Part shown: in pieces, positions 1 through 64,000 of the stretch
Layout of the letters: every line of letters begins with the position of its first letter
Numbering within the stretch: the first letter of the stretch is position 1
Source of the DNA: an uncultured Gemmatimonadales bacterium
GTDB taxonomy: Bacteria > Gemmatimonadota > Gemmatimonadetes > Gemmatimonadales > GWC2-71-9
DNA: 64,000 bases
Assembly: GCA_963730185.1 (NCBI GenBank)
Contig: CAVSQW010000008.1
Coordinates: forward strand, 288,001 to 352,000
Reading direction: 5' to 3'
Notes under the pieces: model-generated
What the model saw: only the letters and a program-made list of their open reading frames with translations
Told to the model about the DNA's origin: nothing
Databases searched by the model: none
Made by a program: the position numbers and the translations under genes

Positions 1-211
1 GTGGTCGGAGCATGTGATCTCCGGGTGCGAGAAGAGCGGACTCGGCGATCGGTTGGACAGGCGACGGTCCCGAACCGTTGCGTGCCTGACCTGCGACGGT
101 GACGTCCCCGGGGCTCTTTCGCCCGAGGGCGACCCCGGCTCGGGGTGGGCCGCCGCGTGGGAGCGGGACTGGACGGAACGGCCCCGCAGCGCTGGGCGGC
201 GGGACCCGGGG

Positions 212-628
212 TCAGGCGATCCGGCGGTGGGGTTGGGCCAGGGGCTCGAGCCCGGCGATGGCCGCCCCGGCCCGAGATGGTTCCGGAAGCCGGCCGTTCG
301 GGGTCAGGAGATCGACGACCAGGGGGAGGAGGTGGGCGAGCTGGCTCGCCACCCGCTCGGGTGGCTGAGCGGTCCGGATGGCCAGGGCGCGGATTTGTGG
401 TCCCAGCGCCAGAGTGAGCTGGGCCGCCGTGAGCGGCTGATTGGCACCGCGACCCACCCAGCTGACCACGGCCTCGTGGTAGCCGCGGTTCCGGAGCCGC
501 TGGAGCACGCCGTGCAGCCCCGGGGTGGTGGGGTCGCTCAAAAAGCTCAACAGATCGCCCAGCATGGGCGACTGACTGCGATCGAGGAGTTGGGAGACTT
601 CGGTGGTGACGCGGTCGATGATGCCCAT
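212..628 (-). CDS. YidB/DUF937 family protein
   Basis: GLHGVLQRLRNRGYHEAVVSWVGRGANQPLT...LAHLLPLVVDLLTPNGRLP matches the YidB pattern (SWVG-G-N, LP--VD-LTP-G). Start set at MGIIDR (ATG 628). Confidence 0.8.
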   Translation of the reverse strand: MGIIDRVTTEVSQLLDRSQSPMLGDLLSFLSDPTTPGLHGVLQRLRNRGYHEAVVSWVGRGANQPLTAAQLTLALGPQIRALAIRTAQPPERVASQLAHLLPLVVDLLTPNGRLPEPSRAGAAIAGLEPLAQPHRRIA

Positions 629-767
629 CGAGTCGGGGCTCCAGTTATGAGACATGGCGGTCGGCACCGCCGACCGCCATCGCAAACTGGGACTCGAAGG
701 CTTAACCTCCGATGAACGTTGGTTCGCCGGGCGCCGCGCGCGCGATGCCCGGAGCGGCTCGCGGCTC

Positions 768-1079
768 TTACTTCCCGCGCGCCCTGGTCTTCCCGCGGGC
801 CCGCGTCTTCGACGCGGCCGCCTTGACCCGACCTTTGCTGGTGGCGCGCGACTTGGTCGCCGCCTTCTTCGACTTGGGTTTGGCCTTCGTGTCCGGCGTC
901 TTCAACCAGCGAAGGGCAGCACGGCGCGCTTTCTCGGAGCCACCATAGATGGCGTCGGAGAACAGCTTGCTGCGGAAGCGTCGGCTCTTCGTGGCCGGAT
1001 TGGTCTTCCCGTACGGGATCCGAGCCTGCCACCCCTTCGTTTTCGACTCTTTCGAGCGAATTCGGACGACCCAGCCCAA
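768..1079 (-). CDS. Small basic protein: AP2-like DNA-binding domain plus Lys/Ala/Arg-rich histone-H1-like tail
   Basis: GWQARI...SKLFSDAIYGGSEKARRAALRW resembles AP2 domains; tail is KAKPKSKKAATKSRATSKGRVKAAASKTRARGKTRARGK. GGAGG lies 5 nt upstream of a TTG at 1079. Confidence 0.65.
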   Translation of the reverse strand: MGWVVRIRSKESKTKGWQARIPYGKTNPATKSRRFRSKLFSDAIYGGSEKARRAALRWLKTPDTKAKPKSKKAATKSRATSKGRVKAAASKTRARGKTRARGK

Positions 1080-1414
1080 AGCGACCTCCTGCGTCAAGAG
1101 TTTCGGGAACGGAAGTTACCGGATTATGGGCACGACGGACCACTTACACAAGATCCCCCGGCGGATTGGGCCGGGTCAGGAGGTCACTCGCCCCCGATCG
1201 GGGACGTGGCCCGGTGGCGGTTCACGGGCTCCGTCGGGTTGGGGATCCGGGCCATGCACCGGACCTCGGCACCCTCGACCGGGGGAGCGCGGAACCGTTC
1301 CGCGAGGCCGGAAGCGACTGCGGTGAAGGGAATAACCCGAAGTTGTGGGAGGACCGCGCACGGTTCGTGAAGGCCGGGTCACGCCGGGCCGCGATGCGCT
1401 CCGGCCGGGTCGGG

Positions 1415-1457
1415 TTCACAAAGAGAGCCGCCTCCCCGGGTGCGAGGAGGCGGCTCT
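1415..1457 (-). terminator. Intrinsic terminator
   Basis: Perfect 12-bp stem AGAGCCGCCTCC (1424-1435) / GGAGGCGGCTCT (1446-1457), followed on the minus strand by CTTTGT. Confidence 0.7.
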
Positions 1458-1596
1458 AAAGTGCGAGGGCGTTTGGATCGGGCGACGCACCCTCACATGA
1501 TGGCCCGCGTCGTCGGGCCGGTGGTGTAGGGAGCATCTCAGGACGAGACGCTCGGTGGGGGGACGAAGGTTGCTACATGGGGGGACCTCCGTCCGT
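1418..1596 (-). ncRNA. Candidate sigma54-dependent small RNA (~180 nt) containing an SD + ATG-TAG mini-ORF
   Basis: Bounded by a sigma54 motif (1608-1621) and a terminator (1424-1457). Contains GGAGGT-CCCCCC-ATGTAG and no long ORF. Confidence 0.5.
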
Positions 1597-1607
1597 CGCG
1601 GGATAGG

Positions 1608-1623
1608 GCAACCTCGGTGCCGG
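1608..1623 (-). promoter_or_regulatory. Sigma54 -24/-12 promoter
   Basis: Minus strand reads CCGGCACCGAGGTTGC, i.e. GGCAC-N5-TTGC with exact GG-N10-GC spacing, divergent from a GAFTGA-containing activator operon. Confidence 0.7.
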
Positions 1624-1722
1624 AACGGGCTCGTCCGATGGTGGACTCTGTAACGCTAGGAAAGGTATGATGTTACGAGGCAGGGCCCGGGCCGGTGTCC
1701 CGGGCGTTGAGGGCGAGGATCA

Positions 1723-1768
1723 GGGACAGAGTGTCCCGGCCGGTCGAAGCGGCCCTGACAACGTGTCC
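1723..1768. promoter_or_regulatory. Putative enhancer (UAS) palindromes for the NtrC-family regulator
   Basis: GGGACA-GAG-TGTCCC (1723-1737) and TGACA-ACG-TGTCC (1756-1768), centres 32 bp apart, about 100-150 bp upstream of the sigma54 motif. Confidence 0.5.
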
Positions 1769-1847
1769 CGATGTATCTTGACCGACAGTCGATCGCGCTG
1801 GCGACGGTGACCATCGGGGACACCGTCCGCCCCGCGGGAGGGATACG

Positions 1848-3323
1848 GTGAGTCTCGCTCAGCGTCTGGCGTTGCTGGCGGCCACGCTCGCCGTCGTGCT
1901 GGTGGCCGGCACGACGGAGCTCGAGCTGAGATGGACGGCGGCGTCTCGGATGAACGACCTTCGGCGGGAATCGGAGGCGCTCGCCGAGACCTGGGCGATC
2001 TACCTCACTCGGCTCTCGCCGACCATGCATCCCGACACGCTGGCTCGGGCGCTGACCAACTGGCCGAGCCAGCACGTGACGGTCACCTCGGCGGAGCTGT
2101 TCGCGGTCGATCGGCGGGGGCGGCTCAGCTGGGTGGCCGGCAGCGACTCCACCCCGGACGTCCCGATGCCCCAGGACAGTCTGGCGGCGGTCACGCGAAC
2201 CCGGCAGGTCTGGCGGTTGCCCGATCCCGAGCCGACCTGGCAGGTGGCGGTGCCGTTGGGCACGCCGGGCGCGCGGGCCGTGCTTCACATCGAAGTCTCC
2301 ACCCGGGCGCTCCTGGCGCAAGCGCGGGTGGAGCGTCAGCGGGCCTACGCGCTGGCGGCCGCGGTGGCGGCGTTGCTGGCCCTCGCGTTCTGGTGGATCA
2401 CCCGACACTGGATCGGCCGCCCGTTCGCGCGTCTCGAGGCCGCGATGCAGCGGACCCAGCAGCAGGGCCCGGGAGGCGCGGCGCTCACGTTGGACGATAT
2501 CGGTCCGACGGAGTTCCGGCGGCTGGCGCGCCGTTACGCCGAGGTGGAGTCGGCGCTCGCGCTGCGGGAGCAGGAGGCACAGGCTCGAGCCGAGCTCCAG
2601 GCGTTGGACGAACGGGCCAGAACGCTGGAGCGGCTGACCCTGGCGCAGCAGGCGGAGGCCGAGTTCGCGCACGAGATCGGCACTCCGCTGAATACGGTGA
2701 GCGGCCACCTGCAGCTCTTGCGGGAGGATCTGGCCGGCGCGGACGACACCGACCGGACCATCCCGCGGGTGGAGGCGGTGCTCGAGCAGGTGCGCCGGCT
2801 GAGTGGGATCGTCCGGGCCAAGCTCGACCAGGGCGGCCTACTCCAACTCGATCCCCATCCGACCGACGTGCGGGTCGTGGCCCGCCGGTCGCTCGACTTC
2901 ATGCGACCGGCGATGGAGAAGAGCCGGATCGCCGGCGCCGTGGACGGGGGCGACGATGGTTCGGTCGTGGCCACGGCGGACCCGGGGCTGGTGGAGCAGA
3001 TTCTCCTCAACTTGATCAAGAACGCGGTGGAGGCGATGCCGGGTGGAGGCCAGGTGCGGATTCGAGCCGGCCAAACCAACGGTCAGGTGACGCTCGAGGT
3101 GGCGGACAGCGGCCCGGGGCTTGCCGACGCGGTCCGGGGCTCCCTCTTTCAACCGTTCGCCAGTACCAAGGGTGTGGCCGGCACCGGTCTCGGCCTGGTG
3201 GTGAGCCGGCGGTTGGCCCGCGCGATGGGGGGTGAGCTCGAGCTTCGGCCGAGCGAGCGGGGCGCTTGCTGGCGTCTCACCCTGCCGGGCCTCGCTACCA
3301 ACGGCCGGGAGCCGGCGCGATGA
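1848..3323 (+). CDS. Membrane sensor histidine kinase
   Basis: Two TM segments, H-box FAHEIGTPL, N-box NLIKNAVEA, G1 DSGPG, F box LFQPF, G2 GTGLGL. Confidence 0.92.
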   Translation: MSLAQRLALLAATLAVVLVAGTTELELRWTAASRMNDLRRESEALAETWAIYLTRLSPTMHPDTLARALTNWPSQHVTVTSAELFAVDRRGRLSWVAGSDSTPDVPMPQDSLAAVTRTRQVWRLPDPEPTWQVAVPLGTPGARAVLHIEVSTRALLAQARVERQRAYALAAAVAALLALAFWWITRHWIGRPFARLEAAMQRTQQQGPGGAALTLDDIGPTEFRRLARRYAEVESALALREQEAQARAELQALDERARTLERLTLAQQAEAEFAHEIGTPLNTVSGHLQLLREDLAGADDTDRTIPRVEAVLEQVRRLSGIVRAKLDQGGLLQLDPHPTDVRVVARRSLDFMRPAMEKSRIAGAVDGGDDGSVVATADPGLVEQILLNLIKNAVEAMPGGGQVRIRAGQTNGQVTLEVADSGPGLADAVRGSLFQPFASTKGVAGTGLGLVVSRRLARAMGGELELRPSERGACWRLTLPGLATNGREPAR

Positions 3324-4735
3324 CGGCCCGCTCGCCGGCTCGGCTGCTGGTGGTGGACGACGACTCGGCCGCGGTGGGCCTCCTCGCCGAGGTGTTCGAC
3401 CGCGAGGGGTTCAAGACCCACTCGGCCACCTCGGTGCAGGGCGCGCTGGAGCAGCTTCGAACGGTGGGCGCGTTCGATCTGGTGCTGACCGACCTCCGGA
3501 TGCCGGGCGGGTCGGGTCTCGACCTGTTGAAGGTGATCTGCGATCGGTATCCCCAGACGATCGTGATCGTGCTGACCGCCTTTGGCGACACCGCCACCGC
3601 CGCCGAGGCGATCCGGGCGGGGGCGCACGACTTCATCAGCAAGCCCTACGACATCGAGGAGCTCCGGCGGATGATCGCCCGGGCCCTGGACCGCCGCGAC
3701 CATCCCGCCGTGGCGGCGGACCCTGCCGGTGGCGGCGCCGCGCCGAGCCCGGAACAGATGGTGGGCCGAAGCCCGGGGATGATCGAGGTGATGAAGACGA
3801 TCGCGCGGGTGGCGCCGTCGCAGGCGTCGATCCTGATCTTCGGCGAGACCGGCACCGGAAAGGAGCTGGTGGCCCGCACGGTGCACCAATTCTCGGATCG
3901 GTCCAAGAACAAGTTCGTGGGAGTGAATTGCTCGGCGCTCGCCGAGGGGCTGCTCGAGAGCGAGCTGTTCGGCCACGTGAAGGGCGCCTTCACCGGCGCC
4001 GTGTCGGCTCGGCCCGGTCTCATTCGGGAGGCCGAAGGCGGAACGCTCTTTCTCGACGAGGTGGGCGACATCTCCGCCGCGCTCCAGGCCCGGCTGCTCC
4101 GGACCTTGCAGGAGAAAGAGGTGCTGCCGGTCGGGTCGGAGACACCGGTCCCGGTGGACGTCAGGGTGGTCGCGGCCACCCACCGCGATCTGAGCGCCAT
4201 GGTCCGGGACGGCAGGTTCCGCGAGGACCTCTACTATCGGCTCAACGTGGTGACGATCACCCTGCCGCCGCTCCGGGACCGGCGGCAGGACATCCCGCTC
4301 CTGATCGATCACTTCCTTCAGCTGCTGGCCGAGAAGCACGGGCGGGGGCCGGTGGGCCTCGACCGGGAGGCGCAGGCGGCCCTTCTGGCCTACGACTGGC
4401 CGGGCAACGTCCGCCAGCTGGTGAACGTCCTGGAGCGGGCCCTCGTGGTCGCTGCGCAGGACGTGATCGGGCCCGAGCACCTGCCGGGGGAGATCCGGGG
4501 CGGAGAGCGGCGCGAGCTGACCGAGCAGACCGCGCAGCAGGGGGGCGTGCGGATGGTTCCCTTGGCGCAGGTCGAGCGGGAGCACGTGTTGGCGGTGCTC
4601 GAGGCATCGGGCGGGAATCGCGAGCGCGCCGCCCGCACCCTCCGGATTTCGCGGCGGACGCTCACTCGGATGCTTCAGCGCTGGGGGATGATCGGTGCCG
4701 GCGCCGACCCCGGCGGGGACGACGAGCGCGGCTGA
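3320..4735 (+). CDS. Sigma54-dependent response regulator (NtrC/AtoC family: receiver, AAA+, Fis HTH)
   Basis: LVVDDD/TDLRMP receiver, GETGTGKE Walker A, ESELFGHVKGAFTGA, WPGNVRQL, C-terminal HTH. ATGA overlap with the kinase stop. Confidence 0.95.
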   Translation: MTARSPARLLVVDDDSAAVGLLAEVFDREGFKTHSATSVQGALEQLRTVGAFDLVLTDLRMPGGSGLDLLKVICDRYPQTIVIVLTAFGDTATAAEAIRAGAHDFISKPYDIEELRRMIARALDRRDHPAVAADPAGGGAAPSPEQMVGRSPGMIEVMKTIARVAPSQASILIFGETGTGKELVARTVHQFSDRSKNKFVGVNCSALAEGLLESELFGHVKGAFTGAVSARPGLIREAEGGTLFLDEVGDISAALQARLLRTLQEKEVLPVGSETPVPVDVRVVAATHRDLSAMVRDGRFREDLYYRLNVVTITLPPLRDRRQDIPLLIDHFLQLLAEKHGRGPVGLDREAQAALLAYDWPGNVRQLVNVLERALVVAAQDVIGPEHLPGEIRGGERRELTEQTAQQGGVRMVPLAQVEREHVLAVLEASGGNRERAARTLRISRRTLTRMLQRWGMIGAGADPGGDDERG

Positions 4736-4777
4736 TCGCTTGACCCCGGCGGTTGGGCGGGCGATCGTCCCCCGGCA

Positions 4778-5545
4778 GTGACCCCCACTTCGTTGCTCCT
4801 GGCCACGCTGGCGGCCGCCCTCGGCAGCGCGATCAACTCGATCGCCGGCGGCGGCACCTTGGTCACCTTTCCCATGATCGTGGCGTTGGGCGTCAACCCG
4901 CTGGTGGCCAACGCCACCAGCACGGTGGCGCTCTGGCCGGGCGCGGTCGGCTCGCTTTGGGGCTACCGGCGCGAGCTTCGGGGTGGGCGCGCCTGGGTCG
5001 TTGGGTTCGCGGTGCCGAGTCTGGTCGGTGGGGCGCTCGGGGCGTTGCTGCTGTTGGCCACCGGCGCCGAGCGGTTCGCCCGGATCGTGCCGTTCCTGGT
5101 GCTGGGCGCGACCGTGTTGTTCATGCTCCACGGACCGTTGATCCGCTGGCTTCGGGGCGCCGGCGCCGGCCGCCCCGCGCCGGCGGCGCCGCCCTGGGGT
5201 TTCGTGGTGGCGCAGGTGGCCGTGGGCACCTATGGCGGGTTCTTCGGGGCGGGCGCGGGGATCCTGATGCTGGCGGTGCTCGGTCTGGTCGGGCTCACCA
5301 ACATCCATCAGATGAACGGGCTCAAGAACTGGGGCGGGCTCTGCATCAACCTCGTCGCCGCGGTGCTGTTCGGCGCGAACGGCATCGTGCTCTGGCCCCT
5401 GGCGCTGGCGATGACGGTCGGGAGCCTGGTCGGCGGGTACGGCGGGGCCCGGCTGGCGCAGCGGGTCGGGCAGACGATGGTCCGGCGCGCGGTGGTGGTG
5501 ATCGGGCTCGCCGCGTTCGTGTGGCTCCTGACCCGACCGGTTTGA
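4778..5545 (+). CDS. TauE/SafE (TSUP) family membrane transporter
   Basis: NSIAGGGTL and YGGFFGAGAG motifs in a 255-aa hydrophobic protein. Confidence 0.88.
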   Translation: MTPTSLLLATLAAALGSAINSIAGGGTLVTFPMIVALGVNPLVANATSTVALWPGAVGSLWGYRRELRGGRAWVVGFAVPSLVGGALGALLLLATGAERFARIVPFLVLGATVLFMLHGPLIRWLRGAGAGRPAPAAPPWGFVVAQVAVGTYGGFFGAGAGILMLAVLGLVGLTNIHQMNGLKNWGGLCINLVAAVLFGANGIVLWPLALAMTVGSLVGGYGGARLAQRVGQTMVRRAVVVIGLAAFVWLLTRPV

Positions 5546-5567
5546 TCGGGTCCGGTCGCGGTCTCCG

Positions 5568-8546
5568 TCATCGGTCGTGCTGGGGGCGGGCCCCGGCCTC
5601 CGGCTCGGTCGCGGGAGCGGTGGCCGGCGCGCCGAGCTGATCCCGACCCTTGGCCAGGTAGGGGATGCCGTGGACCATCCAGTCGGGCGCCGGCGCGCCC
5701 TTCAGCTTGGCGTCGAAGAACTGCTGCATCCGCATCGCGATGTCCTTCTGGTTGGCGCGGCTCTGCGGATTGTGGACGTCGTTGTTGTAGTCGATCAGGT
5801 AGACCTCCTTCTGCAGCCGGCGGAGGCCCACGAAGAGCTCGATCCCCTGGTACCAGGGCACCGCGTCGTCCATGTCGTTGTGCATGATGAACAGCGGGGT
5901 GGTGACCCGGTCGAGCCAGAAGAGCGGTGAGTTCTCGACGTACTGCATCGGCTTCTCCCAGATCGACCCCCCGATCCGGCTCTGTCCCACCTCGTACTGG
6001 AACGCCCGCGCCAGCCCGCTTCCCCAGCGGATCCCGCCGTAGGCGCTGGTCATGTTGGCCACTGGTGCCCCGGACATCGCCGCGGCGAAGAGGTGCGACT
6101 GGGTGATCAGGAAGGCCGTCTGGTACCCGCCCCAGGACTGGCCCTGGAGGCCGAGGCCCTTGGGATCGACGTAGCCCCGAGCCAGCAGCATCTCCACTCC
6201 CGGCACGATCGACTTCACGGCGCTCGGCCCGGGGTAGCCGTCCTCGTAGTGGATGTCGGGTTCGAAGACGAGATACCCGTTGGAGACGTAGTGGGTCGGA
6301 TTGATCACGTTGCGCCCGTTCGGCGCGACGTACGAGTAGCGGTTCTGCGAGAGCTGCTCGTAGTAGTAGGTGATCATCGGGTACCGCTTGGAGGGATCGA
6401 AGTCCTCCGGCTTGTAGAGCAGCCCCTTGAGCGGAATGCCGTCCTGGCTGGTCCAGTGCACCAGCTCGACCGTGCCCCAGCGATAGTCCTTCTGCTGCGG
6501 ATTGGCGTCGGAGATCCGGGTCAGGGACGTGAGCGAGGGGCCGACCCAGAGGTCGGGGAACTGGGTGAAGGTGCTCTTGGTCACCATCCAGACGTCGGCG
6601 TCCTCGGCTCGGGTCGGGAAGCCGTAGGCCAGGTCGTCCATCACGACCCGGGTCGGGGCCCGGGTGGTGCCGAGCCGGTCCTCGTAAAACCCGCTGGCCA
6701 TCGTCTCGGCGTTCTCCGCCGAGAGGAGGAGCGGCTCGGAGGGATCGATGGGCTGCCCGGGCCCGCCCCGGCCGAACCGGCCTCGAGGCGCGGGTGCGCC
6801 GCGGCGCCGGGAGGTCGGGACGATCCGGAGAACCAGATCGCCGCGGCGTCCCAGCGAGTCGGTCACCATCACCGGACGCTTCGCGCCGGTCGGGTCCATC
6901 TCCCAGACGTCGTAGCGGTCGTAGAGCAGCAGGCTCCGGTCGTCGAGGGTCCAGCCGGCCAGTCCCCACGGCTGCGGGGTGGACGGCGTGTCCCAGGTCT
7001 CCTCGGCGAAGCTCACCCCGGGCAGCGGCGCCGTCAGGTCGACGGTGGTCCCCGTCGCGGTGCCGTAGCTGTACCAGTGCCCGTGGTCGAAGAAGGCCAC
7101 GAACTTCCCGTCGGGCGAGAGCGATGCCTGCCCGCTGATCTTCGGGCGAACCAGCGTCGCCGCGCCGGTGGCGGGGTCGATGACGTAGACGTCGGTGCCG
7201 CCGTCGCCCCACATCTGCTCGATCTGGTAGCGCTCCCGTGAGGCGGCGAAGGCCACCTTGCCGTCGGGGCTCACGTCGACGTCGGGGATGGAGTCGTTGC
7301 CGAGCTGGATCATCTTCCGGGTATTGAGGAAGTAGATCGCCCGGAAGGATCGGTTCCGATCGCGGACCGCGTTCAGGCGCTGGCTCGGCTGGAGGGTGGG
7401 GTCCTTCCAGTGCCAGAGGTCGAACACGGCCTTGTCCTTCAAGGAGTCGGTCGGGACCGAATCGGGGATCGTGGGCGCCACGCCGAACAGGATCGCTCCC
7501 CCGGTGCCGGTGAAGGATGGGGTGGCGTTGTCGGCCAGGTGGTAGCCGGCCGCCAGAGCGCCGGGCGTCACCACCGCCGTGGCCGGCCCGTTGGGCAGCT
7601 TGGCGTGATAGAGGGTGTAACGCGCGTCGTCCTGGCCGAACTGGTCGCGGTCGGAGAGGAATGCCAGCTGGCGTCCGGTCGTGTCGACCGCCAGCGCGTT
7701 GTAGTTGCCCCGTCCGGCGAGCAAGGTGGTGGTGGCGCCGGTGGCCAGGGTCCGCAGGTAGGCGCCGTCCTTGGTCGAGTCGTGCGAGACGACCGTGTAG
7801 GCGAGCACCCGGGCGCTGTCGTCGAAGGCGTAGGTGAGCACGTCGGCGAGCTGCTCCTCGGCGCCGCTTCCGAGATTCCGCAGCACCAGGAGCGAGCCGT
7901 ACCGCCGGCGGTCGCGATTGGCTCCGCCTCGGGGACGAGCCGTCGAGTCGGCCGTGGTCGTGTCACTCTGGACGTAGGCCACCCAGCCGCCGCTCTCGCG
8001 GGGCAGGCGGAAGGACCGGACGTGGGGCAGCGTGGTCACCTGTCCGTCGCTCAGCCGGACGAGCAGCAGCGAGGTGCGGGCGGCTTGAGGCCGGCCCCGC
8101 CCGGGCCGGCCCCTCTGGGTGGCGGCCTCGGCTTCGACCTCGGCCTGGAGCGGTTCGGCGATGGCGAGGACGTACCGCCCGTCGGCGGTGAACTGCGCCG
8201 GCGAGGCGTTGGGGCCACTCGGATCGGGCGCGCCGAAGGCGCGGCGGGGCCGGAGCCCGCCCGGGACGTTGTTGGGCCGGCCGAGGTAGCCGCGGGCCAC
8301 CCGGTATTCGGTGGCGCCGGTCGTGGACCGGACGATCAGGTCGCCGTCGCCGACCTGAGGAATGAGCGTGTAGGCCGCCCACCGGCCGTCGGGCGAGAGG
8401 GTGGCGCCGCTGATCGAGCGCCAGGTATCCCAATCGGCCTGGGTCAGGGCCCGTGCGGCCGACTGCGCCTGGGCGGTGAGGGGAAGCATCGCGACCAGGG
8501 CAACGGTCGCGGCCAGGAACGTCCGGCGAGTCGAGTGCATGGCCAA
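5568..8546 (-). CDS. Secreted S9 family (prolyl oligopeptidase-like) peptidase
   Basis: Signal peptide, beta-propeller SPDG repeats, GQSWGG nucleophile, DDAVP and C-terminal His region. Confidence 0.9.
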   Translation of the reverse strand: MAMHSTRRTFLAATVALVAMLPLTAQAQSAARALTQADWDTWRSISGATLSPDGRWAAYTLIPQVGDGDLIVRSTTGATEYRVARGYLGRPNNVPGGLRPRRAFGAPDPSGPNASPAQFTADGRYVLAIAEPLQAEVEAEAATQRGRPGRGRPQAARTSLLLVRLSDGQVTTLPHVRSFRLPRESGGWVAYVQSDTTTADSTARPRGGANRDRRRYGSLLVLRNLGSGAEEQLADVLTYAFDDSARVLAYTVVSHDSTKDGAYLRTLATGATTTLLAGRGNYNALAVDTTGRQLAFLSDRDQFGQDDARYTLYHAKLPNGPATAVVTPGALAAGYHLADNATPSFTGTGGAILFGVAPTIPDSVPTDSLKDKAVFDLWHWKDPTLQPSQRLNAVRDRNRSFRAIYFLNTRKMIQLGNDSIPDVDVSPDGKVAFAASRERYQIEQMWGDGGTDVYVIDPATGAATLVRPKISGQASLSPDGKFVAFFDHGHWYSYGTATGTTVDLTAPLPGVSFAEETWDTPSTPQPWGLAGWTLDDRSLLLYDRYDVWEMDPTGAKRPVMVTDSLGRRGDLVLRIVPTSRRRGAPAPRGRFGRGGPGQPIDPSEPLLLSAENAETMASGFYEDRLGTTRAPTRVVMDDLAYGFPTRAEDADVWMVTKSTFTQFPDLWVGPSLTSLTRISDANPQQKDYRWGTVELVHWTSQDGIPLKGLLYKPEDFDPSKRYPMITYYYEQLSQNRYSYVAPNGRNVINPTHYVSNGYLVFEPDIHYEDGYPGPSAVKSIVPGVEMLLARGYVDPKGLGLQGQSWGGYQTAFLITQSHLFAAAMSGAPVANMTSAYGGIRWGSGLARAFQYEVGQSRIGGSIWEKPMQYVENSPLFWLDRVTTPLFIMHNDMDDAVPWYQGIELFVGLRRLQKEVYLIDYNNDVHNPQSRANQKDIAMRMQQFFDAKLKGAPAPDWMVHGIPYLAKGRDQLGAPATAPATEPEAGARPQHDR

Positions 8547-8621
8547 TCACCTGTCTTGGAAGCGGCGGGTCAGGCCCGAAACATAGGCCCGGAGCGACCC
8601 CTCCGCGACCGCCCCTCCGGT

Positions 8622-9962
8622 TCAGGCCGGCTCGGCCCGAACCTGGCGCTCGATCGCGGGGTAACCGACCAACAGGCTGCCGGCCCGGGTGAGGTAGAAG
8701 AGGGTCCAGGCGGTCCACATGCCGATCGGGCCGAAGGCCGGCGTGAGCAGCAGGTCGAGGCCCACGTAGGCGGCGGTGGCCGCGATCGAGGCGTTGCGCA
8801 TCGCGGCCGAGCGCACGGCGCCGATGAAGATGCCGTCGAGCTGCCAGGCCGGGGCCCCGAGGAGCGGAATCGCGGCGCAGAAGGGGAGGAACCGAAGCGC
8901 GGCGGCGCGAGCGGCCGGGTCGGCGATCCAGTGGGTGATGATCGGCCGGCCGGCCACGAGGGTGACCACGAGAAACAGGGTGCCCGTGGCGAGGGCGAGC
9001 TCGGTGGTGATCCGGACGGCCCGGCGGAGATCGGGCAGCGACCGGGCGCCGACCGCCCGGCCGACGGCGACCTCCGCCGTGAAGGCATAGGCGTCGAGCA
9101 CGAACGCCCAGATCTCGACGATCTGGAGGAGGACCTGATTGCCGGCCAGGATCGCGGCGCCCTGCTTGGCCCCGGCGTTGGCGAACCAGGCGAAGCCGAT
9201 CACCATGGCCCAGCTCCGGACCATCATGTCGCCGTTGATGGCGAACAGCCGCCGGAGCGCGGAAGGGTTCCAGAGCGTGCCCCGGGCGGTGGCCTCCGGC
9301 GCGATCCCGCCGCCGGCCCGAATCACTCGCCAGGCCAAGACCAGGCCGACGACGGCGCCGGTCCAGTCAGCCACGGCCGTGGCCGTCCCCACGCCCCGGA
9401 CCCCGAGTCCCAGGCCCATGACGAACCAGAGGTCGAGGATCACGTTGGTCAGCCCGAAGACGACGTTCACCGCCAGGACGGCCCGGGTTCGTCCCAGTCC
9501 GATCAGCCAGCCGGTGAGAGCGAAGGTCGCGTAGGCCGCCGGGGCGCCCCAGATCCGGGCTCCGAAGTAGCCGGCTCCCGCGCGCTCGACTTCCGGACCG
9601 CCCTGGAGCACGCCGAATCCGAGGGCGCTGAGCGCCGGGCCGAGCAGCAGCATCACGACGCCGATCGCGGCCGAGAGGGCGAGCGCCCGAAAGAGAATCC
9701 GCTGGAGCTCCACCCGTTGGCCGGCGCCCGAGGCTTGGGCGGCCAGGCCGGTCGAGCTCATCCGGAGGAAGTAGAAGCTCCAGTAGAGGACGTTGAAGAG
9801 GGTGACGCCGAGGGCCACGCCGCCGAGGTCGACGCTGGTGCCCACCGCGCCGATGACCGCCGTGTCGGCCGCCCCGGCGAGCGGGATCGCCGCGTTGGCG
9901 AAGATCATCGGCCAGGCGATTCGCCAGGCCGACCGGCGGGTGAGGGGGGCCGCGGTGCTCAT
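8622..9962 (-). CDS. dinF: MATE family efflux transporter (DinF-like)
   Basis: DTAVIG, FLRMSSTGLAAQA, LDGIFIGA motifs; multi-TM protein. Confidence 0.85.
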   Translation of the reverse strand: MSTAAPLTRRSAWRIAWPMIFANAAIPLAGAADTAVIGAVGTSVDLGGVALGVTLFNVLYWSFYFLRMSSTGLAAQASGAGQRVELQRILFRALALSAAIGVVMLLLGPALSALGFGVLQGGPEVERAGAGYFGARIWGAPAAYATFALTGWLIGLGRTRAVLAVNVVFGLTNVILDLWFVMGLGLGVRGVGTATAVADWTGAVVGLVLAWRVIRAGGGIAPEATARGTLWNPSALRRLFAINGDMMVRSWAMVIGFAWFANAGAKQGAAILAGNQVLLQIVEIWAFVLDAYAFTAEVAVGRAVGARSLPDLRRAVRITTELALATGTLFLVVTLVAGRPIITHWIADPAARAAALRFLPFCAAIPLLGAPAWQLDGIFIGAVRSAAMRNASIAATAAYVGLDLLLTPAFGPIGMWTAWTLFYLTRAGSLLVGYPAIERQVRAEPA

Positions 9963-9993
9963 GCCCGCGGCGGTAGCGCGTGGGAACCCGGGC

Positions 9994-10950
9994 TCAGGCG
10001 CCGAGCTCGCGATACCAGGCGGTAAACGCCACCTCGATGAACCGCTTGTTGAAGAGGATCCACTCGCCGAGCGAGGCCGGCAGGGTGTACCCAGCGGCGC
10101 CGTCAGCGGCCGAGAGGCCGCGCCCGTGGGCGTCCTTGGCCGCCCGCTCCACCTCGTCGAGGAGCGCGACGTACCGGTCCAGATCGGCCGCCCGCGCGAT
10201 GGAGCCGTGGCCCGGGACGTAGGTCGGGTTCCCGTCCCGGCGGAGCGCGGCCACGGAGCGGGCCAGGGTGGTCGGCATGGCGTCCATGTAGTTCGGGAAC
10301 ATCCCGTTCCACACCAGGTCGCCGGTGAAGGTCAGGTTCGGCTCCTCGATCCGGACGAAGAGATCGCTCGGGGTGTGGCCCGACGAGGGGATCACGGTCA
10401 CGCTCCGTCCCCCGAGGTCGAGCGTCGACGGCGTGGACGGGTCGACCGGCACCATCTCGGCCAGCGCGGCGGCGCGGGCCTCGTCGGCCGGCTTGTTGCG
10501 CTCCAGCACCAGGCTCCTGGTCCGGTCGGTGGTCCGAAGCTCCGGCGAGCGGCCGTCCTGGAAATACCCGGCCACCCCGTTGGCATGGTCGCTGTGATAG
10601 TGGGTGACGAGCACGTGGGTCGGCCAGCGCCCGGTGAGTTCGTGGGCCTGCGAAGCCACCCAGGCGGCGCCCTTCGGCTGCTGGTACCCCTCGATCGTGA
10701 GGACCGCGTTCTTCCCGGCGATGATGCCGCCGTTACAGACCGTGGTGTAGTCGCCGGAGAGCGGGGTGGAGACGACGGCCCACAGCCCGGGCCCGACCTC
10801 CTCGATCCGGGCAAAGGCCTCCGCGGTGACGATCCGGCCAGCCGGCCGGGCGGTCCAGCGGTGGCGGAGCGCGGTGGGGGCGACCAGGGCGGCCAACGCG
10901 ATGTGGCCGGCGCAGGAGCCGAGGAACTCGCGGCGGGTCGGATGCGACAT
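9994..10950 (-). CDS. Tat-exported metallo-beta-lactamase-fold hydrolase
   Basis: TRREFL Tat motif, THYHSDH, GHTPSD, TGDL, PGHG. Confidence 0.88.
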   Translation of the reverse strand: MSHPTRREFLGSCAGHIALAALVAPTALRHRWTARPAGRIVTAEAFARIEEVGPGLWAVVSTPLSGDYTTVCNGGIIAGKNAVLTIEGYQQPKGAAWVASQAHELTGRWPTHVLVTHYHSDHANGVAGYFQDGRSPELRTTDRTRSLVLERNKPADEARAAALAEMVPVDPSTPSTLDLGGRSVTVIPSSGHTPSDLFVRIEEPNLTFTGDLVWNGMFPNYMDAMPTTLARSVAALRRDGNPTYVPGHGSIARAADLDRYVALLDEVERAAKDAHGRGLSAADGAAGYTLPASLGEWILFNKRFIEVAFTAWYRELGA

Positions 10951-11036
10951 GCGGCCATCTCGCGCTGAGGGGATCGATGAGGCTCCCTCAAGCTACTCGG
11001 AGGGTCGGCCATGCGGAACGATCGGGTCGAGCGACG

Positions 11037-13340
11037 CTAGGGTCGGTTCTCCGGCCGGATGACCGGGAGCACGACATGACTGGCCGCTCCGGGGCCGTGA
11101 TGGAGCGACATGGTGCCGACGACGGTCTCGGTGACCCGCCCCTCGTCGCCACCGGTGTTGGAGTTCGGAAAGGAGTAGTTGTCGACCGCGTTCATGATCG
11201 CGATCCGGATCCGGTGGCCCTTCTTGAAGGTGTTGGCGATCGAGCGGATCCAGATCCGGTACTGTACCACCTCGGCGGGGTTGCCGGAGAGCAGGTCCTC
11301 GCGACCGAAGTTGCTCCCGGCCACGTGGTGCTGGGGATCGTCGAGATTGCGGAAGCGGGCCCGGAGCATCCCCATGGTGATTCGGTTGGAATGGCCGCTG
11401 GTGTCGACGTCGGCCACGTGGACCCACCAGTCGGTGTCCTTCACGTCGGTGGAGGCATAGAGCACCGCGGTGAGGTCGCCGGCGATCGTAAGGTCCTCCT
11501 CGAGCGGTGGGGAGGTGTACACCACGACGTCGGGTCGGGTCTCGACGTCCTTGAAGTCGTAGGGCCAGGTCTGCTGGTCTTCCCACCGCTGCATCTGCTC
11601 GAAGCTCATCCAGTTGGTTGGTGGGGCTTCGGGGTCGTAGCGCCAGGTGTCGGCCGGTTCGTCGGCGGCGGGAGCCTCCCGGGTGAGCGAGCCCGCGCTC
11701 AGGAGCCGTTGCGCGTTGCCGCGGCTGTGGAAGTACCAGGTCTCCGGAATGGCTTCCTTGGGGGGCCAGGCGGTCGCCGTGCGCCACTGGTTCGCGCCCA
11801 ACACGAAGTACTGGACGGTCGGCTGGTCGACGCCGTTGTCGACCCCCTTCAGGAAGTGATCGTACCATCGTTGCTTGAGGAGCCAGATGTCGTCCCGGAC
11901 GGCCTGGGGCCCGAACCGGTAGCCGTTCAGGGCCCGATCGGCGTTGTAGCCGTGCTTCCAGGGGCCGATGAGGAGCCGCTGCGGCACGGTGCCGGTCCGG
12001 GTCATCAGGTTCCAATTGCTCTCGGTCCCGGGAAAGTCGTCGTCGAACCAGCCGCTGATCATGAAGGCGCCGAACCCGCGCGGACCGACGTCGCGATACC
12101 AGTCCTGGCGGGCCCAGTAGTCGTCGTTGGTCTGGTGATTCCAGAAGACGTTCCACTCCGGGATGTCCCGGCCGGTCGCGTAGTCGTCCATGGTCATGAG
12201 CGGCCGATGGTGCAGGATGTCGGTCCAGGTTCGTCCCGGGAGGACCTGGAGGTCCAGCATGTACAGCATGTAGTAGAGCATCCCCTCGACGAAGCTGCCG
12301 CCCATGTAGGGCTGGTCGCTGAAGGCGGTGCCCATCGAGCTCTCCGGCACGAGGCACTTGAGGGCCGGGTTCCCGGCCATCGAGGCGGTCCACTGGGTGT
12401 AGCCGACGTAGGAGCCGCCCTGCATGCAAATCTTGTGGTCGGCCCAGGGTTGGGCCACGATCCACTCGAGCGCCGCCCGGCCGTCGGCCGGCTCGTTGAT
12501 CATCGGCACCCAGCTCCCCTCGGAGCGGTTGTCGGGGTCCCAGTAGGCGGTGCCCCGGGCCGCCTGGAAGACGAGCGCGAAGCCCCGGGCGGCGTAGTGC
12601 CAGTATGCCGAGATCAGGGAGCCGATCCCGTAGGGAGTCCGGATGAAGACGACCGGGAACGGCCCCTTGGCGTCGGGGCCGTCGGGCAGGTAGACCCGGG
12701 TGGCCAAACGGACGCCGTCGGGCATCGGAACCATGATCTTGCCGAGATCGCGGTAACCGTAACGCGGCTGGCTCACCGCCGGGTCCCGCCAGGCCGCCAC
12801 CGTCGTGAAGCCTTCGGCGCCGCGCCGGACCAGGACATGATCGCCGCCGGGGTCGACGGCCGCCACCAGCCGGCCATCGTCTCCGATGATCAGGTCGAGC
12901 GGGCGGGCGCCCTCCTGACGAACCCACCGGGTGGCGTGCACCATCCGGCCGGCCACCCGGGCTTCGCGCTGCTCGGCCGGGACGTAGATCGAGGCCGCGG
13001 TCGGCCAGCCGACGGCGGCGAGGTGACGCCAATCGATCGCGTCGATCGACGCGAGCCCGGCCACGATTCCGCCGAGGGCGCCCGGCAGACGGAAGGCCGG
13101 GTCGCCCGCGGGGCGCCCCTGGAGCGAGGTGGCGTCGGGCGACCACGTGCCGGTGGCAGGATTCCGGGTCCGGAGCGTGTAGCTCGCTCGCTGGCCGACC
13201 GTCCCGACCGTGAGGTGGGCCACCGGCACACCCGCGGTATAGACGTCGTAGACGACGCTGGCGGGGCGGGCGACCTGGGCGGTGGCGGGGAGGGTCGCCC
13301 CGGCCAGCAGCGCGGCAGCCCAACGGGAAGAGCGGATCAT
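11037..13340 (-). CDS. CocE/NonD family hydrolase with signal peptide and extra N-terminal domain
   Basis: MPDGVRLAT, RTPY, GGSYVG nucleophile, IGPWKH, C-terminal TFKKGHRIRI. Start set at MIRSSRW. Confidence 0.88.
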   Translation of the reverse strand: MIRSSRWAAALLAGATLPATAQVARPASVVYDVYTAGVPVAHLTVGTVGQRASYTLRTRNPATGTWSPDATSLQGRPAGDPAFRLPGALGGIVAGLASIDAIDWRHLAAVGWPTAASIYVPAEQREARVAGRMVHATRWVRQEGARPLDLIIGDDGRLVAAVDPGGDHVLVRRGAEGFTTVAAWRDPAVSQPRYGYRDLGKIMVPMPDGVRLATRVYLPDGPDAKGPFPVVFIRTPYGIGSLISAYWHYAARGFALVFQAARGTAYWDPDNRSEGSWVPMINEPADGRAALEWIVAQPWADHKICMQGGSYVGYTQWTASMAGNPALKCLVPESSMGTAFSDQPYMGGSFVEGMLYYMLYMLDLQVLPGRTWTDILHHRPLMTMDDYATGRDIPEWNVFWNHQTNDDYWARQDWYRDVGPRGFGAFMISGWFDDDFPGTESNWNLMTRTGTVPQRLLIGPWKHGYNADRALNGYRFGPQAVRDDIWLLKQRWYDHFLKGVDNGVDQPTVQYFVLGANQWRTATAWPPKEAIPETWYFHSRGNAQRLLSAGSLTREAPAADEPADTWRYDPEAPPTNWMSFEQMQRWEDQQTWPYDFKDVETRPDVVVYTSPPLEEDLTIAGDLTAVLYASTDVKDTDWWVHVADVDTSGHSNRITMGMLRARFRNLDDPQHHVAGSNFGREDLLSGNPAEVVQYRIWIRSIANTFKKGHRIRIAIMNAVDNYSFPNSNTGGDEGRVTETVVGTMSLHHGPGAASHVVLPVIRPENRP

Positions 13341-13446
13341 GCGGGCGTGCTCCGATCGATTGGCGGGCGGCAGACTCCGAATCTCCCAATAATACGGCGT
13401 GGCGCTCGCCCGAGCATCCTGGGCCGGAGGCCTTATCTTCCGGGCC

Positions 13447-15078
13447 ATGAGCGATCGACGCATTCGGGTGCGAAGCCTGCTTCGCGACCCCCGGTTCACG
13501 AAAGGTGCCAGCTTCACGGAGGCTGAGCGCGATCTTCTCGGCCTCCGTGGTTTGCTTCCCCCGCGGGTGCTGTCCCAGGCCGAGCAGGTGCCCCGCATTC
13601 TCGAGCACTTCCATCTCAAGCCCAATCCGCTCGAGCAGTACATCTACCTGCTCAGCCTGATGGACCGCGACGAGCACCTGTTCTTCCACGTGGTGACCGA
13701 GCACATCGCCGAGATGATGCCCATCATCTACACGCCGACCGTGGGCGAGGCGTGTCAGAAGTTCGGTCACCTGTTCCGGCAGCCGCGGGGGTTGTACATC
13801 ACTGCCCGCGATCGCGGCCGGGTGGCGAGCATCCTCTCCAACTGGACCGAGCCCGAGGTGGGGATCATCGTCGTCACCGACGGCGAGCGGATCCTGGGCC
13901 TCGGCGACCTGGGCGCCAACGGGATGGGGATTCCGATCGGCAAGCTTTCGCTCTATACGGCCTGCGCCGGCGTCGACCCGTCGCTCTGTCTCCCGGTCAC
14001 GATCGACGTGGGGTGCAACCGGGCCGAGATCCGCGACGACCCGCTCTATCTGGGGCTGCCCCAGGAGCGAGTCCGCGGGCACGACTACGAGGCCTTGCTC
14101 GACGAGTTCGTCGCCGGGGTCGAGAAGGTGTTCCCCCGCGCGGTGCTGCAGTTCGAAGACTTCGCCACCGAGAACGCCTTCCGGCTGCTCCACCGGTACC
14201 GGGACCGGCTCTGTTGCTTCAACGACGACATCCAGGGGACCGCCGCGGTCACGGTGGCGGGCTTGATGTCGGCGGCGCGAGTCACCGGCCGACCCCTCGC
14301 CGGCCAGACCGTGCTCTTTCTCGGGGCGGGCTCGGCCGCGACCGGCATCGCCGACCTGATCGTCGCGGCCCTGGTCACCGAGGGCATGGCTGAGGCCGAG
14401 GCCCGCCGGCACTGCTGGTTCGTGGATTCGAAGGGACTGGTCGTCGCGAGCCGGACCGATTTGGCCGAGCACAAGCGGCCCTACGCCCATCCGCACGCGC
14501 CGGCCGCGAGCCTGGCCGGCGCGGTGGAGCAGCTCCGGCCCACCGCGTTGGTCGGGGTGTCGGCCCAGCCCTCCACCTTCACCGAGCCGGTCGTCCGAGC
14601 CATGGCAGCCCTCAACGAGCGGCCGATCGTGTTCCCGCTCTCCAATCCGACCAGTCGGTCCGAGTGCACCGCCGAGGAAGCGTATCGCTGGAGCGACGGC
14701 CGCGCGGTGTTCATGAGCGGGAGCCCGTTCGCGCCGGTCGACCTCGGCGGCCGAACCCTCGAGCCGGGCCAGGGAAACAACGCCTACATCTTTCCGGGTC
14801 TGGGCCTCGGTCTGATCGTGGCCCGGGCCACCCGAGCCACCGACCGGATGTTTCTGGCCGCCGCGCGAACCCTCGCCAACCTGGGAACGCCGGCGCTCCA
14901 CGAGCGGGGGCTACTCTTTCCGCCATTGAGCGAAATCCGCCGGGTGTCGGCCGCGATCGCTACCGCGGTCGCGGAGGTGGCATACCAGGATGAGGTGGCG
15001 GGGGCCGAACGGCCGGACGATCTCGACTCGGCGGTGCGAGCCAACATGTACACGGCGAGCTACCCCAGCTACGTCTGA
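13447..15078 (+). CDS. maeA: NAD-dependent malic enzyme (SfcA/MaeA type)
   Basis: PIIYTPTVGEAC, VTDGERILGLGDLG, QFEDF, FNDDIQGTA, GAGSAA, LSNPT, QGNNAYIFPG. Confidence 0.95.
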   Translation: MSDRRIRVRSLLRDPRFTKGASFTEAERDLLGLRGLLPPRVLSQAEQVPRILEHFHLKPNPLEQYIYLLSLMDRDEHLFFHVVTEHIAEMMPIIYTPTVGEACQKFGHLFRQPRGLYITARDRGRVASILSNWTEPEVGIIVVTDGERILGLGDLGANGMGIPIGKLSLYTACAGVDPSLCLPVTIDVGCNRAEIRDDPLYLGLPQERVRGHDYEALLDEFVAGVEKVFPRAVLQFEDFATENAFRLLHRYRDRLCCFNDDIQGTAAVTVAGLMSAARVTGRPLAGQTVLFLGAGSAATGIADLIVAALVTEGMAEAEARRHCWFVDSKGLVVASRTDLAEHKRPYAHPHAPAASLAGAVEQLRPTALVGVSAQPSTFTEPVVRAMAALNERPIVFPLSNPTSRSECTAEEAYRWSDGRAVFMSGSPFAPVDLGGRTLEPGQGNNAYIFPGLGLGLIVARATRATDRMFLAAARTLANLGTPALHERGLLFPPLSEIRRVSAAIATAVAEVAYQDEVAGAERPDDLDSAVRANMYTASYPSYV

Positions 15079-15096
15079 GCCGGCCCGCCTAGCACT

Positions 15097-15129
15097 TTCA
15101 CGTTCTCTTCATCCTGGGGCCCGTACGTT
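15097..15129 (+). promoter_or_regulatory. TTCAY direct repeat plus -10-like box upstream of PFOR
   Basis: TTCAC-N6-TTCAT, then 11 nt, then TACGTT, then 7 nt to the ATG. Confidence 0.4.
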
Positions 15130-15136
15130 GCGCCCC

Positions 15137-18100
15137 ATGACCCCCCGCATCGCAACACTCGACGGCAACGAAGCGGCAGCGCTGGTCGCGCACCGAACCA
15201 GTGAAGTGATCGCCATTTATCCGATCACGCCCTCTTCGACCATGGGCGAGCTGGCCGATCTCTGGTCGGCCGAAGGGCGGACCAATCTCTGGGGCACGGT
15301 TCCGACCGTGGCGGAGATGCAGTCGGAGGGCGGTGCCGCCGGCGCGATCCACGGGGCGCTCCAGGGCGGCGCCCTGGCGACGACGTTCACCGCGTCGCAG
15401 GGCCTGCTGCTGATGATTCCCAACCTGTACAAGATCGCCGGCGAGCTGAGCCCGGTGGTGCTCCACGTCGCGGCCCGGACGGTGGCGACCCATGCCCTCT
15501 CGATCTTCGGCGACCACTCCGACGTGATGGCCACCCGGCAGACCGGGGTGGCGCTCCTGGCGTCGGCCTCGGTGCAGGAGGCGCACGACTTCGCCCTGAT
15601 TTCCCAGGCGGCGACGCTCGAGTCGCGGGTGCCGTTCATCCACTTCTTCGACGGCTTCCGGACCTCCCACGAGATGCAGAAGATCGTCCTGCTCGAGGAC
15701 GACGACCTCCGGGCGCTGCTGGACGAGGACCTGATCGCGGCCCACCGCGCCCGGGCCCTCGATCCCGAGCATCCCGTGATCCGCGGCACGGCCCAGAACC
15801 CCGACGCGTTCTTCCAGGCCCGGGAGGCGTGCAACCCCTTCTACGACCGGTGCCCGGGCATCGTCCGCGAGGTGATGGCCCGGCTGGGCGAGCGAACCGG
15901 CCGCCGGTACGAGCTCTTCGAATACGTCGGGGCGCCCGACGCGGAGCGGGTCGTGGTGCTGATGGGCTCCGGCACCGAGACGGTCGAAGCGGCCGTCCGG
16001 CACCTGGCCCAGACCGGCGAGCGGGTCGGGGCGGTGAAAGTCAGGCTCTACCGGCCGTTCGACATCGACGCTTTCGTGGCCGCGCTGCCGGACAGTGTCC
16101 GGTCGATCGCCGTCCTGGACCGGACCAAGGAGCCGGGAGCGACGGGAGAGCCGCTCTACCTCGACGTGGTCGCCGCCCTGGTCGAGGGGTGGGACGGCCG
16201 GGGGAGCGGACGGCCGATGCCGCGGGTGATCGGGGGACGGTACGGCTTGTCGTCGAAGGAGTTCACCCCGGCGATGGTCAAGGCCGTGTACGACGAGCTG
16301 GCCCGGCCCGAACCCCGCCGCCGGTTCACGGTGGGGATCGTCGACGACGTCACCCGACTCTCGCTCGACGTGGACCCGGACTTCTCGCTCGAGGCCGACG
16401 ATGAGGTGCGGGCCGTGTTCTGGGGGCTGGGCAGCGACGGCACGGTCGGCGCGACCAAGAACACCATCAAGATCATCGGCGAGGAGACGTCGCTCTACGC
16501 CCAGGGGTACTTCGTCTACGACTCGAAGAAGGCCGGGGCGGTGACGGTGTCGCACCTCCGGTTCGGGCCCCGACCGATCCGGGCTCCCTATCTGATTCAC
16601 GAGGCGACCTTCGTCGCCTGCAGCCAGTTCGACTTCCTCGACAAGTACGACGTGCTGGAGACCGCGGCGCCCGGGGCCACCCTGCTGCTGAACGCGCCCG
16701 AGCCGACCGACCGGGTCTGGGATGCCTTGCCCCGCGAAGTCCAGGCGACCCTGGTCGAGCGGAAGATGCGGGTCTTCGCGATCGATGCCGATCAGGTGGC
16801 CCGCGACGCCGGCCTCGGCGGCCGGATCAACACCATCATGCAGACCTGCTTCTTCGCGCTCTCGGGCGTGCTGCCCCGCGACGAAGCCATCGCCCAGATC
16901 AAGCAGGCGATCGAGAAGACGTATGGAAAGCGGGGCCGCGCGGTGGTCGATCGGAACTTCGCCGCGGTGGACCGGACCCTGGTGGGGTTGGCCGAGGTAC
17001 CGGTGCCGGCCGCCGTCACCGCCCGCCGGAGCCGGCGACCGATCGTCTCCGACGAGGCGCCGGATTTCGTGCGCCGGGTCACCGCGGTGATGATGGCCGG
17101 GAAGGGCGACCTCTTGCCGGTCAGCGCCTTCCCGGTCGACGGCACCTGGCCCACGGCCACCTCGCGCTGGGAGAAGCGGAGCCTGGCCGACGAGATCCCG
17201 GTCTGGGATCCCACGGTCTGTATCCAGTGCAACTGGTGCTCGCTGGTCTGCCCTCACGCCGCGATCCGAACCCGGGTCTACGAGCCGGCGGCGGCCGAGG
17301 GCGCCCCGGACGATTTCCAGCAGGTCCCCTGGAAAGGGCCGGACTTCGCCGGCTTCGCGTACACGGTCCAGGTGGCGCCGGACGACTGTACCGGCTGCTC
17401 GCTCTGTACCATGGTGTGCCCCGCGAAGGACAAGGCCAACCCGCGGCACAAGGCGATCGACATGACCCCGGTCGGCCCGATTCGGGAGCGGGAACGCGCC
17501 AACTACGCCTTCTTCCTCGATCGTCCGGAGCCCGATCGGACCGGGCTCTCGCGGGTCAACGCCAAGACCTCGCAGCTCCTCGAGCCACTGTTCGAGTACT
17601 CCGGCGCCTGCGCCGGCTGCGGCGAGACGCCGTACCTCAAGCTGTTGAGCCAGCTGTTCGGCGACCGGGCGATGATCGCCAACGCCACCGGGTGCTCGTC
17701 GATCTACGGCGGCAACCTGCCCACGACGCCGTGGTCCGTGAATGCCGAGGGCCGAGGGCCGGCCTGGGCCAACTCGCTGTTCGAGGACAATGCCGAGTTC
17801 GGTTACGGGATGCGCTTGGCGGTCGACGCCCAGCACCGCGAGGCCACCCGCCTGGTCGGCGAGCTCGGCGCGGCGCTCGGCGAGGCCGTCGCGGCCCCCC
17901 TGCTGGCGCCCGACGACCGGACCGAGGCCGGTCTCGCCGCCCGGCGACTGGCGGTCGCCGCGCTCCGTGAGCGGCTCGGCCAGGTGAGCGACCCCCGCGC
18001 GGTTCGGTTGGCCGAGATCGTCGACGCGCTGGTGCCCCGCTCGGTCTGGCTGGTGGGCGGCGACGGCTGGGCCTACGACATCGGGTATGGCGGCCTGGAC

Positions 18101-18736
18101 CACGTGCTGGCGCAGGACCGCGACGTGAACGTGCTGGTGCTCGACACCGAGGTGTACTCCAACACCGGTGGCCAGCAGTCCAAGGCCACCCCGCTGGGCG
18201 CCGCCGCCAAGTTCGCGATGGCGGGGAAGGGCACCGCCAAGAAGGACCTCGGGCTCGCGGCCATGTCGTACGGCCACGTGTACGTGGCCCGGGTGGCGTT
18301 CGGGGGTGACATGAATCAGACGGTCAAGGCGTTCCTCGAGGCGGAGAGCTACCCCGGCCCGTCGCTGATCATCGCCTACTCGCCCTGTATCGCCCACGGT
18401 TACGAACTCAAGCACGGCGTGGAGCAGCAGCAGCTGGCGACCCGTTCGGGCGTCTGGCCGCTCTATCGGTTCGACCCGCGCCGGACCCGCGAGCACCTGC
18501 CGCCGCTGGTGCTCGACTCGAAGGCGCCCTCGGTGTCGGTCGCGGCCTACCAACGGAACGAGACCCGCTTCCGGATGGCTGAGAAGCTCGACCCCGCGCG
18601 TCACAAGCTGCTGATGGCCCGGGCGGAGCGCGACGTGGCCGAGCGCTGGCAGGTGTACCGCTACCTGGCCGGCCTGTCGATCACCGAGCCGGACGGCCCC
18701 GCGACGGGCCCCGAACCCGCGGAGGCGACCCGATGA
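15137..18736 (+). CDS. nifJ: Pyruvate:ferredoxin (flavodoxin) oxidoreductase, single-chain NifJ type
   Basis: DGNEAAA, YPITPS, TTFTASQGLLLM, two 4Fe-4S motifs (CIQCNWC, CTGCSLC), GACAGCGE, GGDGWAYDIG. Confidence 0.96.
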   Translation: MTPRIATLDGNEAAALVAHRTSEVIAIYPITPSSTMGELADLWSAEGRTNLWGTVPTVAEMQSEGGAAGAIHGALQGGALATTFTASQGLLLMIPNLYKIAGELSPVVLHVAARTVATHALSIFGDHSDVMATRQTGVALLASASVQEAHDFALISQAATLESRVPFIHFFDGFRTSHEMQKIVLLEDDDLRALLDEDLIAAHRARALDPEHPVIRGTAQNPDAFFQAREACNPFYDRCPGIVREVMARLGERTGRRYELFEYVGAPDAERVVVLMGSGTETVEAAVRHLAQTGERVGAVKVRLYRPFDIDAFVAALPDSVRSIAVLDRTKEPGATGEPLYLDVVAALVEGWDGRGSGRPMPRVIGGRYGLSSKEFTPAMVKAVYDELARPEPRRRFTVGIVDDVTRLSLDVDPDFSLEADDEVRAVFWGLGSDGTVGATKNTIKIIGEETSLYAQGYFVYDSKKAGAVTVSHLRFGPRPIRAPYLIHEATFVACSQFDFLDKYDVLETAAPGATLLLNAPEPTDRVWDALPREVQATLVERKMRVFAIDADQVARDAGLGGRINTIMQTCFFALSGVLPRDEAIAQIKQAIEKTYGKRGRAVVDRNFAAVDRTLVGLAEVPVPAAVTARRSRRPIVSDEAPDFVRRVTAVMMAGKGDLLPVSAFPVDGTWPTATSRWEKRSLADEIPVWDPTVCIQCNWCSLVCPHAAIRTRVYEPAAAEGAPDDFQQVPWKGPDFAGFAYTVQVAPDDCTGCSLCTMVCPAKDKANPRHKAIDMTPVGPIRERERANYAFFLDRPEPDRTGLSRVNAKTSQLLEPLFEYSGACAGCGETPYLKLLSQLFGDRAMIANATGCSSIYGGNLPTTPWSVNAEGRGPAWANSLFEDNAEFGYGMRLAVDAQHREATRLVGELGAALGEAVAAPLLAPDDRTEAGLAARRLAVAALRERLGQVSDPRAVRLAEIVDALVPRSVWLVGGDGWAYDIGYGGLDHVLAQDRDVNVLVLDTEVYSNTGGQQSKATPLGAAAKFAMAGKGTAKKDLGLAAMSYGHVYVARVAFGGDMNQTVKAFLEAESYPGPSLIIAYSPCIAHGYELKHGVEQQQLATRSGVWPLYRFDPRRTREHLPPLVLDSKAPSVSVAAYQRNETRFRMAEKLDPARHKLLMARAERDVAERWQVYRYLAGLSITEPDGPATGPEPAEATR

Positions 18737-19749
18737 AGCTGACCACCCGGTATCTCGGGCTGGAGCTGGCCCATCCCTTCATGGCCGGCGCCTCGCCCCT
18801 GGTCGACGATCTCGACACCGTCCGCCGGCTGGAGGACGCCGGGTCGTCGGCCATCGTGATGCACTCGCTGTTCGAGGAACAGCTCACCGCGGAACAGCTC
18901 CTGACCCACCAGGCAATGGAGACCCCGGCCGAGTCATCGGCCGAGGCGCGGACCTTCCTGCCGGATCCGCCCGACTTCGCGTTGGGGCCCGACGAGTATC
19001 TCGAGCAGATCCACCGGATCAAGGAGGCGGTCGACGTTCCGGTCATCGGTTCGCTCAACGGGTACACCCCCGGGGGCTGGCTCGACTACGCCCGGCTGAT
19101 CGAAGAGGCCGGCGCCGACGCCCTGGAGCTCAACCTCTACGCCATCCCGACCGACCTCACCCGCTCCGGCGCGGAGGTCGAGCGGGAGCAGCTCGAGATC
19201 GTCTCGGGCGTGGCCCGGACGATCCGGATTCCGGTCGCGGTCAAGCTCTCGCCCTGGTACTCGGCGTTCGGCCACTTCGCGCTCCAGGTGGTCGACGCCG
19301 GCGCGGCCGGACTGGTGCTCTTCAACCGGTTCTACCAGGCCGACGTCGACCCCGAGCAACTCGAGGTCCGGCCCAGCCTGCGGCTGAGCGATTCCAACGA
19401 GCTGCTTCCCCGGCTCACCTGGATCGCGCTGCTCGCCGGCCGGGTGGAGGCGTCGCTCGCCATCACCGGCGGGGTGCACCGGGCCATCGATGCGATCAAG
19501 GCGGTGATGGTCGGCGCCGACGCGGTCCAGATGGTGTCGGGCCTGCTCCGACATGGGCCGGAGCTCCTGGGCTTCGTGCGGGACGGCTTTGCCAAGTGGC
19601 TCCAGGATCACGAGTACGAGTCGCTGGAGCAGGCTCGCGGCAGCATGAGCCTGCTCCGGTGCCCCGACCCGGCCTCGTTTGATCGGGCCCAGTACCTCAA
19701 GGTGCTCCGCGGCTGGCGGAGCGGGCAGCTGCCGGTCGTCGAGCTCTAG
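18733..19749 (+). CDS. Dihydroorotate dehydrogenase-like FMN protein, translationally coupled to PFOR
   Basis: GADALELNLY, VKLSP, LFNRFYQ, TGGVH. Lacks the catalytic Cys after ELN. ATGA overlap. Confidence 0.85.
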   Translation: MKLTTRYLGLELAHPFMAGASPLVDDLDTVRRLEDAGSSAIVMHSLFEEQLTAEQLLTHQAMETPAESSAEARTFLPDPPDFALGPDEYLEQIHRIKEAVDVPVIGSLNGYTPGGWLDYARLIEEAGADALELNLYAIPTDLTRSGAEVEREQLEIVSGVARTIRIPVAVKLSPWYSAFGHFALQVVDAGAAGLVLFNRFYQADVDPEQLEVRPSLRLSDSNELLPRLTWIALLAGRVEASLAITGGVHRAIDAIKAVMVGADAVQMVSGLLRHGPELLGFVRDGFAKWLQDHEYESLEQARGSMSLLRCPDPASFDRAQYLKVLRGWRSGQLPVVEL

Positions 19750-19750
19750 C

Positions 19751-20263
19751 TCACGGCTGGGCGACCCGCTCGCGCTGGGCGTCGGTCAGGAGCGCCTTGG
19801 CCGCGAGCGCAGCCTTGATCCGGATCCACATCACGTTGCCCATCGCGGTGTCGTGGGCGTTGAGATAGGCGTGGACCTTGGCGGTGTCGGGCGCCGGCTG
19901 GGCGAGCTCGGCCCGGAGGGTCTGCATCGCGGCGTGGGCCGGCTGGTGGGCCTGGTCGGCGGTCGCCGTCGTGGCCTGGTCGAGCTCGGTCAGCTGCGCG
20001 ACTTGATCGTCGGAGAGTCCCAGCTGGTCGCGCCGATCCAGCAGCTTGGCCGGGGCGAAGGGGGCCGCGCCACCCATCATCATCCCCATCATCTCTCCCA
20101 TGCCACCCTGCATGCCCTGACCGCCCATCTTCTGGCCGGCGGCCATGTTGTGCTGCATCCCCTGGTGTTGTCCTCCCATCCGCATCCGGGTCGTGTCGGG
20201 GCGCTGGGCCGCGGCCGGAAGGGCGACGGCAACGGTGAGAACCAGGGCGAGCGTGACGCGCAT
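19751..20263 (-). CDS. Periplasmic Spy/CpxP/ZraP-like helical protein with Met/Gly-rich region
   Basis: Signal peptide, LGLSDDQ and LTDAQ (LTxxQ) motifs, MGGQGMQGGMGEMMGMMM stretch; GAGG upstream. Confidence 0.75.
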   Translation of the reverse strand: MRVTLALVLTVAVALPAAAQRPDTTRMRMGGQHQGMQHNMAAGQKMGGQGMQGGMGEMMGMMMGGAAPFAPAKLLDRRDQLGLSDDQVAQLTELDQATTATADQAHQPAHAAMQTLRAELAQPAPDTAKVHAYLNAHDTAMGNVMWIRIKAALAAKALLTDAQRERVAQP

Positions 20264-20428
20264 CGGGACATCCTCGGTGGAAGGGCCACCGGAAAGGTAG
20301 AGGGCCATTCGTGAAGTCTGGCCGAGGGTCGCATGAAGGCGGTCGTCGGGTTCCGGTAGGGCGGCCGGGGCGGTAAAATCATGGAGGCCTAACATCAATC
20401 CCCCGGACTCGACCTCGGCACCGACGCG

Positions 20429-22645
20429 ATGCTCCTGACGACCACCGTTCTCACGGCCCTGCTCGCCGCCACCCCCGCCCAGTCGGATTCCGTCGTCGGG
20501 GTCGTCCGGGACGCCGACGGCAAGCCGCTCCACGACGCCCGGGTCAGGCTCGCCGAGCTGCACCGGGAGGTCCGGACGGACGTCGAGGGACGCTTCCGGA
20601 TGCGGGAGCTCGCGCCCGGCCGCTACACCCTGGTGGTGTCGCTCCGGGGTTTCGCCCCGGTGGCCGACCCGATCCAGATTCCCAGGGCCGAGGCGGTCGA
20701 GATCCGGCTGATGCCGTCGCCGTTCGAGGTCGAGCCGCTCACCGTGACCGCCACCCGCGGGCCCTCCACCCCGTTGGCCAGCGTCCAGAGCACGACCGTT
20801 CTGGGCGGCGAGGCGCTGGCCCGGAATCAGAGCGTCGCGGTCGCCACCGCGATCGGAGCCCTGCCCGGAGTTCGGTCAGTGAGCACCGGGCTTCAGATCG
20901 CCAAGCCCGTGATCCGAGGTCTGTCGGGTCAGCGGGTTCTGGTCCTGGAGGACGGTCACCGGTTGGAGGACTATTCCTGGAGCGACGAGGACGGCCCCTC
21001 GATCGACGCCGGGCTGGTCAACCGGGTCGAAGTGGTGCGTGGTCCCGCCAGTCTCCAGTACGGCTCCGACGCTCTGGGCGGTGTGGTCAACGCGGTCGCC
21101 GAAGCGCTGCCCGATGCCACCGGGCAGGCGGCGTTCCGGCGGGGGCGGGCATCGGTCTCGATCGCCTCGAACAACGCCGAGATCGGGACCGCGCTCCGCT
21201 ACGAGGGCGCGAGCGGCGGCCTGGGTTGGCGGCTTGCCGGGGTGGGGCGTCGGGCCGCGAGCCTCCACACCCCGACCGGTGAGCTCGACAACACCGGGTT
21301 CATGGCCATCAACGGCGAGGGCGCGATCGGGATTCGGGGCCCGCGCGGCGAGCTGGCGCTGCGGGTGGCGCGGTACGGCGGCGAGTTCAAGCTGCTCGAG
21401 GCCAACGGGCCGCCTCCGGGCACTGCGGCGGGACAGGATGCCGGCCCGGAACGGAAGGCCAACGACATCCGGGTCCAGGTCGACGGAAACCGGGCCTTCG
21501 GACGCTGGCGGGTGGAGGCCCGGTCGCAGTATCAGACCCACAGCCTGATCGAGGTGTCGGACGAGTTCCCAGGCGGCACGCCGGGCCAGGAGGGCGAGGC
21601 CTTCAATCTCGCCCTCAACACGCTGTCGCTCGACCTCACGGCCGAGCAGGTCACGGCCAGGACCCGGCTGCTCCTGGGCGGCTCCGGGTCGCATCAGACC
21701 AACGATACCAAGGGGCCGATCCCGCTGGTGCCGGACGCCACCACCAACGGCGGCGCCGGCTTCGCGATCGGCGAAGTCCGGCTCGACCGGGTCACGCTCT
21801 CCGGCGGGGCCCGGTTCGACACCCGGCACCTCTCGGCCTCGACCACGCCCGGGGTGCTCGCCACCGCCGACAGCCGGAGCTACACGGCCGGCTCGTTCGG
21901 GCTGGGCATCGCCTACCGGCCGATCTCCCTGGTGTCGTTCACCGCCCACGTCGGGCGGGCCTGGCGGGCCCCCAACCTGTTCGAGCTCTATGCCGACGGT
22001 CCTCAGATCGGCGACGCCCGCTACCTCCAGGGTGACGCCACCCTGGTGCCGGAGCGGAGCCTGGCGGTCGAGGGTGGCGTCAAGGTCCGGGGCGACCGGG
22101 TGGTCGCGGGGATCAACGTCTACTCCAACCGGATCAACGACTACGTCTACTTGACGCCCACGAACCAGACCCAGCAGCAGCTCCCAGGGTACCGCTATCG
22201 GCAGGCCGACGCCCGGCTGACCGGTTTCGAGGCCGAGGTGGAGGTCGATGTCGCCACGCCTCTTACCCTCCATGGTCAGATCGACGGCGTCCGGGCCACC
22301 AACCTGAACACGGACGAGCCGCTCCCCTTGATCCCGCCGATCAGGACGGTGGTGGGCGCCGAGCTCCACGGCCACGTCGGCGGCCGAAGCGCGTACCTCG
22401 GCGCGGACCTGGAGCGGGTCGAGCGTCAGTCCCGGCTCAACCCGCTGGACTACGCGGTCGGGCCGCACACCTTACTCGATCTCGAGGCCGGGGTGGCGGT
22501 CCACGTCGGCGGTCACCCGATCCAGCTCGACCTGATCGCCCGGAACCTCACCAACGCCAGTTACCGGGATTTCCTGAGCCGGTACAAGGAGTTCGCGCTG
22601 AATCCCGGTCGGGACATCCGGTTCCGCGCCACGACCACCTTCTGA
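20429..22645 (+). CDS. TonB-dependent receptor
   Basis: Signal peptide, carboxypeptidase-regulatory-like N domain, KPVIRGL, VEVVRGPASLQYGSDALGGVVN plug, RAPNLFELY, terminal Phe. Confidence 0.93.
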   Translation: MLLTTTVLTALLAATPAQSDSVVGVVRDADGKPLHDARVRLAELHREVRTDVEGRFRMRELAPGRYTLVVSLRGFAPVADPIQIPRAEAVEIRLMPSPFEVEPLTVTATRGPSTPLASVQSTTVLGGEALARNQSVAVATAIGALPGVRSVSTGLQIAKPVIRGLSGQRVLVLEDGHRLEDYSWSDEDGPSIDAGLVNRVEVVRGPASLQYGSDALGGVVNAVAEALPDATGQAAFRRGRASVSIASNNAEIGTALRYEGASGGLGWRLAGVGRRAASLHTPTGELDNTGFMAINGEGAIGIRGPRGELALRVARYGGEFKLLEANGPPPGTAAGQDAGPERKANDIRVQVDGNRAFGRWRVEARSQYQTHSLIEVSDEFPGGTPGQEGEAFNLALNTLSLDLTAEQVTARTRLLLGGSGSHQTNDTKGPIPLVPDATTNGGAGFAIGEVRLDRVTLSGGARFDTRHLSASTTPGVLATADSRSYTAGSFGLGIAYRPISLVSFTAHVGRAWRAPNLFELYADGPQIGDARYLQGDATLVPERSLAVEGGVKVRGDRVVAGINVYSNRINDYVYLTPTNQTQQQLPGYRYRQADARLTGFEAEVEVDVATPLTLHGQIDGVRATNLNTDEPLPLIPPIRTVVGAELHGHVGGRSAYLGADLERVERQSRLNPLDYAVGPHTLLDLEAGVAVHVGGHPIQLDLIARNLTNASYRDFLSRYKEFALNPGRDIRFRATTTF

Positions 22646-22655
22646 TCCAGGCCGG

Positions 22656-23987
22656 TCAGGCCACGGGCAGCGCCTCGTCCGTCTCCTCGAACCGGATTCC
22701 TCGCCGCTCCAGGCCCCTGAGAATCGGTTCGGCCAGGTCCGGCGCGGTGGGGATCTGGACGCCGGTCAGGCTCACCTGCTCGTCGATGATCAGCTCGCAG
22801 GCCAGGGCGGCCGGCAGGCTCACCGTTCGGGCCATGGCGGAGTCGTCGCCGGCCGTCCCCTCCAGCACCATGCGGAGCACCCGGCGGTGGAGGACGTCGT
22901 CCCGGGTGCGATAGTCGATCTGGTGCTCCAGCACCACGACGTCGTGCTCCCCGGGGTCGTAGCCGAGCTTCTGCTCGAGCCGGGTGACGAGGAGATCGAG
23001 CACCGAGATGGCCTCGGCCGGAACCGGCTCGTCGGAGAAGAGCCCGAGCCAGGCGAACCGGTCCAGGATCGGGTCGCTGTCCTCGAGGCCGAGCTTGGTG
23101 GCCACCCGGGACCGGAGCGGCCCCGGGCCCGGCGGCACGAAGTCGGCCACGAGGTCGGCGTAGGTCGCGTCGTCGGAGGGGATCCGGGATGGCGCCAGGA
23201 GCCCGAGCCGGTGCAGGGCGTACCAGGTCGCGCACCAGCCGGGGTAGCGAAGGGTGCCCCGGAAGAAGTTGTCCACCCGCCAGCCCAGGCCGTAGGCGTC
23301 GATGTACTTGAGGCAGTCGCGGTTGGGGTACGACTCGAGGCGTCCCATCCCGGGCACCTCGATGTGGCGCGGCTCGGCGAAATACTCGGGGAAGTGCTGC
23401 GACACGATCCGTCCGTCCTGGAGATACCGCACCTGGTTCCGGGTCGCCACCACCACGCCGCGGGGGCTCCAGGTGAATTTGTAGCCCCACGGATTGGTGT
23501 TGGCGGAGGGCGCCGGCAGGCCGCCGCAATAGGACGCGAAGCGGACGATCGCGCCCCCCAACGCTTCCAACCGCCGGACCTCGGCGGCGGCCGTCATGTG
23601 ATCGATTCCCGGGTCGAGGCCGCACTCGCCCAGCACCAGGACGCCCTTCTGCCGGGCCAGCGGGTCGAGGGCCCGGAGCGACTCGGCGATGTACGACGTG
23701 GTGATCAGCGGCCGCCCGTGCTCCAGGCAGGCGTCGGCGATCAGGATGTGCTGGTTGGCAGGGAGGAGGCTGATCACCACGTCGGCTTCCTGCACCTCGA
23801 CCCGAAGCGACTCCTGATCGGTGGCGTTGACGAGCAGGGCGGTGGCCCGGGGGCGGTCCTGGATCAGATGGCGGGCCCGGTCCACGTTGATGGTGGCGAC
23901 GTGAACCTCGATGTCGGGCCGGCTCAGGAGCTCGTCCAGCAGGGGCTTGACCACCAGGCCGGCGCCCAGCACCAGGACCCGCTTCAT
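22656..23987 (-). CDS. Saccharopine dehydrogenase (glutamate-forming; LYS9/AASS-SDH type)
   Basis: VLVLGAGLV, ECGLDPGIDHM, SYCGGLPAP, NPWGYKFTWSP, YPNRD, RGTLRY, SAMARTV. Start at MKRVLV. Confidence 0.92.
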   Translation of the reverse strand: MKRVLVLGAGLVVKPLLDELLSRPDIEVHVATINVDRARHLIQDRPRATALLVNATDQESLRVEVQEADVVISLLPANQHILIADACLEHGRPLITTSYIAESLRALDPLARQKGVLVLGECGLDPGIDHMTAAAEVRRLEALGGAIVRFASYCGGLPAPSANTNPWGYKFTWSPRGVVVATRNQVRYLQDGRIVSQHFPEYFAEPRHIEVPGMGRLESYPNRDCLKYIDAYGLGWRVDNFFRGTLRYPGWCATWYALHRLGLLAPSRIPSDDATYADLVADFVPPGPGPLRSRVATKLGLEDSDPILDRFAWLGLFSDEPVPAEAISVLDLLVTRLEQKLGYDPGEHDVVVLEHQIDYRTRDDVLHRRVLRMVLEGTAGDDSAMARTVSLPAALACELIIDEQVSLTGVQIPTAPDLAEPILRGLERRGIRFEETDEALPVA

Positions 23988-25237
23988 GCGCCGGCCTCGC
24001 GCAGGTAGTCCTCGAGATAGCGGAACTCGGGGGTCAGCTCGCCCTTGTGGGTCACGGTTGCTCCCAGGATGGCGGCGGGCAGGGCCAGGTGCTCGAACGG
24101 CCGGTCGAAGGCGGCCGCGGCCAGCTCGCCGATGAAGGGGTAGAGCGAGTCGCCGAAGTGGTCGGTGGCGTCTCGGGGAAGTTCGGCCGGCAGGTTGTCG
24201 ACGGCCATGATGGCGGGACCCGGCCCGTCGAATCCGCTCGTCGCTCCGCCGGTGGCGGGGTCGTATACGTAGACGGGGTCGTCTGGGGTGGTCGCCCGGA
24301 CGGTCGCCTCGATCGAGCCTTCGACGTCGCAGGAGATGTCGGCGATCACCTCGAGCTTGGGCCGGCCGCCGGCCCAGAGTCGGACCAGGTCGGCCTGGGA
24401 CACGAGTCGAGGGGTGGCCGGCTGCCAGTAGATCCCGTTCACCAGGAGCGTCAGGTGGGGCAGGTGCCGGGCGAAGTGCTCCCGGTGCATCCGCCGGAAC
24501 ACCACCTTGTAGATGGCGTGCCGGGAGATGTCCGACTTGCTCAGGAAGGCGGGCAGGTCGTCCGGGTCGACCTCGACGATCGGCAGCGCCTCCAGGATCT
24601 GCTGGGCGCCCTGGGAGACGTTCCCCCCGCCGGTAAAGCCGATCACCAGCGGATGGAGCTCCGGCGCGATCCCCACCTCCCTGATCCGGCGGCCGACCCG
24701 CTCGGTCAAGTAGTCGGTCGCGGCCGCGACGCTGCGGTACCGGTGGGCCGGCTCCACGCCCGCGAAGGCGGTGTCGACCCCCCGCTCGGCCAGACGCCGG
24801 CCCAGGGTCCAGAGACCGTCGATCATGCCCGCGTAGCCCGCGTGCCGGCCAAAGAAGATCAGCCGCTCGCCGTAGCGGTCCACGATCGATTCGTAGTCGA
24901 TCAAGGTGCAGCCGTCGGTCAGGAACCGGCGGAGCAGGGGCATGTTGTAGGCCTGGCCCTTGATCACGTGGGAGAACATCAGGTAGGGATGGTCCGGCAC
25001 CAGCTTGGCGATCGGGACCTCCTTCACGCAGAGGATTGCCCGGCAGCCCGTCAGGTCGGCCGTGAGGGTGGCGCCGGCGGCCCGGTAGTCGTCGTCCGGA
25101 TAGACCCGGAAGGGCGAGGGCTCCACGGCCACCCGGAGGCCTCGATCCCGGACCAGTTCGCGGACGTGCCCGGGCGTGAGGGGAGCCCGGCGCTCCCAGC
25201 GGTTCTTGTCTTCCTGCCGGATCCCGATGTGGTACAC
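23984..25237 (-). CDS. Lysine-ketoglutarate reductase (LKR domain of AASS; AlaDH/PNT superfamily)
   Basis: IRQEDKNRWERRAPLTP, FSHVIKGQAYNM, IDYE, FGRHAGYAG, GNVSQGA, DISCD, VDNLPAELP. Confidence 0.9.
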   Translation of the reverse strand: MYHIGIRQEDKNRWERRAPLTPGHVRELVRDRGLRVAVEPSPFRVYPDDDYRAAGATLTADLTGCRAILCVKEVPIAKLVPDHPYLMFSHVIKGQAYNMPLLRRFLTDGCTLIDYESIVDRYGERLIFFGRHAGYAGMIDGLWTLGRRLAERGVDTAFAGVEPAHRYRSVAAATDYLTERVGRRIREVGIAPELHPLVIGFTGGGNVSQGAQQILEALPIVEVDPDDLPAFLSKSDISRHAIYKVVFRRMHREHFARHLPHLTLLVNGIYWQPATPRLVSQADLVRLWAGGRPKLEVIADISCDVEGSIEATVRATTPDDPVYVYDPATGGATSGFDGPGPAIMAVDNLPAELPRDATDHFGDSLYPFIGELAAAAFDRPFEHLALPAAILGATVTHKGELTPEFRYLEDYLREAGA

Positions 25238-25345
25238 CCACCCTCCCCCTGGCGACGCCGGCCCCCGCGGCCGGCGCTCCGAACATAGCCCACCCCTTCC
25301 CCGGTTGCAGCCGGTGGCTCCGCCCGGCGGTGGAGGACCCTCCGG

Positions 25346-26752
25346 CTACGCCGCCGGGAGCCTCAGCGTGAACGCGATGCCGCCGCCGTCCGGGTGCTCC
25401 ACCTCCAGCCGGCCGTGATGGATCTCGGCCGCCCGCTTGGCGATCGCCAGGCCGAGACCGCTCCCGGGCACCGCCGTGTTCCGGCGGGTGAAGCGCTCGA
25501 ACAGGTACTCCACCTGGTCAGGTGGGATTCCAGGACCGAAATCCCGAACCCGAACCCAGCTGGTGGGTGGGGTGGTGTCGTCGCGGCCGGCGCTCACCTC
25601 CACCGGGGCGGGCGCGCCGTGGAACAGCGCGTTCTCGAGGAGGGAGAGGATGGCGCGCTCGATCAGGGTCCGGTTGCCCTGGATCGGCGCCACGTCGAAA
25701 TGCCCGAGCCGGAGGTCGCGATCCTGGGCGACCGGCAGCCGGCGGACCCGGATCAGGAGCTGCGGGACCAGGTCGTCCAGGTAGAGCCGCTCGCTCGCCG
25801 CGGCGGCCGACTCGCTCTCGGTCCGGGTCAGCCAGAGGAGGTCGCCCACCACCGACGCCATCCGGGCGGTCTCGCCGGCAATCACGGCGAGCGCCTGAGC
25901 GTCCGACTCCGCCTCGCGCCGGCCGGCCAAGGCCGCCTCGGCCTCACTCCGGACGATCGCGATCGGTGTCCGGAGCTCGTGGGCGGCGTCCTGGAGGAAG
26001 CGGCGCTGGCGCTCCGACAGCGACCGCTCCCGCTCCAGGGCCTCGGCCAACCGGTCGAGGAGGCGGTTGAACTCGGTCGTCAGCCGACCCAGCTCATCGG
26101 CCACCGGATGAGCGGGGAGCCGGGGAAGGGACCGGGCGCCCTGACCCACCATCGCCCCGATTGCCCCAGCCGACTCGGCCAGCCCCGTCATGGGGCGGAG
26201 CGCCTGGCGGGCCAGCCACAGGCCGGCGAATCCGGCGATGCCGAGCAGCGGGAAGAGGAGCAGCATCGCGATCAGCAAGGCTCGGCGATGGCGGTCCACC
26301 GGGTCGAGCGAGATCGCCACCACCAGGCGGACGCCGCCCGGCAGGATCGTGCCGATCGCCCGGGCCCGACCGGTCGAGGTGTGGATCGTGGTCGGCTCGT
26401 CGCCCACCAGGTCGGGGCGGAGGCTGTCGATCACCGGGGCGCCGACGAAATGCCGGCTCCGGGCGATCTGGCGGCCGTCCGGGGCGAAGGCGACCATCGC
26501 CCGGTCGGCGTAGATCAGCTCGCTGATGACGTGGGCGGCCAGCAGGACCTCGGTCGAGAACTCGCCCCGGTCCTGGGCGTACACGTCCCGCGCCGCCAGC
26601 AGGGTTTCGGTCAAGCTTTGGTCGATGCCGGTGTGGAGGGAACGATCGACCGTCCAGGCGAGCCCGATCCAGCCCGCGAGGAGGAAGAGGGTGAAGCCGG
26701 CGAGATAGAAGCCCGTGAGCCGGACCCGAAGCCCGCGGACGGGATAGCTCAC
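25346..26752 (-). CDS. Sensor histidine kinase (HAMP; OmpR-family partner)
   Basis: DELGRL HAMP, DAAHELRTP H-box, LLENA, DFGPGI, GSGLGL. Confidence 0.92.
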   Translation of the reverse strand: MSYPVRGLRVRLTGFYLAGFTLFLLAGWIGLAWTVDRSLHTGIDQSLTETLLAARDVYAQDRGEFSTEVLLAAHVISELIYADRAMVAFAPDGRQIARSRHFVGAPVIDSLRPDLVGDEPTTIHTSTGRARAIGTILPGGVRLVVAISLDPVDRHRRALLIAMLLLFPLLGIAGFAGLWLARQALRPMTGLAESAGAIGAMVGQGARSLPRLPAHPVADELGRLTTEFNRLLDRLAEALERERSLSERQRRFLQDAAHELRTPIAIVRSEAEAALAGRREAESDAQALAVIAGETARMASVVGDLLWLTRTESESAAAASERLYLDDLVPQLLIRVRRLPVAQDRDLRLGHFDVAPIQGNRTLIERAILSLLENALFHGAPAPVEVSAGRDDTTPPTSWVRVRDFGPGIPPDQVEYLFERFTRRNTAVPGSGLGLAIAKRAAEIHHGRLEVEHPDGGGIAFTLRLPAA

Positions 26753-27432
26753 GCCGATTGGTCGAGGCTGCCCAGGGAGTAGCCGCTGCCCCGCATGGTG
26801 TGGAGGAGAGGAACGTCACCCGGGAGGTCGATCTTCTTCCGAAGCCGGCCGACGTACACGTCGATGATGTTCGAGCCCGGCTCGTGACGCTCGTCCCAGA
26901 GGGCCGCCGTGATCTGCGACCGGGAGAGCACCTCGCCCGGGTGGCGGGCCAGGAACTCGAGCAAGGCGTACTCGGTGGTGGTGAGATCGATCGACCGCAT
27001 TCCCCGCCGCGCGATCCGGCCGCGGGTGTCGACCTCGAGGTCGGCCACCATCAGGATGTCGGGCCGAATCTGCGGGGTGCGCCGGGTCACCGCGCGGAGG
27101 CGGGCCAGGAGCTCTTCCAGCGCGAACGGCTTGACCAGGTAGTCGTCGGCGCCGAGGTCGAGTCCCCGGACCCGATCCTCGACCGAATCCCGAGCGGTGA
27201 TGATCAGAATCGGAGTCTCCAGTCCCTCGGTCCGGAGGTCCTGAGCCAGCCGGAACCCCGACCCGTCGGGCAGACCGATGTCCAGCAGGATGGCGTCGAA
27301 CAGGTCGCCCGCGAGCTTGCTCCGGGCGTCGGCGACCCCACCGCTGACGTCCACGGCGTGGGCAGCCTCCCTGAGTCCTTTGGCGAGCGACGCCGCGAGT
27401 CGCGGCTCGTCCTCGATGACGAGTAGGCGCAT
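26749..27432 (-). CDS. OmpR/CusR-family response regulator
   Basis: MRLLVIEDE, LDIGLPDG, GADDYLVKPF, winged helix SNIIDVYVGRLRKKID...HTMRGSGY. Confidence 0.94.
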   Translation of the reverse strand: MRLLVIEDEPRLAASLAKGLREAAHAVDVSGGVADARSKLAGDLFDAILLDIGLPDGSGFRLAQDLRTEGLETPILIITARDSVEDRVRGLDLGADDYLVKPFALEELLARLRAVTRRTPQIRPDILMVADLEVDTRGRIARRGMRSIDLTTTEYALLEFLARHPGEVLSRSQITAALWDERHEPGSNIIDVYVGRLRKKIDLPGDVPLLHTMRGSGYSLGSLDQSA

Positions 27433-27562
27433 GGGGTCTCCGGTAAGTCGCGGAAAGCTCCACTCACCGATGGCCCCGGTCAATACTTCCGGCTCCATTC
27501 GTCGATTCATTTTCGTTTCATGAAGCCAGGCGGCCCGCGGGACGGGTTATGTCCCCAGTCAC

Positions 27563-30001
27563 CTAGTCACCTCGCAACGCCTCCAGCGGCTCCGTCCGGG
27601 CCGCCCGCCGAGCGGGGGCGTCCGCGGCGAGGAACGCGACCCCGAGCAGCAGGGCCGCGATCCCGGCGAACGTAACCGGGTCGAGCGGACTCACGCCGTA
27701 GAGGAGGCTCCGAAGGAGCTGTCCGAGGCCGGCGGCGAGGGCCATTCCGACCGCGAGGCCGACGACGGTGAGCCGGAGGCCGTCTCGGAGCACCAGGCGG
27801 CGGACGGCGCTTTCGCGAGCGCCGAGCGCGAGGCGGATGCCGAGCTCGCGGCGGCGGAGGCTCACGCCATAGGCCAGCACGCCGTAGAGGCCGATCGCCG
27901 CGAGCAGGAGCCCGACCACGCCGAAGGCGCCGGCCAGGCCGGCGGCGATCCGGTTGGGCAGGAGCGCGATCGAAGTCATCTGCTCGAGCGGGGCGTTGGC
28001 CGCGAGCGGAAGGTCCGGCGCGATCGAGTGAACCAGGTCTCGGACCGGTCCGGTCAGGTCGCGCCCGTCGCCCGCGATCAGGAGCGAGAGCGCGTTGCGG
28101 GTGGTCTGGGCCAGGGGGACATAAACCATCGGGATCGGATCCTCGCCGACCGATCGGTACTTGGCGTCGCGGGCCACGCCGATCACGGTGACGGGCGTGG
28201 TGGTCTTGAAGCCGCCGTAGCCGAGTGGTTTCCCGACCGGGTCGTCGTTGCCCCAGATCTGGTGCGCCAGCGTCTGGTTCACGATCACCACGACGGGAGC
28301 GCCGGCCCGATCGGTGGCGGCGAAGGCCCGGCCCCGAACCAGCGGAATGCCCATGGTCTGGAAGAACCCGGGCGACACGTCGGTGAAGTCGGTTGCGAAG
28401 AGGCCGACGTTGGGCTCCTGCGCCCGGTCGGGGACGGAGACGCCGGTGCCCTGGTTGGACAGGGTCAGCGGCAGGAGGTCGGTCAGTCCGGCCGATCGGA
28501 CGCCGGGCAGCGCCCGGGCCCGCTCCAGGAGGGTCTCGCCGAAGCGGGCCACCTGGTCCGGCGTCCACGCCATGACCTGGAGCTCGAAGCTGGCGGCGTG
28601 CACGCCGGCGGGCTCGAAGCCGATGTTGACGGACGACGCCGCGCCCAGGGCCCGGGTCATGAGGCCGGCGGCCACGAGCAGGACCACCGACGCCGCCACC
28701 TGGGCCACCACGAACACGCTCCGGAGGCCGAGCTTCCCGCCGGCGGTGGTCGCCGCCTCGTTCTTGAGGCCCCGGACCAGGTCGGTCCGGCCCGCCTGGC
28801 GGGCCGGAATCAGCCCGACCAGGACGCCGGTGGCGAGGGCGATCAGGAAGGTGATTGCCAGGACCGGGCCGTCGAGGTGGAAGTCGAGGGCCAGCGGGAC
28901 CGGGATCGGAAGCGGGGCCCGGGTCAGGGCCCCAGTGGCCAGCTCGGCGAGGGCCAGCCCGAGACCGCCGCCCAGGAGGAAGAGGAGGAGGCTCTCGGTC
29001 ACCAGCTGCTGAAGCAGCCGGGCCCGCGACGCGCCCAAGGCAAGTCGGACGGCGATCTCCTTCCTCCGGCTGACGGCCCGAGCCAGGAGCACGCTGGCGA
29101 CGTTGACGCAGACGATCAGCAGGACCACGCCGGCCAGCACCAGGAGGAGGCCGAAGAAGCCTACGATCGGGAGCGCCGCCTGAGCCGGGATCGGGTGGAA
29201 CGCTCGTACATCGACCTGCCGGTCGACCTCGAGCCCATTGGCCCGGCCGATCGTGGTGGCCAGGTTGCTGAGCTCGGAGCCGACCGCCTCGCGGGTCGCG
29301 CCGGGGGCCAGCCGTCCGACCACCTCCAGCCACGACGCCCGCCGCTCGTCGAGCTGGGCGCTCTCCCCGGTCAACCCGGCCTGGCTGAGCGGCAGGAAGA
29401 CCGAGACGTCGAGCGGCGCCAGATGCCCGTGAAAGCCCGGCTCCGCCACCCCGACCACCGTCACCGGGTGCCCGTTCAGGCTGAGCGCCCGGCCGATCAT
29501 GGCCGAGTCGGCGGCGAACTGGGTCCGCCAGGCCGTTTCGGTCAACACCGCCACCGGCGCCGCGCCCGGCCGATCGTCGTCGGGCACGAAGAGCCGGCCC
29601 AGGAGCGGCCGGGTCCCGAGGACGGAGAGGTAGTTGCCCGACACCACCATCCCCATCCGGAGCACGGGGTCGCCGATGCTCCGGAGGCTGGCGGGGAAGG
29701 TGGACCAGGCGGCCAGATCGACGTGCTCGGCCGCGGCGGACCGGTAGTCGCGGAAGTCCGGCGCCGAGAAGGCGTGGAAGCTGGAGCCGTCCCGGCTCTT
29801 GGCGTGGGCGGTGACCAGCCGGTCGGCGTCGCGCACTCCGGCCGGCGAGCGGAGCAGGAGGCCGTTGGCCGCGCTGATGATGGTGCTGGTGGCTCCGATG
29901 CCGAGGCCGATGGTGACGACGGTGACCAGGGTGAAGATTGGCGACTGACCGAGGCCGCGGATCGCGAGACGGAGGTCGCGGAGCCAGCTGCTCATCGACA
30001 T
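27563..30001 (-). CDS. ADOP-family (duplicated MacB/FtsX) ABC transporter permease
   Basis: LRDLRLAIRGL, GLGIGATSTI, two RRKEIAVRLALGA / RRRELGIRLALGA repeats, C-terminal PLEALR. Start at 30001 or 29995. Confidence 0.9.
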   Translation of the reverse strand: MSMSSWLRDLRLAIRGLGQSPIFTLVTVVTIGLGIGATSTIISAANGLLLRSPAGVRDADRLVTAHAKSRDGSSFHAFSAPDFRDYRSAAAEHVDLAAWSTFPASLRSIGDPVLRMGMVVSGNYLSVLGTRPLLGRLFVPDDDRPGAAPVAVLTETAWRTQFAADSAMIGRALSLNGHPVTVVGVAEPGFHGHLAPLDVSVFLPLSQAGLTGESAQLDERRASWLEVVGRLAPGATREAVGSELSNLATTIGRANGLEVDRQVDVRAFHPIPAQAALPIVGFFGLLLVLAGVVLLIVCVNVASVLLARAVSRRKEIAVRLALGASRARLLQQLVTESLLLFLLGGGLGLALAELATGALTRAPLPIPVPLALDFHLDGPVLAITFLIALATGVLVGLIPARQAGRTDLVRGLKNEAATTAGGKLGLRSVFVVAQVAASVVLLVAAGLMTRALGAASSVNIGFEPAGVHAASFELQVMAWTPDQVARFGETLLERARALPGVRSAGLTDLLPLTLSNQGTGVSVPDRAQEPNVGLFATDFTDVSPGFFQTMGIPLVRGRAFAATDRAGAPVVVIVNQTLAHQIWGNDDPVGKPLGYGGFKTTTPVTVIGVARDAKYRSVGEDPIPMVYVPLAQTTRNALSLLIAGDGRDLTGPVRDLVHSIAPDLPLAANAPLEQMTSIALLPNRIAAGLAGAFGVVGLLLAAIGLYGVLAYGVSLRRRELGIRLALGARESAVRRLVLRDGLRLTVVGLAVGMALAAGLGQLLRSLLYGVSPLDPVTFAGIAALLLGVAFLAADAPARRAARTEPLEALRGD

Positions 30002-30068
30002 GACCTTGGGAGGGTGGGAGCCGACCCTACGGCCGCGAGCGGGGCCTTGTTTCAGGCCGAAACCAGGG

Positions 30069-32261
30069 CTAGGGTGTCGAGGACTCCGGCAAGAGCCGGC
30101 CGAGCAGGCTCCGGAACGCGGCCGGGCTGGGGAGTGTGAACCGGGCCCGGCTGGAGCGGGCGCCGATGTGGATGGTGAAGGCGGACGGCGGGAGCGCGGC
30201 GAAGAGGTCCTCGTCGGTGCGGTCGTCACCCGCGGCGAGGATCGCCGAGTCGGGCGCCATCTCGGCCACGACCCGCTGGGCCACGTCGGCCTTGCTCACG
30301 CCTTGGGGGCGAAGCTCGATCACGTGGTTGCCGAAGAGGACGTCGACCGGCAGGTTGCCGGCCAGGTGGAGCAGGTAGAGACCGAGCTCGTTGGCGTGCC
30401 GGGCCCCGATGTCGGGGTCGGCGGCGCGCCAGTGCCAGCCCAGCCCCAGCTCCTTCCGTTCCACGAACGCTCCCGGGGTGCGGGAGGCGAACTCCTCCAG
30501 CACCGGCTCCAGGACGTCGCGCCATTCCAGCGCGAACGGCATCAGCGGTTGCCAGTTGGAGTCGCCCCGGCGGCGAGTCCAACCCCCGTGTTCGGCATGG
30601 AGGTGGACCGGCAGGTCGCCGAGCCACCGGCCGAGAAACGCCCGGGACCGGCCGCTCACGATGTGGACGTCGGTCCGGGGCCGGGTGCCGAGTCGCTCGA
30701 GCAGCGAGGTGAGGGCGCTGTCGGGGACGGCCTGCTCGGGGTCGAGGTGAAAGCCCACCAGGGTGCCGTCGTAGTCGAGCAGGAGGACCAGCCGGGGCGT
30801 CTGGACCAGCTCGGTGACGGCCCGGACCAGGCCTTCGGGGTCCTCCGCGACGGCCGGCGGATTCCGGTGGTGGGCGGCGTGCTCCAGCGCCTCGAGGAAG
30901 TCGCGCACCCACCAGTGGACGTCGTGGTCGGCCACCCGGGTCCGGAGCGAGCGCATCCGGCGGCGGCGTTCGTCCCGGTCCATGGTCAGCGCCTCGTGGT
31001 AGCGCTCGGCGCAGGCCTCCAGCTCGTACGGGTTGATCAGGACCGCCTCCACCAGCTCGGCCGCCGCGCCGGCAAATTCGCTCAGGACGAGCACGCCGTC
31101 CTCGTCGGAACGGGCGGCCACGTACTCCTTGGCCACCAGGTTCATCCCGTCCCGGATCGGTGTCACCAGCATCACGTCAGCGGCCCGATAGAGCGCGATC
31201 ACCTCGTGCTGAGGCAGGCCGCGGTACATGTAGTGAACCGGCGTCCAGGTGGGGGTGGCGAAGGCTCCGTTGATCCGGCCGATCAGCATGTCGATCTGGC
31301 GGCGGAAGTCCTGATAGGCGTCGACGTCCTCGCGGGACGGCACCACCAGGGTCACCAGCCGTACCTTGCCGCGGAGGTCGGGGTAGCGGGTCAGCATCCG
31401 CTCGAAGGCGAGCAGCCGCCGGGGCAATCCCTTGGTATAGTCGAGCCGGTCGATCCCGAGCATGAACCGGCCGCTGTCCCCGCCACGATGCTCCCGCACG
31501 GCGGCCTCCACCTCGGGGAGCTCGGCGATCCTGGTGATCTCGGCGGCGTCGACCCCCATCGGGTGGGCCAGCAGCTTGCAGGTCCGGCTCCCGAGTCGGA
31601 CCTCGTCGACCTCCGTGGGACGGCCGGCGACGCGGAGCGCCGCGCGGGAGAAATGGTGGACGTAGCTCGACGTGTGGAACCCGATCAGGTCGGCGCCCAG
31701 CATCCCCTCGATCAGGTCGCGGCTCCCCGGAACGGTCTGGAACATCTCCGCCGCCGGGAAGGGAATGTGGAGGAAGAATCCGATGGTGGCGGCCGGGAGG
31801 CGGGCCCGGAGGAGGGCGGGGACCAGGAGCAGGTGGAAGTCGTTCACCCAGATGGTGTCGCCCGGCTCCCAGTAGTCGGCGACCCGGTCGGCGAAGAGCC
31901 GGTTCACCTCCTGGTACACCTCCCAGTCGTCGGTGGCGAGGGGGAGCTGCCCCGTCAGGTAGTGGAACACCGGCCAGATCACCCCGTTGGCGAAGCCAGC
32001 GTAGTAGCGGTCGACCTGCTCCCGGGTCAGGTGGACCCCGACCAGGCGCTCCTCCTCGAGTCGGTCGTCGAGCTCGTCGCGGGTGGGCCCCAGCTCCTCC
32101 AACGAGAGCCCCGGCCAGCCGATCCAGAGGCCGTTGGAGTCCCGGTGCGGCGCGCTGAGCCCGGTGGCCAGGCCGCCGCTGCTCCGGTCCAGGGTAAATC
32201 CCGGGTCCTTGATCCGGACCGTGATCGGGAGCCGGTTGGAGACGATCAGCAAGCGCCCCAC
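30069..32261 (-). CDS. otsAB: Bifunctional trehalose-6-phosphate synthase/phosphatase (OtsA-OtsB fusion)
   Basis: [39 protein letters not shown], then HAD motifs LDYDGTL and [13 protein letters not shown] start. Confidence 0.93.
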
Positions 32262-32263
32262 GG

Positions 32264-34150
32264 TCAGACCCAGGCCCGGACCCGGCCGTCCCGGGCTTCC
32301 AGCAGCTCGCCGATGGTCATGGCGGCATGAACCAGACCCACGTGGGTGTAGGCCTGCGGGAAGTTGCCCAGGAGGGCACCGGTCTCCGGGTCGACGTCTT
32401 CCGAAAAGAGGCCGACCGGGTTGGCGTAGTGGAGCAGCCGGTTGAACGCCTCGATGGCGTCCTCCAGCCGGCCGGTCAGCGCGAGGGCCTCGGCATACCA
32501 GAAGGAGCAGATCGTGAAGGCGCTGGTCGGGACGCCCACGTCGTCGGCGTTGAGATAGCGGAAGGTCAGCCCGTGGCGAACCAGGCTCCGCTCGTAGTGG
32601 GCCACGGTGGTGACGAAGCGGGGATCGCGGGCGTCGACGATGCCGATGGTGGGAAGGAGCAGATTCGAGGCATCGGCGTTGGTGCCGTCCAAGGCCTGGG
32701 TGAAGCAACCTTCGCTGGCGGAGTAGCCCCGCTGGAGGACCGTTTCCCGCTCGGCCTCCGCACACCGCTCCCAGCGCTCGGCATCGGACTTGAAGCCGAG
32801 CCGGCGGGCGAGCTTCGCGCCCCGGTGCATCGCGACCCAACACATGGCTCGACTGAAGGTATGGTGACGGAGCATGCTCCGTAACTCCCAGATCCCGGTG
32901 TCCGGGGTCGGGGCGCGCTCGATCGCGAGCTCCACCAGGTGCTTGACCAGCGGGTAGTACGACTCGGGCGCCTCGTGGACCACCCGGGGGTCGGTGAGCA
33001 TGGTGTCGAGGCAAAGGATGACCTCGCCCATCAGGTCGTGCTGGGACTGGTTGACGGCCGCGTTGCCGATTCGCACGTGCCCGTTGCCGCCGAAGCCGGC
33101 CAGGTGGGGCAGCATCTCCTCCTGGAGGTCCCGCTCGCCGGCGATCCCGTAGAGCGGCTGGAGCGGTCCCGACTCCACCACGTCGCGGATGTACCGGATC
33201 AGGTGCTCGCCTTCGTTGAGGTGGCTCAGCCGCCGGAGCGCCTCGGCCACGAAGGCGGCGTCGCGGAGCCAGCAGTAGCGGTAGTCCCAGGTTCGCTCGG
33301 TGCCCATCGCCTCGGGGATGCTGGTGGTGGCCGCGGCGATGATCGCCCCGGTGTCCTGCGAGGCGTGGAGCTTGAGGCAGAGCGCCGAGCGGAGCACCGC
33401 GTGCTCAGCGAAGGTCGGCAGCGCGCAGGTCCGGGCCCACTGCCGCCAGCCGGCGACGGTTACGTCGAGGTCGTGGGTGACCGTCGCCAGGGTGGCCGGC
33501 GCGGGCCGGGGCCCGTAGTGCATCGAGACGAAGATCGGATCGGTCAGGGTGAACTCCTGACGGTTGGCCAGATATTCGGCCGGCAGGTTGGTCGCCACGT
33601 GAATCGAGGCCCCGGCGCCGTGGAGGACCATCCCTTCGCCCACCGGCTGCCAGGTGGCCTCCCGCCGGGCATAGTCCGGCCGGGCGTCGAGCTCGAGCGT
33701 GATCCGGGGATGGCCCGCCAGGGGGCGGATCAGCCGGATGCACTCCACCGGACAGGCCGCGGTCAGGCCCTCGGGAAGCCGCGGGGCGAAGTCGATCACC
33801 TCCCAGGCCAGCTCGTCGCGCTGGAACCGGACCCGAGTGACGTTGGTGTTTCGGAGGTAGTCGAGCTCGCCCCGGATCTCCTCACCTCCGGCCAGCACCC
33901 GGAAGGTCCCCCCCCGGCGAGCGTCGAGGATCCGGGCGAACACCGAGGGCGAATCGAACCGTGGCAGGCAGAGCCAGTCGATCGACGCGGAGGGCGAGAC
34001 CAGGCCCAGGACTCGCCCGTTGCCGAAGGCCGCGTAGTCGAGCGGCGCCGGCCGGAGCTTGCTCCGCTCTCCGGTCCCGTTCGGCGTCCGCCGCCCTCGT
34101 CCCCTCCCGTCCCCCCCCGTCTCTCCTTCCCCCTTGGCCGTTTCACCCAT
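32264..34150 (-). CDS. Glycoside hydrolase family 15 (trehalase/glucoamylase-like)
   Basis: WLCLPRFDSPSVF, AAATTSIPE, WDYRYCWLRD, GIWELR, LFSED...GNFPQAYTH. Low-complexity N-terminus makes the start uncertain. Confidence 0.92.
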   Translation of the reverse strand: MGETAKGEGETGGDGRGRGRRTPNGTGERSKLRPAPLDYAAFGNGRVLGLVSPSASIDWLCLPRFDSPSVFARILDARRGGTFRVLAGGEEIRGELDYLRNTNVTRVRFQRDELAWEVIDFAPRLPEGLTAACPVECIRLIRPLAGHPRITLELDARPDYARREATWQPVGEGMVLHGAGASIHVATNLPAEYLANRQEFTLTDPIFVSMHYGPRPAPATLATVTHDLDVTVAGWRQWARTCALPTFAEHAVLRSALCLKLHASQDTGAIIAAATTSIPEAMGTERTWDYRYCWLRDAAFVAEALRRLSHLNEGEHLIRYIRDVVESGPLQPLYGIAGERDLQEEMLPHLAGFGGNGHVRIGNAAVNQSQHDLMGEVILCLDTMLTDPRVVHEAPESYYPLVKHLVELAIERAPTPDTGIWELRSMLRHHTFSRAMCWVAMHRGAKLARRLGFKSDAERWERCAEAERETVLQRGYSASEGCFTQALDGTNADASNLLLPTIGIVDARDPRFVTTVAHYERSLVRHGLTFRYLNADDVGVPTSAFTICSFWYAEALALTGRLEDAIEAFNRLLHYANPVGLFSEDVDPETGALLGNFPQAYTHVGLVHAAMTIGELLEARDGRVRAWV

Positions 34151-34841
34151 AGGTCACGCCCGGGTAGAGCAGGTTCACGACCAAGAGGAAGATCGGATTG
34201 ATGATCTGATCGAAGAGCTGCCAGGCGACGAGCAGCCCGATCCAGGCGAGCGCCGGCCGTCCCCAGATGAATTGCTGATAGCGGGCCGTGGCCCGGTCGC
34301 TCAGCAGGAGCGGGACCGCGCCCGAGCCGTCGAGTGGTGGGAGCGGCAGCAGGTTGAGCGCTCCCAGGAGGAGGTTGAGGCAGAGGAAGACGCTCACCAG
34401 AAACGCCACCCCCTCCCAGGCGCCGCCGTGCGCCCCGACGATGTGTCCGAAGCGGATCGACGAGGGTGGGAAGAACACCCCGGCCGCGACCCCGATCCGG
34501 ATCGCCGCGAAGGAGATCAGGGCCAGCAGGAGGTTCGACGCTGGCCCGGCCAGGGCCATCAGCGCGGCCCGCTTGGGATGGCGCATGGCCCATTGTGGAT
34601 CGTAAGGCGCGCTGGCGAATCCAAACGGCCAGCCCGAGAGGACCACGCTGATCAGCGGCAGCACCACCATGCCGAACGGCTCCCGGCGGATGTGCGGGCG
34701 CGGATCGAGCGAGACCTGGCCGCCTCGGTAGGCGGTCAGGTCACCGCCCCGCTTGGCGGCCCAGGCGTGGGCCGCCTCGTGCAGGGTGGTGGAGAAGAGG
34801 AATACGATGTAGTAGACCAGCCCGCTCGCAAGATCTGGCAT
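34143..34841 (-). CDS. Site-2 protease (peptidase M50)
   Basis: HEAAH, AGPASN, NLLPLPPLDG. Confidence 0.92.
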   Translation of the reverse strand: MPDLASGLVYYIVFLFSTTLHEAAHAWAAKRGGDLTAYRGGQVSLDPRPHIRREPFGMVVLPLISVVLSGWPFGFASAPYDPQWAMRHPKRAALMALAGPASNLLLALISFAAIRIGVAAGVFFPPSSIRFGHIVGAHGGAWEGVAFLVSVFLCLNLLLGALNLLPLPPLDGSGAVPLLLSDRATARYQQFIWGRPALAWIGLLVAWQLFDQIINPIFLLVVNLLYPGVTYG

Positions 34842-34957
34842 GGCATGGGGTTGGGGTCACGGTGTCAGGGTACCGGGATCCCAGCGAAGATGGGGGGGCG
34901 GCGAGGGCAGGGGAAGGGAGCGGTGGGCGGGCCGGACCTGGCCTGCCCGTCCGTCGG

Positions 34958-35389
34958 CTACCTCAGGAGAGCGCCAGGACCGCCAGCGTCGCGATGATCG
35001 GGCCGGGCGACCCCGAAGGCAAGGGTCACGGCGGGCGCGCTGGTCGCATGTCCCGAGGGGAACGAAAATCGGTCGGGGTCGGCGATCAGCCGGGTTCCCG
35101 GCGAGGTGGAGGACGGGCGGGCCCGATGCACGAACTGCTTGACCACCTGGACCGCCAGGTGCGAAAGGACCAGCGCCGCGCCGGCTCGGATGCCGGCCGA
35201 CCGGGAGGCGCCGCCCAAGGCGGTGGGGATCAGGACGCTGACGATCGTCACCACCGCACTCCCGAGCCGGGTGATCGCGGTCCAGAGCCGGCGGACCGGC
35301 GCAGCGCCCTCGGTGGTGAGGGCCAGCCGCTCGAGCCAGCCCTGGTCGAGCAGGTTGTGACGGGTCAGTAGAACGGGCAGCGGCCGCAT
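34958..35389 (-). pseudogene. PAP2-family phosphatase, apparently internally deleted or frameshifted
   Basis: Motif 1 KQFVHRARP and motif 2 SFPSGH are present; motif 3 (SRxxxxxH) is absent. A hydrophobic tail IIATLAVLALS* lies in another frame ending at 34963. Confidence 0.6.
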
Positions 35390-35743
35390 GGCACCACTCG
35401 GTCGAAGACGCGTCCAACGACCTCGGCCCGGCGCTTGGCCGACGGGGCGCGACGGCGCGAGGTTCGGGGCTCGCTCGAGTATGCGATCGACGTGTGGGCT
35501 TTGGGCTTCGGCTGGGACGCGGAGCTGGACCGGCTCGACGCGAGCTACCGCCGGCTGCTCACGCCAGCGGCCTCGAGCGAGCCGGCATCCCGGCTGGCGG
35601 CTGTGGCGGGCTGAACCGGCGGCCTCGTCGTCGCCGGCGATCGTCGCGAGCTCGGGCGGGACCAACGATCCGGCCCGCCGGGTGGGCCGCCCGGCGGGTC
35701 TGGTCGCGGAGAGGGACGGACCGACGGGGGGCGGGCCTCCGGG

Positions 35744-36709
35744 CTACCGCGCCGGCGGCGGGGTGGGCCGAGCCCCGCCCTCCGGGGTCGCGATCCGGCG
35801 GGTGTCCGGTTCCGCGCTCGCCGCCGGCTGTCCGAGCATTGTCGACCCGCCCACCAGGCCCATCAGCGACGGCGCGTTCAGGGAATCCGCCAACCCCGAG
35901 GGGACCACCATCAGCGAGCCGCGCTTGACGATGCTCTCGTAGAGCATGTTCATGGCCCGGAGGGTCATCGCCTCGGGATGGTCGCGGTAGGCGGCGGCCG
36001 CCTCGACGAACTTGTGGGCGATCTCCGTCTCGGCGGTGCCCAGGATGATCCGGGCCTGGCGCTCCCGCTCGGCCTGTGCCTGGCGGGACATCGCGTCCTC
36101 GAGTGCGGCGGGGATGATCACGTCGCGGATCTCGACCGACTGCACGTCGATCCCCCAGTTCGCCATCTTGTTTTCGAGCGCCACCCGGAGCCCGTGGCCC
36201 AGCTCCACCCGGGACTGGATCAGCTCGGCCAGGTCGTGCTTGCCGATGGCGTCCCGGAGGGCGGTCTGGGCCGAGAGGATCACGGCCTCGTCGTAGTCCT
36301 GGACTTCGAGGGCGGCCCGTTCCGCGTCGCGGACGATCCAGAACGCGATCGCATCGACGTTGACCGGGACGGTGTCCCGGGTCAGGCAGGACTCGGCCCC
36401 GAACGCCGCGGTCCGGATCCGGGTGTCGACGTGATACGAGACCCGGTCGAGGATCGGGAAGACGGCGAAGTAGCCGGGGCCTCGGAGCCCCCGATAGCGG
36501 CCCAGCCGGAGCAGGACGGCCCGCTCCCACTGGTCGGTGTACTTGATCGAGGCCATCAGGAAGAGCCCGACGGCGAGCCCGCCCGCAGCCACGATCGGTG
36601 CGGGCAGGCCGAGCAAGTAGAGCCCGCCCGCGACCCCGGCGCCCCCGATCAGCCCCGCCGCGATCGCGGCAAAGGAGTATCGGGTGTCGGTCGGCGTGTG
36701 TTTGGTCAT
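35744..36709 (-). CDS. SPFH/band 7 (slipin/stomatin) family protein
   Basis: N-terminal TM, WERAVLLRLG, LTRDTVPVNVDA, AQTALRDAIG, AMSRQAQAERERQARII. Confidence 0.93.
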   Translation of the reverse strand: MTKHTPTDTRYSFAAIAAGLIGGAGVAGGLYLLGLPAPIVAAGGLAVGLFLMASIKYTDQWERAVLLRLGRYRGLRGPGYFAVFPILDRVSYHVDTRIRTAAFGAESCLTRDTVPVNVDAIAFWIVRDAERAALEVQDYDEAVILSAQTALRDAIGKHDLAELIQSRVELGHGLRVALENKMANWGIDVQSVEIRDVIIPAALEDAMSRQAQAERERQARIILGTAETEIAHKFVEAAAAYRDHPEAMTLRAMNMLYESIVKRGSLMVVPSGLADSLNAPSLMGLVGGSTMLGQPAASAEPDTRRIATPEGGARPTPPPAR

Positions 36710-36754
36710 GGTTCCCTCTCCGTTCAGGAATACCGGCTGAATGTGGGTCGTCGC

Positions 36755-38041
36755 CTAACGAGTTCGGGCCGGCCGGATCGACTCGCGCCGGGGCCGGGTG
36801 CTCCGGGGCCGGATCAGGTGCGAGGGCGGCGGTTCCCGGTCAGGCACGCGGGCCAGCCCCATCTCGATCGGGAGCGCCACCTTCACCAGGACGGTCAGGA
36901 CCAGGAGCCCCAACGCCCAGACGCCGGCGGTGACCCCGAGCTCCGCCGGCGAGGGCCGGTACTCGACGATCTCGCCGAGGGGCGATGGGATGAAGCCGGG
37001 GATCACCAGCCCGATACCTTTCTCGATCCAGATCCCGATGAAGAGGAGCACGCACGCCGGGAGGAGCAGCCGCGGATTGCGCCGAATCGGGTGCACGGTC
37101 AACGCGAGCGTGGCGCCCAGGTTGAGCCCGATCCCGGTCCAGATCCAGGGCCGGAGCGCCGAGTGTCCGTCCAGGCCGAAGAAGAGGTACCAGGCGCTCA
37201 GTCCGTGGTGGGTCGGCCAGTAGAACTCATAGAAGAGCTCCGAGCCGAGCATCACCAGGTTGATCTGGGCGGCCACGGTGGTGATCAGGGCCAGCTTGGC
37301 AAAGGCGCCCTCGCCGATCTGATAGCCGGTCTGGCGCTGAATGACCGAGAGCAGGACGATCACGAACGCGGGCCCGGCCGTGAAGGCCGAGGCGAGGAAA
37401 CGGGGGCCTAGAAGGGCGGTGTTCCAGAAGGGCCGGGCCGGGAGCCCCGCGAGGAGGAACGCGGTCACCAGGTGAATGCTCACCGCCCACATGACCGCCA
37501 GGTACATCCAGGGCAGGTATTTGCGCTTCTCCGGCTTCCGGCCGCCGAAGTGGCTGTAGAGGATGTAGAACGGGATCGCCAGGTTGAGGGCGAGATACCC
37601 GTTCAGCACGATCACGTCCCAGGAAAGCATCGAGCGGGGCCAGTTGAGGAACCCGAGGCCCGGGACGAGATGCCAGCTGGCCAGCGGGTTACCGATGTCG
37701 ACCACCACGAAGAGCAGGCACATCACCAGGGCCGAGACCGCCACGCCTTCCGCGATCAGCACCGCCCGGCCGAAATCCACGTCCTCGAAGACGTAGGCCG
37801 GGAGGACCAGCATCATTGCCGCGGCCGCGAGGCCGACCAGGAAGGTGAAGTTCGAGATGTAGAGTCCCCAGCTCACGTGATCGTTCATGCCCGTCACGCT
37901 CAAGCCGTAGCGGAGCTGGAGGGAGTAGCAGTAGGCGCCGGTCAGGATGATCGCGGTCAGGACGCCCATCCAGACGTGGTAGCGGCGTCCCCCGGTGGTG
38001 GCGGAGCGCAGCGCGGTGGTCACGAAGGCCTTGAGATACAC
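36755..38041 (-). CDS. NrfD/PsrC/DsrP-family membrane anchor (quinone-interacting)
   Basis: WGLYISNFTFLVGLAAA, DIGNP, SMLSWD, HLVTAFL, RPFWNT; about 10 TM segments. Confidence 0.9.
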   Translation of the reverse strand: MYLKAFVTTALRSATTGGRRYHVWMGVLTAIILTGAYCYSLQLRYGLSVTGMNDHVSWGLYISNFTFLVGLAAAAMMLVLPAYVFEDVDFGRAVLIAEGVAVSALVMCLLFVVVDIGNPLASWHLVPGLGFLNWPRSMLSWDVIVLNGYLALNLAIPFYILYSHFGGRKPEKRKYLPWMYLAVMWAVSIHLVTAFLLAGLPARPFWNTALLGPRFLASAFTAGPAFVIVLLSVIQRQTGYQIGEGAFAKLALITTVAAQINLVMLGSELFYEFYWPTHHGLSAWYLFFGLDGHSALRPWIWTGIGLNLGATLALTVHPIRRNPRLLLPACVLLFIGIWIEKGIGLVIPGFIPSPLGEIVEYRPSPAELGVTAGVWALGLLVLTVLVKVALPIEMGLARVPDREPPPSHLIRPRSTRPRRESIRPARTR

Positions 38042-38048
38042 GGTCGCC

Positions 38049-39026
38049 TCAGTCGGAGAAGTACCAGAACCGCGGTTCCGTGCCGAGATCTTCCTTCAAT
38101 CGGAAGATCTTCTTGTTCGCCAGCACCCAACGAATCTCCGAATCGGGGTCGAGCAGGTTGCCGAACACCCGGGCCCCGGTGGGGCAGGCTTCGGCGCACG
38201 CCGGGAGCCGCCCTTGCCGGGTGCGGTGGATGCAGAAGGTGCATTTCTCCACCACGCCCATCTTCCGGGCCCGGTTGCCGAGGTAGTGCTGATTGGTGTT
38301 CACCTCGTTCACGGGCACCTTGGGCTCGGCCCAGTTGAAGCGCCGGGCCCAATAGGGGCAGGCCGCCATGCAGTACCGGCACCCGATGCACCAGTCGTAG
38401 TCGATCACCACGATGCCGTCCGGCTCCTGCCAGGTGGCCCCCACCGGGCAGACCCGGGTGCAGGGCGGATCGGCGCATTGGAAGCACTGGGTTCCGAGAT
38501 AGAAGTGCCCTTCGGCGGGGACCTCGTGCTGGAAGGTCGCGTCGGCGTGATCGAGGTTCACCTCGCCCTCGGACATCTCGAAGATCCGGATGTACATGGT
38601 GTCGGCGTCGCGATCGAGGTTGTTCTCGTTGATGCAGGCCTCGACGCAGTTCCGGAACCCCTGGCACTTCGAGATGTTGAAGGCGTAGCCGAAGAGCACG
38701 CCGGGTTGAGCTTCGGTCGACTGGATTCGGACCTCGAGCCCCTCCCGCAGCTTGGCCAAGCGCTCCAGCCGGGCGATGGTGTCGGTCCGCTCGCCCTCGG
38801 TCATGAACCGGTAGTTGCCCTTGATGTACTCCTGCCAGGCCAGCCGCTTGATCTCCCGCTCTTCGGGTGGGCCGGCGGCCAGGGGCCGGCAGGCGTTGAG
38901 GGCCTGGGCCCCGGCGGCGAGCCCGCCCGCCAGCAGGGACAAAGCCCGGCGCCGGTCGACCGGCTTCTCGAGCAGGGTGCTCGGCTCGGGGGGCGTGCCG
39001 CCCCGATCGGCTCGGTCGGTGCTCAT
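38049..39026 (-). CDS. NrfC/DsrO-like 4Fe-4S dicluster protein with twin-arginine-like leader
   Basis: DRRRALSL leader; CQGFRNCVEAC, CFQCADPPCTRVCP, CIGCRYCMAACP, CTFC...ACAEACP. Confidence 0.9.
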   Translation of the reverse strand: MSTDRADRGGTPPEPSTLLEKPVDRRRALSLLAGGLAAGAQALNACRPLAAGPPEEREIKRLAWQEYIKGNYRFMTEGERTDTIARLERLAKLREGLEVRIQSTEAQPGVLFGYAFNISKCQGFRNCVEACINENNLDRDADTMYIRIFEMSEGEVNLDHADATFQHEVPAEGHFYLGTQCFQCADPPCTRVCPVGATWQEPDGIVVIDYDWCIGCRYCMAACPYWARRFNWAEPKVPVNEVNTNQHYLGNRARKMGVVEKCTFCIHRTRQGRLPACAEACPTGARVFGNLLDPDSEIRWVLANKKIFRLKEDLGTEPRFWYFSD

Positions 39027-39736
39027 GGCTCGGGCCTTTGGCGTGGCTCCAGCTCCGGCGCTCGGAAGGGAATCCGAGGCTCGACGGCCGGCGAATGGGG
39101 GTTGTGGCAGTCACTGCAGCCCATCACCACCCGCCGGCCCTGCCAGCCGTCGAGCCGCTTGCCGTGGGCACCGTGGGCCCAGGCCCGAACCTGCGCGAAG
39201 TGGCACTGGGCGCAGAGGCGGTAGGCGTGGTCCAGCGGCGGCCGCTCGCCGTTGAGCAGAGCCAACCGCTCGACGTTCTCGCGGGAGTGGCAGGTGGAGC
39301 ACACCGCACCGGTCGCCTTGGGGTGGACCGGCTGGATGTTCTGGTGGGCGTCGGGTACCCGCTTGGCGGCCATGGCCAATCGAGTGCCGGCGTGGCACGA
39401 GCTACAGGGGTACTGGGTCAAGGCCGGCGATTGCCGGAGTGTGATCGGGAGGGTGATGGTGCCGAACCGCCGGGCGTGTCCCGCCCGGGCCTCGGCGCTC
39501 CGGAGCGCGACCTCGAACGGACGCCCGACGTAGGTCGGCCCGAGGTTCACGGGCTCGGAGGCCACCGTGTGGAGGGCCCCCGGCTCCCGGGTGGCGTAGC
39601 GGCCGGTATCGACGGCCATCGTGTCGGGCCCGAGGGCCGGCTCGGCCGGGACCTCGTTCGGGGTCCGGCCGCTCCGAGAGCAGCCAACGGTCAGGAGGGC
39701 CAGTCCGGTCCAGGCGGCCCGGTGAAGCATCGTCAT
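39023..39736 (-). CDS. Tetraheme cytochrome c, probable lipoprotein
   Basis: LTVGC lipobox-like sequence; CSSCH, CSTCH, CAQCH, CSDCH. Start at MTMLHR. Confidence 0.85.
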   Translation of the reverse strand: MTMLHRAAWTGLALLTVGCSRSGRTPNEVPAEPALGPDTMAVDTGRYATREPGALHTVASEPVNLGPTYVGRPFEVALRSAEARAGHARRFGTITLPITLRQSPALTQYPCSSCHAGTRLAMAAKRVPDAHQNIQPVHPKATGAVCSTCHSRENVERLALLNGERPPLDHAYRLCAQCHFAQVRAWAHGAHGKRLDGWQGRRVVMGCSDCHNPHSPAVEPRIPFRAPELEPRQRPEP

Positions 39737-40542
39737 CGGGTGGCCTCGACCCGGTCGTCGGTGGTGGCCGGCCGGGCGAATGCCGGCGGATCGGCACTGA
39801 TCGCCACGTGACAGTCCCGGCAGGCCGCCCGGTCGGGATGGGTCGTCCGGATCTCCTGCACCGCGGCCGGCCCGGCGTGACAGGCGAGACAGTTGCCCCG
39901 GATCTGGAGGTCGTGCGGAATCCACGGCGGGTTCTCTCCCGGGGTGATCGGTTGGAGCGCCGGCCAGACCGTCGTGTTCCACTCGGACGGCGGGTTGGCG
40001 CGAGGATTATTGGGGTCGTGGCACTGCTTGCAGATGGTGTTGGGGTCGATGCTCGGGAGCGTGACGCCGGTGATGCCGTCGACGCCGACGTGGCATTGCA
40101 GGCACGGGCCCATCTGGGGGTGCGGCGTCACCGGCACGTAGGCCCCGAACCGGGGGGAGTAGCCGCCGCGCTCGTGACAGGTGGTGCAGGCGCCGCTTCG
40201 AAACTCTTCGCCGGTCAGACCGTGGGGAATCTGGGGCGGCGCCCCGGGGTAGGCGCGGCGGGTCCGGTAGATGTGAAGCGTGCGCGGCTTGGCGGGCCGG
40301 CGGGCGACGTCAAACTTCCAGATCGCGAGGGTCTTGGGGCCGGTGCGAAAGACGTCGGCCTCACTGGTGATCGGGTGCTCGGGCGGGGTGAGGAGGGCCA
40401 CCGCCGTGTCAGGCTCGCTCGGGGGCCGGGCCGCGAGGGCCCGCTGCGCGAAGATCACCCCGGCGGCCGCGGCGGTTGCGGCGGATCCGAGCATCGCCAG
40501 GCCGAAGAGCACGCCGCCGGTGGTCCAGCCCCGGACGCTCAC
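39733..40542 (-). CDS. Pentaheme NapB-like cytochrome c (internally duplicated NapB module)
   Basis: GAPPQIPH-CTTCH-CLQCH, CKQCH, then PPWIPH-CLACH-CRDCH; N-terminal hydrophobic segment. GTGA overlap with the upstream gene. Confidence 0.82.
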   Translation of the reverse strand: MSVRGWTTGGVLFGLAMLGSAATAAAAGVIFAQRALAARPPSEPDTAVALLTPPEHPITSEADVFRTGPKTLAIWKFDVARRPAKPRTLHIYRTRRAYPGAPPQIPHGLTGEEFRSGACTTCHERGGYSPRFGAYVPVTPHPQMGPCLQCHVGVDGITGVTLPSIDPNTICKQCHDPNNPRANPPSEWNTTVWPALQPITPGENPPWIPHDLQIRGNCLACHAGPAAVQEIRTTHPDRAACRDCHVAISADPPAFARPATTDDRVEATR

Positions 40543-42872
40543 CGGTTGGCCCCGGCGCCGGCCCGCTCCAGGCGGACGGCGCACTTCCGGTCGTCCGGTT
40601 GGCCGGACCAGGGATCGTGCGCCCGCCCGGTCAGGCGGTTGATCGGCTTGCCCTCGTCGAAGGTCGGGACGAAGACCTGTCCCCGGGGCGGCTGCGAGCG
40701 ATAGTCGATCCGGGCTTCGAGCTCGAGGGCGCCGCGGCGGCTCACCAGCCGGACCAGGTCGCCCCGCTGGATCTTGTGGGTGGCCGCGTCGGCCGGGTTG
40801 ATCTCGACGTAGGCGTGGGGCAGGGCCCGGTGCAGGGTCGCGATCCGCTGGGTCATCGCCCCGCCGCCCCAGTGCTCCAACACGCCGCCCGTCACCAGCC
40901 AGAGCGGGTAGGCCCGGTCGGGCGCCTCGGCCGCCGGCCGGTCCGGCCGGAGCCAGACCCAGGCCCGGTGGTCGGGATGGCCGTAGAAGTCGAAATCGCC
41001 GCGGGCCCGGTCGGCGGCGGGGTCATGGGCGGTGTGGTACCGCCACTTGGTCTCGTGACCGTCGCGGTAGGGCCAGTAGACTCCCGGCCGGCGACGGAGC
41101 TCGGCGAGCGGCGGCAGGGGACTGGGCCCGTCGGCGTGGAAGCGCTGGTACTCCTCCCAGATCTGATCGGCCAGGTGGTCGCGGTCCCAGGGAAAGAGCG
41201 ACGCCAGGCCGAGCCGCCGCCCCACCTGGATCATCAGTTCGGCGTCGCTGGTCGCGTCGCCGGGCGGATTGGTCAGCTTGGCGAAGTGCTGGACCCGGCG
41301 TTCGGGGTTGGCATAGATGCCCTCCCGTTCGATCCAGATGGCGGCCGGCAGGACCACGTCAGCCAGGTCCGTCGTCGGGGTGGGGTACGCTTCGCTGACC
41401 ACGATGAACCGGTCCGGTTGCCGGGCGGCGCGGCGGTACCGGTCCAGGTCCGGGAGGCTCAACATCGGGTTGGTGGCCTGAATCCAGAGCACCCGAAGGT
41501 CGCCCCGGTCGAGGGCGTCGAACAGACCCACCGCGGTGCCCCCCGGACGGGGGTCGATCCGGTCGGCCGGCACGCCCCAGATCCGGGCGGCCCGCTCGCG
41601 ATCCTCGGGGCGAGTGACCAGGCCCCGCGGGAGGGTATGGGTCAGCGTTCCGGCGTCGTGTGGGGCGGCCCCGCCGTTCGGCTGGCCGGTGGTGGCGAAG
41701 GCCGCGTTGCCGGGCGTGCCCATCTTGCCGGCCAGCAGGTGGATGTTGTAGAGCGCGTTGTTGGTCCAGGTGCCGCGGACGTCCTGATGGACGTTGGCGC
41801 CCCAGATCGACATCACCTTCCGGGCCGGATCGCCGTAGAGCGACGCGACCCACCGGATCGTCTCGGCCGGCATCCCGGTCAGCCGTTGGGCCCGCTCGGC
41901 GGAGTAGGTCTCGAGCCCGGCCAGGAACTCGTCCCGGCTGGCGTCGGCCGGTCGCTCGGCGACCAGGCCGCCGTCCGGGGGCTCTGGCGCGGCCTCGCTC
42001 GCCGTCTTCTTGAACGCGACGTATCGGTTCACGAAGTCCCAATCCACCCACTCGCTGGCGACCAATTCGTGGCAGACGGCCTGGGCGATCTCCAAGGCGC
42101 CGTGAGGCAGGAAGAGCGCGGCCCGGTCGGCGGCGTAGCTGGTGCGGGTCGTTCGGGTGGCGAGGTCGATGATTCGGACCGCCGGATTGTCGCGGCGGCG
42201 GGCCAGAATCCGGGAAAAGAGGACCGGATCCGTCTCGGCCAGGTTGGTGTCCCAGAGAACGATGGTGTCGGCGTGATCGATGTCGTCGTAGCAGCCGACC
42301 GCTCCGTCGAGCCCGAAGGTGCTGTCCAGTCCGGCCATCGCGCCGGCGCCGTAGAGCCGGGTGCTGGTCTCGAGATTGTTCGTGCCGAGGCCGCCTTTGA
42401 CCAGCTTGGAGGCGACGTAGGCGTCGAGGATCGTCCACTGGGCCGATCCGTACAGGCCGACGCTGTCCTTGCCGTGCTGGTCGATCGATTCCCGGATCTT
42501 CCGGGCCACGAGGTCCAGCGCCTCGCCGAGAGGAACCGGAACCAGGGCGCCGTCCCTCCTGACCAGGGCCCGGGTGATGCGATCCTCGCCCCGGAGCGCC
42601 TGGACCGAGAGATAGCCGCGGACGCAGGCCAGGCCGCCGGCGACCGGCGAGTCGAGATCGCCCTTGACGGCCGACGCGCGACCGTTGGTGAGGCCGACGA
42701 GGAGGCCACAGCCGACCCCGCAGAGCCGGCAGGGCGCCTTGTGCCACACCGTGCCGGCCAGCGCCCGCCCCTCGGCCGGGGCCATGCCCAACCCGGGAAT
42801 GCCGACCGCGCCGACCGCCGCGGACAGGGCGACGACCTCTTTGACGAACCCGCGCCGGTCGAGGGCTCTCAT
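40539..42872 (-). CDS. Tat-exported NapA-like molybdopterin oxidoreductase with divergent active site
   Basis: DRRGFVK Tat leader, KAPCRLCGVGC...CVRG Fe-S motif, GQPN, EREGIYANPERR, TGGVLEHW. The Mo-ligand region reads TRLYGAG instead of ARxCMAS. Confidence 0.85.
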   Translation of the reverse strand: MRALDRRGFVKEVVALSAAVGAVGIPGLGMAPAEGRALAGTVWHKAPCRLCGVGCGLLVGLTNGRASAVKGDLDSPVAGGLACVRGYLSVQALRGEDRITRALVRRDGALVPVPLGEALDLVARKIRESIDQHGKDSVGLYGSAQWTILDAYVASKLVKGGLGTNNLETSTRLYGAGAMAGLDSTFGLDGAVGCYDDIDHADTIVLWDTNLAETDPVLFSRILARRRDNPAVRIIDLATRTTRTSYAADRAALFLPHGALEIAQAVCHELVASEWVDWDFVNRYVAFKKTASEAAPEPPDGGLVAERPADASRDEFLAGLETYSAERAQRLTGMPAETIRWVASLYGDPARKVMSIWGANVHQDVRGTWTNNALYNIHLLAGKMGTPGNAAFATTGQPNGGAAPHDAGTLTHTLPRGLVTRPEDRERAARIWGVPADRIDPRPGGTAVGLFDALDRGDLRVLWIQATNPMLSLPDLDRYRRAARQPDRFIVVSEAYPTPTTDLADVVLPAAIWIEREGIYANPERRVQHFAKLTNPPGDATSDAELMIQVGRRLGLASLFPWDRDHLADQIWEEYQRFHADGPSPLPPLAELRRRPGVYWPYRDGHETKWRYHTAHDPAADRARGDFDFYGHPDHRAWVWLRPDRPAAEAPDRAYPLWLVTGGVLEHWGGGAMTQRIATLHRALPHAYVEINPADAATHKIQRGDLVRLVSRRGALELEARIDYRSQPPRGQVFVPTFDEGKPINRLTGRAHDPWSGQPDDRKCAVRLERAGAGANR

Positions 42873-43087
42873 GGGAGTCCGGGAACAGGAACACCTGGGC
42901 ACTGAGGCATGCCGGAGACCTCCTGATCGGTCGTTACCGCTGTTGGGTGTCCTGCAATCCGCGACCGGGGTCCGGTCTGAACGCGCTGTCGGCGCGGTGA
43001 AGGCAACGGTCGAACGAACGACCGTTTGGAACCTGCGGGGCGTTGGGTGAAGGCGTTCCTAACGAACGATGAAGCTTGGCTTAGAAG

Positions 43088-43897
43088 TCAGCCAGTCGGC
43101 TTGACGGCGGCGCGAGCCTCGGCCAGGAAGCGGTCGACGGCCGTCTGGTGGTCGCGGTACTCCGGCCGGCCAGCCGCGATCTCCTTGTCGTAGGCGGCGT
43201 TGAAGCCCTGGTAGGCCCTGGCGAGCGCGGCGTCGTTCCGGGCGAATTGGGCCAGCGCGCCCTCGATCATGAAGCCGAAGAGGTGGGTGGGATCGTTGGC
43301 GAGGATGGTGTCGGCCAGCGCCCGAGCGCCGGCCAGGTCGCCGGTGTGGAGTCGGAGCATGGCCGAGTGGTAGCGGGCGTCGGCGTCCGGGGCGGGGAGG
43401 TCCGCGTACGCCTGCATGGCCATGGGGAGGAACTGGGAGGCTTGGGCGGTGTCGCCCGACTCACTCGCTTGCATGACCCGGTTGTAGAGGCGGTCGAAGC
43501 GCTCCCGTGGGCTCATGTTGCTGATGTCGGGCGGTGCCCCGTTCCCGCCGCCGCCCAGAGCGGGGGTGGCGGCCGGGACGGGGGTGACCGCAGCCCGGGT
43601 CTGGCTCTCCTTCCGGAACAGGGCCACCAAGATGACGAGCAGGGCAGCGCCTCCGATGAGGTACGGGAAGACGGTCCCCATTGACAGGGATGGCTTGGTT
43701 GCCTGGACCGGTGCCGGCCCAGCCGGGCCGACCGGCTGGCCACAATTGGCGCAGAACTTGACCCCCGGGGTCAACGGCTGGTCGCACGAGCGGCAGCGGG
43801 CGCCGGGAAGCGGGGCGCCGCAGCTGGCGCAGAATCGGCCGGTGCTTTGGGCGCCACACTGCGAACAGGTGCTGGGGGCTGTCGGATTGGGTGACAT
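43088..43897 (-). CDS. Double zinc-ribbon membrane protein with helical (TPR-like) C-terminal domain
   Basis: CSQC, CASC, CRSC, CANC; one TM segment; Ala-rich helical C-terminus. Confidence 0.75.
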   Translation of the reverse strand: MSPNPTAPSTCSQCGAQSTGRFCASCGAPLPGARCRSCDQPLTPGVKFCANCGQPVGPAGPAPVQATKPSLSMGTVFPYLIGGAALLVILVALFRKESQTRAAVTPVPAATPALGGGGNGAPPDISNMSPRERFDRLYNRVMQASESGDTAQASQFLPMAMQAYADLPAPDADARYHSAMLRLHTGDLAGARALADTILANDPTHLFGFMIEGALAQFARNDAALARAYQGFNAAYDKEIAAGRPEYRDHQTAVDRFLAEARAAVKPTG

Positions 43898-44134
43898 CGG
43901 GATGCTCGGAAGGGGTCACGTGCCTGGGCTGCGCCAAGACAATAATGTGGTCGGGGGCGAAACCTGAAGCCGAGGTGGCGCAAAGTCTTGAAGAATTTAT
44001 GAAAGTCAGCTTAGAATCGTGCCGGATGCCTTGTAGGCGGACGGGGAGGATAGCTACTGTTGACCCGTGGTTGGATTACTTGGGTAGAAATGCGGTATGC
44101 GTTCAACCTGGTCTGGTCAACGACGGAGACGGTT

Positions 44135-45730
44135 GTGCGATTCAGAATCCCCTTTTCGAGTGGTGTCCTGGGCGTCATTTGCGCCATGACCCTGGCGGGA
44201 TGTACCTCGGAGAAGATCGTCTACCGCGATCGGGAGCCGTTCAACGTGCCGCCCGACGCGGCCTTGGGCTTCCTGGGGTACTACGACGTCTCCACCAAGC
44301 AGACCACCTGCGGCAACTGCCACAGCGAGAAGCAGGCGAGCTGGTCGACGACCAAGCACGCCTCCGCGTGGGAGGATCTGCAGGCTTCGGGGCACGCGAC
44401 GGCTTCCTGTAACGGATGCCATACGGTGTCCGAGAATGGGAACTCCGTGGGCGCGCCGGCGGGCTACAGCGTGGTCCCCGACTCGGTCTATCAAGACGTG
44501 CAGTGCGAGAACTGTCACGGACCGGGCCTGACCCACGTTCAGAATCCGACCAACACCAACCAGCCGTTGGCATCGATCTCCGCCGATACCGGCCAGGTCA
44601 ACGGCTGCGGCGGCTGCCATTCGGGCGTTCACGAGCCGTTCGTGGATCAGTGGAAGGAATCGGCCCACGGGTCGGGGCCAGGCTTCGACCACGCCGCCAC
44701 CAACGCCACCTGTGCGCCTTGCCACGAGGGCAAGGCGGCGCTGAGCCAGAAGTTTGGGGTCACGACCAACTACAAAGAGGCGAGCTCGACCGATCCGGTC
44801 CGGATCGTCTGCGCCGTCTGCCACAACCCGCACGGATCGCCCTACGACCATCAGCTTCGGGCGTCCGTCTCGACGCCGACCCGGGACAACCTCTGCATCA
44901 TGTGCCACTCCCGGCAGGGCACTCCGCCGTGGAGCACGGCCGCGGCCGGCGGCGGCACGACCCGAGGCGCTCACGGGGCCCAGGGGCTTCTGGTGCTGGG
45001 TCTCGACGTCGGGTGGATTCCGCCCAACTTCGCCTACGACCCGTCGTCGATCGTGAGCACGCACGGAACGGGCGCCAATCCGAAGCTCTGCGCCACCTGT
45101 CACGTCGCCCAGACCACGGTGACTGATCAAGCGACCGGTGCCTTCGTCTTCCAGAGCGTGGGGCACACCTTCACGGCGACGCCGTGCCTGGATGCCCAGG
45201 GCCTCCCGACCGCCACGACCGAGTGCGACGTTACCCAGCGGGACTTCACGGCCTGTGCCGCCTCCGGGTGCCACTCGAGCGATCAGACGGCTCGGGCGGC
45301 GTACATCTCCTTCGAGAGCCGGTTGGACAACCTGGTCGACCAGATCTGGAAGGACACCAACGGGAACAGCGTGATCGACGCGACCGACGGTGGCTTGATC
45401 CCGCAGATGGTGGCCCGAAACTCGGCCGCCGACCAGGCCGCGCTCGACTTCAGCAGCACCGTGACGACGACGGCCAAGGGCGCGCTCTTCAACGCGGCCC
45501 TGGCGGCCACCGACAACCGGCCCCAGTTCCTGGCCGGCACGGTCTACAACTTCACCTTCTCGACCCACATGGCCTCGGGTGGCGGTGCCCACAACCCGTT
45601 CCTGCTCGAAGCCCTGCTGACCGCGTCGATCGAGGCCCTCAAGAACGACTACGGGCTCAGCGCGCCGCCCAACCTGGACCTCAAGGTCCACGCGGTGGCG
45701 CCGAAGGGCCTGCGGATGGCGGCCCGGTAG
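44135..45730 (+). CDS. Multiheme cytochrome c lipoprotein (8 CxxCH + 1 CX4CH)
   Basis: LAGC lipobox; CGNCH, CNGCH, CENCH, CGGCH, CAPCH, CAVCH, CIMCH, CATCH, CAASGCH. GGAG upstream of GTG 44135. Confidence 0.9.
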   Translation: MRFRIPFSSGVLGVICAMTLAGCTSEKIVYRDREPFNVPPDAALGFLGYYDVSTKQTTCGNCHSEKQASWSTTKHASAWEDLQASGHATASCNGCHTVSENGNSVGAPAGYSVVPDSVYQDVQCENCHGPGLTHVQNPTNTNQPLASISADTGQVNGCGGCHSGVHEPFVDQWKESAHGSGPGFDHAATNATCAPCHEGKAALSQKFGVTTNYKEASSTDPVRIVCAVCHNPHGSPYDHQLRASVSTPTRDNLCIMCHSRQGTPPWSTAAAGGGTTRGAHGAQGLLVLGLDVGWIPPNFAYDPSSIVSTHGTGANPKLCATCHVAQTTVTDQATGAFVFQSVGHTFTATPCLDAQGLPTATTECDVTQRDFTACAASGCHSSDQTARAAYISFESRLDNLVDQIWKDTNGNSVIDATDGGLIPQMVARNSAADQAALDFSSTVTTTAKGALFNAALAATDNRPQFLAGTVYNFTFSTHMASGGGAHNPFLLEALLTASIEALKNDYGLSAPPNLDLKVHAVAPKGLRMAAR

Positions 45731-45738
45731 CTGACAAG

Positions 45739-45786
45739 GGACCGTCCGTCGATTAGGTTCCGGCGGACGGTCCAACTTCTTTCTTC
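45739..45786 (+). terminator. Intra-operon hairpin / weak terminator
   Basis: GGACCGTCCGTCG (45739-45751) pairs with CGGCGGACGGTCC (45761-45773), followed by AACTTCTTTCTT. Confidence 0.6.
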
Positions 45787-45789
45787 ATC

Positions 45790-47754
45790 GTGACTCTTCT
45801 CGGCTTCCCCCAGCTGACCGACACGGTGCGGGCGGCGTCGGCGGTTGCCGATACCACCCCCCCGACTCTGGTCGAGTCCCCCCTCCCCGGGGGCGTGTCC
45901 GAGGTCGTTCGCTACTTCTTCAATCTGCCGCAGTGGTTCCAGATTGCCGGCTTCTTTGCCGGCCTGATCGTCGCGGCGCTGATCTTGATCTATCTCTGGA
46001 AGCGCCGGGCGCCGATCGTCTACTGGATCAAGACCCGGGAGCGCGGCCTCCAGCTGGGGCTTGCCGGCGGCCTGTTCGGCCTCATCCTGCTCGCCAGCGG
46101 CGCCGGGATGGTCAGCTGGAACTACATGCAGCACGACAACGGGTTCTGCACCGGATGCCACGTCATGAACGTGCCGTTCGGGAAGTTCGAGGTCCGGGCC
46201 GGGAAGCACGACTCGCTGCAGTGCCACAACTGCCATCAGCAGTCGATCTACGCCAGCATGCGGCAGCTCTACCTCTGGGTGGCGGAGCGTCCGGAGGAGA
46301 TCGGGAGCCACGCCAAGGTGCCGAACCGGGTCTGCGCCGGGTGTCACGTCACCGGCGAGGGCAAGGAGAAGTGGAAGAACATCGCCGCGACGGCGGGCCA
46401 CCGGGTGCACCTCGAGTCCGACTCGACGGCGCTCAAGAACGTCCAGTGCGTGACCTGCCACGGCTACGAGGTGCACCTCTTCGTGCCGGTCGACCGGACC
46501 TGTATGCAGTCGGGCTGTCACGAGAACTTGAAGATCGGTCTGGGTAAGATGGCGGGGCAGACCGACCTCCACTGCGTCACCTGTCACCAGTTCACCGCGG
46601 ACGTGCCTCGGCTGGCGACCTACGACTCGGCCGCGAAGACCCTGGTCCCCACCAACAAGCAGTGTCTCAGCTGCCACGAGATGCAGAAGGTCCTGACCGA
46701 GTTCGATCCGGCCAAGGATCCGCACAACGGGGCCTGCGGCACGTGCCACAACCCGCACACCCAGACCAAGGCGGCCGACGCGGCGAAGCGCTGCGCGACC
46801 TCGGGCTGCCACGACAACTGGGGCGAGGTGCCGTTCCACGTGGGGGCGACCCATCGGCAGGTGGTGCAGGACTGCCTGCTCTGCCACAATCCGCACCAGG
46901 CCCGGCTCGACGCCAGCGACTGCGAGGGCTGCCACACCAAGGTGCGGGCCCGGGGACGGTTCAGACCGCCGGTACCGTTCGACACCTTGCGGGCCCTCAA
47001 GGGCGGGCGGGGGTCGCCGCCCGGCGCCTCAGCGGGTGGCCCCGTCACGGGCTTCATCGGGGGGGGCGCCTGGTGGGAGCCCCCCCTTTCGTTGTCCGAT
47101 CCGCCCCCGGTCCGGGCCGTGCCCGCACCGGCAGCCGATTCGTTCCCGCACCAACGTCACAAGAGCCTCGCCTGCCTGACCTGTCACAAGCCAACCGCCA
47201 CCCACGGACGCCTGAACTTCGAGACTCCCCGCGGGTGTCAGATCTGCCACCACGTGGTCCAGCGTGACAAGCCGTGTACCGTCTGCCACCAGCAGTCCGA
47301 GCTGGACCCGCCGCACGTCGAGACGGTGACGATCACCGTGCCCGACCGGGCGCCGAGGGCCCGGCCGGTGACATTCACGCACCGAGGCCCGCACGAGAAG
47401 CTCGCCTGCCGTGACTGCCACAAAACCGAGGTCACCAACCTGCCGGCGGCCGACGTCGTCACCTGCCAGGCGTGCCACGACCGACACCACGGCAACCCGA
47501 CGACCTGCTCCACCTGTCACACCGCCACCGATCTCCAAGCGGTCCATGCCCGACCGATCGAGGCCCATCGGGCCTGTGACGAATGCCACACGGCCCGGAT
47601 CGTCGCCGAGCTGGTTCCCACCCGGAACCTCTGCGTGACCTGTCACCGGACCAAGGCGGATCACTATCCCGCCAAACAGTGCACCGTGTGTCACTTCCTC
47701 TCGGATCCGGAGAGCTATCGGGTCCACCTGCGCAAAGCGAGCAAGGCCGGGTGA
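45790..47754 (+). CDS. Membrane-anchored NapC/NirT-like cytochrome extended to 20 heme motifs
   Basis: Two TM helices, NYMQHDNGFCTGCHVM (NapC/NrfH-like FCxxCHxM), 18 CxxCH + 2 CX4CH, central Pro/Gly linker. Confidence 0.9.
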   Translation: MTLLGFPQLTDTVRAASAVADTTPPTLVESPLPGGVSEVVRYFFNLPQWFQIAGFFAGLIVAALILIYLWKRRAPIVYWIKTRERGLQLGLAGGLFGLILLASGAGMVSWNYMQHDNGFCTGCHVMNVPFGKFEVRAGKHDSLQCHNCHQQSIYASMRQLYLWVAERPEEIGSHAKVPNRVCAGCHVTGEGKEKWKNIAATAGHRVHLESDSTALKNVQCVTCHGYEVHLFVPVDRTCMQSGCHENLKIGLGKMAGQTDLHCVTCHQFTADVPRLATYDSAAKTLVPTNKQCLSCHEMQKVLTEFDPAKDPHNGACGTCHNPHTQTKAADAAKRCATSGCHDNWGEVPFHVGATHRQVVQDCLLCHNPHQARLDASDCEGCHTKVRARGRFRPPVPFDTLRALKGGRGSPPGASAGGPVTGFIGGGAWWEPPLSLSDPPPVRAVPAPAADSFPHQRHKSLACLTCHKPTATHGRLNFETPRGCQICHHVVQRDKPCTVCHQQSELDPPHVETVTITVPDRAPRARPVTFTHRGPHEKLACRDCHKTEVTNLPAADVVTCQACHDRHHGNPTTCSTCHTATDLQAVHARPIEAHRACDECHTARIVAELVPTRNLCVTCHRTKADHYPAKQCTVCHFLSDPESYRVHLRKASKAG

Positions 47755-49247
47755 TCGGGCGCGCGAGCGGACTCGTCCTTCTGGTGGCCGGTGTCGCCGC
47801 CCTGCCGGTCGCGGCCCAAGGGTACCGCCTCCGGCTGGACAGCCGCTACCAGAGCGTGAGCTTTCGCGGGGTCCGGGCCGACAGCATTCTGGCGGTGGAC
47901 GCCGTGACCCGGGCGGGGCAGGGATACTTCACGACCGACGGCTTCGCGGTCTCGTGCGCTCAGGGAGCGGTCTACTGCTACTTCCTCCGGCCTGGCGACA
48001 AGCTCCGCGGGAACCCGGTGAGCGGCACCGGCGACCTCACGCTCTGGGGCTTCGGGGTCACGGGTCTCACGTTCCATGCCTCGGCCCGGTTCGCGCGGGA
48101 CCTGAGCAGCCAGGTGGACTACCCCCTGACCGAGCCGGCCGTGACCCTGCTCGAGGGGTATCTCGACTACAACAGCCGCCACCTGGTGGGTCGAGCCGGG
48201 CGCCAGATCGTCACCGGCCGGCTCGGATACCAGGGCTTCGACGGCGCGCTCGGGACGTTGCGCGACCCGGCCCGAGGCATCGAGGTGACGGGCTACGCGG
48301 GTTGGGGGCTGGCTCGGGGTACCGCGCTCCCGGTCACCAGCCCGGCCCTCAATCCGTTGGACGACTTCCAACCGCGGAACCGGCAGCTGCTCTTCGGCGC
48401 CCAGCTGGGCGTCCGGCATGCCTGGGTGGATTTCCGCGCCGACTATCGGCGGGAGATCGACCCGGTGCCGGACTACCTGGTCTCGGAACGGGCCTCCGCG
48501 AGCCTCTCTCTTTCGCCGCTTCCCGGGTGGCGGTTGACCGGCGGCGGCGACTATGACTTCGCCAACGGCTGGTGGGGCAGCGCCGATGCGACGCTCGGCT
48601 ATGCCGGCAAGCGCTTCTATGCGACCGCGACCGCCAGGCGCTACCGCCCGTTCTTCGATCTCTGGACCATCTGGGGGGCGTTCTCGCCGGTGCCCTATCA
48701 TGCCGTGTCCGGCGCCGCCGCCGTCCAGCCGGTCGAGCACCTCTGGGTTCGGGCTAGCGGAGAGCGGTACTGGTTCGAGGCTTCGGAGGCCTCGACGGCG
48801 CTCGTCTCGGTCGAGGATCGCGGGTGGCGGGGATCGGTGGGTGCGTCGTTGACGCTCGCCGACCGCTGGACGTTCGACGCCGGGCTCCGGGGAGAGTTCG
48901 GCCCGGGCGCCGCCTCCCGAACGGTCGAGGGCTCGGTCACCTGGCAGGCGCGGGACGGCGTGAGCCTGTCCACCCAGGTCGCGACTTTGGCCCGGCCGCT
49001 GGAGTTCCGCTACGACCAGAGCAACCTCGACTGGTATTCGGTCGGCGCGGACGTCCGGCTCAACGGCCAGTGGCGCTGGGTGTCCGACCTGGCTTGGGTG
49101 TCCGAGAGACGCAATCGTCCCGACGCGGCCGCCATCGACTGGGGGCAGTTCCGGGCCAGCACCCGGATCGTGCTCACCCTCGGATCGAGCGCCGATCGCC
49201 TCGCGTTGCCGCCGGGCCGCCCGCGGCCGAAGGGAGCGACGCCATGA
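47751..49247 (+). CDS. Predicted outer-membrane beta-barrel (porin of a porin-cytochrome complex)
   Basis: Signal peptide (LPVAA-Q), many alternating aromatic/hydrophobic strands, GRAGRQ and GFDGA motifs. Translationally coupled between two multiheme genes. Confidence 0.75.
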   Translation: MIGRASGLVLLVAGVAALPVAAQGYRLRLDSRYQSVSFRGVRADSILAVDAVTRAGQGYFTTDGFAVSCAQGAVYCYFLRPGDKLRGNPVSGTGDLTLWGFGVTGLTFHASARFARDLSSQVDYPLTEPAVTLLEGYLDYNSRHLVGRAGRQIVTGRLGYQGFDGALGTLRDPARGIEVTGYAGWGLARGTALPVTSPALNPLDDFQPRNRQLLFGAQLGVRHAWVDFRADYRREIDPVPDYLVSERASASLSLSPLPGWRLTGGGDYDFANGWWGSADATLGYAGKRFYATATARRYRPFFDLWTIWGAFSPVPYHAVSGAAAVQPVEHLWVRASGERYWFEASEASTALVSVEDRGWRGSVGASLTLADRWTFDAGLRGEFGPGAASRTVEGSVTWQARDGVSLSTQVATLARPLEFRYDQSNLDWYSVGADVRLNGQWRWVSDLAWVSERRNRPDAAAIDWGQFRASTRIVLTLGSSADRLALPPGRPRPKGATP

Positions 49248-50725
49248 GGGCGCTTCGGATCGGTCTCGCGCTCGGTCTGGGGTGGGCCTTGCTCGGCGGA
49301 GCGGCCAGGGCCGATGCTCAGCGTCCGGACACCGCGCGGTGGGATCACGCCCGCCACGCCAAGGTGTTCCCCAACTGTCTGATCTGTCACGCGGGCGCCG
49401 CCGAGGCAGGGGCGCCGATGTTCCCGGCTCCGGTTGCCTGCCAGGCCTGCCACGATGGGACCGTCGAGCCGCGGATCAGCTGGGAGCCCCGGGTTGGGCC
49501 CCGGCCCAGCAACCTGACCTTCGATCACGCCCGCCACCGGGCCGCGTTCGCCCGCGGCGCCAGTCGCCATCCGGGCCGCGAAGCCCCCCAGTGCGTCACC
49601 TGCCACATCCCGGAGGGGGCCGGTTGGATGCGGGTCCAGCGCGCCGTGGTGCCGCGCTGTCTCGATTGCCACGAGGTGCGGACCGAGCACTTCGCGGCTC
49701 CGGACACGGCCTGCGCCACCTGCCACCGACCGCTGGCCGACGCGCCCAACCTGCCCGACGCGAAGATCGCGGCTCTCAAGGCGCCGCCGTCGCACCAGGC
49801 CCCGGGCTTCGTGGGGAGCGGCCCGACCAGTCACGGGCAACTCGCCCGGTCGCTGGACCGCTCGCACGGGTACGAGGTGGCGCGGAGCTGTGCCACCTGT
49901 CACGCCCGGGATTTCTGTCTCGACTGTCACGTCAACGCGCCAGAGACCGAGGCGATCCAGGATCTGAAGCCCGATCCGCGTTCGCTCCTGATCCCGGCCA
50001 AGCTCGAAGCACCGGCTTCTCATCATCGGGCCGACTTCGCCCGGAAGCACGGCTCGTTGGCGGGCAAACAGGGTGAGCGGTGCGTCGTCTGTCACACCCG
50101 CGAGAGCTGTGCGACCTGCCACGCCGGCACCCTCCCGGCGGCCGCCGCCTCGCTCGCCATGGCCGGTCCTGGCCGGGCACCCGGGGCCAAGACGGTCCGC
50201 CGGCGGCCGCGCTCGCACGGCGCCGGCTGGGACGAGCACCATGCCTCGCTGGCCGACGCCGCCCCGACGACCTGCCTGAGCTGCCACGTCCGGTCCACCT
50301 GCCTCGAATGTCACCGACCGGCCGCCGGCCAGCGGAACGGGTTCCACCCCGTGGGCTTCCTGGCTTCTCACCCGGCCGCCGCGTACAACCGCCAATCCAA
50401 CTGCGCCGACTGCCACAATCAGGCCCAGTTCTGCGCGACCTGTCATGCTCAGGCCGGGCTCAGCGCTCGGGTGGGGCTCGGGACGGCCGAGCGCTACCAC
50501 GACGCCAAGGGCGTCTTCATTCTCGGCCACGGTCAGGCCGCCAGGCAGAACCTCGAGACCTGCGTCAGCTGCCACGTGGAGCGCGATTGCCTCAAGTGCC
50601 ACGCGGCCCTGGGCGGGCGGCGGTTCAACCCGCACGGCCCGGGCTTCGACCCGGAGCGGCTCCGCAAGAAGAACCCGGAGATGTGCATCGCCTGCCACGG
50701 CCTGGCGATACCGGGTAGTGAGTAG
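49244..50725 (+). CDS. Periplasmic 16-heme cytochrome c
   Basis: Signal peptide; 16 CxxCH; N-terminal cytochrome c3/c7-like (W/F)DHARH segments and five C-terminal diheme repeats. Confidence 0.9.
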   Translation: MRALRIGLALGLGWALLGGAARADAQRPDTARWDHARHAKVFPNCLICHAGAAEAGAPMFPAPVACQACHDGTVEPRISWEPRVGPRPSNLTFDHARHRAAFARGASRHPGREAPQCVTCHIPEGAGWMRVQRAVVPRCLDCHEVRTEHFAAPDTACATCHRPLADAPNLPDAKIAALKAPPSHQAPGFVGSGPTSHGQLARSLDRSHGYEVARSCATCHARDFCLDCHVNAPETEAIQDLKPDPRSLLIPAKLEAPASHHRADFARKHGSLAGKQGERCVVCHTRESCATCHAGTLPAAAASLAMAGPGRAPGAKTVRRRPRSHGAGWDEHHASLADAAPTTCLSCHVRSTCLECHRPAAGQRNGFHPVGFLASHPAAAYNRQSNCADCHNQAQFCATCHAQAGLSARVGLGTAERYHDAKGVFILGHGQAARQNLETCVSCHVERDCLKCHAALGGRRFNPHGPGFDPERLRKKNPEMCIACHGLAIPGSE

Positions 50726-50925
50726 GGAATAGGGAGTGGGGAGCAGGGAGGGAGTGGGGGGAGTAGGGGAGGGAGTGGAGGGGAGGGAGTAGGTGGACGC
50801 TCGGTACCGGCTCCTCCCACTTCCCACTCCCCTACTCCCCCTACTCCCCACTACTCCCTTCCCTACTCCCCACTCCCAACTCCCTCCCTATTCCCCACTC
50901 ACAACTCCCTATTCACTAAACTACG
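50715..50925. repeat. Heptamer-based purine/pyrimidine imperfect inverted repeat
   Basis: G-rich arm (GGGAGTR-like units, ~50715-50793) and complementary C-rich arm (CCCTACT/CCCCACT units, ~50811-50925). Confidence 0.8.
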
Positions 50926-50932
50926 TTTCACC

Positions 50933-51394
50933 ATGTGCGAGATCGCGGTCAACGGCATCGTCCGGGAACTGCCGGCGACGGTGTGGCTTTCCCTCCTCGA
51001 CTTCCTTCGTAACCACCTGGGGCTCACCGGCGCCAAGCCGGGGTGCCGCGAGGGGGAGTGCGGCGCCTGCACCGTGCTCGTCGACGGGCGTCCGGTGCTC
51101 TCCTGCCTGACCCTCGCCCGATCGGCGGAGGGCGCCAGCGTGACGACCATCGAAGGGCTGGCCGACGGCGAGCGGCTTCACCCCGTCCAGCGCGCCTTCA
51201 TCGAGCACGACGCGTTGCAGTGCGGCTACTGCACTCCGGGACAGATCCTCTCGGCGGTGGCCTGCATCGCGGCCGGTCACGCGGATTCCGACGAGCGCGT
51301 CCGCGAGTGGATGAGCGGCAACCTCTGCCGCTGCGCCGCGTATCCCCAGATCGTGGCCGCGGTCCGGGCCGCCGGCGCGGAGCTCGGGTCGTGA
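50933..51394 (+). CDS. 2Fe-2S subunit of a xanthine dehydrogenase-family oxidoreductase (PaoA/CoxS-like)
   Basis: GCREGECGACTV, QCGYCTPGQ, GNLCRC. Confidence 0.93.
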   Translation: MCEIAVNGIVRELPATVWLSLLDFLRNHLGLTGAKPGCREGECGACTVLVDGRPVLSCLTLARSAEGASVTTIEGLADGERLHPVQRAFIEHDALQCGYCTPGQILSAVACIAAGHADSDERVREWMSGNLCRCAAYPQIVAAVRAAGAELGS

Positions 51395-52371
51395 CCGATC
51401 TGGCCTACCTTCGTCCCACTTCCGTCGCGGAGGCGGTGGCGCTCACCGCCGTCGACGCGACGGCTCGGTTCCTGGCCGGAGGGACGGAGCTGATTCCGGG
51501 GATGCGCCAGGGCTTGGCCCGTCCGGCGACCCTGGTCGACATCACCCGCTTGCCGCTCCGGGGCGTCGAGCGGCGCGACGGCGGGCTGCGGATCGGGGCC
51601 CTGACCCGGCTGGTCGACGTCGCCGCGGACCGCGAGGTCCGGCGGACCGCCCCGGTCTTGGCGCGCGCCATCGAGCTGGCCGCGAGCCCTCAGCTCCGCC
51701 AGATGGCCACCCTGGGTGGCAACCTGCTTCAGGAAACCCGGTGTCCCGTTTTTCGAGCTGGGCCGGGCCTACCCTGCAACCGGCGGGTTCCGGGGAGCGG
51801 CTGCCCGGTCCGAGCCGGCAACCAACGGTCCGCGGCGATTCTCGGAGCGACCGAGGCGTGTGTCGCCACCCATCCGTCCGATCCCGCCGTGGCGCTGGTT
51901 GCCCTCGATGCCCGGGTCACGGTCCTGAGCCCCGCCGGCGAGCGGGAGACGACCGTCGAAGCCCTCCTCGCCCGGCCGCCGGAGCAGGGCGTTCGGCTGG
52001 CGCCGGGAGAGCTGATCACCGCCGTCGACCTGCCCCTGACCGAGCCGGGCTGGGCGTCCGACTACGTCAAGGTTCGGGATCGCGCGTCCTTCGATTTTGC
52101 CCTCGTCTCCGCCGCCGCCTCGCTCCGAATGGCCGGCGGGCGGATCAGAGCGGTCCGGCTGGTGCTCGGCGGCGTGGCGCCCTGGCCCTGGCGATGCCGG
52201 GTGGCCGAGGGGCGGCTCGCCGAGAGCCGCCTGGACCGGGGCGCGCTGCGAGCGGCGTTCGACGCCGAGCTGGCCGCCGCGGCTCCCCTGCCGGGCAACG
52301 AGTTCAAGGTCCAGCTGGCCGCCGAGGCTGGGGTCCGGGCGTTGGTGAGCGCGGCGGGAGGGGCCGGGTGA
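51391..52371 (+). CDS. FAD-binding subunit (PaoB/YagS-like)
   Basis: AGGTEL, ASPQLRQMATLGGNLLQ, four-Cys insert, HPSD, KVRDRASFDFALVS. Confidence 0.92.
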   Translation: MTDLAYLRPTSVAEAVALTAVDATARFLAGGTELIPGMRQGLARPATLVDITRLPLRGVERRDGGLRIGALTRLVDVAADREVRRTAPVLARAIELAASPQLRQMATLGGNLLQETRCPVFRAGPGLPCNRRVPGSGCPVRAGNQRSAAILGATEACVATHPSDPAVALVALDARVTVLSPAGERETTVEALLARPPEQGVRLAPGELITAVDLPLTEPGWASDYVKVRDRASFDFALVSAAASLRMAGGRIRAVRLVLGGVAPWPWRCRVAEGRLAESRLDRGALRAAFDAELAAAAPLPGNEFKVQLAAEAGVRALVSAAGGAG

Positions 52372-54479
52372 GCGCGATCGGCGTCCCGACCCGGCGGGTG
52401 GACGGGCCGGACAAGGTCACCGGGAGGGCCCGGTTCGTGGGCGACCTGGAATTCGACGGTCTGCTCGACGGCGGCTTCGTCCCGAGCCCGGTGCCCGCCG
52501 GGCGGATCTTGGCGATCGACGTCGGCGCCGCGCGGCGGGCCCCGGGCGTGGTGGCCGTGTACACTCACGAGAACGTCCCTCGCCTGCCCCCGCTGGAGCA
52601 CTGGGCCCTGGGCCAGACTCGGATGCCGCTCCAGTCCGACGAGGTGAAATACGAGGGAGAGCCGGTGGCCCTGGTGCTGGCCGAGTCGGGCATGGCGGCC
52701 CACCTGGCCGCCCGGCTGGTGCGGGTCGAGATCGAGCCCGCGGCCGCTCGGCTGGACCTCGAGGCGTTGGCGGCCGAGGCCGTGGAGATCAAGGACTGGG
52801 CGCCCAATACCTCGAGCGTGGGCGACGTGGACCGGGGGCTCCGGGAGGCGGCGGTCCAGGTCGACCAGACCTACCGGACCGCCGACCGCCACCACTCGGC
52901 GCTGGAGACGTCGGTGGCGGTCGCCCGGTGGACCGGTGACCAGCTCGAGCTCTGGACCTCCACCCAGTGGGTGGGCGGGGTGCGATCGGCCTTGGCCGAG
53001 GCCCTCGGTGTGCCGGCCGAGCGGATCAGGGTTCGGGGCGCGCAGGTGGGGGGTGGCTTCGGCGCCAAGGGCTCGACCTGGCCGCACGAGGTGTACGCCG
53101 CCGTCGCGGCCCGGGCACTGGGGCGTCCGGTGCGGATCGCCCTGACCCGGGCCGAAACGTTCACGGCCCATGGCTATCAGCCCGGGACGATCCAGCGGGT
53201 GACACTCGGCGCGGACCGGGATGGCCATCTGACCGCAATCCGCCACGAGAGCATCGCCTCGGCGGCGATGGCCGACGACTACGTGGAGCACGGGAGCCTG
53301 GGCTCTCGCTCGATGTACGCCTGTCCCAACATCGCCACCCGGGACCGGGCGGTCCGGCTTCACAAGCCGCAGCCCACCTTCATGCGGGCGCCGCACGAAG
53401 GGCCGGGCATGGTGGCGCTCGAGGTGGCGATGGACGAGCTGGCGGGCGCGCTCGAGCTCGACCCGGTGGAGCTTCGGCTCCGGAACTACGCCGACGCCGA
53501 TCCGACCAGCGGCAAGCCGTTCTCCAGCAAGGCCCTCCGGGAATGCTACCGGCTCGGCGCCGAACGCTTCGGATGGAGGGAACGGAACCCGCCGCCTCGG
53601 AGCATGCGACAGGGCGGAGAGCTGGTGGGCTGGGGGATGGCCAGCGCCCTGATGAGCACCTTCCGCTTCGGCTCCAGCGCGCGGGTGACGATCCAGCGCG
53701 ACGGCACCGCCTTGGTGGAGAGCGCCACCCACGACATCGGGAGCGGTGTCCCCACCATGCTGGCCCAGGTCGCGGCCGACGCGCTGGGCATCGACTCCGC
53801 CCGGGTCGAAGTGGCGTTCGGCGACACCGCGCTCCCGGAGGCCGGCGGCACCTTCGGGTCGGCCACGACGATCGGGGTCGGATCCGCGGTCCGGGTCGCG
53901 TCCGAACGGCTTCGCAAGAAGCTGGAGGAGCTGGCCGGCGAGCCCGATCTCCGCCCGGACGAGTATGGCGAGGTCTTGGCGCTCCGGCGGCTGGACCAGG
54001 TGGCGGAGGTCGCGAGCTGGGCACCGACCCAGGAGGAGAACGCCTGGGCGATGAACGCCTACGGCGCGGTCTTCGTCGAGGTCCGTCTCGACGAGGCCTT
54101 CCTGGTGCCGCGGGTGACCCGGTGCCTGGGCGTCTACAGCGTGGGGCGGATCATCAATCCGCTGGGTGCCCGGAGTCAGGTCGTCGGCGGCCTCGTCTGG
54201 GGTGTCGGCCAGGCCCTGCTGGAGGACTCGGCCTTCGACGTCCGGCTGGGACGGTTCCCGAAGAGCTTCGGCGGCTACCGCCTGCCGGTCTCCGCCGACG
54301 TGCCGTCGGTCGAGGCGCTGTTCGTCGCCGAGGACGACCGCCGGGCCAGCGCCTTGGGCGCCCGGGGCGTGGGCGAGATCGGGACGATCGGCATTGGCGC
54401 CGCCGTGGCCAACGCGGTCCACCACGCGACCGGGGTGCGGGTCCGCCGGCTCCCGATCCGGACCGAGGACCTTCGTTAG
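52368..54479 (+). CDS. Molybdopterin-binding subunit (PaoC/YagR-like)
   Basis: DKVTGRARF, VGGGFGAKG, FMRAPHE, DIGSG, GARGVGEIG. Confidence 0.92.
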   Translation: MSAIGVPTRRVDGPDKVTGRARFVGDLEFDGLLDGGFVPSPVPAGRILAIDVGAARRAPGVVAVYTHENVPRLPPLEHWALGQTRMPLQSDEVKYEGEPVALVLAESGMAAHLAARLVRVEIEPAAARLDLEALAAEAVEIKDWAPNTSSVGDVDRGLREAAVQVDQTYRTADRHHSALETSVAVARWTGDQLELWTSTQWVGGVRSALAEALGVPAERIRVRGAQVGGGFGAKGSTWPHEVYAAVAARALGRPVRIALTRAETFTAHGYQPGTIQRVTLGADRDGHLTAIRHESIASAAMADDYVEHGSLGSRSMYACPNIATRDRAVRLHKPQPTFMRAPHEGPGMVALEVAMDELAGALELDPVELRLRNYADADPTSGKPFSSKALRECYRLGAERFGWRERNPPPRSMRQGGELVGWGMASALMSTFRFGSSARVTIQRDGTALVESATHDIGSGVPTMLAQVAADALGIDSARVEVAFGDTALPEAGGTFGSATTIGVGSAVRVASERLRKKLEELAGEPDLRPDEYGEVLALRRLDQVAEVASWAPTQEENAWAMNAYGAVFVEVRLDEAFLVPRVTRCLGVYSVGRIINPLGARSQVVGGLVWGVGQALLEDSAFDVRLGRFPKSFGGYRLPVSADVPSVEALFVAEDDRRASALGARGVGEIGTIGIGAAVANAVHHATGVRVRRLPIRTEDLR

Positions 54480-54481
54480 GC

Positions 54482-56158
54482 ATGGCCCGGAGGACGCTCG
54501 GGCGGGCGGTGCTGATGGCGGCGATGGCCGCGGCCCTCGGGCCCGGCGGCCTGTTCGCCCAGCGGCCGGCCCGGGCCTCCCTCGGGCCGGTGGAGCGGCT
54601 CTTCGATTCGGTGCGCTATCTCGGCGACCAACTCGACGTCACCCGAACCCGGGGCGCCGACCGGACCATTCACGGGGTGTCGGTCGACTCGCTGGTGGCG
54701 GCGTACGGCCGGGTCCAGCCCGCCCTGGTGCACGCTTTGCCGGCCGTCGACACCGCCGCCCTCAGCCCCGACGACCGGGCCGCGTTGGCGCGGATCAAGG
54801 TGGTGACCCGGCAGTCACTCGGGGCCGACCAGGGCGTCCCGACCGTGGCGACCGTGGGCAACGCCGCGCCCGACTGCCGCTCCGAGCCGGCCGGGTCGGG
54901 TGACGGGCGGGCCGCGCTGGATTCGCTCACCGCTCGGGTCTTCGCCTGCTACGGCGCGGCGGCCGGCCGGATCGTGGTCGACGGCGACACCCTCGACCGG
55001 CTCTCCATTCTCGGTCTCCTCGGCGCCACCGACGATCCCGCCCGGCGGGAGCGGCTCTTCCGCGCCCTGGCGCCGGTCTGGCGGTCCGTCAACGGCGACG
55101 ACGGCCCCGACAGCCCCTATCGGCGGATGGTCGCGCTCCGGCGCCAGGCGTGGGCCGGGCGGCCGACGCCGATGGCCCGGCGCGCCGCGGTCTTCGGCAT
55201 CGACGGCCCGACGTCCGAGACCTGGCTGGTCGAGGCGCTCGAGGCCTGGAGGGCCGTCCTTCCGGACACCCTGATCGAGCCCTGGAACTACTACTACCTG
55301 ACCGGCGCGGCGAGTCGACGGTTGAGTCCGCGCATCCCTCGCGATTCACTCCTGGCCTTGAACCGGCGCTTTTACCGCTCGCTCGGCGCCGATCCCGACT
55401 CGATCGGGATCCAGTACGACATCGAGCCCCGGCCGGGCAAGTATCCGGTGGCGTACACCACCTTCGGCGCCCGGTCGGTCGAACGGGAGGGGCGCTGGGT
55501 CCGGGCCGAGCCCTGGGTCTTCACCGCCTACCGGCTCGGCGGCTTCGACAACCTGCTCGAGCTGCTGCACGAGTCGGGGCACGGGATCCACATCGCCGCG
55601 ATCCGGACCCGACCGGCGTACGACGACTGGCCCGACAGCGACACCTTCACCGAGGGTATCGCCGACGTCGCCGCGCTCGAGGCCTACGAGCCGGCGTGGC
55701 AGGAGGCCTACCTCGGCGACTCGGTACCCCTGATCGAATCGCTCCGGGGCAAGTACGGCGCGGTCATGCTCGACCTCGCCTGGTCGCTCTTCGAGATCCG
55801 GGTCCACCGCCCCGGTACGGCGAGCCCCAACCAGGTTTGGACCGAGATCACCCGCGACTACCTCGACATCCGGCCCCACCCCGAGCTCTCCTGGTGGGCC
55901 ATGCGCGGGCAGCTGGTGGACTCACCTGGCTACATGCTCAACTATGCGCTGGGGGCGTTCCTGGTGGCCGACCTCCGCCGGGAGATCGAGCGCCGCTGGG
56001 GCGACTTCGCGCGCGGCGACCGGGCCTGGTACGGACGAGTGAGCGACGCGCTCTACCGCTTCGGGCACGCCCGCCCCGCGGCCCGGGTCACTCGCGATTT
56101 TCTGGGGAGGGCCACCACGCCCGACGCCCTGCTGGCCGATCTGGGACGGATCAGATGA
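54482..56158 (+). CDS. Secreted gluzincin metallopeptidase (M3/M2-like)
   Basis: Signal peptide, RPGKYP, LLHESGHGIH (HExxH), FTEGIA third ligand, YMLNYALG. Confidence 0.7.
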   Translation: MARRTLGRAVLMAAMAAALGPGGLFAQRPARASLGPVERLFDSVRYLGDQLDVTRTRGADRTIHGVSVDSLVAAYGRVQPALVHALPAVDTAALSPDDRAALARIKVVTRQSLGADQGVPTVATVGNAAPDCRSEPAGSGDGRAALDSLTARVFACYGAAAGRIVVDGDTLDRLSILGLLGATDDPARRERLFRALAPVWRSVNGDDGPDSPYRRMVALRRQAWAGRPTPMARRAAVFGIDGPTSETWLVEALEAWRAVLPDTLIEPWNYYYLTGAASRRLSPRIPRDSLLALNRRFYRSLGADPDSIGIQYDIEPRPGKYPVAYTTFGARSVEREGRWVRAEPWVFTAYRLGGFDNLLELLHESGHGIHIAAIRTRPAYDDWPDSDTFTEGIADVAALEAYEPAWQEAYLGDSVPLIESLRGKYGAVMLDLAWSLFEIRVHRPGTASPNQVWTEITRDYLDIRPHPELSWWAMRGQLVDSPGYMLNYALGAFLVADLRREIERRWGDFARGDRAWYGRVSDALYRFGHARPAARVTRDFLGRATTPDALLADLGRIR

Positions 56159-56747
56159 CCTGGACGTTGACGAAGAGCCCCAGGACGGCCGACACGCTGG
56201 CGTACTGGTCGAACACGGCGCCCGCCGGAGCCGGCGTTTCGGTGGTCAGGAACTCGCGGGAGGCGAAGTCGGTCGAGTCGGCCGTGATCCGGTCCCGGTT
56301 GCTCTTGAGGGTGAAGGAGTAGACGTACTCCTTGTTATCGACCGCCGCCGGCCCGCGGGAGGCGTTCAGGGTGTAGGTCCCCTTGGTCAGCTGGAGGTTG
56401 GTGTCCGAGGTCAGCTTGACCCAGTTGTCGTAGGCCTCGCCCGAGCCCGACTTCGAGTCGGCGATGACGCGGCCCGAGGCGCTCAGGAGCTGGTAGCGGA
56501 CCGTCCCGTCTTGGGCCACGTCGAATCCCGTCCCGTCCTTCCCCACCAGCTCACCGGTCGAGATCCGGGCGAAGCCATCGGCCGTCATCCGGAACCGGAA
56601 GTTGTCTTGCCGGTCACCGACGCTGAGCGAGGTATTGACCGACACCTTGGACCGGCCGTCCTCCAGATTGCCGATGTACCGGGCATAGGCCCGGGTATCG
56701 AACCCCACGTCCTGGGTATAGCGGCTGAGCAGGGCCACGTCGGTCAT
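56151..56747 (-). CDS. Hypothetical beta-rich protein
   Basis: Protein-like composition from MTDVALL with GC-rich third positions; no recognised motif. Confidence 0.7.
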   Translation of the reverse strand: MTDVALLSRYTQDVGFDTRAYARYIGNLEDGRSKVSVNTSLSVGDRQDNFRFRMTADGFARISTGELVGKDGTGFDVAQDGTVRYQLLSASGRVIADSKSGSGEAYDNWVKLTSDTNLQLTKGTYTLNASRGPAAVDNKEYVYSFTLKSNRDRITADSTDFASREFLTTETPAPAGAVFDQYASVSAVLGLFVNVQVI

Positions 56748-56894
56748 ATAGGTGGGTATCGGCGGGGGGAGTCCGGCTCTTGAGGCGGCCGGAGGCGAAC
56801 CCCGGCGGTGGGGACGGACGCTCCGGGGTGCGCCGGCCAATCAAGGCGGCCAAGGGCACAAGCCGGGGGAGGCCGGCGGGGGCCTCCGAAGCGT

Positions 56895-57698
56895 TCAGGC
56901 TGAGCCCGGCCTGCCGAACCGGCGGTCCCGGGCCGGCCGAATCAGTCTCGGGAAGTTGGTGATGATCCCCGCGACCCCCAGGTCCCAGAGCCGCTCCGCC
57001 GTCGCGGCGTCGTTCACGGTCCAGACGTGTACCGGGCAGCCCAGGCGGGCGGCGCCTCTCACGAAACGCCCTGTCACGACCGGGATCAGGCCCCGGTACC
57101 GCGCCGGAACGGCGTAGAAACCCACCCCCTGAGACCGAGGGGTGAGCCCCAGGGCCGTTCGTCCCACCAGGCCGGCGATCTCTCGCCGAGAGGCGCCGGC
57201 CAGGAGCGGCGGCCGGTGAAATCGCTCCAGGGCCGTCCGGAGGAACGAGGCGACCACGGCCTGGCCGGCCGCCTGCCGGGCGAGCAGGAGGTCGGCAACC
57301 GGGCGCTCCGCCTCGGCCACCTTGAGCTCGATCAAGAGCGGCACACCGGGGTAGCGGTCGAGCACCTCCGCGAGCGTCGGAATCGTCGCTCCCCGGCCTC
57401 GCCAGGGGTACGAGGTGGCGTCGGGCATGAACCGGGCTCCGGCGTCGAGTCTGGCCAGCTCGCTCGACGACGCGGCTGCCAGTGGGCCGTGACCGTCGGT
57501 GGTTCGCTCCAGGGTCGGGTCGTGATGGACCATCGGGACGCCGTCGGCCGAAAGCCGGATGTCGAGCTCCAGTGCATCGGCCCCCTGGGAGAGGGCCAGG
57601 TCGAACGACGGGATGGTGTTCTCCGGGGCGTCGCCGGAGGCGCCGCGATGGCCGATCACCGGGTGCCCGGAGGGGTCGAGCAGGAGGTCGGCGATCAC
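56895..57698 (-). CDS. Glycerophosphodiester phosphodiesterase
   Basis: IGHRGAS, PENT, ELDI, HHDPTLERTT, IELK, VWTVND, GIITNFP. Confidence 0.92.
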   Translation of the reverse strand: MIADLLLDPSGHPVIGHRGASGDAPENTIPSFDLALSQGADALELDIRLSADGVPMVHHDPTLERTTDGHGPLAAASSSELARLDAGARFMPDATSYPWRGRGATIPTLAEVLDRYPGVPLLIELKVAEAERPVADLLLARQAAGQAVVASFLRTALERFHRPPLLAGASRREIAGLVGRTALGLTPRSQGVGFYAVPARYRGLIPVVTGRFVRGAARLGCPVHVWTVNDAATAERLWDLGVAGIITNFPRLIRPARDRRFGRPGSA

Positions 57699-58717
57699 CG
57701 GCCACCGTCCAGTCGGAGCCCGGCGGGCAAGGTGACTCCGCCGGTGGCCAGGGCCCCCGCGATGATCGGGACGGTGAAGGTCACCCGTCGGCCGGACGAG
57801 GGCGCCACCAGCTCGACCCGGGCCGCCAGGCCGGCGGTGGAGTCCGAGCTCAGGGTCAGGGCGCTGTCCGGGAGGACCGTCCGGCCCCGGACGAACGCCA
57901 GCACCTGGATGGCGAACGGCTCCGGTCGGTCGGCGACGACCGACACCCTGGTGGCCGGCTCGCGATCGTTGCCCAGCTCGAGGACTCCGACGACGGAGGG
58001 ATCGACCGCGCTCTCGGGTGGGGCCGCGGCGGAGAAGGTGTCGTGGAAGGCCAGGAAGCGGCGACCGGTCCGGCCCGGATAGACCAGCTCCCGGAGGCCG
58101 ATGCTCGACGCGAAGAGCGAGCGCCCGGTGAGCAGGCTCCAGTAGGCATCGAGCGTCTGGCTCCCACAGCAACCCCGACTCGACATCCGATAGAGGTTCC
58201 CGATCGGCGTGCCGCTTACCCCCCGGCCGGCAATCCGGAAGAGCGGGCCGGTTTGGCCGCTGTCGGGTTGCCAGGCGGTGATCAACGCCTCCGACCCGAC
58301 GCTCTCCGACTCGACGCAGTAGCGGGTGTCGTAGCTCTCCTGGAGTACCAGGCGCCGCGGCCCCTCGTCGTCCTGGACGGTCACGACCCGGAACTGACGG
58401 TTGGTGGTCTGAATCGATTGGCACCCCGCGGCGTCGCGGTAGAGCCGCAGCTCCGATCGCGCCTCGTGGCTGATCACCCCGCGGGCGAGCACGGGGCCGC
58501 CATCCGTTCGACTGGAGGAGGGCGGCAGCGACTCGATCCGGCAGGCGGCACTCAGGATCAGGAGCGCGCTCCCGAGAATTCTCCACCGTGCGGGCCGCCC
58601 TGGCCGGTGGAGTCGGTCGGCCGTGCGAGATCTTGCACCTCGGCTCCGACGTCGACCTCGCCTAACTCCCAGGGCGAGCCATGTCGAATCGTTTCGGGAC
58701 CTGTGACGGATCGACAC
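57695..58717 (-). CDS. Hypothetical lipoprotein (start uncertain)
   Basis: LLILSAAC lipobox followed by a beta-rich domain with GCCG; stop overlaps the GDPD start. The nearest in-frame GTG is at 58717. Confidence 0.55.
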   Translation of the reverse strand: MSIRHRSRNDSTWLALGVRRGRRRSRGARSRTADRLHRPGRPARWRILGSALLILSAACRIESLPPSSSRTDGGPVLARGVISHEARSELRLYRDAAGCQSIQTTNRQFRVVTVQDDEGPRRLVLQESYDTRYCVESESVGSEALITAWQPDSGQTGPLFRIAGRGVSGTPIGNLYRMSSRGCCGSQTLDAYWSLLTGRSLFASSIGLRELVYPGRTGRRFLAFHDTFSAAAPPESAVDPSVVGVLELGNDREPATRVSVVADRPEPFAIQVLAFVRGRTVLPDSALTLSSDSTAGLAARVELVAPSSGRRVTFTVPIIAGALATGGVTLPAGLRLDGGR

Positions 58718-58807
58718 GCTTCGGGTGGAGTTGCTGCGACCGCACCACGGTATCGGCGCACCTGCCCGCGCGCCGGCACCTGCTCGTGACAGCGGCGTGT
58801 TGGCGTC

Positions 58808-59203
58808 GTGATTCCCGCTGGGGAGGTTTCCGTCCGTCGGAACGGGGCGTCCGTCACGGTGATGGAACCCCGCTGGACCGAAGGGCTTGACAAAGTGGAA
58901 CCTTTTTTGCGGAATACCGTTGTAGAGGTGGACGAGCGCACCGGCGGGCGGTGCGTGATCCAGACTTGGTTCGGGGGGGAGGCCCGGGCCCAGAGGAGGG
59001 TAGGACCCATGCTCGACCCCGTTTTGTTGCACTTGCATCAGGCCAAGCAGTCGGCCCAGTGGTTCGCGCAGCTGATCTCGCTGGACCCGGAATTGGTTCT
59101 CCCGGCGGCGCTTCCGCTCATTGCCGCCCGTCTCATGGACGCCGGAGGAGCGGAGGACGACGGGGACGACGATCTCGACGCCGCCGAGCTGGCTGTGATC
59201 TAG
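58808..59203 (+). CDS. Small hypothetical protein with acidic C-terminus
   Basis: ORF fills the intergenic gap and ends EDDGDDDLDAAELAVI; start uncertain. Confidence 0.4.
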   Translation: MIPAGEVSVRRNGASVTVMEPRWTEGLDKVEPFLRNTVVEVDERTGGRCVIQTWFGGEARAQRRVGPMLDPVLLHLHQAKQSAQWFAQLISLDPELVLPAALPLIAARLMDAGGAEDDGDDDLDAAELAVI

Positions 59204-59320
59204 ATCACAAAACCGATTCCCCGCGCAGCACCCGCACGGCCCCCGGTTGTTCTTGGGGGCCGTCGTCGTTCGGCGCGGATCGGGTTGCAGAACTCCCACC
59301 GTCGGGCGGTTTGCTCCCGG

Positions 59321-62056
59321 CTACCGGCCGAGGATTCCGTTGAAGAGGAAGCGGTAGGTGCCGTGCGGTTGGCTTCGGAAGGTGATCTCCGGGGTGAACA
59401 GATAGAGCGTCCCCCGACCCACCTTGGCCTCGGCCGCCACCACCCCCTGATCGAGGAAGGTCTGGCCCCAGGCCCAGCCGCTCCGCAGCGGGCTCGCGGT
59501 GTCGAACCAGGCGACCGGCCGGACGCCCTTGGCGCGGGCGTCGGGATCGAGCCGGAAGACCGGATCCTCGTCGAAGAACACGATCGCCCGGCCGTTCATG
59601 CCCAGCGCCGACTGGGCGGTGGAGTCCACCGCCACCTCCAGCAGCGAGCCGGGGAGGTAGTACTTCTCCTGGGGCAGCGGCTTGACCGCCCCGTCGGGCG
59701 AGCGCTCGACCAGCTGGCTCTCCATCGGCAGGCCGAGGTGCCGGGCTAGGGCGGTGGCCGATCCGATCGTCACGATCCGTCCGCCGGCCTCGAGGAACGC
59801 CTTGAGCTGGGGCACGGTCTCCTCGACCGTGACTCGCCCGATCTCGTTCTGGTATTGCGCCGGCAGGTCGGACGGGGCCTCCCGGGCCGCATTCTGGCGG
59901 CGGGACACGGCGTTGCCGGCCGCCCGGGCCGGAATCGACCCGCCCACGAAGATCAGGACGTCGAACTGCTGAGCCAGGTTCCCCTGGTCGAGCCGCGGGG
60001 CGTACACCAGCTGGAAGGGAAACTCGAACTGTTCCAGGATCCAGCGGACCCAGCCCGACGGTGACGAGCCGCCGTACTGATCCCAGAGCCCCACCCGGAC
60101 CGGCTTGAACGGCGCGGCGCCGGCGGCGCGGCCGGTGGCCGCCGCGACCGGGAGGCCTCGTTCCGAGACCAGGGCCTGGAGGATCTTGGTCGATTGACCG
60201 GTCGCGGGCACCCGGATCTCGTCGCTGCCCGGCACCGCTTCGACCCGCTGACCGGCCGTCAAGAGGCGGTTCACCGCCAGGTAGGAGTCGTTGACCCGCC
60301 GGCTCAAAGCGTAGGTCCGGGCCTTGGGGAGTGACGCTGCCACCGGCGGCTTGGCGAGCACGTCGTCGATCCTGGTGCAGGGGCAGTCGAACCCGTCGAG
60401 GATCCGGTCGTACTTCACCCCCATCTGCATCGCCAGGGTGTAGCCGGTGTTGTCGTAGGGCGGCTTGGGCGGCCCGCCGGGATAGGCCAGGTCGTTGGGG
60501 TAGTCCTGGGGCTCCATCATGTCCATCACGTGGGCGCCGAACGCCTGGGCGGTCTTGATCACGTACGAGCCGGCGGGATACTGCCTGCCCGAGACCGTGA
60601 ACGGCCGGGTGGCGTACTGGACGGCGATTCCGGAGCGGATCAGGGCGTCGACGAACGCGGTGGCGGTCAGGAAGTCGCTCTGGTCGGAGGGGAGCACGTA
60701 GCCCCGGGGGTCGCGGTCCTCGGGCCGCCGGAGCAGGCTCACCAACGTCGGGTTGAGCAGCTTGGTGCCCCGGAAACTCGCGACCGTGCCGTTGGAGTCC
60801 TTGGCCGCGGCCGCCTCGAGCTTGGCGACCATGCTCGGCGTGATGGTCCAGCTGTCCTCATTCCCGCGCCGGATTTGGTTCCGGCCCATCAGGTAGATGT
60901 TGTAGAGGAGCTGCTCCCGGTAGCGCGAGGCGTAGTCGAGCACCGCCCGGTTGGCGGTCATCGAATATTCGATCGACTGCTTGAAGTGCCACTCCCGGGG
61001 CAGGACCGGGAAGGGATCGCTCCCGTTCGCCACCAGCATGTCGGGCACTAGGGGAATGGTGATCGGGGTAGGGTTCCCGATGGTCTCGGTCAGGAGACCC
61101 ACCATGTTGTGGAAGTAGGGCGCGGTCCGGAGCCCGCCGTTCCACCAGGTCTGGTAGTTGGAGGCGTTGCGGGTCACGACGCCCGGCTTGCCCTCGGCGG
61201 CGAAGCGGGTGTGCATCGCCTCGCCGACCATGCTGAGGGTGCTCATCAGGATCGGGCCGAGGAAGTAGTTCTGCGGGTCGCGGAAGGGCGGGGAGAACAT
61301 CACCGCGCCGGCCGGTCCGGTCTGGTGATGGTTGTAGACGATCTCCGGGTACCACTGGCGAAACAGGATCCGGCTCATGTTCTGCGTTTCCGGCATCGCG
61401 TTCATGTAGAAGTCGCGATTGTTGTCGTGGCCGACGTACTTCTGGTAGAGGCGGGGCAGGTCGTCCGTGCTGCGCTGGGTCGGGTCGGACCGCCGCATGT
61501 ACCAGTTGGAGACCAGCTCCATCCCGTCCGGGTTGGCGTGCACCAGGACTTGGATCACGTCGTCGAGGATCCGGAGCGTCTCGGGATCGTTCTTCGATGC
61601 CATCTCGTAGAGGTGCTCCATCAGCTGATGGGCGCCCAGCACCTCGGTGGCGTGGAGCCCGCCGTCGATCCAGATCACCGCCTTGCCTTCCCGCGCCAGA
61701 GCGCGGGCTTCGTCGTCGGTCAGTCCCTCGGCCCGGGCCAGGCGCTCGGCGATGTCCTTATAGTGGTCGAGCTTGGCGAAGTTGGCGGGCGAGGTCACGA
61801 TGGCCATCAACTGGTCCCGTCCCTCGGCGGTCTTCCCGATCGACCTCACCCGGACCCGGTCCGATTCGGCGTCGATCTTCTTCCAGTATTCGGTCAGCTG
61901 GGTGTAGTTGGCGAGCTGGTAGTCGTCGCCGATGTCGAAGCCGAATTGCTCCTTCGGCGTGGTGATGTGTTGCTGCGCGGCGAGCGGAGCGGCCAGGACG
62001 ACGAGGGCAGCGGCGCCAGCGGCGACGTGGGGACGGAGCCACACGAGCATGGTCAA
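59321..62056 (-). CDS. Secreted M14-family zinc carboxypeptidase
   Basis: Signal peptide, IGKTAEGR, GLHATE, NPDG, DNNRD, NHHQ. Confidence 0.9.
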   Translation of the reverse strand: MTMLVWLRPHVAAGAAALVVLAAPLAAQQHITTPKEQFGFDIGDDYQLANYTQLTEYWKKIDAESDRVRVRSIGKTAEGRDQLMAIVTSPANFAKLDHYKDIAERLARAEGLTDDEARALAREGKAVIWIDGGLHATEVLGAHQLMEHLYEMASKNDPETLRILDDVIQVLVHANPDGMELVSNWYMRRSDPTQRSTDDLPRLYQKYVGHDNNRDFYMNAMPETQNMSRILFRQWYPEIVYNHHQTGPAGAVMFSPPFRDPQNYFLGPILMSTLSMVGEAMHTRFAAEGKPGVVTRNASNYQTWWNGGLRTAPYFHNMVGLLTETIGNPTPITIPLVPDMLVANGSDPFPVLPREWHFKQSIEYSMTANRAVLDYASRYREQLLYNIYLMGRNQIRRGNEDSWTITPSMVAKLEAAAAKDSNGTVASFRGTKLLNPTLVSLLRRPEDRDPRGYVLPSDQSDFLTATAFVDALIRSGIAVQYATRPFTVSGRQYPAGSYVIKTAQAFGAHVMDMMEPQDYPNDLAYPGGPPKPPYDNTGYTLAMQMGVKYDRILDGFDCPCTRIDDVLAKPPVAASLPKARTYALSRRVNDSYLAVNRLLTAGQRVEAVPGSDEIRVPATGQSTKILQALVSERGLPVAAATGRAAGAAPFKPVRVGLWDQYGGSSPSGWVRWILEQFEFPFQLVYAPRLDQGNLAQQFDVLIFVGGSIPARAAGNAVSRRQNAAREAPSDLPAQYQNEIGRVTVEETVPQLKAFLEAGGRIVTIGSATALARHLGLPMESQLVERSPDGAVKPLPQEKYYLPGSLLEVAVDSTAQSALGMNGRAIVFFDEDPVFRLDPDARAKGVRPVAWFDTASPLRSGWAWGQTFLDQGVVAAEAKVGRGTLYLFTPEITFRSQPHGTYRFLFNGILGR

Positions 62057-62143
62057 TGTCCGGGGACGGAGGTGCGGAATTTGATGGTAGGAAAACTGAC
62101 GGCACGTCTCAACGATGGCAAGTCAGTGGCGCTTTTCGCGGGC

Positions 62144-62557
62144 TCACCAAGGGGACGGAAATTCACTTTCGATCGTCTCGGCCAGGGCCAGGAGCTCCTT
62201 GGCCGATCCGGCGTGGGGCAGCAGCTGGGCGAGCTCGCCCCGAACCAGGCGCAAGCGCCCCGTGAGCAGGGCCATTACCGGAGACTGGCGGGATTCGAAC
62301 AGCTCGCGCCACACCTCCGGCTCGGCCTCGAGCAGGTACGCGGCGCCGGCCAGGTCGGCGCCGGTGGCGCGCCGCGCCTCCCGACACTCGCCGTGCCAAA
62401 GGTCGAGGAAGACGGCGGCCGGCTCGGGCAGGGCGGGGCCGGCCGCGACCAGGGCCACCGAGCCTTCCCAGGCAGCGGCGGCGGTCCGGTAGGTCTCGCT
62501 GGCGGCCAGCGCGTCACCCCACGCGCGGGCCCAGGCATCGCTGAAGACGATCGGCAC
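62144..62557 (-). CDS. SCP2 sterol-binding domain protein
   Basis: FSDAWA...YRTAAAAWEG...LDLWHGECR...PVMALLTGRLRLVRG pattern. Confidence 0.8.
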   Translation of the reverse strand: MPIVFSDAWARAWGDALAASETYRTAAAAWEGSVALVAAGPALPEPAAVFLDLWHGECREARRATGADLAGAAYLLEAEPEVWRELFESRQSPVMALLTGRLRLVRGELAQLLPHAGSAKELLALAETIESEFPSPW

Positions 62558-62621
62558 GGATCGGGGCTCCGGAAGAGAACGGCGCGCGAATCCTAATACC
62601 GCGGCGCCCGGGCGGGCCACG

Positions 62622-64000
62622 TCAGAAGCCGGGAATCCAGTACGAGGCTTTGATCGCGAGGAAGTTGTCGCCGGTCGCCCGGAGCGCGTCGCGGAGGGCG
62701 CCGGGTCCGACCAGGGCGCCCGGCTCCGAGCCGGCGCACCCGACCGGATTGGACGGAGTGCAGAACCCGGCCCGGCTCTGCTGCCAGACCAGGAAGAGGG
62801 TGCTGCCCGGGCTCCATTCCCACCGGAGCACCAGGTTGCTCCGGAACGACAGCGCCCGGAAATCGGGGACGTCGACCGAGAAGGTCTCCCCGTTCCGCTG
62901 GTCGTGTACGAGCAGGGTGCCGTCGGTCGCGGGCGTTGCCGTCGTGCCGTCCTGACCGTAGAGGCGGAGATCGGAAGTCCGGGCCGCGGCCAGCTCGCCG
63001 ATGCCGCTGTAGCGCCCGCTCGCGGCGAAAGGCTCGGCGTAGAGCTCCATCGTCAGGTTCGGGCTGAAGGTGTAGTTGAGCCGAAGCTGGGCGACCAGGG
63101 TGGTTCGGCGGATCGCGCCGAACACGTACCGCTGCCCGTAGGTGGCCGCGGAGCCGCCGTCGAGGGTGGTGAGATACTGTCGGTGGTCCAGGCTGGTGAG
63201 GTACGACGGGTTGAAGGAGAGGCTCACCCGGGACGACGGACGGAGGGTGAGCCCGGCCGAGAAGCGCCGCTGCCAGTTGCCCAGGCCGCCCTGGTACAGG
63301 TTGGCGTAGAGGTCCCAGGTGGTGCTCCCGGCGTAGCTGCTGTTCACGCCGGCGTTGATCTCGAACCCGGCCGGGGTTCGCATCAGCGGGCCGCCCCGGG
63401 TTAATCCGTCGCTCTGGGCCGGGAGCGCCAGGTTCAGGTTGAGCGAGCTGGAGAAGAAGTTCCGCCAGGTGTGGTGCGAGAAGATGCCCACCAGAGAGCT
63501 GGTCCGGACCCCGTCGAAGTTCCAGTTGGACCGGCCGTAGACTCCCAGCACCGCGTTTCGGAAGAGCCGGCCGGGGCGGGTCCAGTGGTGGTTGAGGTCG
63601 GCGTTGACGTCGATGTCGTCGGCCGTTTGGAGCCGGCCCATGTCGTTGGTCTCGAAGCCGGGCGACTTCATCGCGATCTCGGCGCCCGAAAGCCAGTTGC
63701 CGGCGTTCTTGTCCCAGCGGAGCCGGGCCCGCCAGCCGCGGAGGCTCGTGGCCAGGGAGTCGACCCGGCGGTACCGGTAATCGGGGCGCTGGAGGTAGCG
63801 GGCCGGCGCCTCCTGGAGCGCCGTCATCGCCTCGGTGGAGCCCTCGACGTAGCTGCCCCCGACGTCGCCCGTGATCTCGTACTCCCCCTGCTTGAAACGG
63901 AGGACCCAGTCCGCCCCGCCGGCGACGGCCCGGTCGGCCAGCTGACCTCGCAGGGCGGCGGCGTCGCCGAAACTCCGGGTTACCCCCGAGACGATGGCGC
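62622..64000 (-). CDS. DUF5916-type outer-membrane protein (C-terminal part; 5' end lies beyond the window)
   Basis: SPGFETNDMG, LTRGGP, SFRSNLVLRWEWSPGSTLFLVWQQ, C-terminal KASYW. Confidence 0.78.
   Translation of the reverse strand, partial: AIVSGVTRSFGDAAALRGQLADRAVAGGADWVLRFKQGEYEITGDVGGSYVEGSTEAMTALQEAPARYLQRPDYRYRRVDSLATSLRGWRARLRWDKNAGNWLSGAEIAMKSPGFETNDMGRLQTADDIDVNADLNHHWTRPGRLFRNAVLGVYGRSNWNFDGVRTSSLVGIFSHHTWRNFFSSSLNLNLALPAQSDGLTRGGPLMRTPAGFEINAGVNSSYAGSTTWDLYANLYQGGLGNWQRRFSAGLTLRPSSRVSLSFNPSYLTSLDHRQYLTTLDGGSAATYGQRYVFGAIRRTTLVAQLRLNYTFSPNLTMELYAEPFAASGRYSGIGELAAARTSDLRLYGQDGTTATPATDGTLLVHDQRNGETFSVDVPDFRALSFRSNLVLRWEWSPGSTLFLVWQQSRAGFCTPSNPVGCAGSEPGALVGPGALRDALRATGDNFLAIKASYWIPGF

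Follow-up and report, generated by a model that had tools for sequence, protein, structure and literature searches.

The window, by which we mean the whole stretch of 64,000 nucleotides analysed here (uncultured Gemmatimonadales bacterium, GenBank assembly GCA_963730185.1, contig CAVSQW010000008.1, positions 288,001 to 352,000), encodes a protein that descended from a cysteine-type NapA within Gemmatimonadota, but has lost the cysteine that ligates molybdenum in NapA. The protein belongs to a Cys-less clade that is under purifying selection. We tentatively favour, at close to an even chance, the reading that it has given up nitrate reduction and works as a redox or scaffold subunit within a larger complex, like ActB and QrcB.

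The gene is intact. Its reading frame is open over 787 codons, and the twin-arginine leader (DRRGFVK) and the C-x2-C-x3-C...C motif (C58, C61, C65 and C93) are in place, as the initial annotation had claimed. The ORF has an alternative start at GTG 42902, relative to which ATG 42872 is residue 11 (MRALDRRGFVK); the ATG is the likelier start, judging from its agreement with a 777-residue database twin (P0002). Residue numbers below, such as Tyr184, count from the GTG. Pfam scanning matched PF04879, PF00384 and PF01568, and phmmer aligned the protein to E. coli NapA (PDB 2NYA) with E=2e-171. The AF2 model (pLDDT 92.4) has NapA structures as its top Foldseek matches (3ML1, 2NYA, 1OGY and 2NAP, TM 0.87-0.95). 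The NCBIfam NapA equivalogs NF010055 and TIGR01706, however, score 674 and 663 bits, below cut-offs of 904 and 930.

Table 1. Features of the window at and around the napA-like gene
Feature	Coordinates	Strand	Basis or remark
SPFH/band-7 (stomatin/HflK-like) gene, last of operon	35744..36709	-	PF01145
NrfD-family integral membrane quinone-interacting subunit, DsrP-like	36755..38041	-	PF03916 E=1.4e-32
Tat-exported 4x[4Fe-4S]-type ferredoxin subunit, NrfC/DsrO-like	38049..39026	-	NF045797, Fer4_11
Tetrahaem c-type cytochrome	39023..39736	-	lipoprotein-type leader (LLTVGC)
Pentahaem c-type cytochrome, weak NapB-like stretch	39733..40584	-	5 CxxCH; start uncertain
NapA-derived molybdopterin-fold protein	40539..42872	-	777 aa from ATG 42872; Tat leader, 4Fe-4S motif
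Tyr184 codon, at position of NapA's Mo-ligating Cys	42351..42353	-	phmmer alignment to 2NYA
Zinc-ribbon/TPR protein, directly upstream of napA-like gene	43088..43897	-	system membership uncertain
Octahaem lipoprotein cytochrome, divergently transcribed	44090..45730	+	8 CxxCH motifs
18-haem cytochrome, N-terminal membrane helix	45790..47754	+	18 CxxCH motifs
Predicted outer-membrane beta-barrel	47583..49247	+	start uncertain; AF2 + Foldseek
16-haem c-type cytochrome with signal peptide	49244..50725	+	CxxCH count

The strings on which the initial annotation had based its case (GTNNLETSTRLYGAGAMAG, SIWGANVHQ, GQPNGGAAPHDAG and LACVRGY) are all present in the translation of 40539-42902 on the minus strand, and the tyrosine codon lies where it had been placed. 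In the phmmer alignment to 2NYA, Tyr184 falls on Cys143 (mature numbering), Gly185 on Met144 and His415 on Arg382, and WGANVHQ on WTMGFNQ. The methionine adjacent to the ligand, the second active-site methionine (which we take to be Met308 of D. desulfuricans NapA) and the glutamate of the DEP motif have each given way to other residues, and the glutamine of TGQP is kept in the Cys-less clade. The available text of PMC13223375 gives the conserved arginine above the Mo site, which is Arg354 of D. desulfuricans NapA and Arg382 of the mature E. coli protein, as the proposed nitrate binder; the 415 column holds arginine in 100% of 62 Cys-type sequences and histidine in 91% of the Cys-less clade. 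We also mapped the pterin contacts by alignment and with the contact lists in the same part of that source, which lists Gly213, Asn215, Glu218, Arg720, Val721, His724, Trp725 and His726 (E. coli UniProt numbering) as conserved hydrogen-bonding residues. Of these eight, Asn215, Glu218, Val721, His724 and Trp725 are retained, and three are replaced: Gly213 by Asp, Arg720 by Gly and His726 by Gly. The lysine that bridges the Fe-S cluster to the proximal pterin is Arg95 (CVRG) in the window's protein; it is retained in 93% of a 40-sequence sample of the Cys-less clade, and in 115 of 120 motif-bearing homologues among those listed.

To place these losses we aligned 201 sequences, 139 from the clade of the query and 62 other Nap-like proteins. 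Cysteine occupies the ligand column in 0/139 of the former and in 62/62 of the latter. The Cys-less sequences form a single clade (support 100) nested inside the Cys-type Gemmatimonadota NapA, with a mean pairwise identity of 0.73 among the 139 members, and all of the active-site changes fall together on one stem branch, with intermediates absent. Median dN/dS is 0.21 in the Cys-less clade (range 0.14-0.35 over 198 pairs) and 0.17 in Cys-type NapA. The initial annotation had argued that the changes are coordinated and go beyond a single-base error, and that the protein might represent a separate clade of the DMSO-reductase superfamily; the size of the clade and its purifying dN/dS uphold the first claim, and the tree does contain such a distinct clade.

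Conservation was then compared column by column, using 95 Nap-conserved columns (at least 90% conserved among 14 outgroup Nap-like proteins). Only 3 of these are lost in the Cys-type sister clade (48 sequences), but 17 in the Cys-less clade (139 sequences), which has additionally lost N88, C184, M185, P201, G218, H225, D269, G370, S403, A410, R415, R673, H679 and K772, 14 in all. Nine columns that are common to 94 Cys-type Nap-, Nas- and Fdh-like enzymes, which act on different substrates, are altered in the Cys-less clade only. Several positions near the former Mo site have become variable (184 Y/H/A/F, 369 T/A/R/P/S, 370 N/D/E/S/Q, 673 A/P/G/V/T, 772 S/G/T/R/V and 269 E/A/G/T/Q), a pattern that suggests a loosening of constraint and not the gain of a different specificity. 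Other replacements are newly fixed in the clade (A154, S180, D218, D225, G410, D416 and G679), suggesting, conversely, a site remodelled under a new constraint and not merely abandoned.

The operon common to Cys-less and Cys-type loci comprises napA and the genes for a NapB-like cytochrome, a tetrahaem cytochrome, an NrfC-like and a DsrP-like protein, and synteny is conserved across the Cys-less loci. The pentahaem cytochrome ORF overlaps the stop of the napA-like gene, and its orthologue adjoins napA in both clades; its likeness to NapB is weak (PF03892, E=0.0035; PDB 1ogy_B, E=0.004). We presume that this cytochrome is the direct redox partner of the NapA-like protein. The NrfC/DsrO-like subunit reaches 193.5 bits with NF045797 (DsrO), against a cut-off of 200, and also matches Fer4_11, and the DsrP-like subunit scores 399.8 bits with NF045798 (DsrP), above the cut-off of 350. 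Partners of the NrfC/DsrP type, with no NapC or NapGH, are not among the four types of nap operon given in the available text of a 2026 review (PMC13223375). Homologues of the zinc-ribbon/TPR gene are placed elsewhere in two loci (L009 and L011). The 28 loci retrieved for the Cys-less clade, of which 24 were checked at the ligand position, all bear MAG titles.

Among the sequences analysed here, the Cys-type lineage occurs in Thermodesulfobacteriota, Bacteroidota, Acidobacteriota, Rokubacteria and some Gemmatimonadota, with the gene order napD, napA, tetrahaem NapB-like cytochrome, tetrahaem cytochrome, NrfC-like, DsrP-like. The Cys-less proteins resemble it in sequence (50-57% identity), fold, Tat leader, Fe-S motif and the four downstream partner genes, but differ in lacking the Mo-ligand cysteine, the nitrate-binding arginine, three pterin contacts and napD. 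The napD gene is present in 46 of 48 Cys-type loci and in 0 of 20 Cys-less loci; searches of the window and of the organism's own 82%-complete genome did not reveal it, and the conserved neighbourhood of the Cys-less loci contains neither napD nor another chaperone gene. Conversely, Cys-less loci add the band-7 gene (13/20, against 0/48 Cys-type loci) and a neighbouring porin-multihaem cluster.

Neither the operon partners nor this porin-cytochrome cluster had been covered by the initial annotation. The cluster, made up of the 8-haem, 18-haem, beta-barrel and 16-haem genes, adjoins the napA-like gene in 16/20 Cys-less loci and in 0/48 Cys-type loci, and 16-haem ORFs hold the equivalent place in related loci. 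The octahaem cytochrome shows a weak likeness to the DmsE/MtrA family (TIGR03508, 42.7 bits against a cut-off of 192), and the 18-haem cytochrome has a weakly NrfH-like start (TIGR03153, 31.9 bits, below the cut-off). The barrel ORF has no Pfam or NCBIfam match. Its AF2 model, built from position 47742 onward, consists of beta structure throughout, with some 24 long strands (pLDDT 75); all Foldseek matches listed are beta-barrel membrane proteins, nearly all of the bacterial outer membrane, and the best of those listed is MtrB (6r2q_B, E=1.7e-8), with a TM of just 0.44. That the napA-like gene is so tightly linked to this cluster suggests that electrons cross the envelope of Gemmatimonadota by a route not yet characterised.

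These data are best accommodated, in our tentative view, if the NapA-like protein relays electrons or serves as a scaffold within a quinol-linked complex with multihaem cytochromes. This complex would connect to the predicted outer-membrane porin-cytochrome conduit. The Mo site would then have no catalytic activity, the cofactor being missing, inactive or of structural use only, and the protein would be kept since the complex needs it, as alternative complex III needs ActB and Qrc needs QrcB. Electrons could move, in either direction, between the quinone pool and the cytochromes by way of the DsrP/NrfC-like module and, beyond these, through the barrel. We lean to such a non-catalytic role for two reasons, the lack of napD and the variability of several positions that flank the former Mo site. 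The lack of napD does not by itself decide for lost catalysis; we know of no dedicated chaperone for arsenite oxidase. The losses of the cysteine, the arginine and the three conserved pterin-contact residues support a non-catalytic role, as do the 14 column losses particular to the clade, the nine columns altered in it alone and the adjacent porin-cytochrome cluster, and the precedent of ActB- and QrcB-type subunits would, by analogy, do the same.

The likeness to ActB and QrcB, as these are described in the available text of PMC6303296, extends from a molybdopterin-fold subunit without catalytic ligand to its partners, namely an NrfC-like Fe-S protein, a membrane subunit of the DsrP/ActC/QrcD type and a penta- or hexahaem cytochrome. 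Of 11 cofactor-proximal positions, hand-picked where NapA and the FdhA of the same genome agree, the window's protein keeps 5 and the ActB of that genome 3, and both have arginine at the bridging-lysine position and glycine at that of His726, which also favours a non-catalytic role. The NapA-like protein, however, is not fused to its Fe-S partner, and its loss of the cofactor is putative, the sequence evidence being mixed. There is no close sequence relationship to QrcB (NF041783, 52 bits against a cut-off of 440), and trees place the protein as a NapA derivative. The Cys-less clade is also much younger than ActB and QrcB and much nearer to a working enzyme: of the 95 Nap-conserved columns the window's protein keeps 74, the formate dehydrogenase of the same genome 68 and ActB 44.

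This far better conservation than in known cofactor-less relatives would count against a non-catalytic role, and several of the same features would favour a different reading, in which the protein is a Mo- or W-bisPGD enzyme without a protein ligand, as is arsenite oxidase, with a pocket rebuilt for some substrate other than nitrate and with electrons exchanged with the quinone pool and outer-membrane cytochromes. We regard this as the main rival, possible but on balance doubtful. The cofactor-binding scaffold is highly retained in the clade, with 110 of 141 conserved columns of Cys-type NapA and 71 of the 95 conserved columns kept, together with long domain-III motifs such as YPTPTTD.ADVVLPAA.W.EREG, which, by homology to FdhH, presumably bind the guanine dinucleotides. 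Likewise the bridging lysine is kept across most of the clade, even if it is arginine in the window's protein, as is the TGQP glutamine; pocket residues are newly fixed (D218, D225, D416 and G679, with H415 in most members); the changes arose on one stem branch; dN/dS stays near that of Cys-type NapA; and the model superposes closely on NapA. The supply of cofactor is also consistent with an enzyme. The organism's own genome carries mobA-mobB-moeA, for MGD synthesis, and no genome carrying the Cys-less gene but lacking MGD synthesis was found among those sampled. The same genome also has a true FdhA. TIGR02665 (MobA) matches, below its cut-off, in 179/201 sampled genomes, and in the genus that was the best candidate for having the Cys-less protein as its sole candidate bis-MGD enzyme (G083, G165 and G183) a TtrA-like enzyme, MoaC and MoeA are present.

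Against a ligand-less enzyme, residues that would lie directly over the metal differ freely among close relatives: besides the exchanges at 184, at least five residue types occur at each of 369 and 370, and the basal lineage has alanine or aspartate in place of His415. Moreover, three conserved pterin hydrogen-bonding residues are gone, Arg720 and Lys772 have become variable, columns fixed across Nap, Nas and Fdh despite their differing substrates are altered, and the neighbourhood is devoid of a chaperone gene. Arsenite oxidase (AioA) is a Mo-bisPGD enzyme in which molybdenum has no protein ligand and alanine stands at the ligand position. The Cys-less proteins are like it in having a non-ligating residue there, which is alanine in some members. 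They are, however, distant from AioA (TIGR02693, 90 bits against a cut-off of 359; Foldseek rank 46th or lower), the NapA-like protein keeps all four Fe-S cysteines, no Rieske domain was matched among the neighbours scanned with Pfam, and the pocket residues are not conserved as those of an active site would be.

A nitrate reductase with tyrosine, or histidine, as an unusual molybdenum ligand is very unlikely. The NapA fold, an electron-donor operon that is the same as in the Cys-type sister clade, and the failure to find NarG or a canonical NapA in the 82%-complete genome would fit it. However, of the 139 Cys-less sequences 122 have Tyr in the ligand column and 11 have His, while Ala and Phe are found in 3 each, and the residue changes several times along the tree of the clade. 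Alanine and phenylalanine are unable to ligate a metal, and they occur in members that are otherwise conserved. Because Tyr, His, Ala and Phe interchange at position 184, an obligatory tyrosine ligand is improbable, and of the proposals of the initial annotation this is the one that did not survive, while the coordinated changes, the distinct clade and its frequent mislabelling did. The nitrate-binding arginine, both active-site methionines and the DEP-motif glutamate are replaced as well, and the NapA equivalog scores are far below their cut-offs. Furthermore, according to the available text of PMC12769810, even a conservative Cys-to-Asp variant of C. jejuni NapA is much slower on chlorate and perchlorate, which also speaks against a nitrate reductase of this kind. 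Finally, only the loss of catalytic residues would speak for decay into a pseudogene or for a mistake in assembly or sequencing. Such readings are refuted by the open frame, the identical database twin, the 139 aligned members, none of which retains the cysteine of CMAS, their dN/dS and the conserved synteny.

The Cys-less clade is a young, well-conserved, ligand-lost Mo-bisPGD subunit with the ancestral state preserved nearby in the tree, and thus makes the origin and upkeep of cofactor-less subunits such as ActB and QrcB directly testable. It may plausibly, though at somewhat less than an even chance, record how a working molybdoenzyme was recently domesticated to become a module of an extracellular-electron-transfer chain, either without catalysis or with a changed chemistry, with a Cys-type sister that is still catalytic in the same phylum. 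If so, the two would be a before-and-after pair for the origin of ActB-/QrcB-type 'dead' molybdopterin subunits, and the complex would be the inner-membrane and periplasmic entry to an undescribed porin-cytochrome respiration in soil Gemmatimonadota.

Literature searches returned no paper on a Cys-less NapA clade, and a term search of the available text of PMC10732223, bioRxiv 10.64898/2026.05.27.727921 and PMC11475568 gave no mention of one; the NapA phylogeny of PMC12769810, in its available text, covers cultured organisms only. In databases, the mislabelling anticipated by the initial annotation is common: 55 of the 120 homologues listed bear the JGI name 'nitrate reductase NapA' or 'nitrate reductase (cytochrome)', the NCBI names being generic. 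Of the sequencing runs listed as containing this DNA, none is of RNA, and three of soil DNA contain small shares only. Gemmatimonadota abound in soils, and napA serves as a standard marker of nitrate-reduction potential. The Cys-less gene occurs in 13 of 200 sampled high-quality genomes of Gemmatimonadales and, given the JGI naming, surveys that count such genes would therefore overstate nitrate reduction by Gemmatimonadota.

The napA-like gene of the window has its likely start at the ATG at 42872, giving a protein of 777 amino acids that matches an identical database protein (P0002). The protein matches all three Pfam domains of molybdopterin oxidoreductases and is by a wide margin closest to NapA (PDB 2NYA, E=2e-171); its NCBIfam NapA score is 674 bits, short of the curated cut-off (904). 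Aligned to E. coli NapA with HMMER (window-protein positions counted from the GTG at 42902), the protein has Tyr184 (codon 42351-42353) at the molybdenum ligand Cys143, Gly185 at Met144, His415 at Arg382, WGANVHQ at WTMGFNQ, and Arg95 at the lysine bridging the Fe-S cluster and the pterin. Each string quoted in the initial annotation was thereby confirmed, and the Tat leader and four Fe-S cysteines are intact, as stated there. Since the residues known to touch molybdenum or nitrate are all replaced, the sequence safely excludes a canonical nitrate reductase; neither NarG nor a canonical NapA was found elsewhere in the 82%-complete genome of the organism. The protein was modelled with AlphaFold2 from a 98-sequence alignment (pLDDT 92.4), and the model superposes on NapA structures with TM-scores of 0.87-0.95, a likeness of fold that is silent on cofactor content.

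A word-indexed search listed 120 homologues with 63-73% identity. Exhaustive search of 50%-identity representatives gave a single full-length representative cluster for the group lacking the ligand cysteine (Cys-less); the full-length proteins ranking after it, 42-43% identical, carry the canonical RLCMASA and GQPSACGT(A/V)REVG motifs. We aligned 201 distinct sequences, after dropping those shorter than 700 amino acids, representatives outside 700-950 amino acids and three exact duplicates. The initial annotation had tied a decaying copy to close homologues that all retain CMAS, which is contradicted by the alignment: 62 sequences have the cysteine (Cys-type) and 139 do not. The tyrosine itself is conserved in 122 of the latter and gives way to histidine in 11, alanine in 3 and phenylalanine in 3. 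The Cys-type sequences share 141 columns with 95% conservation or more; at 110 of these, at least 90% of the Cys-less sequences have the same residue, leaving 31 discriminating columns. A FastTree phylogeny of 117 rows unites all 55 sampled Cys-less rows on a single branch (support 100, stem length 0.25) and nests them within four Gemmatimonadota sequences of the Cys-type (L026, L029, L034 and L037), which themselves lie inside a wider Cys-type lineage. An IQ-TREE phylogeny (56 rows, LG+G4, quick search) computed after removal of the 31 discriminating columns still recovers the Cys-less sequences as monophyletic (SH-aLRT 100, stem 0.24) and unites them with the Gemmatimonadota Cys-type rows in a clade (SH-aLRT 100). 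The Cys-less form is thus a clade, not an accident. In the FastTree phylogeny the four ligand-position residues are spread over several subclades, and the nearest relative of the window protein carries histidine. The four Cys-type sisters have the canonical residue at 31/31 discriminating columns, and comparing them with the basal Cys-less members revealed no intermediates, since even the most basal already carry most of the changes. Median Nei-Gojobori dN/dS is 0.209 for Cys-less (198 pairs, dS 0.05-1.5) and 0.171 for Cys-type sequences (172 pairs), both rough values with dS partly saturated. A full-text literature search, its reach excluding subscription journals and bioRxiv supplements, returned no paper describing this clade.

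The baseline was the set of 95 columns in which 14 outgroup Nap-like representatives show at least 90% conservation. Mean pairwise identity is 0.73 both in the Cys-type sister clade (48 sequences) and in the Cys-less clade (139 sequences); the former retained 88 of these columns and lost 3, the latter retained 71 and lost 17, the 14 extra losses being N88, C184, M185, P201, G218, H225, D269, G370, S403, A410, R415, R673, H679 and K772. Newly fixed are A154, S180, D218, D225, G410, D416 and G679, with H415 in 91%; positions 184, 269, 369, 370, 412, 673 and 772 vary inside the clade. A set of 94 Cys-type Nap/Nas/Fdh-like representatives shares 70 columns at 85% conservation or more; a sample of 40 Cys-less sequences keeps 52 of these, and nine of the 18 changed (N88, C184, G218, H225, D269, G370, G412, R673 and K772) are altered only in the Cys-less clade, not in its Cys-type sister. 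Two residue patches hydrogen-bond the pterins in NapA according to sections 5-7 of a 2026 review (PMC13223375); aligned via 2NYA, their Asn215, Glu218, Val721, His724 and Trp725 are kept, while Gly213 is replaced by Asp, Arg720 by Gly (Ala, Pro or Gly clade-wide) and His726 by Gly in 139/139 Cys-less sequences.

The gene neighbourhood differs as well (see table). Pfam identifies the small ORF preceding Cys-type napA as NapD. Among full-length loci, a profile made from 35 of these ORFs matches 46/48 of the Cys-type (plus three partial Cys-type loci) and 0/20 of the Cys-less (L024, among the latter, is without upstream flank); neither this profile nor the Pfam model gave a match in the window or in the 82%-complete genome translated in six frames. 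Conversely, the band-7 gene occurs in 13/20 Cys-less versus 0/48 Cys-type loci, and the divergent cytochrome cluster in 16/20 versus 0/48; the four Cys-less loci without the cluster have short upstream flanks (none in L024, 431 bases in L013, 635 in L030 and 1901 in L014).

Features of the window and of related loci
Feature	Coordinates	Strand	Remarks
Fused trehalose-6-phosphate synthase and phosphatase	30069-33014	-	981-aa ORF
NapA-like ORF	40539-42902	-	787 codons
Pentahaem cytochrome		-	3' of napA-like gene; faint NapB-like stretch (PF03892 E=0.0035, 1ogy_B E=0.004)
Tetrahaem lipoprotein cytochrome		-	downstream of napA-like gene
NrfC/DsrO-like ferredoxin		-	downstream; Tat-dependent
DsrP-like NrfD-family membrane protein		-	downstream; 399.8 bits, above cut-off 350
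SPFH/band-7 gene		-	downstream
Zinc-ribbon/TPR protein	43088-43897	-	directly upstream of napA-like gene
Octahaem lipoprotein	44090-45730	+	cytochrome cluster
18-haem protein	45790-47754	+	cytochrome cluster; N-terminal membrane helix
Predicted beta-strand protein	ends 49247	+	cytochrome cluster; no family match
16-haem cytochrome	49244-50725	+	cytochrome cluster
[2Fe-2S] subunit	50933-51394	+	just past cytochrome cluster
Xanthine-dehydrogenase-family molybdenum-cofactor protein	51741-54479	+	912 aa
Alternative complex III operon, complete-looking	G000:C8:448243-455893		locus L089; own genome, outside window
TGA-containing match	G076:C56:49771-52143		full-length
TGA-containing match	G114:C51:8654-11035		full-length

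Downstream of napA, the Cys-type sister lineage has the four redox partners (pentahaem/NapB-like, tetrahaem, NrfC-like and DsrP-like) as well. None of the four nap operon types in section 5 of PMC13223375 has this layout, nor does it occur in the displayed part of Table 1 of an NrfD review (PMC8076601). The NapB-like cytochrome adjoining napA has four CxxCH motifs in 37/38 Cys-type loci and five in 8/8 Cys-less loci; L029, the closest Cys-type sister (Gemmatimonadales), already has the extra middle haem, so this was gained before the cysteine was lost. In one Cys-less locus (L012) the NrfC-like and NrfD-like pair is tandemly duplicated downstream of the napA-like gene, and homologues of the zinc-ribbon/TPR protein (38% identity) stand at the opposite operon end in L009 and L011.

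The unmatched protein of the cytochrome cluster, modelled from a 9-sequence alignment (pLDDT 75), has about 24 long beta strands, and its listed Foldseek matches are all beta-barrel membrane proteins, nearly all from bacterial outer membranes. The best, at E=1.7e-8 but a TM-score of only 0.44, is MtrB from the Mtr complex of Shewanella, so the likeness is at the level of fold class only. Conserved adjacency is the basis on which we predict a link between the napA-like system and this outer-membrane cluster. The xanthine-dehydrogenase-family protein encoded just past it indicates that the organism uses molybdenum-cofactor enzymes of another family.

Two readings of the Cys-less protein are serious, and we tentatively favour a loss of catalysis, because positions that would line the active site vary between close relatives, columns kept alike by Nap, Nas and Fdh despite their different substrates are changed, napD is gone, and the architecture parallels that of QrcB and ActB, the molybdopterin-fold subunits of Qrc and alternative complex III, which passages of PMC6303296 describe as cofactor-less. 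The rival, in our view only somewhat less probable, is an enzyme that holds Mo/W-bisPGD without a protein ligand to the metal and acts on a new substrate; it draws support from the unusually high retention of the remaining cofactor scaffold, from the bridging lysine, which 93% of the clade conserve, and from acidic and histidine residues that are newly fixed. Tyrosine as the molybdenum ligand, an option of the initial annotation, is unlikely, since alanine and phenylalanine occur at the same position.

Two proteins of the same genome served as controls: a formate dehydrogenase (FdhA; 988 amino acids, TIGR01591 734 bits, above the cut-off of 666) and ActB (997 amino acids, a fusion of MopB and ferredoxin whose gene lies between a pentahaem gene and an NrfD-like one). 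The window protein keeps 74 of the 95 Nap-conserved columns, compared with 68 for FdhA and 44 for ActB, and of 11 cofactor-proximal positions hand-picked where NapA and FdhA agree, the window protein keeps 5 and ActB 3, the ActB alignment (mafft --add) being approximate in both counts. In ActB the four N-terminal Fe-S cysteines are all retained, and the bridging-lysine position holds arginine, as in the window protein. The ActB operon comprises a pentahaem ActA-like protein, the ActB-like fusion, an NrfD-like ActC, a monohaem protein and a second membrane protein.

The gene is patchy: of 200 sampled high-quality genomes of the same order, 13 contain a match that is full-length and at least 58% identical, and 0/4 genomes of the same genus do. 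All 28 Cys-less-clade loci fetched from species-representative genomes (ligand position checked in 24) bear MAG titles, and two were binned as Acidimicrobiaceae and Zixiibacteriota. One Gemmatimonadaceae MAG has two full Cys-less operon copies (L009 and L025), each with its own cytochrome/barrel cluster. Two genomes of the same family (G076 and G114) have full-length matches at 45-46% identity with one in-frame TGA each, which may be selenocysteine-containing Nap/Fdh-like enzymes.
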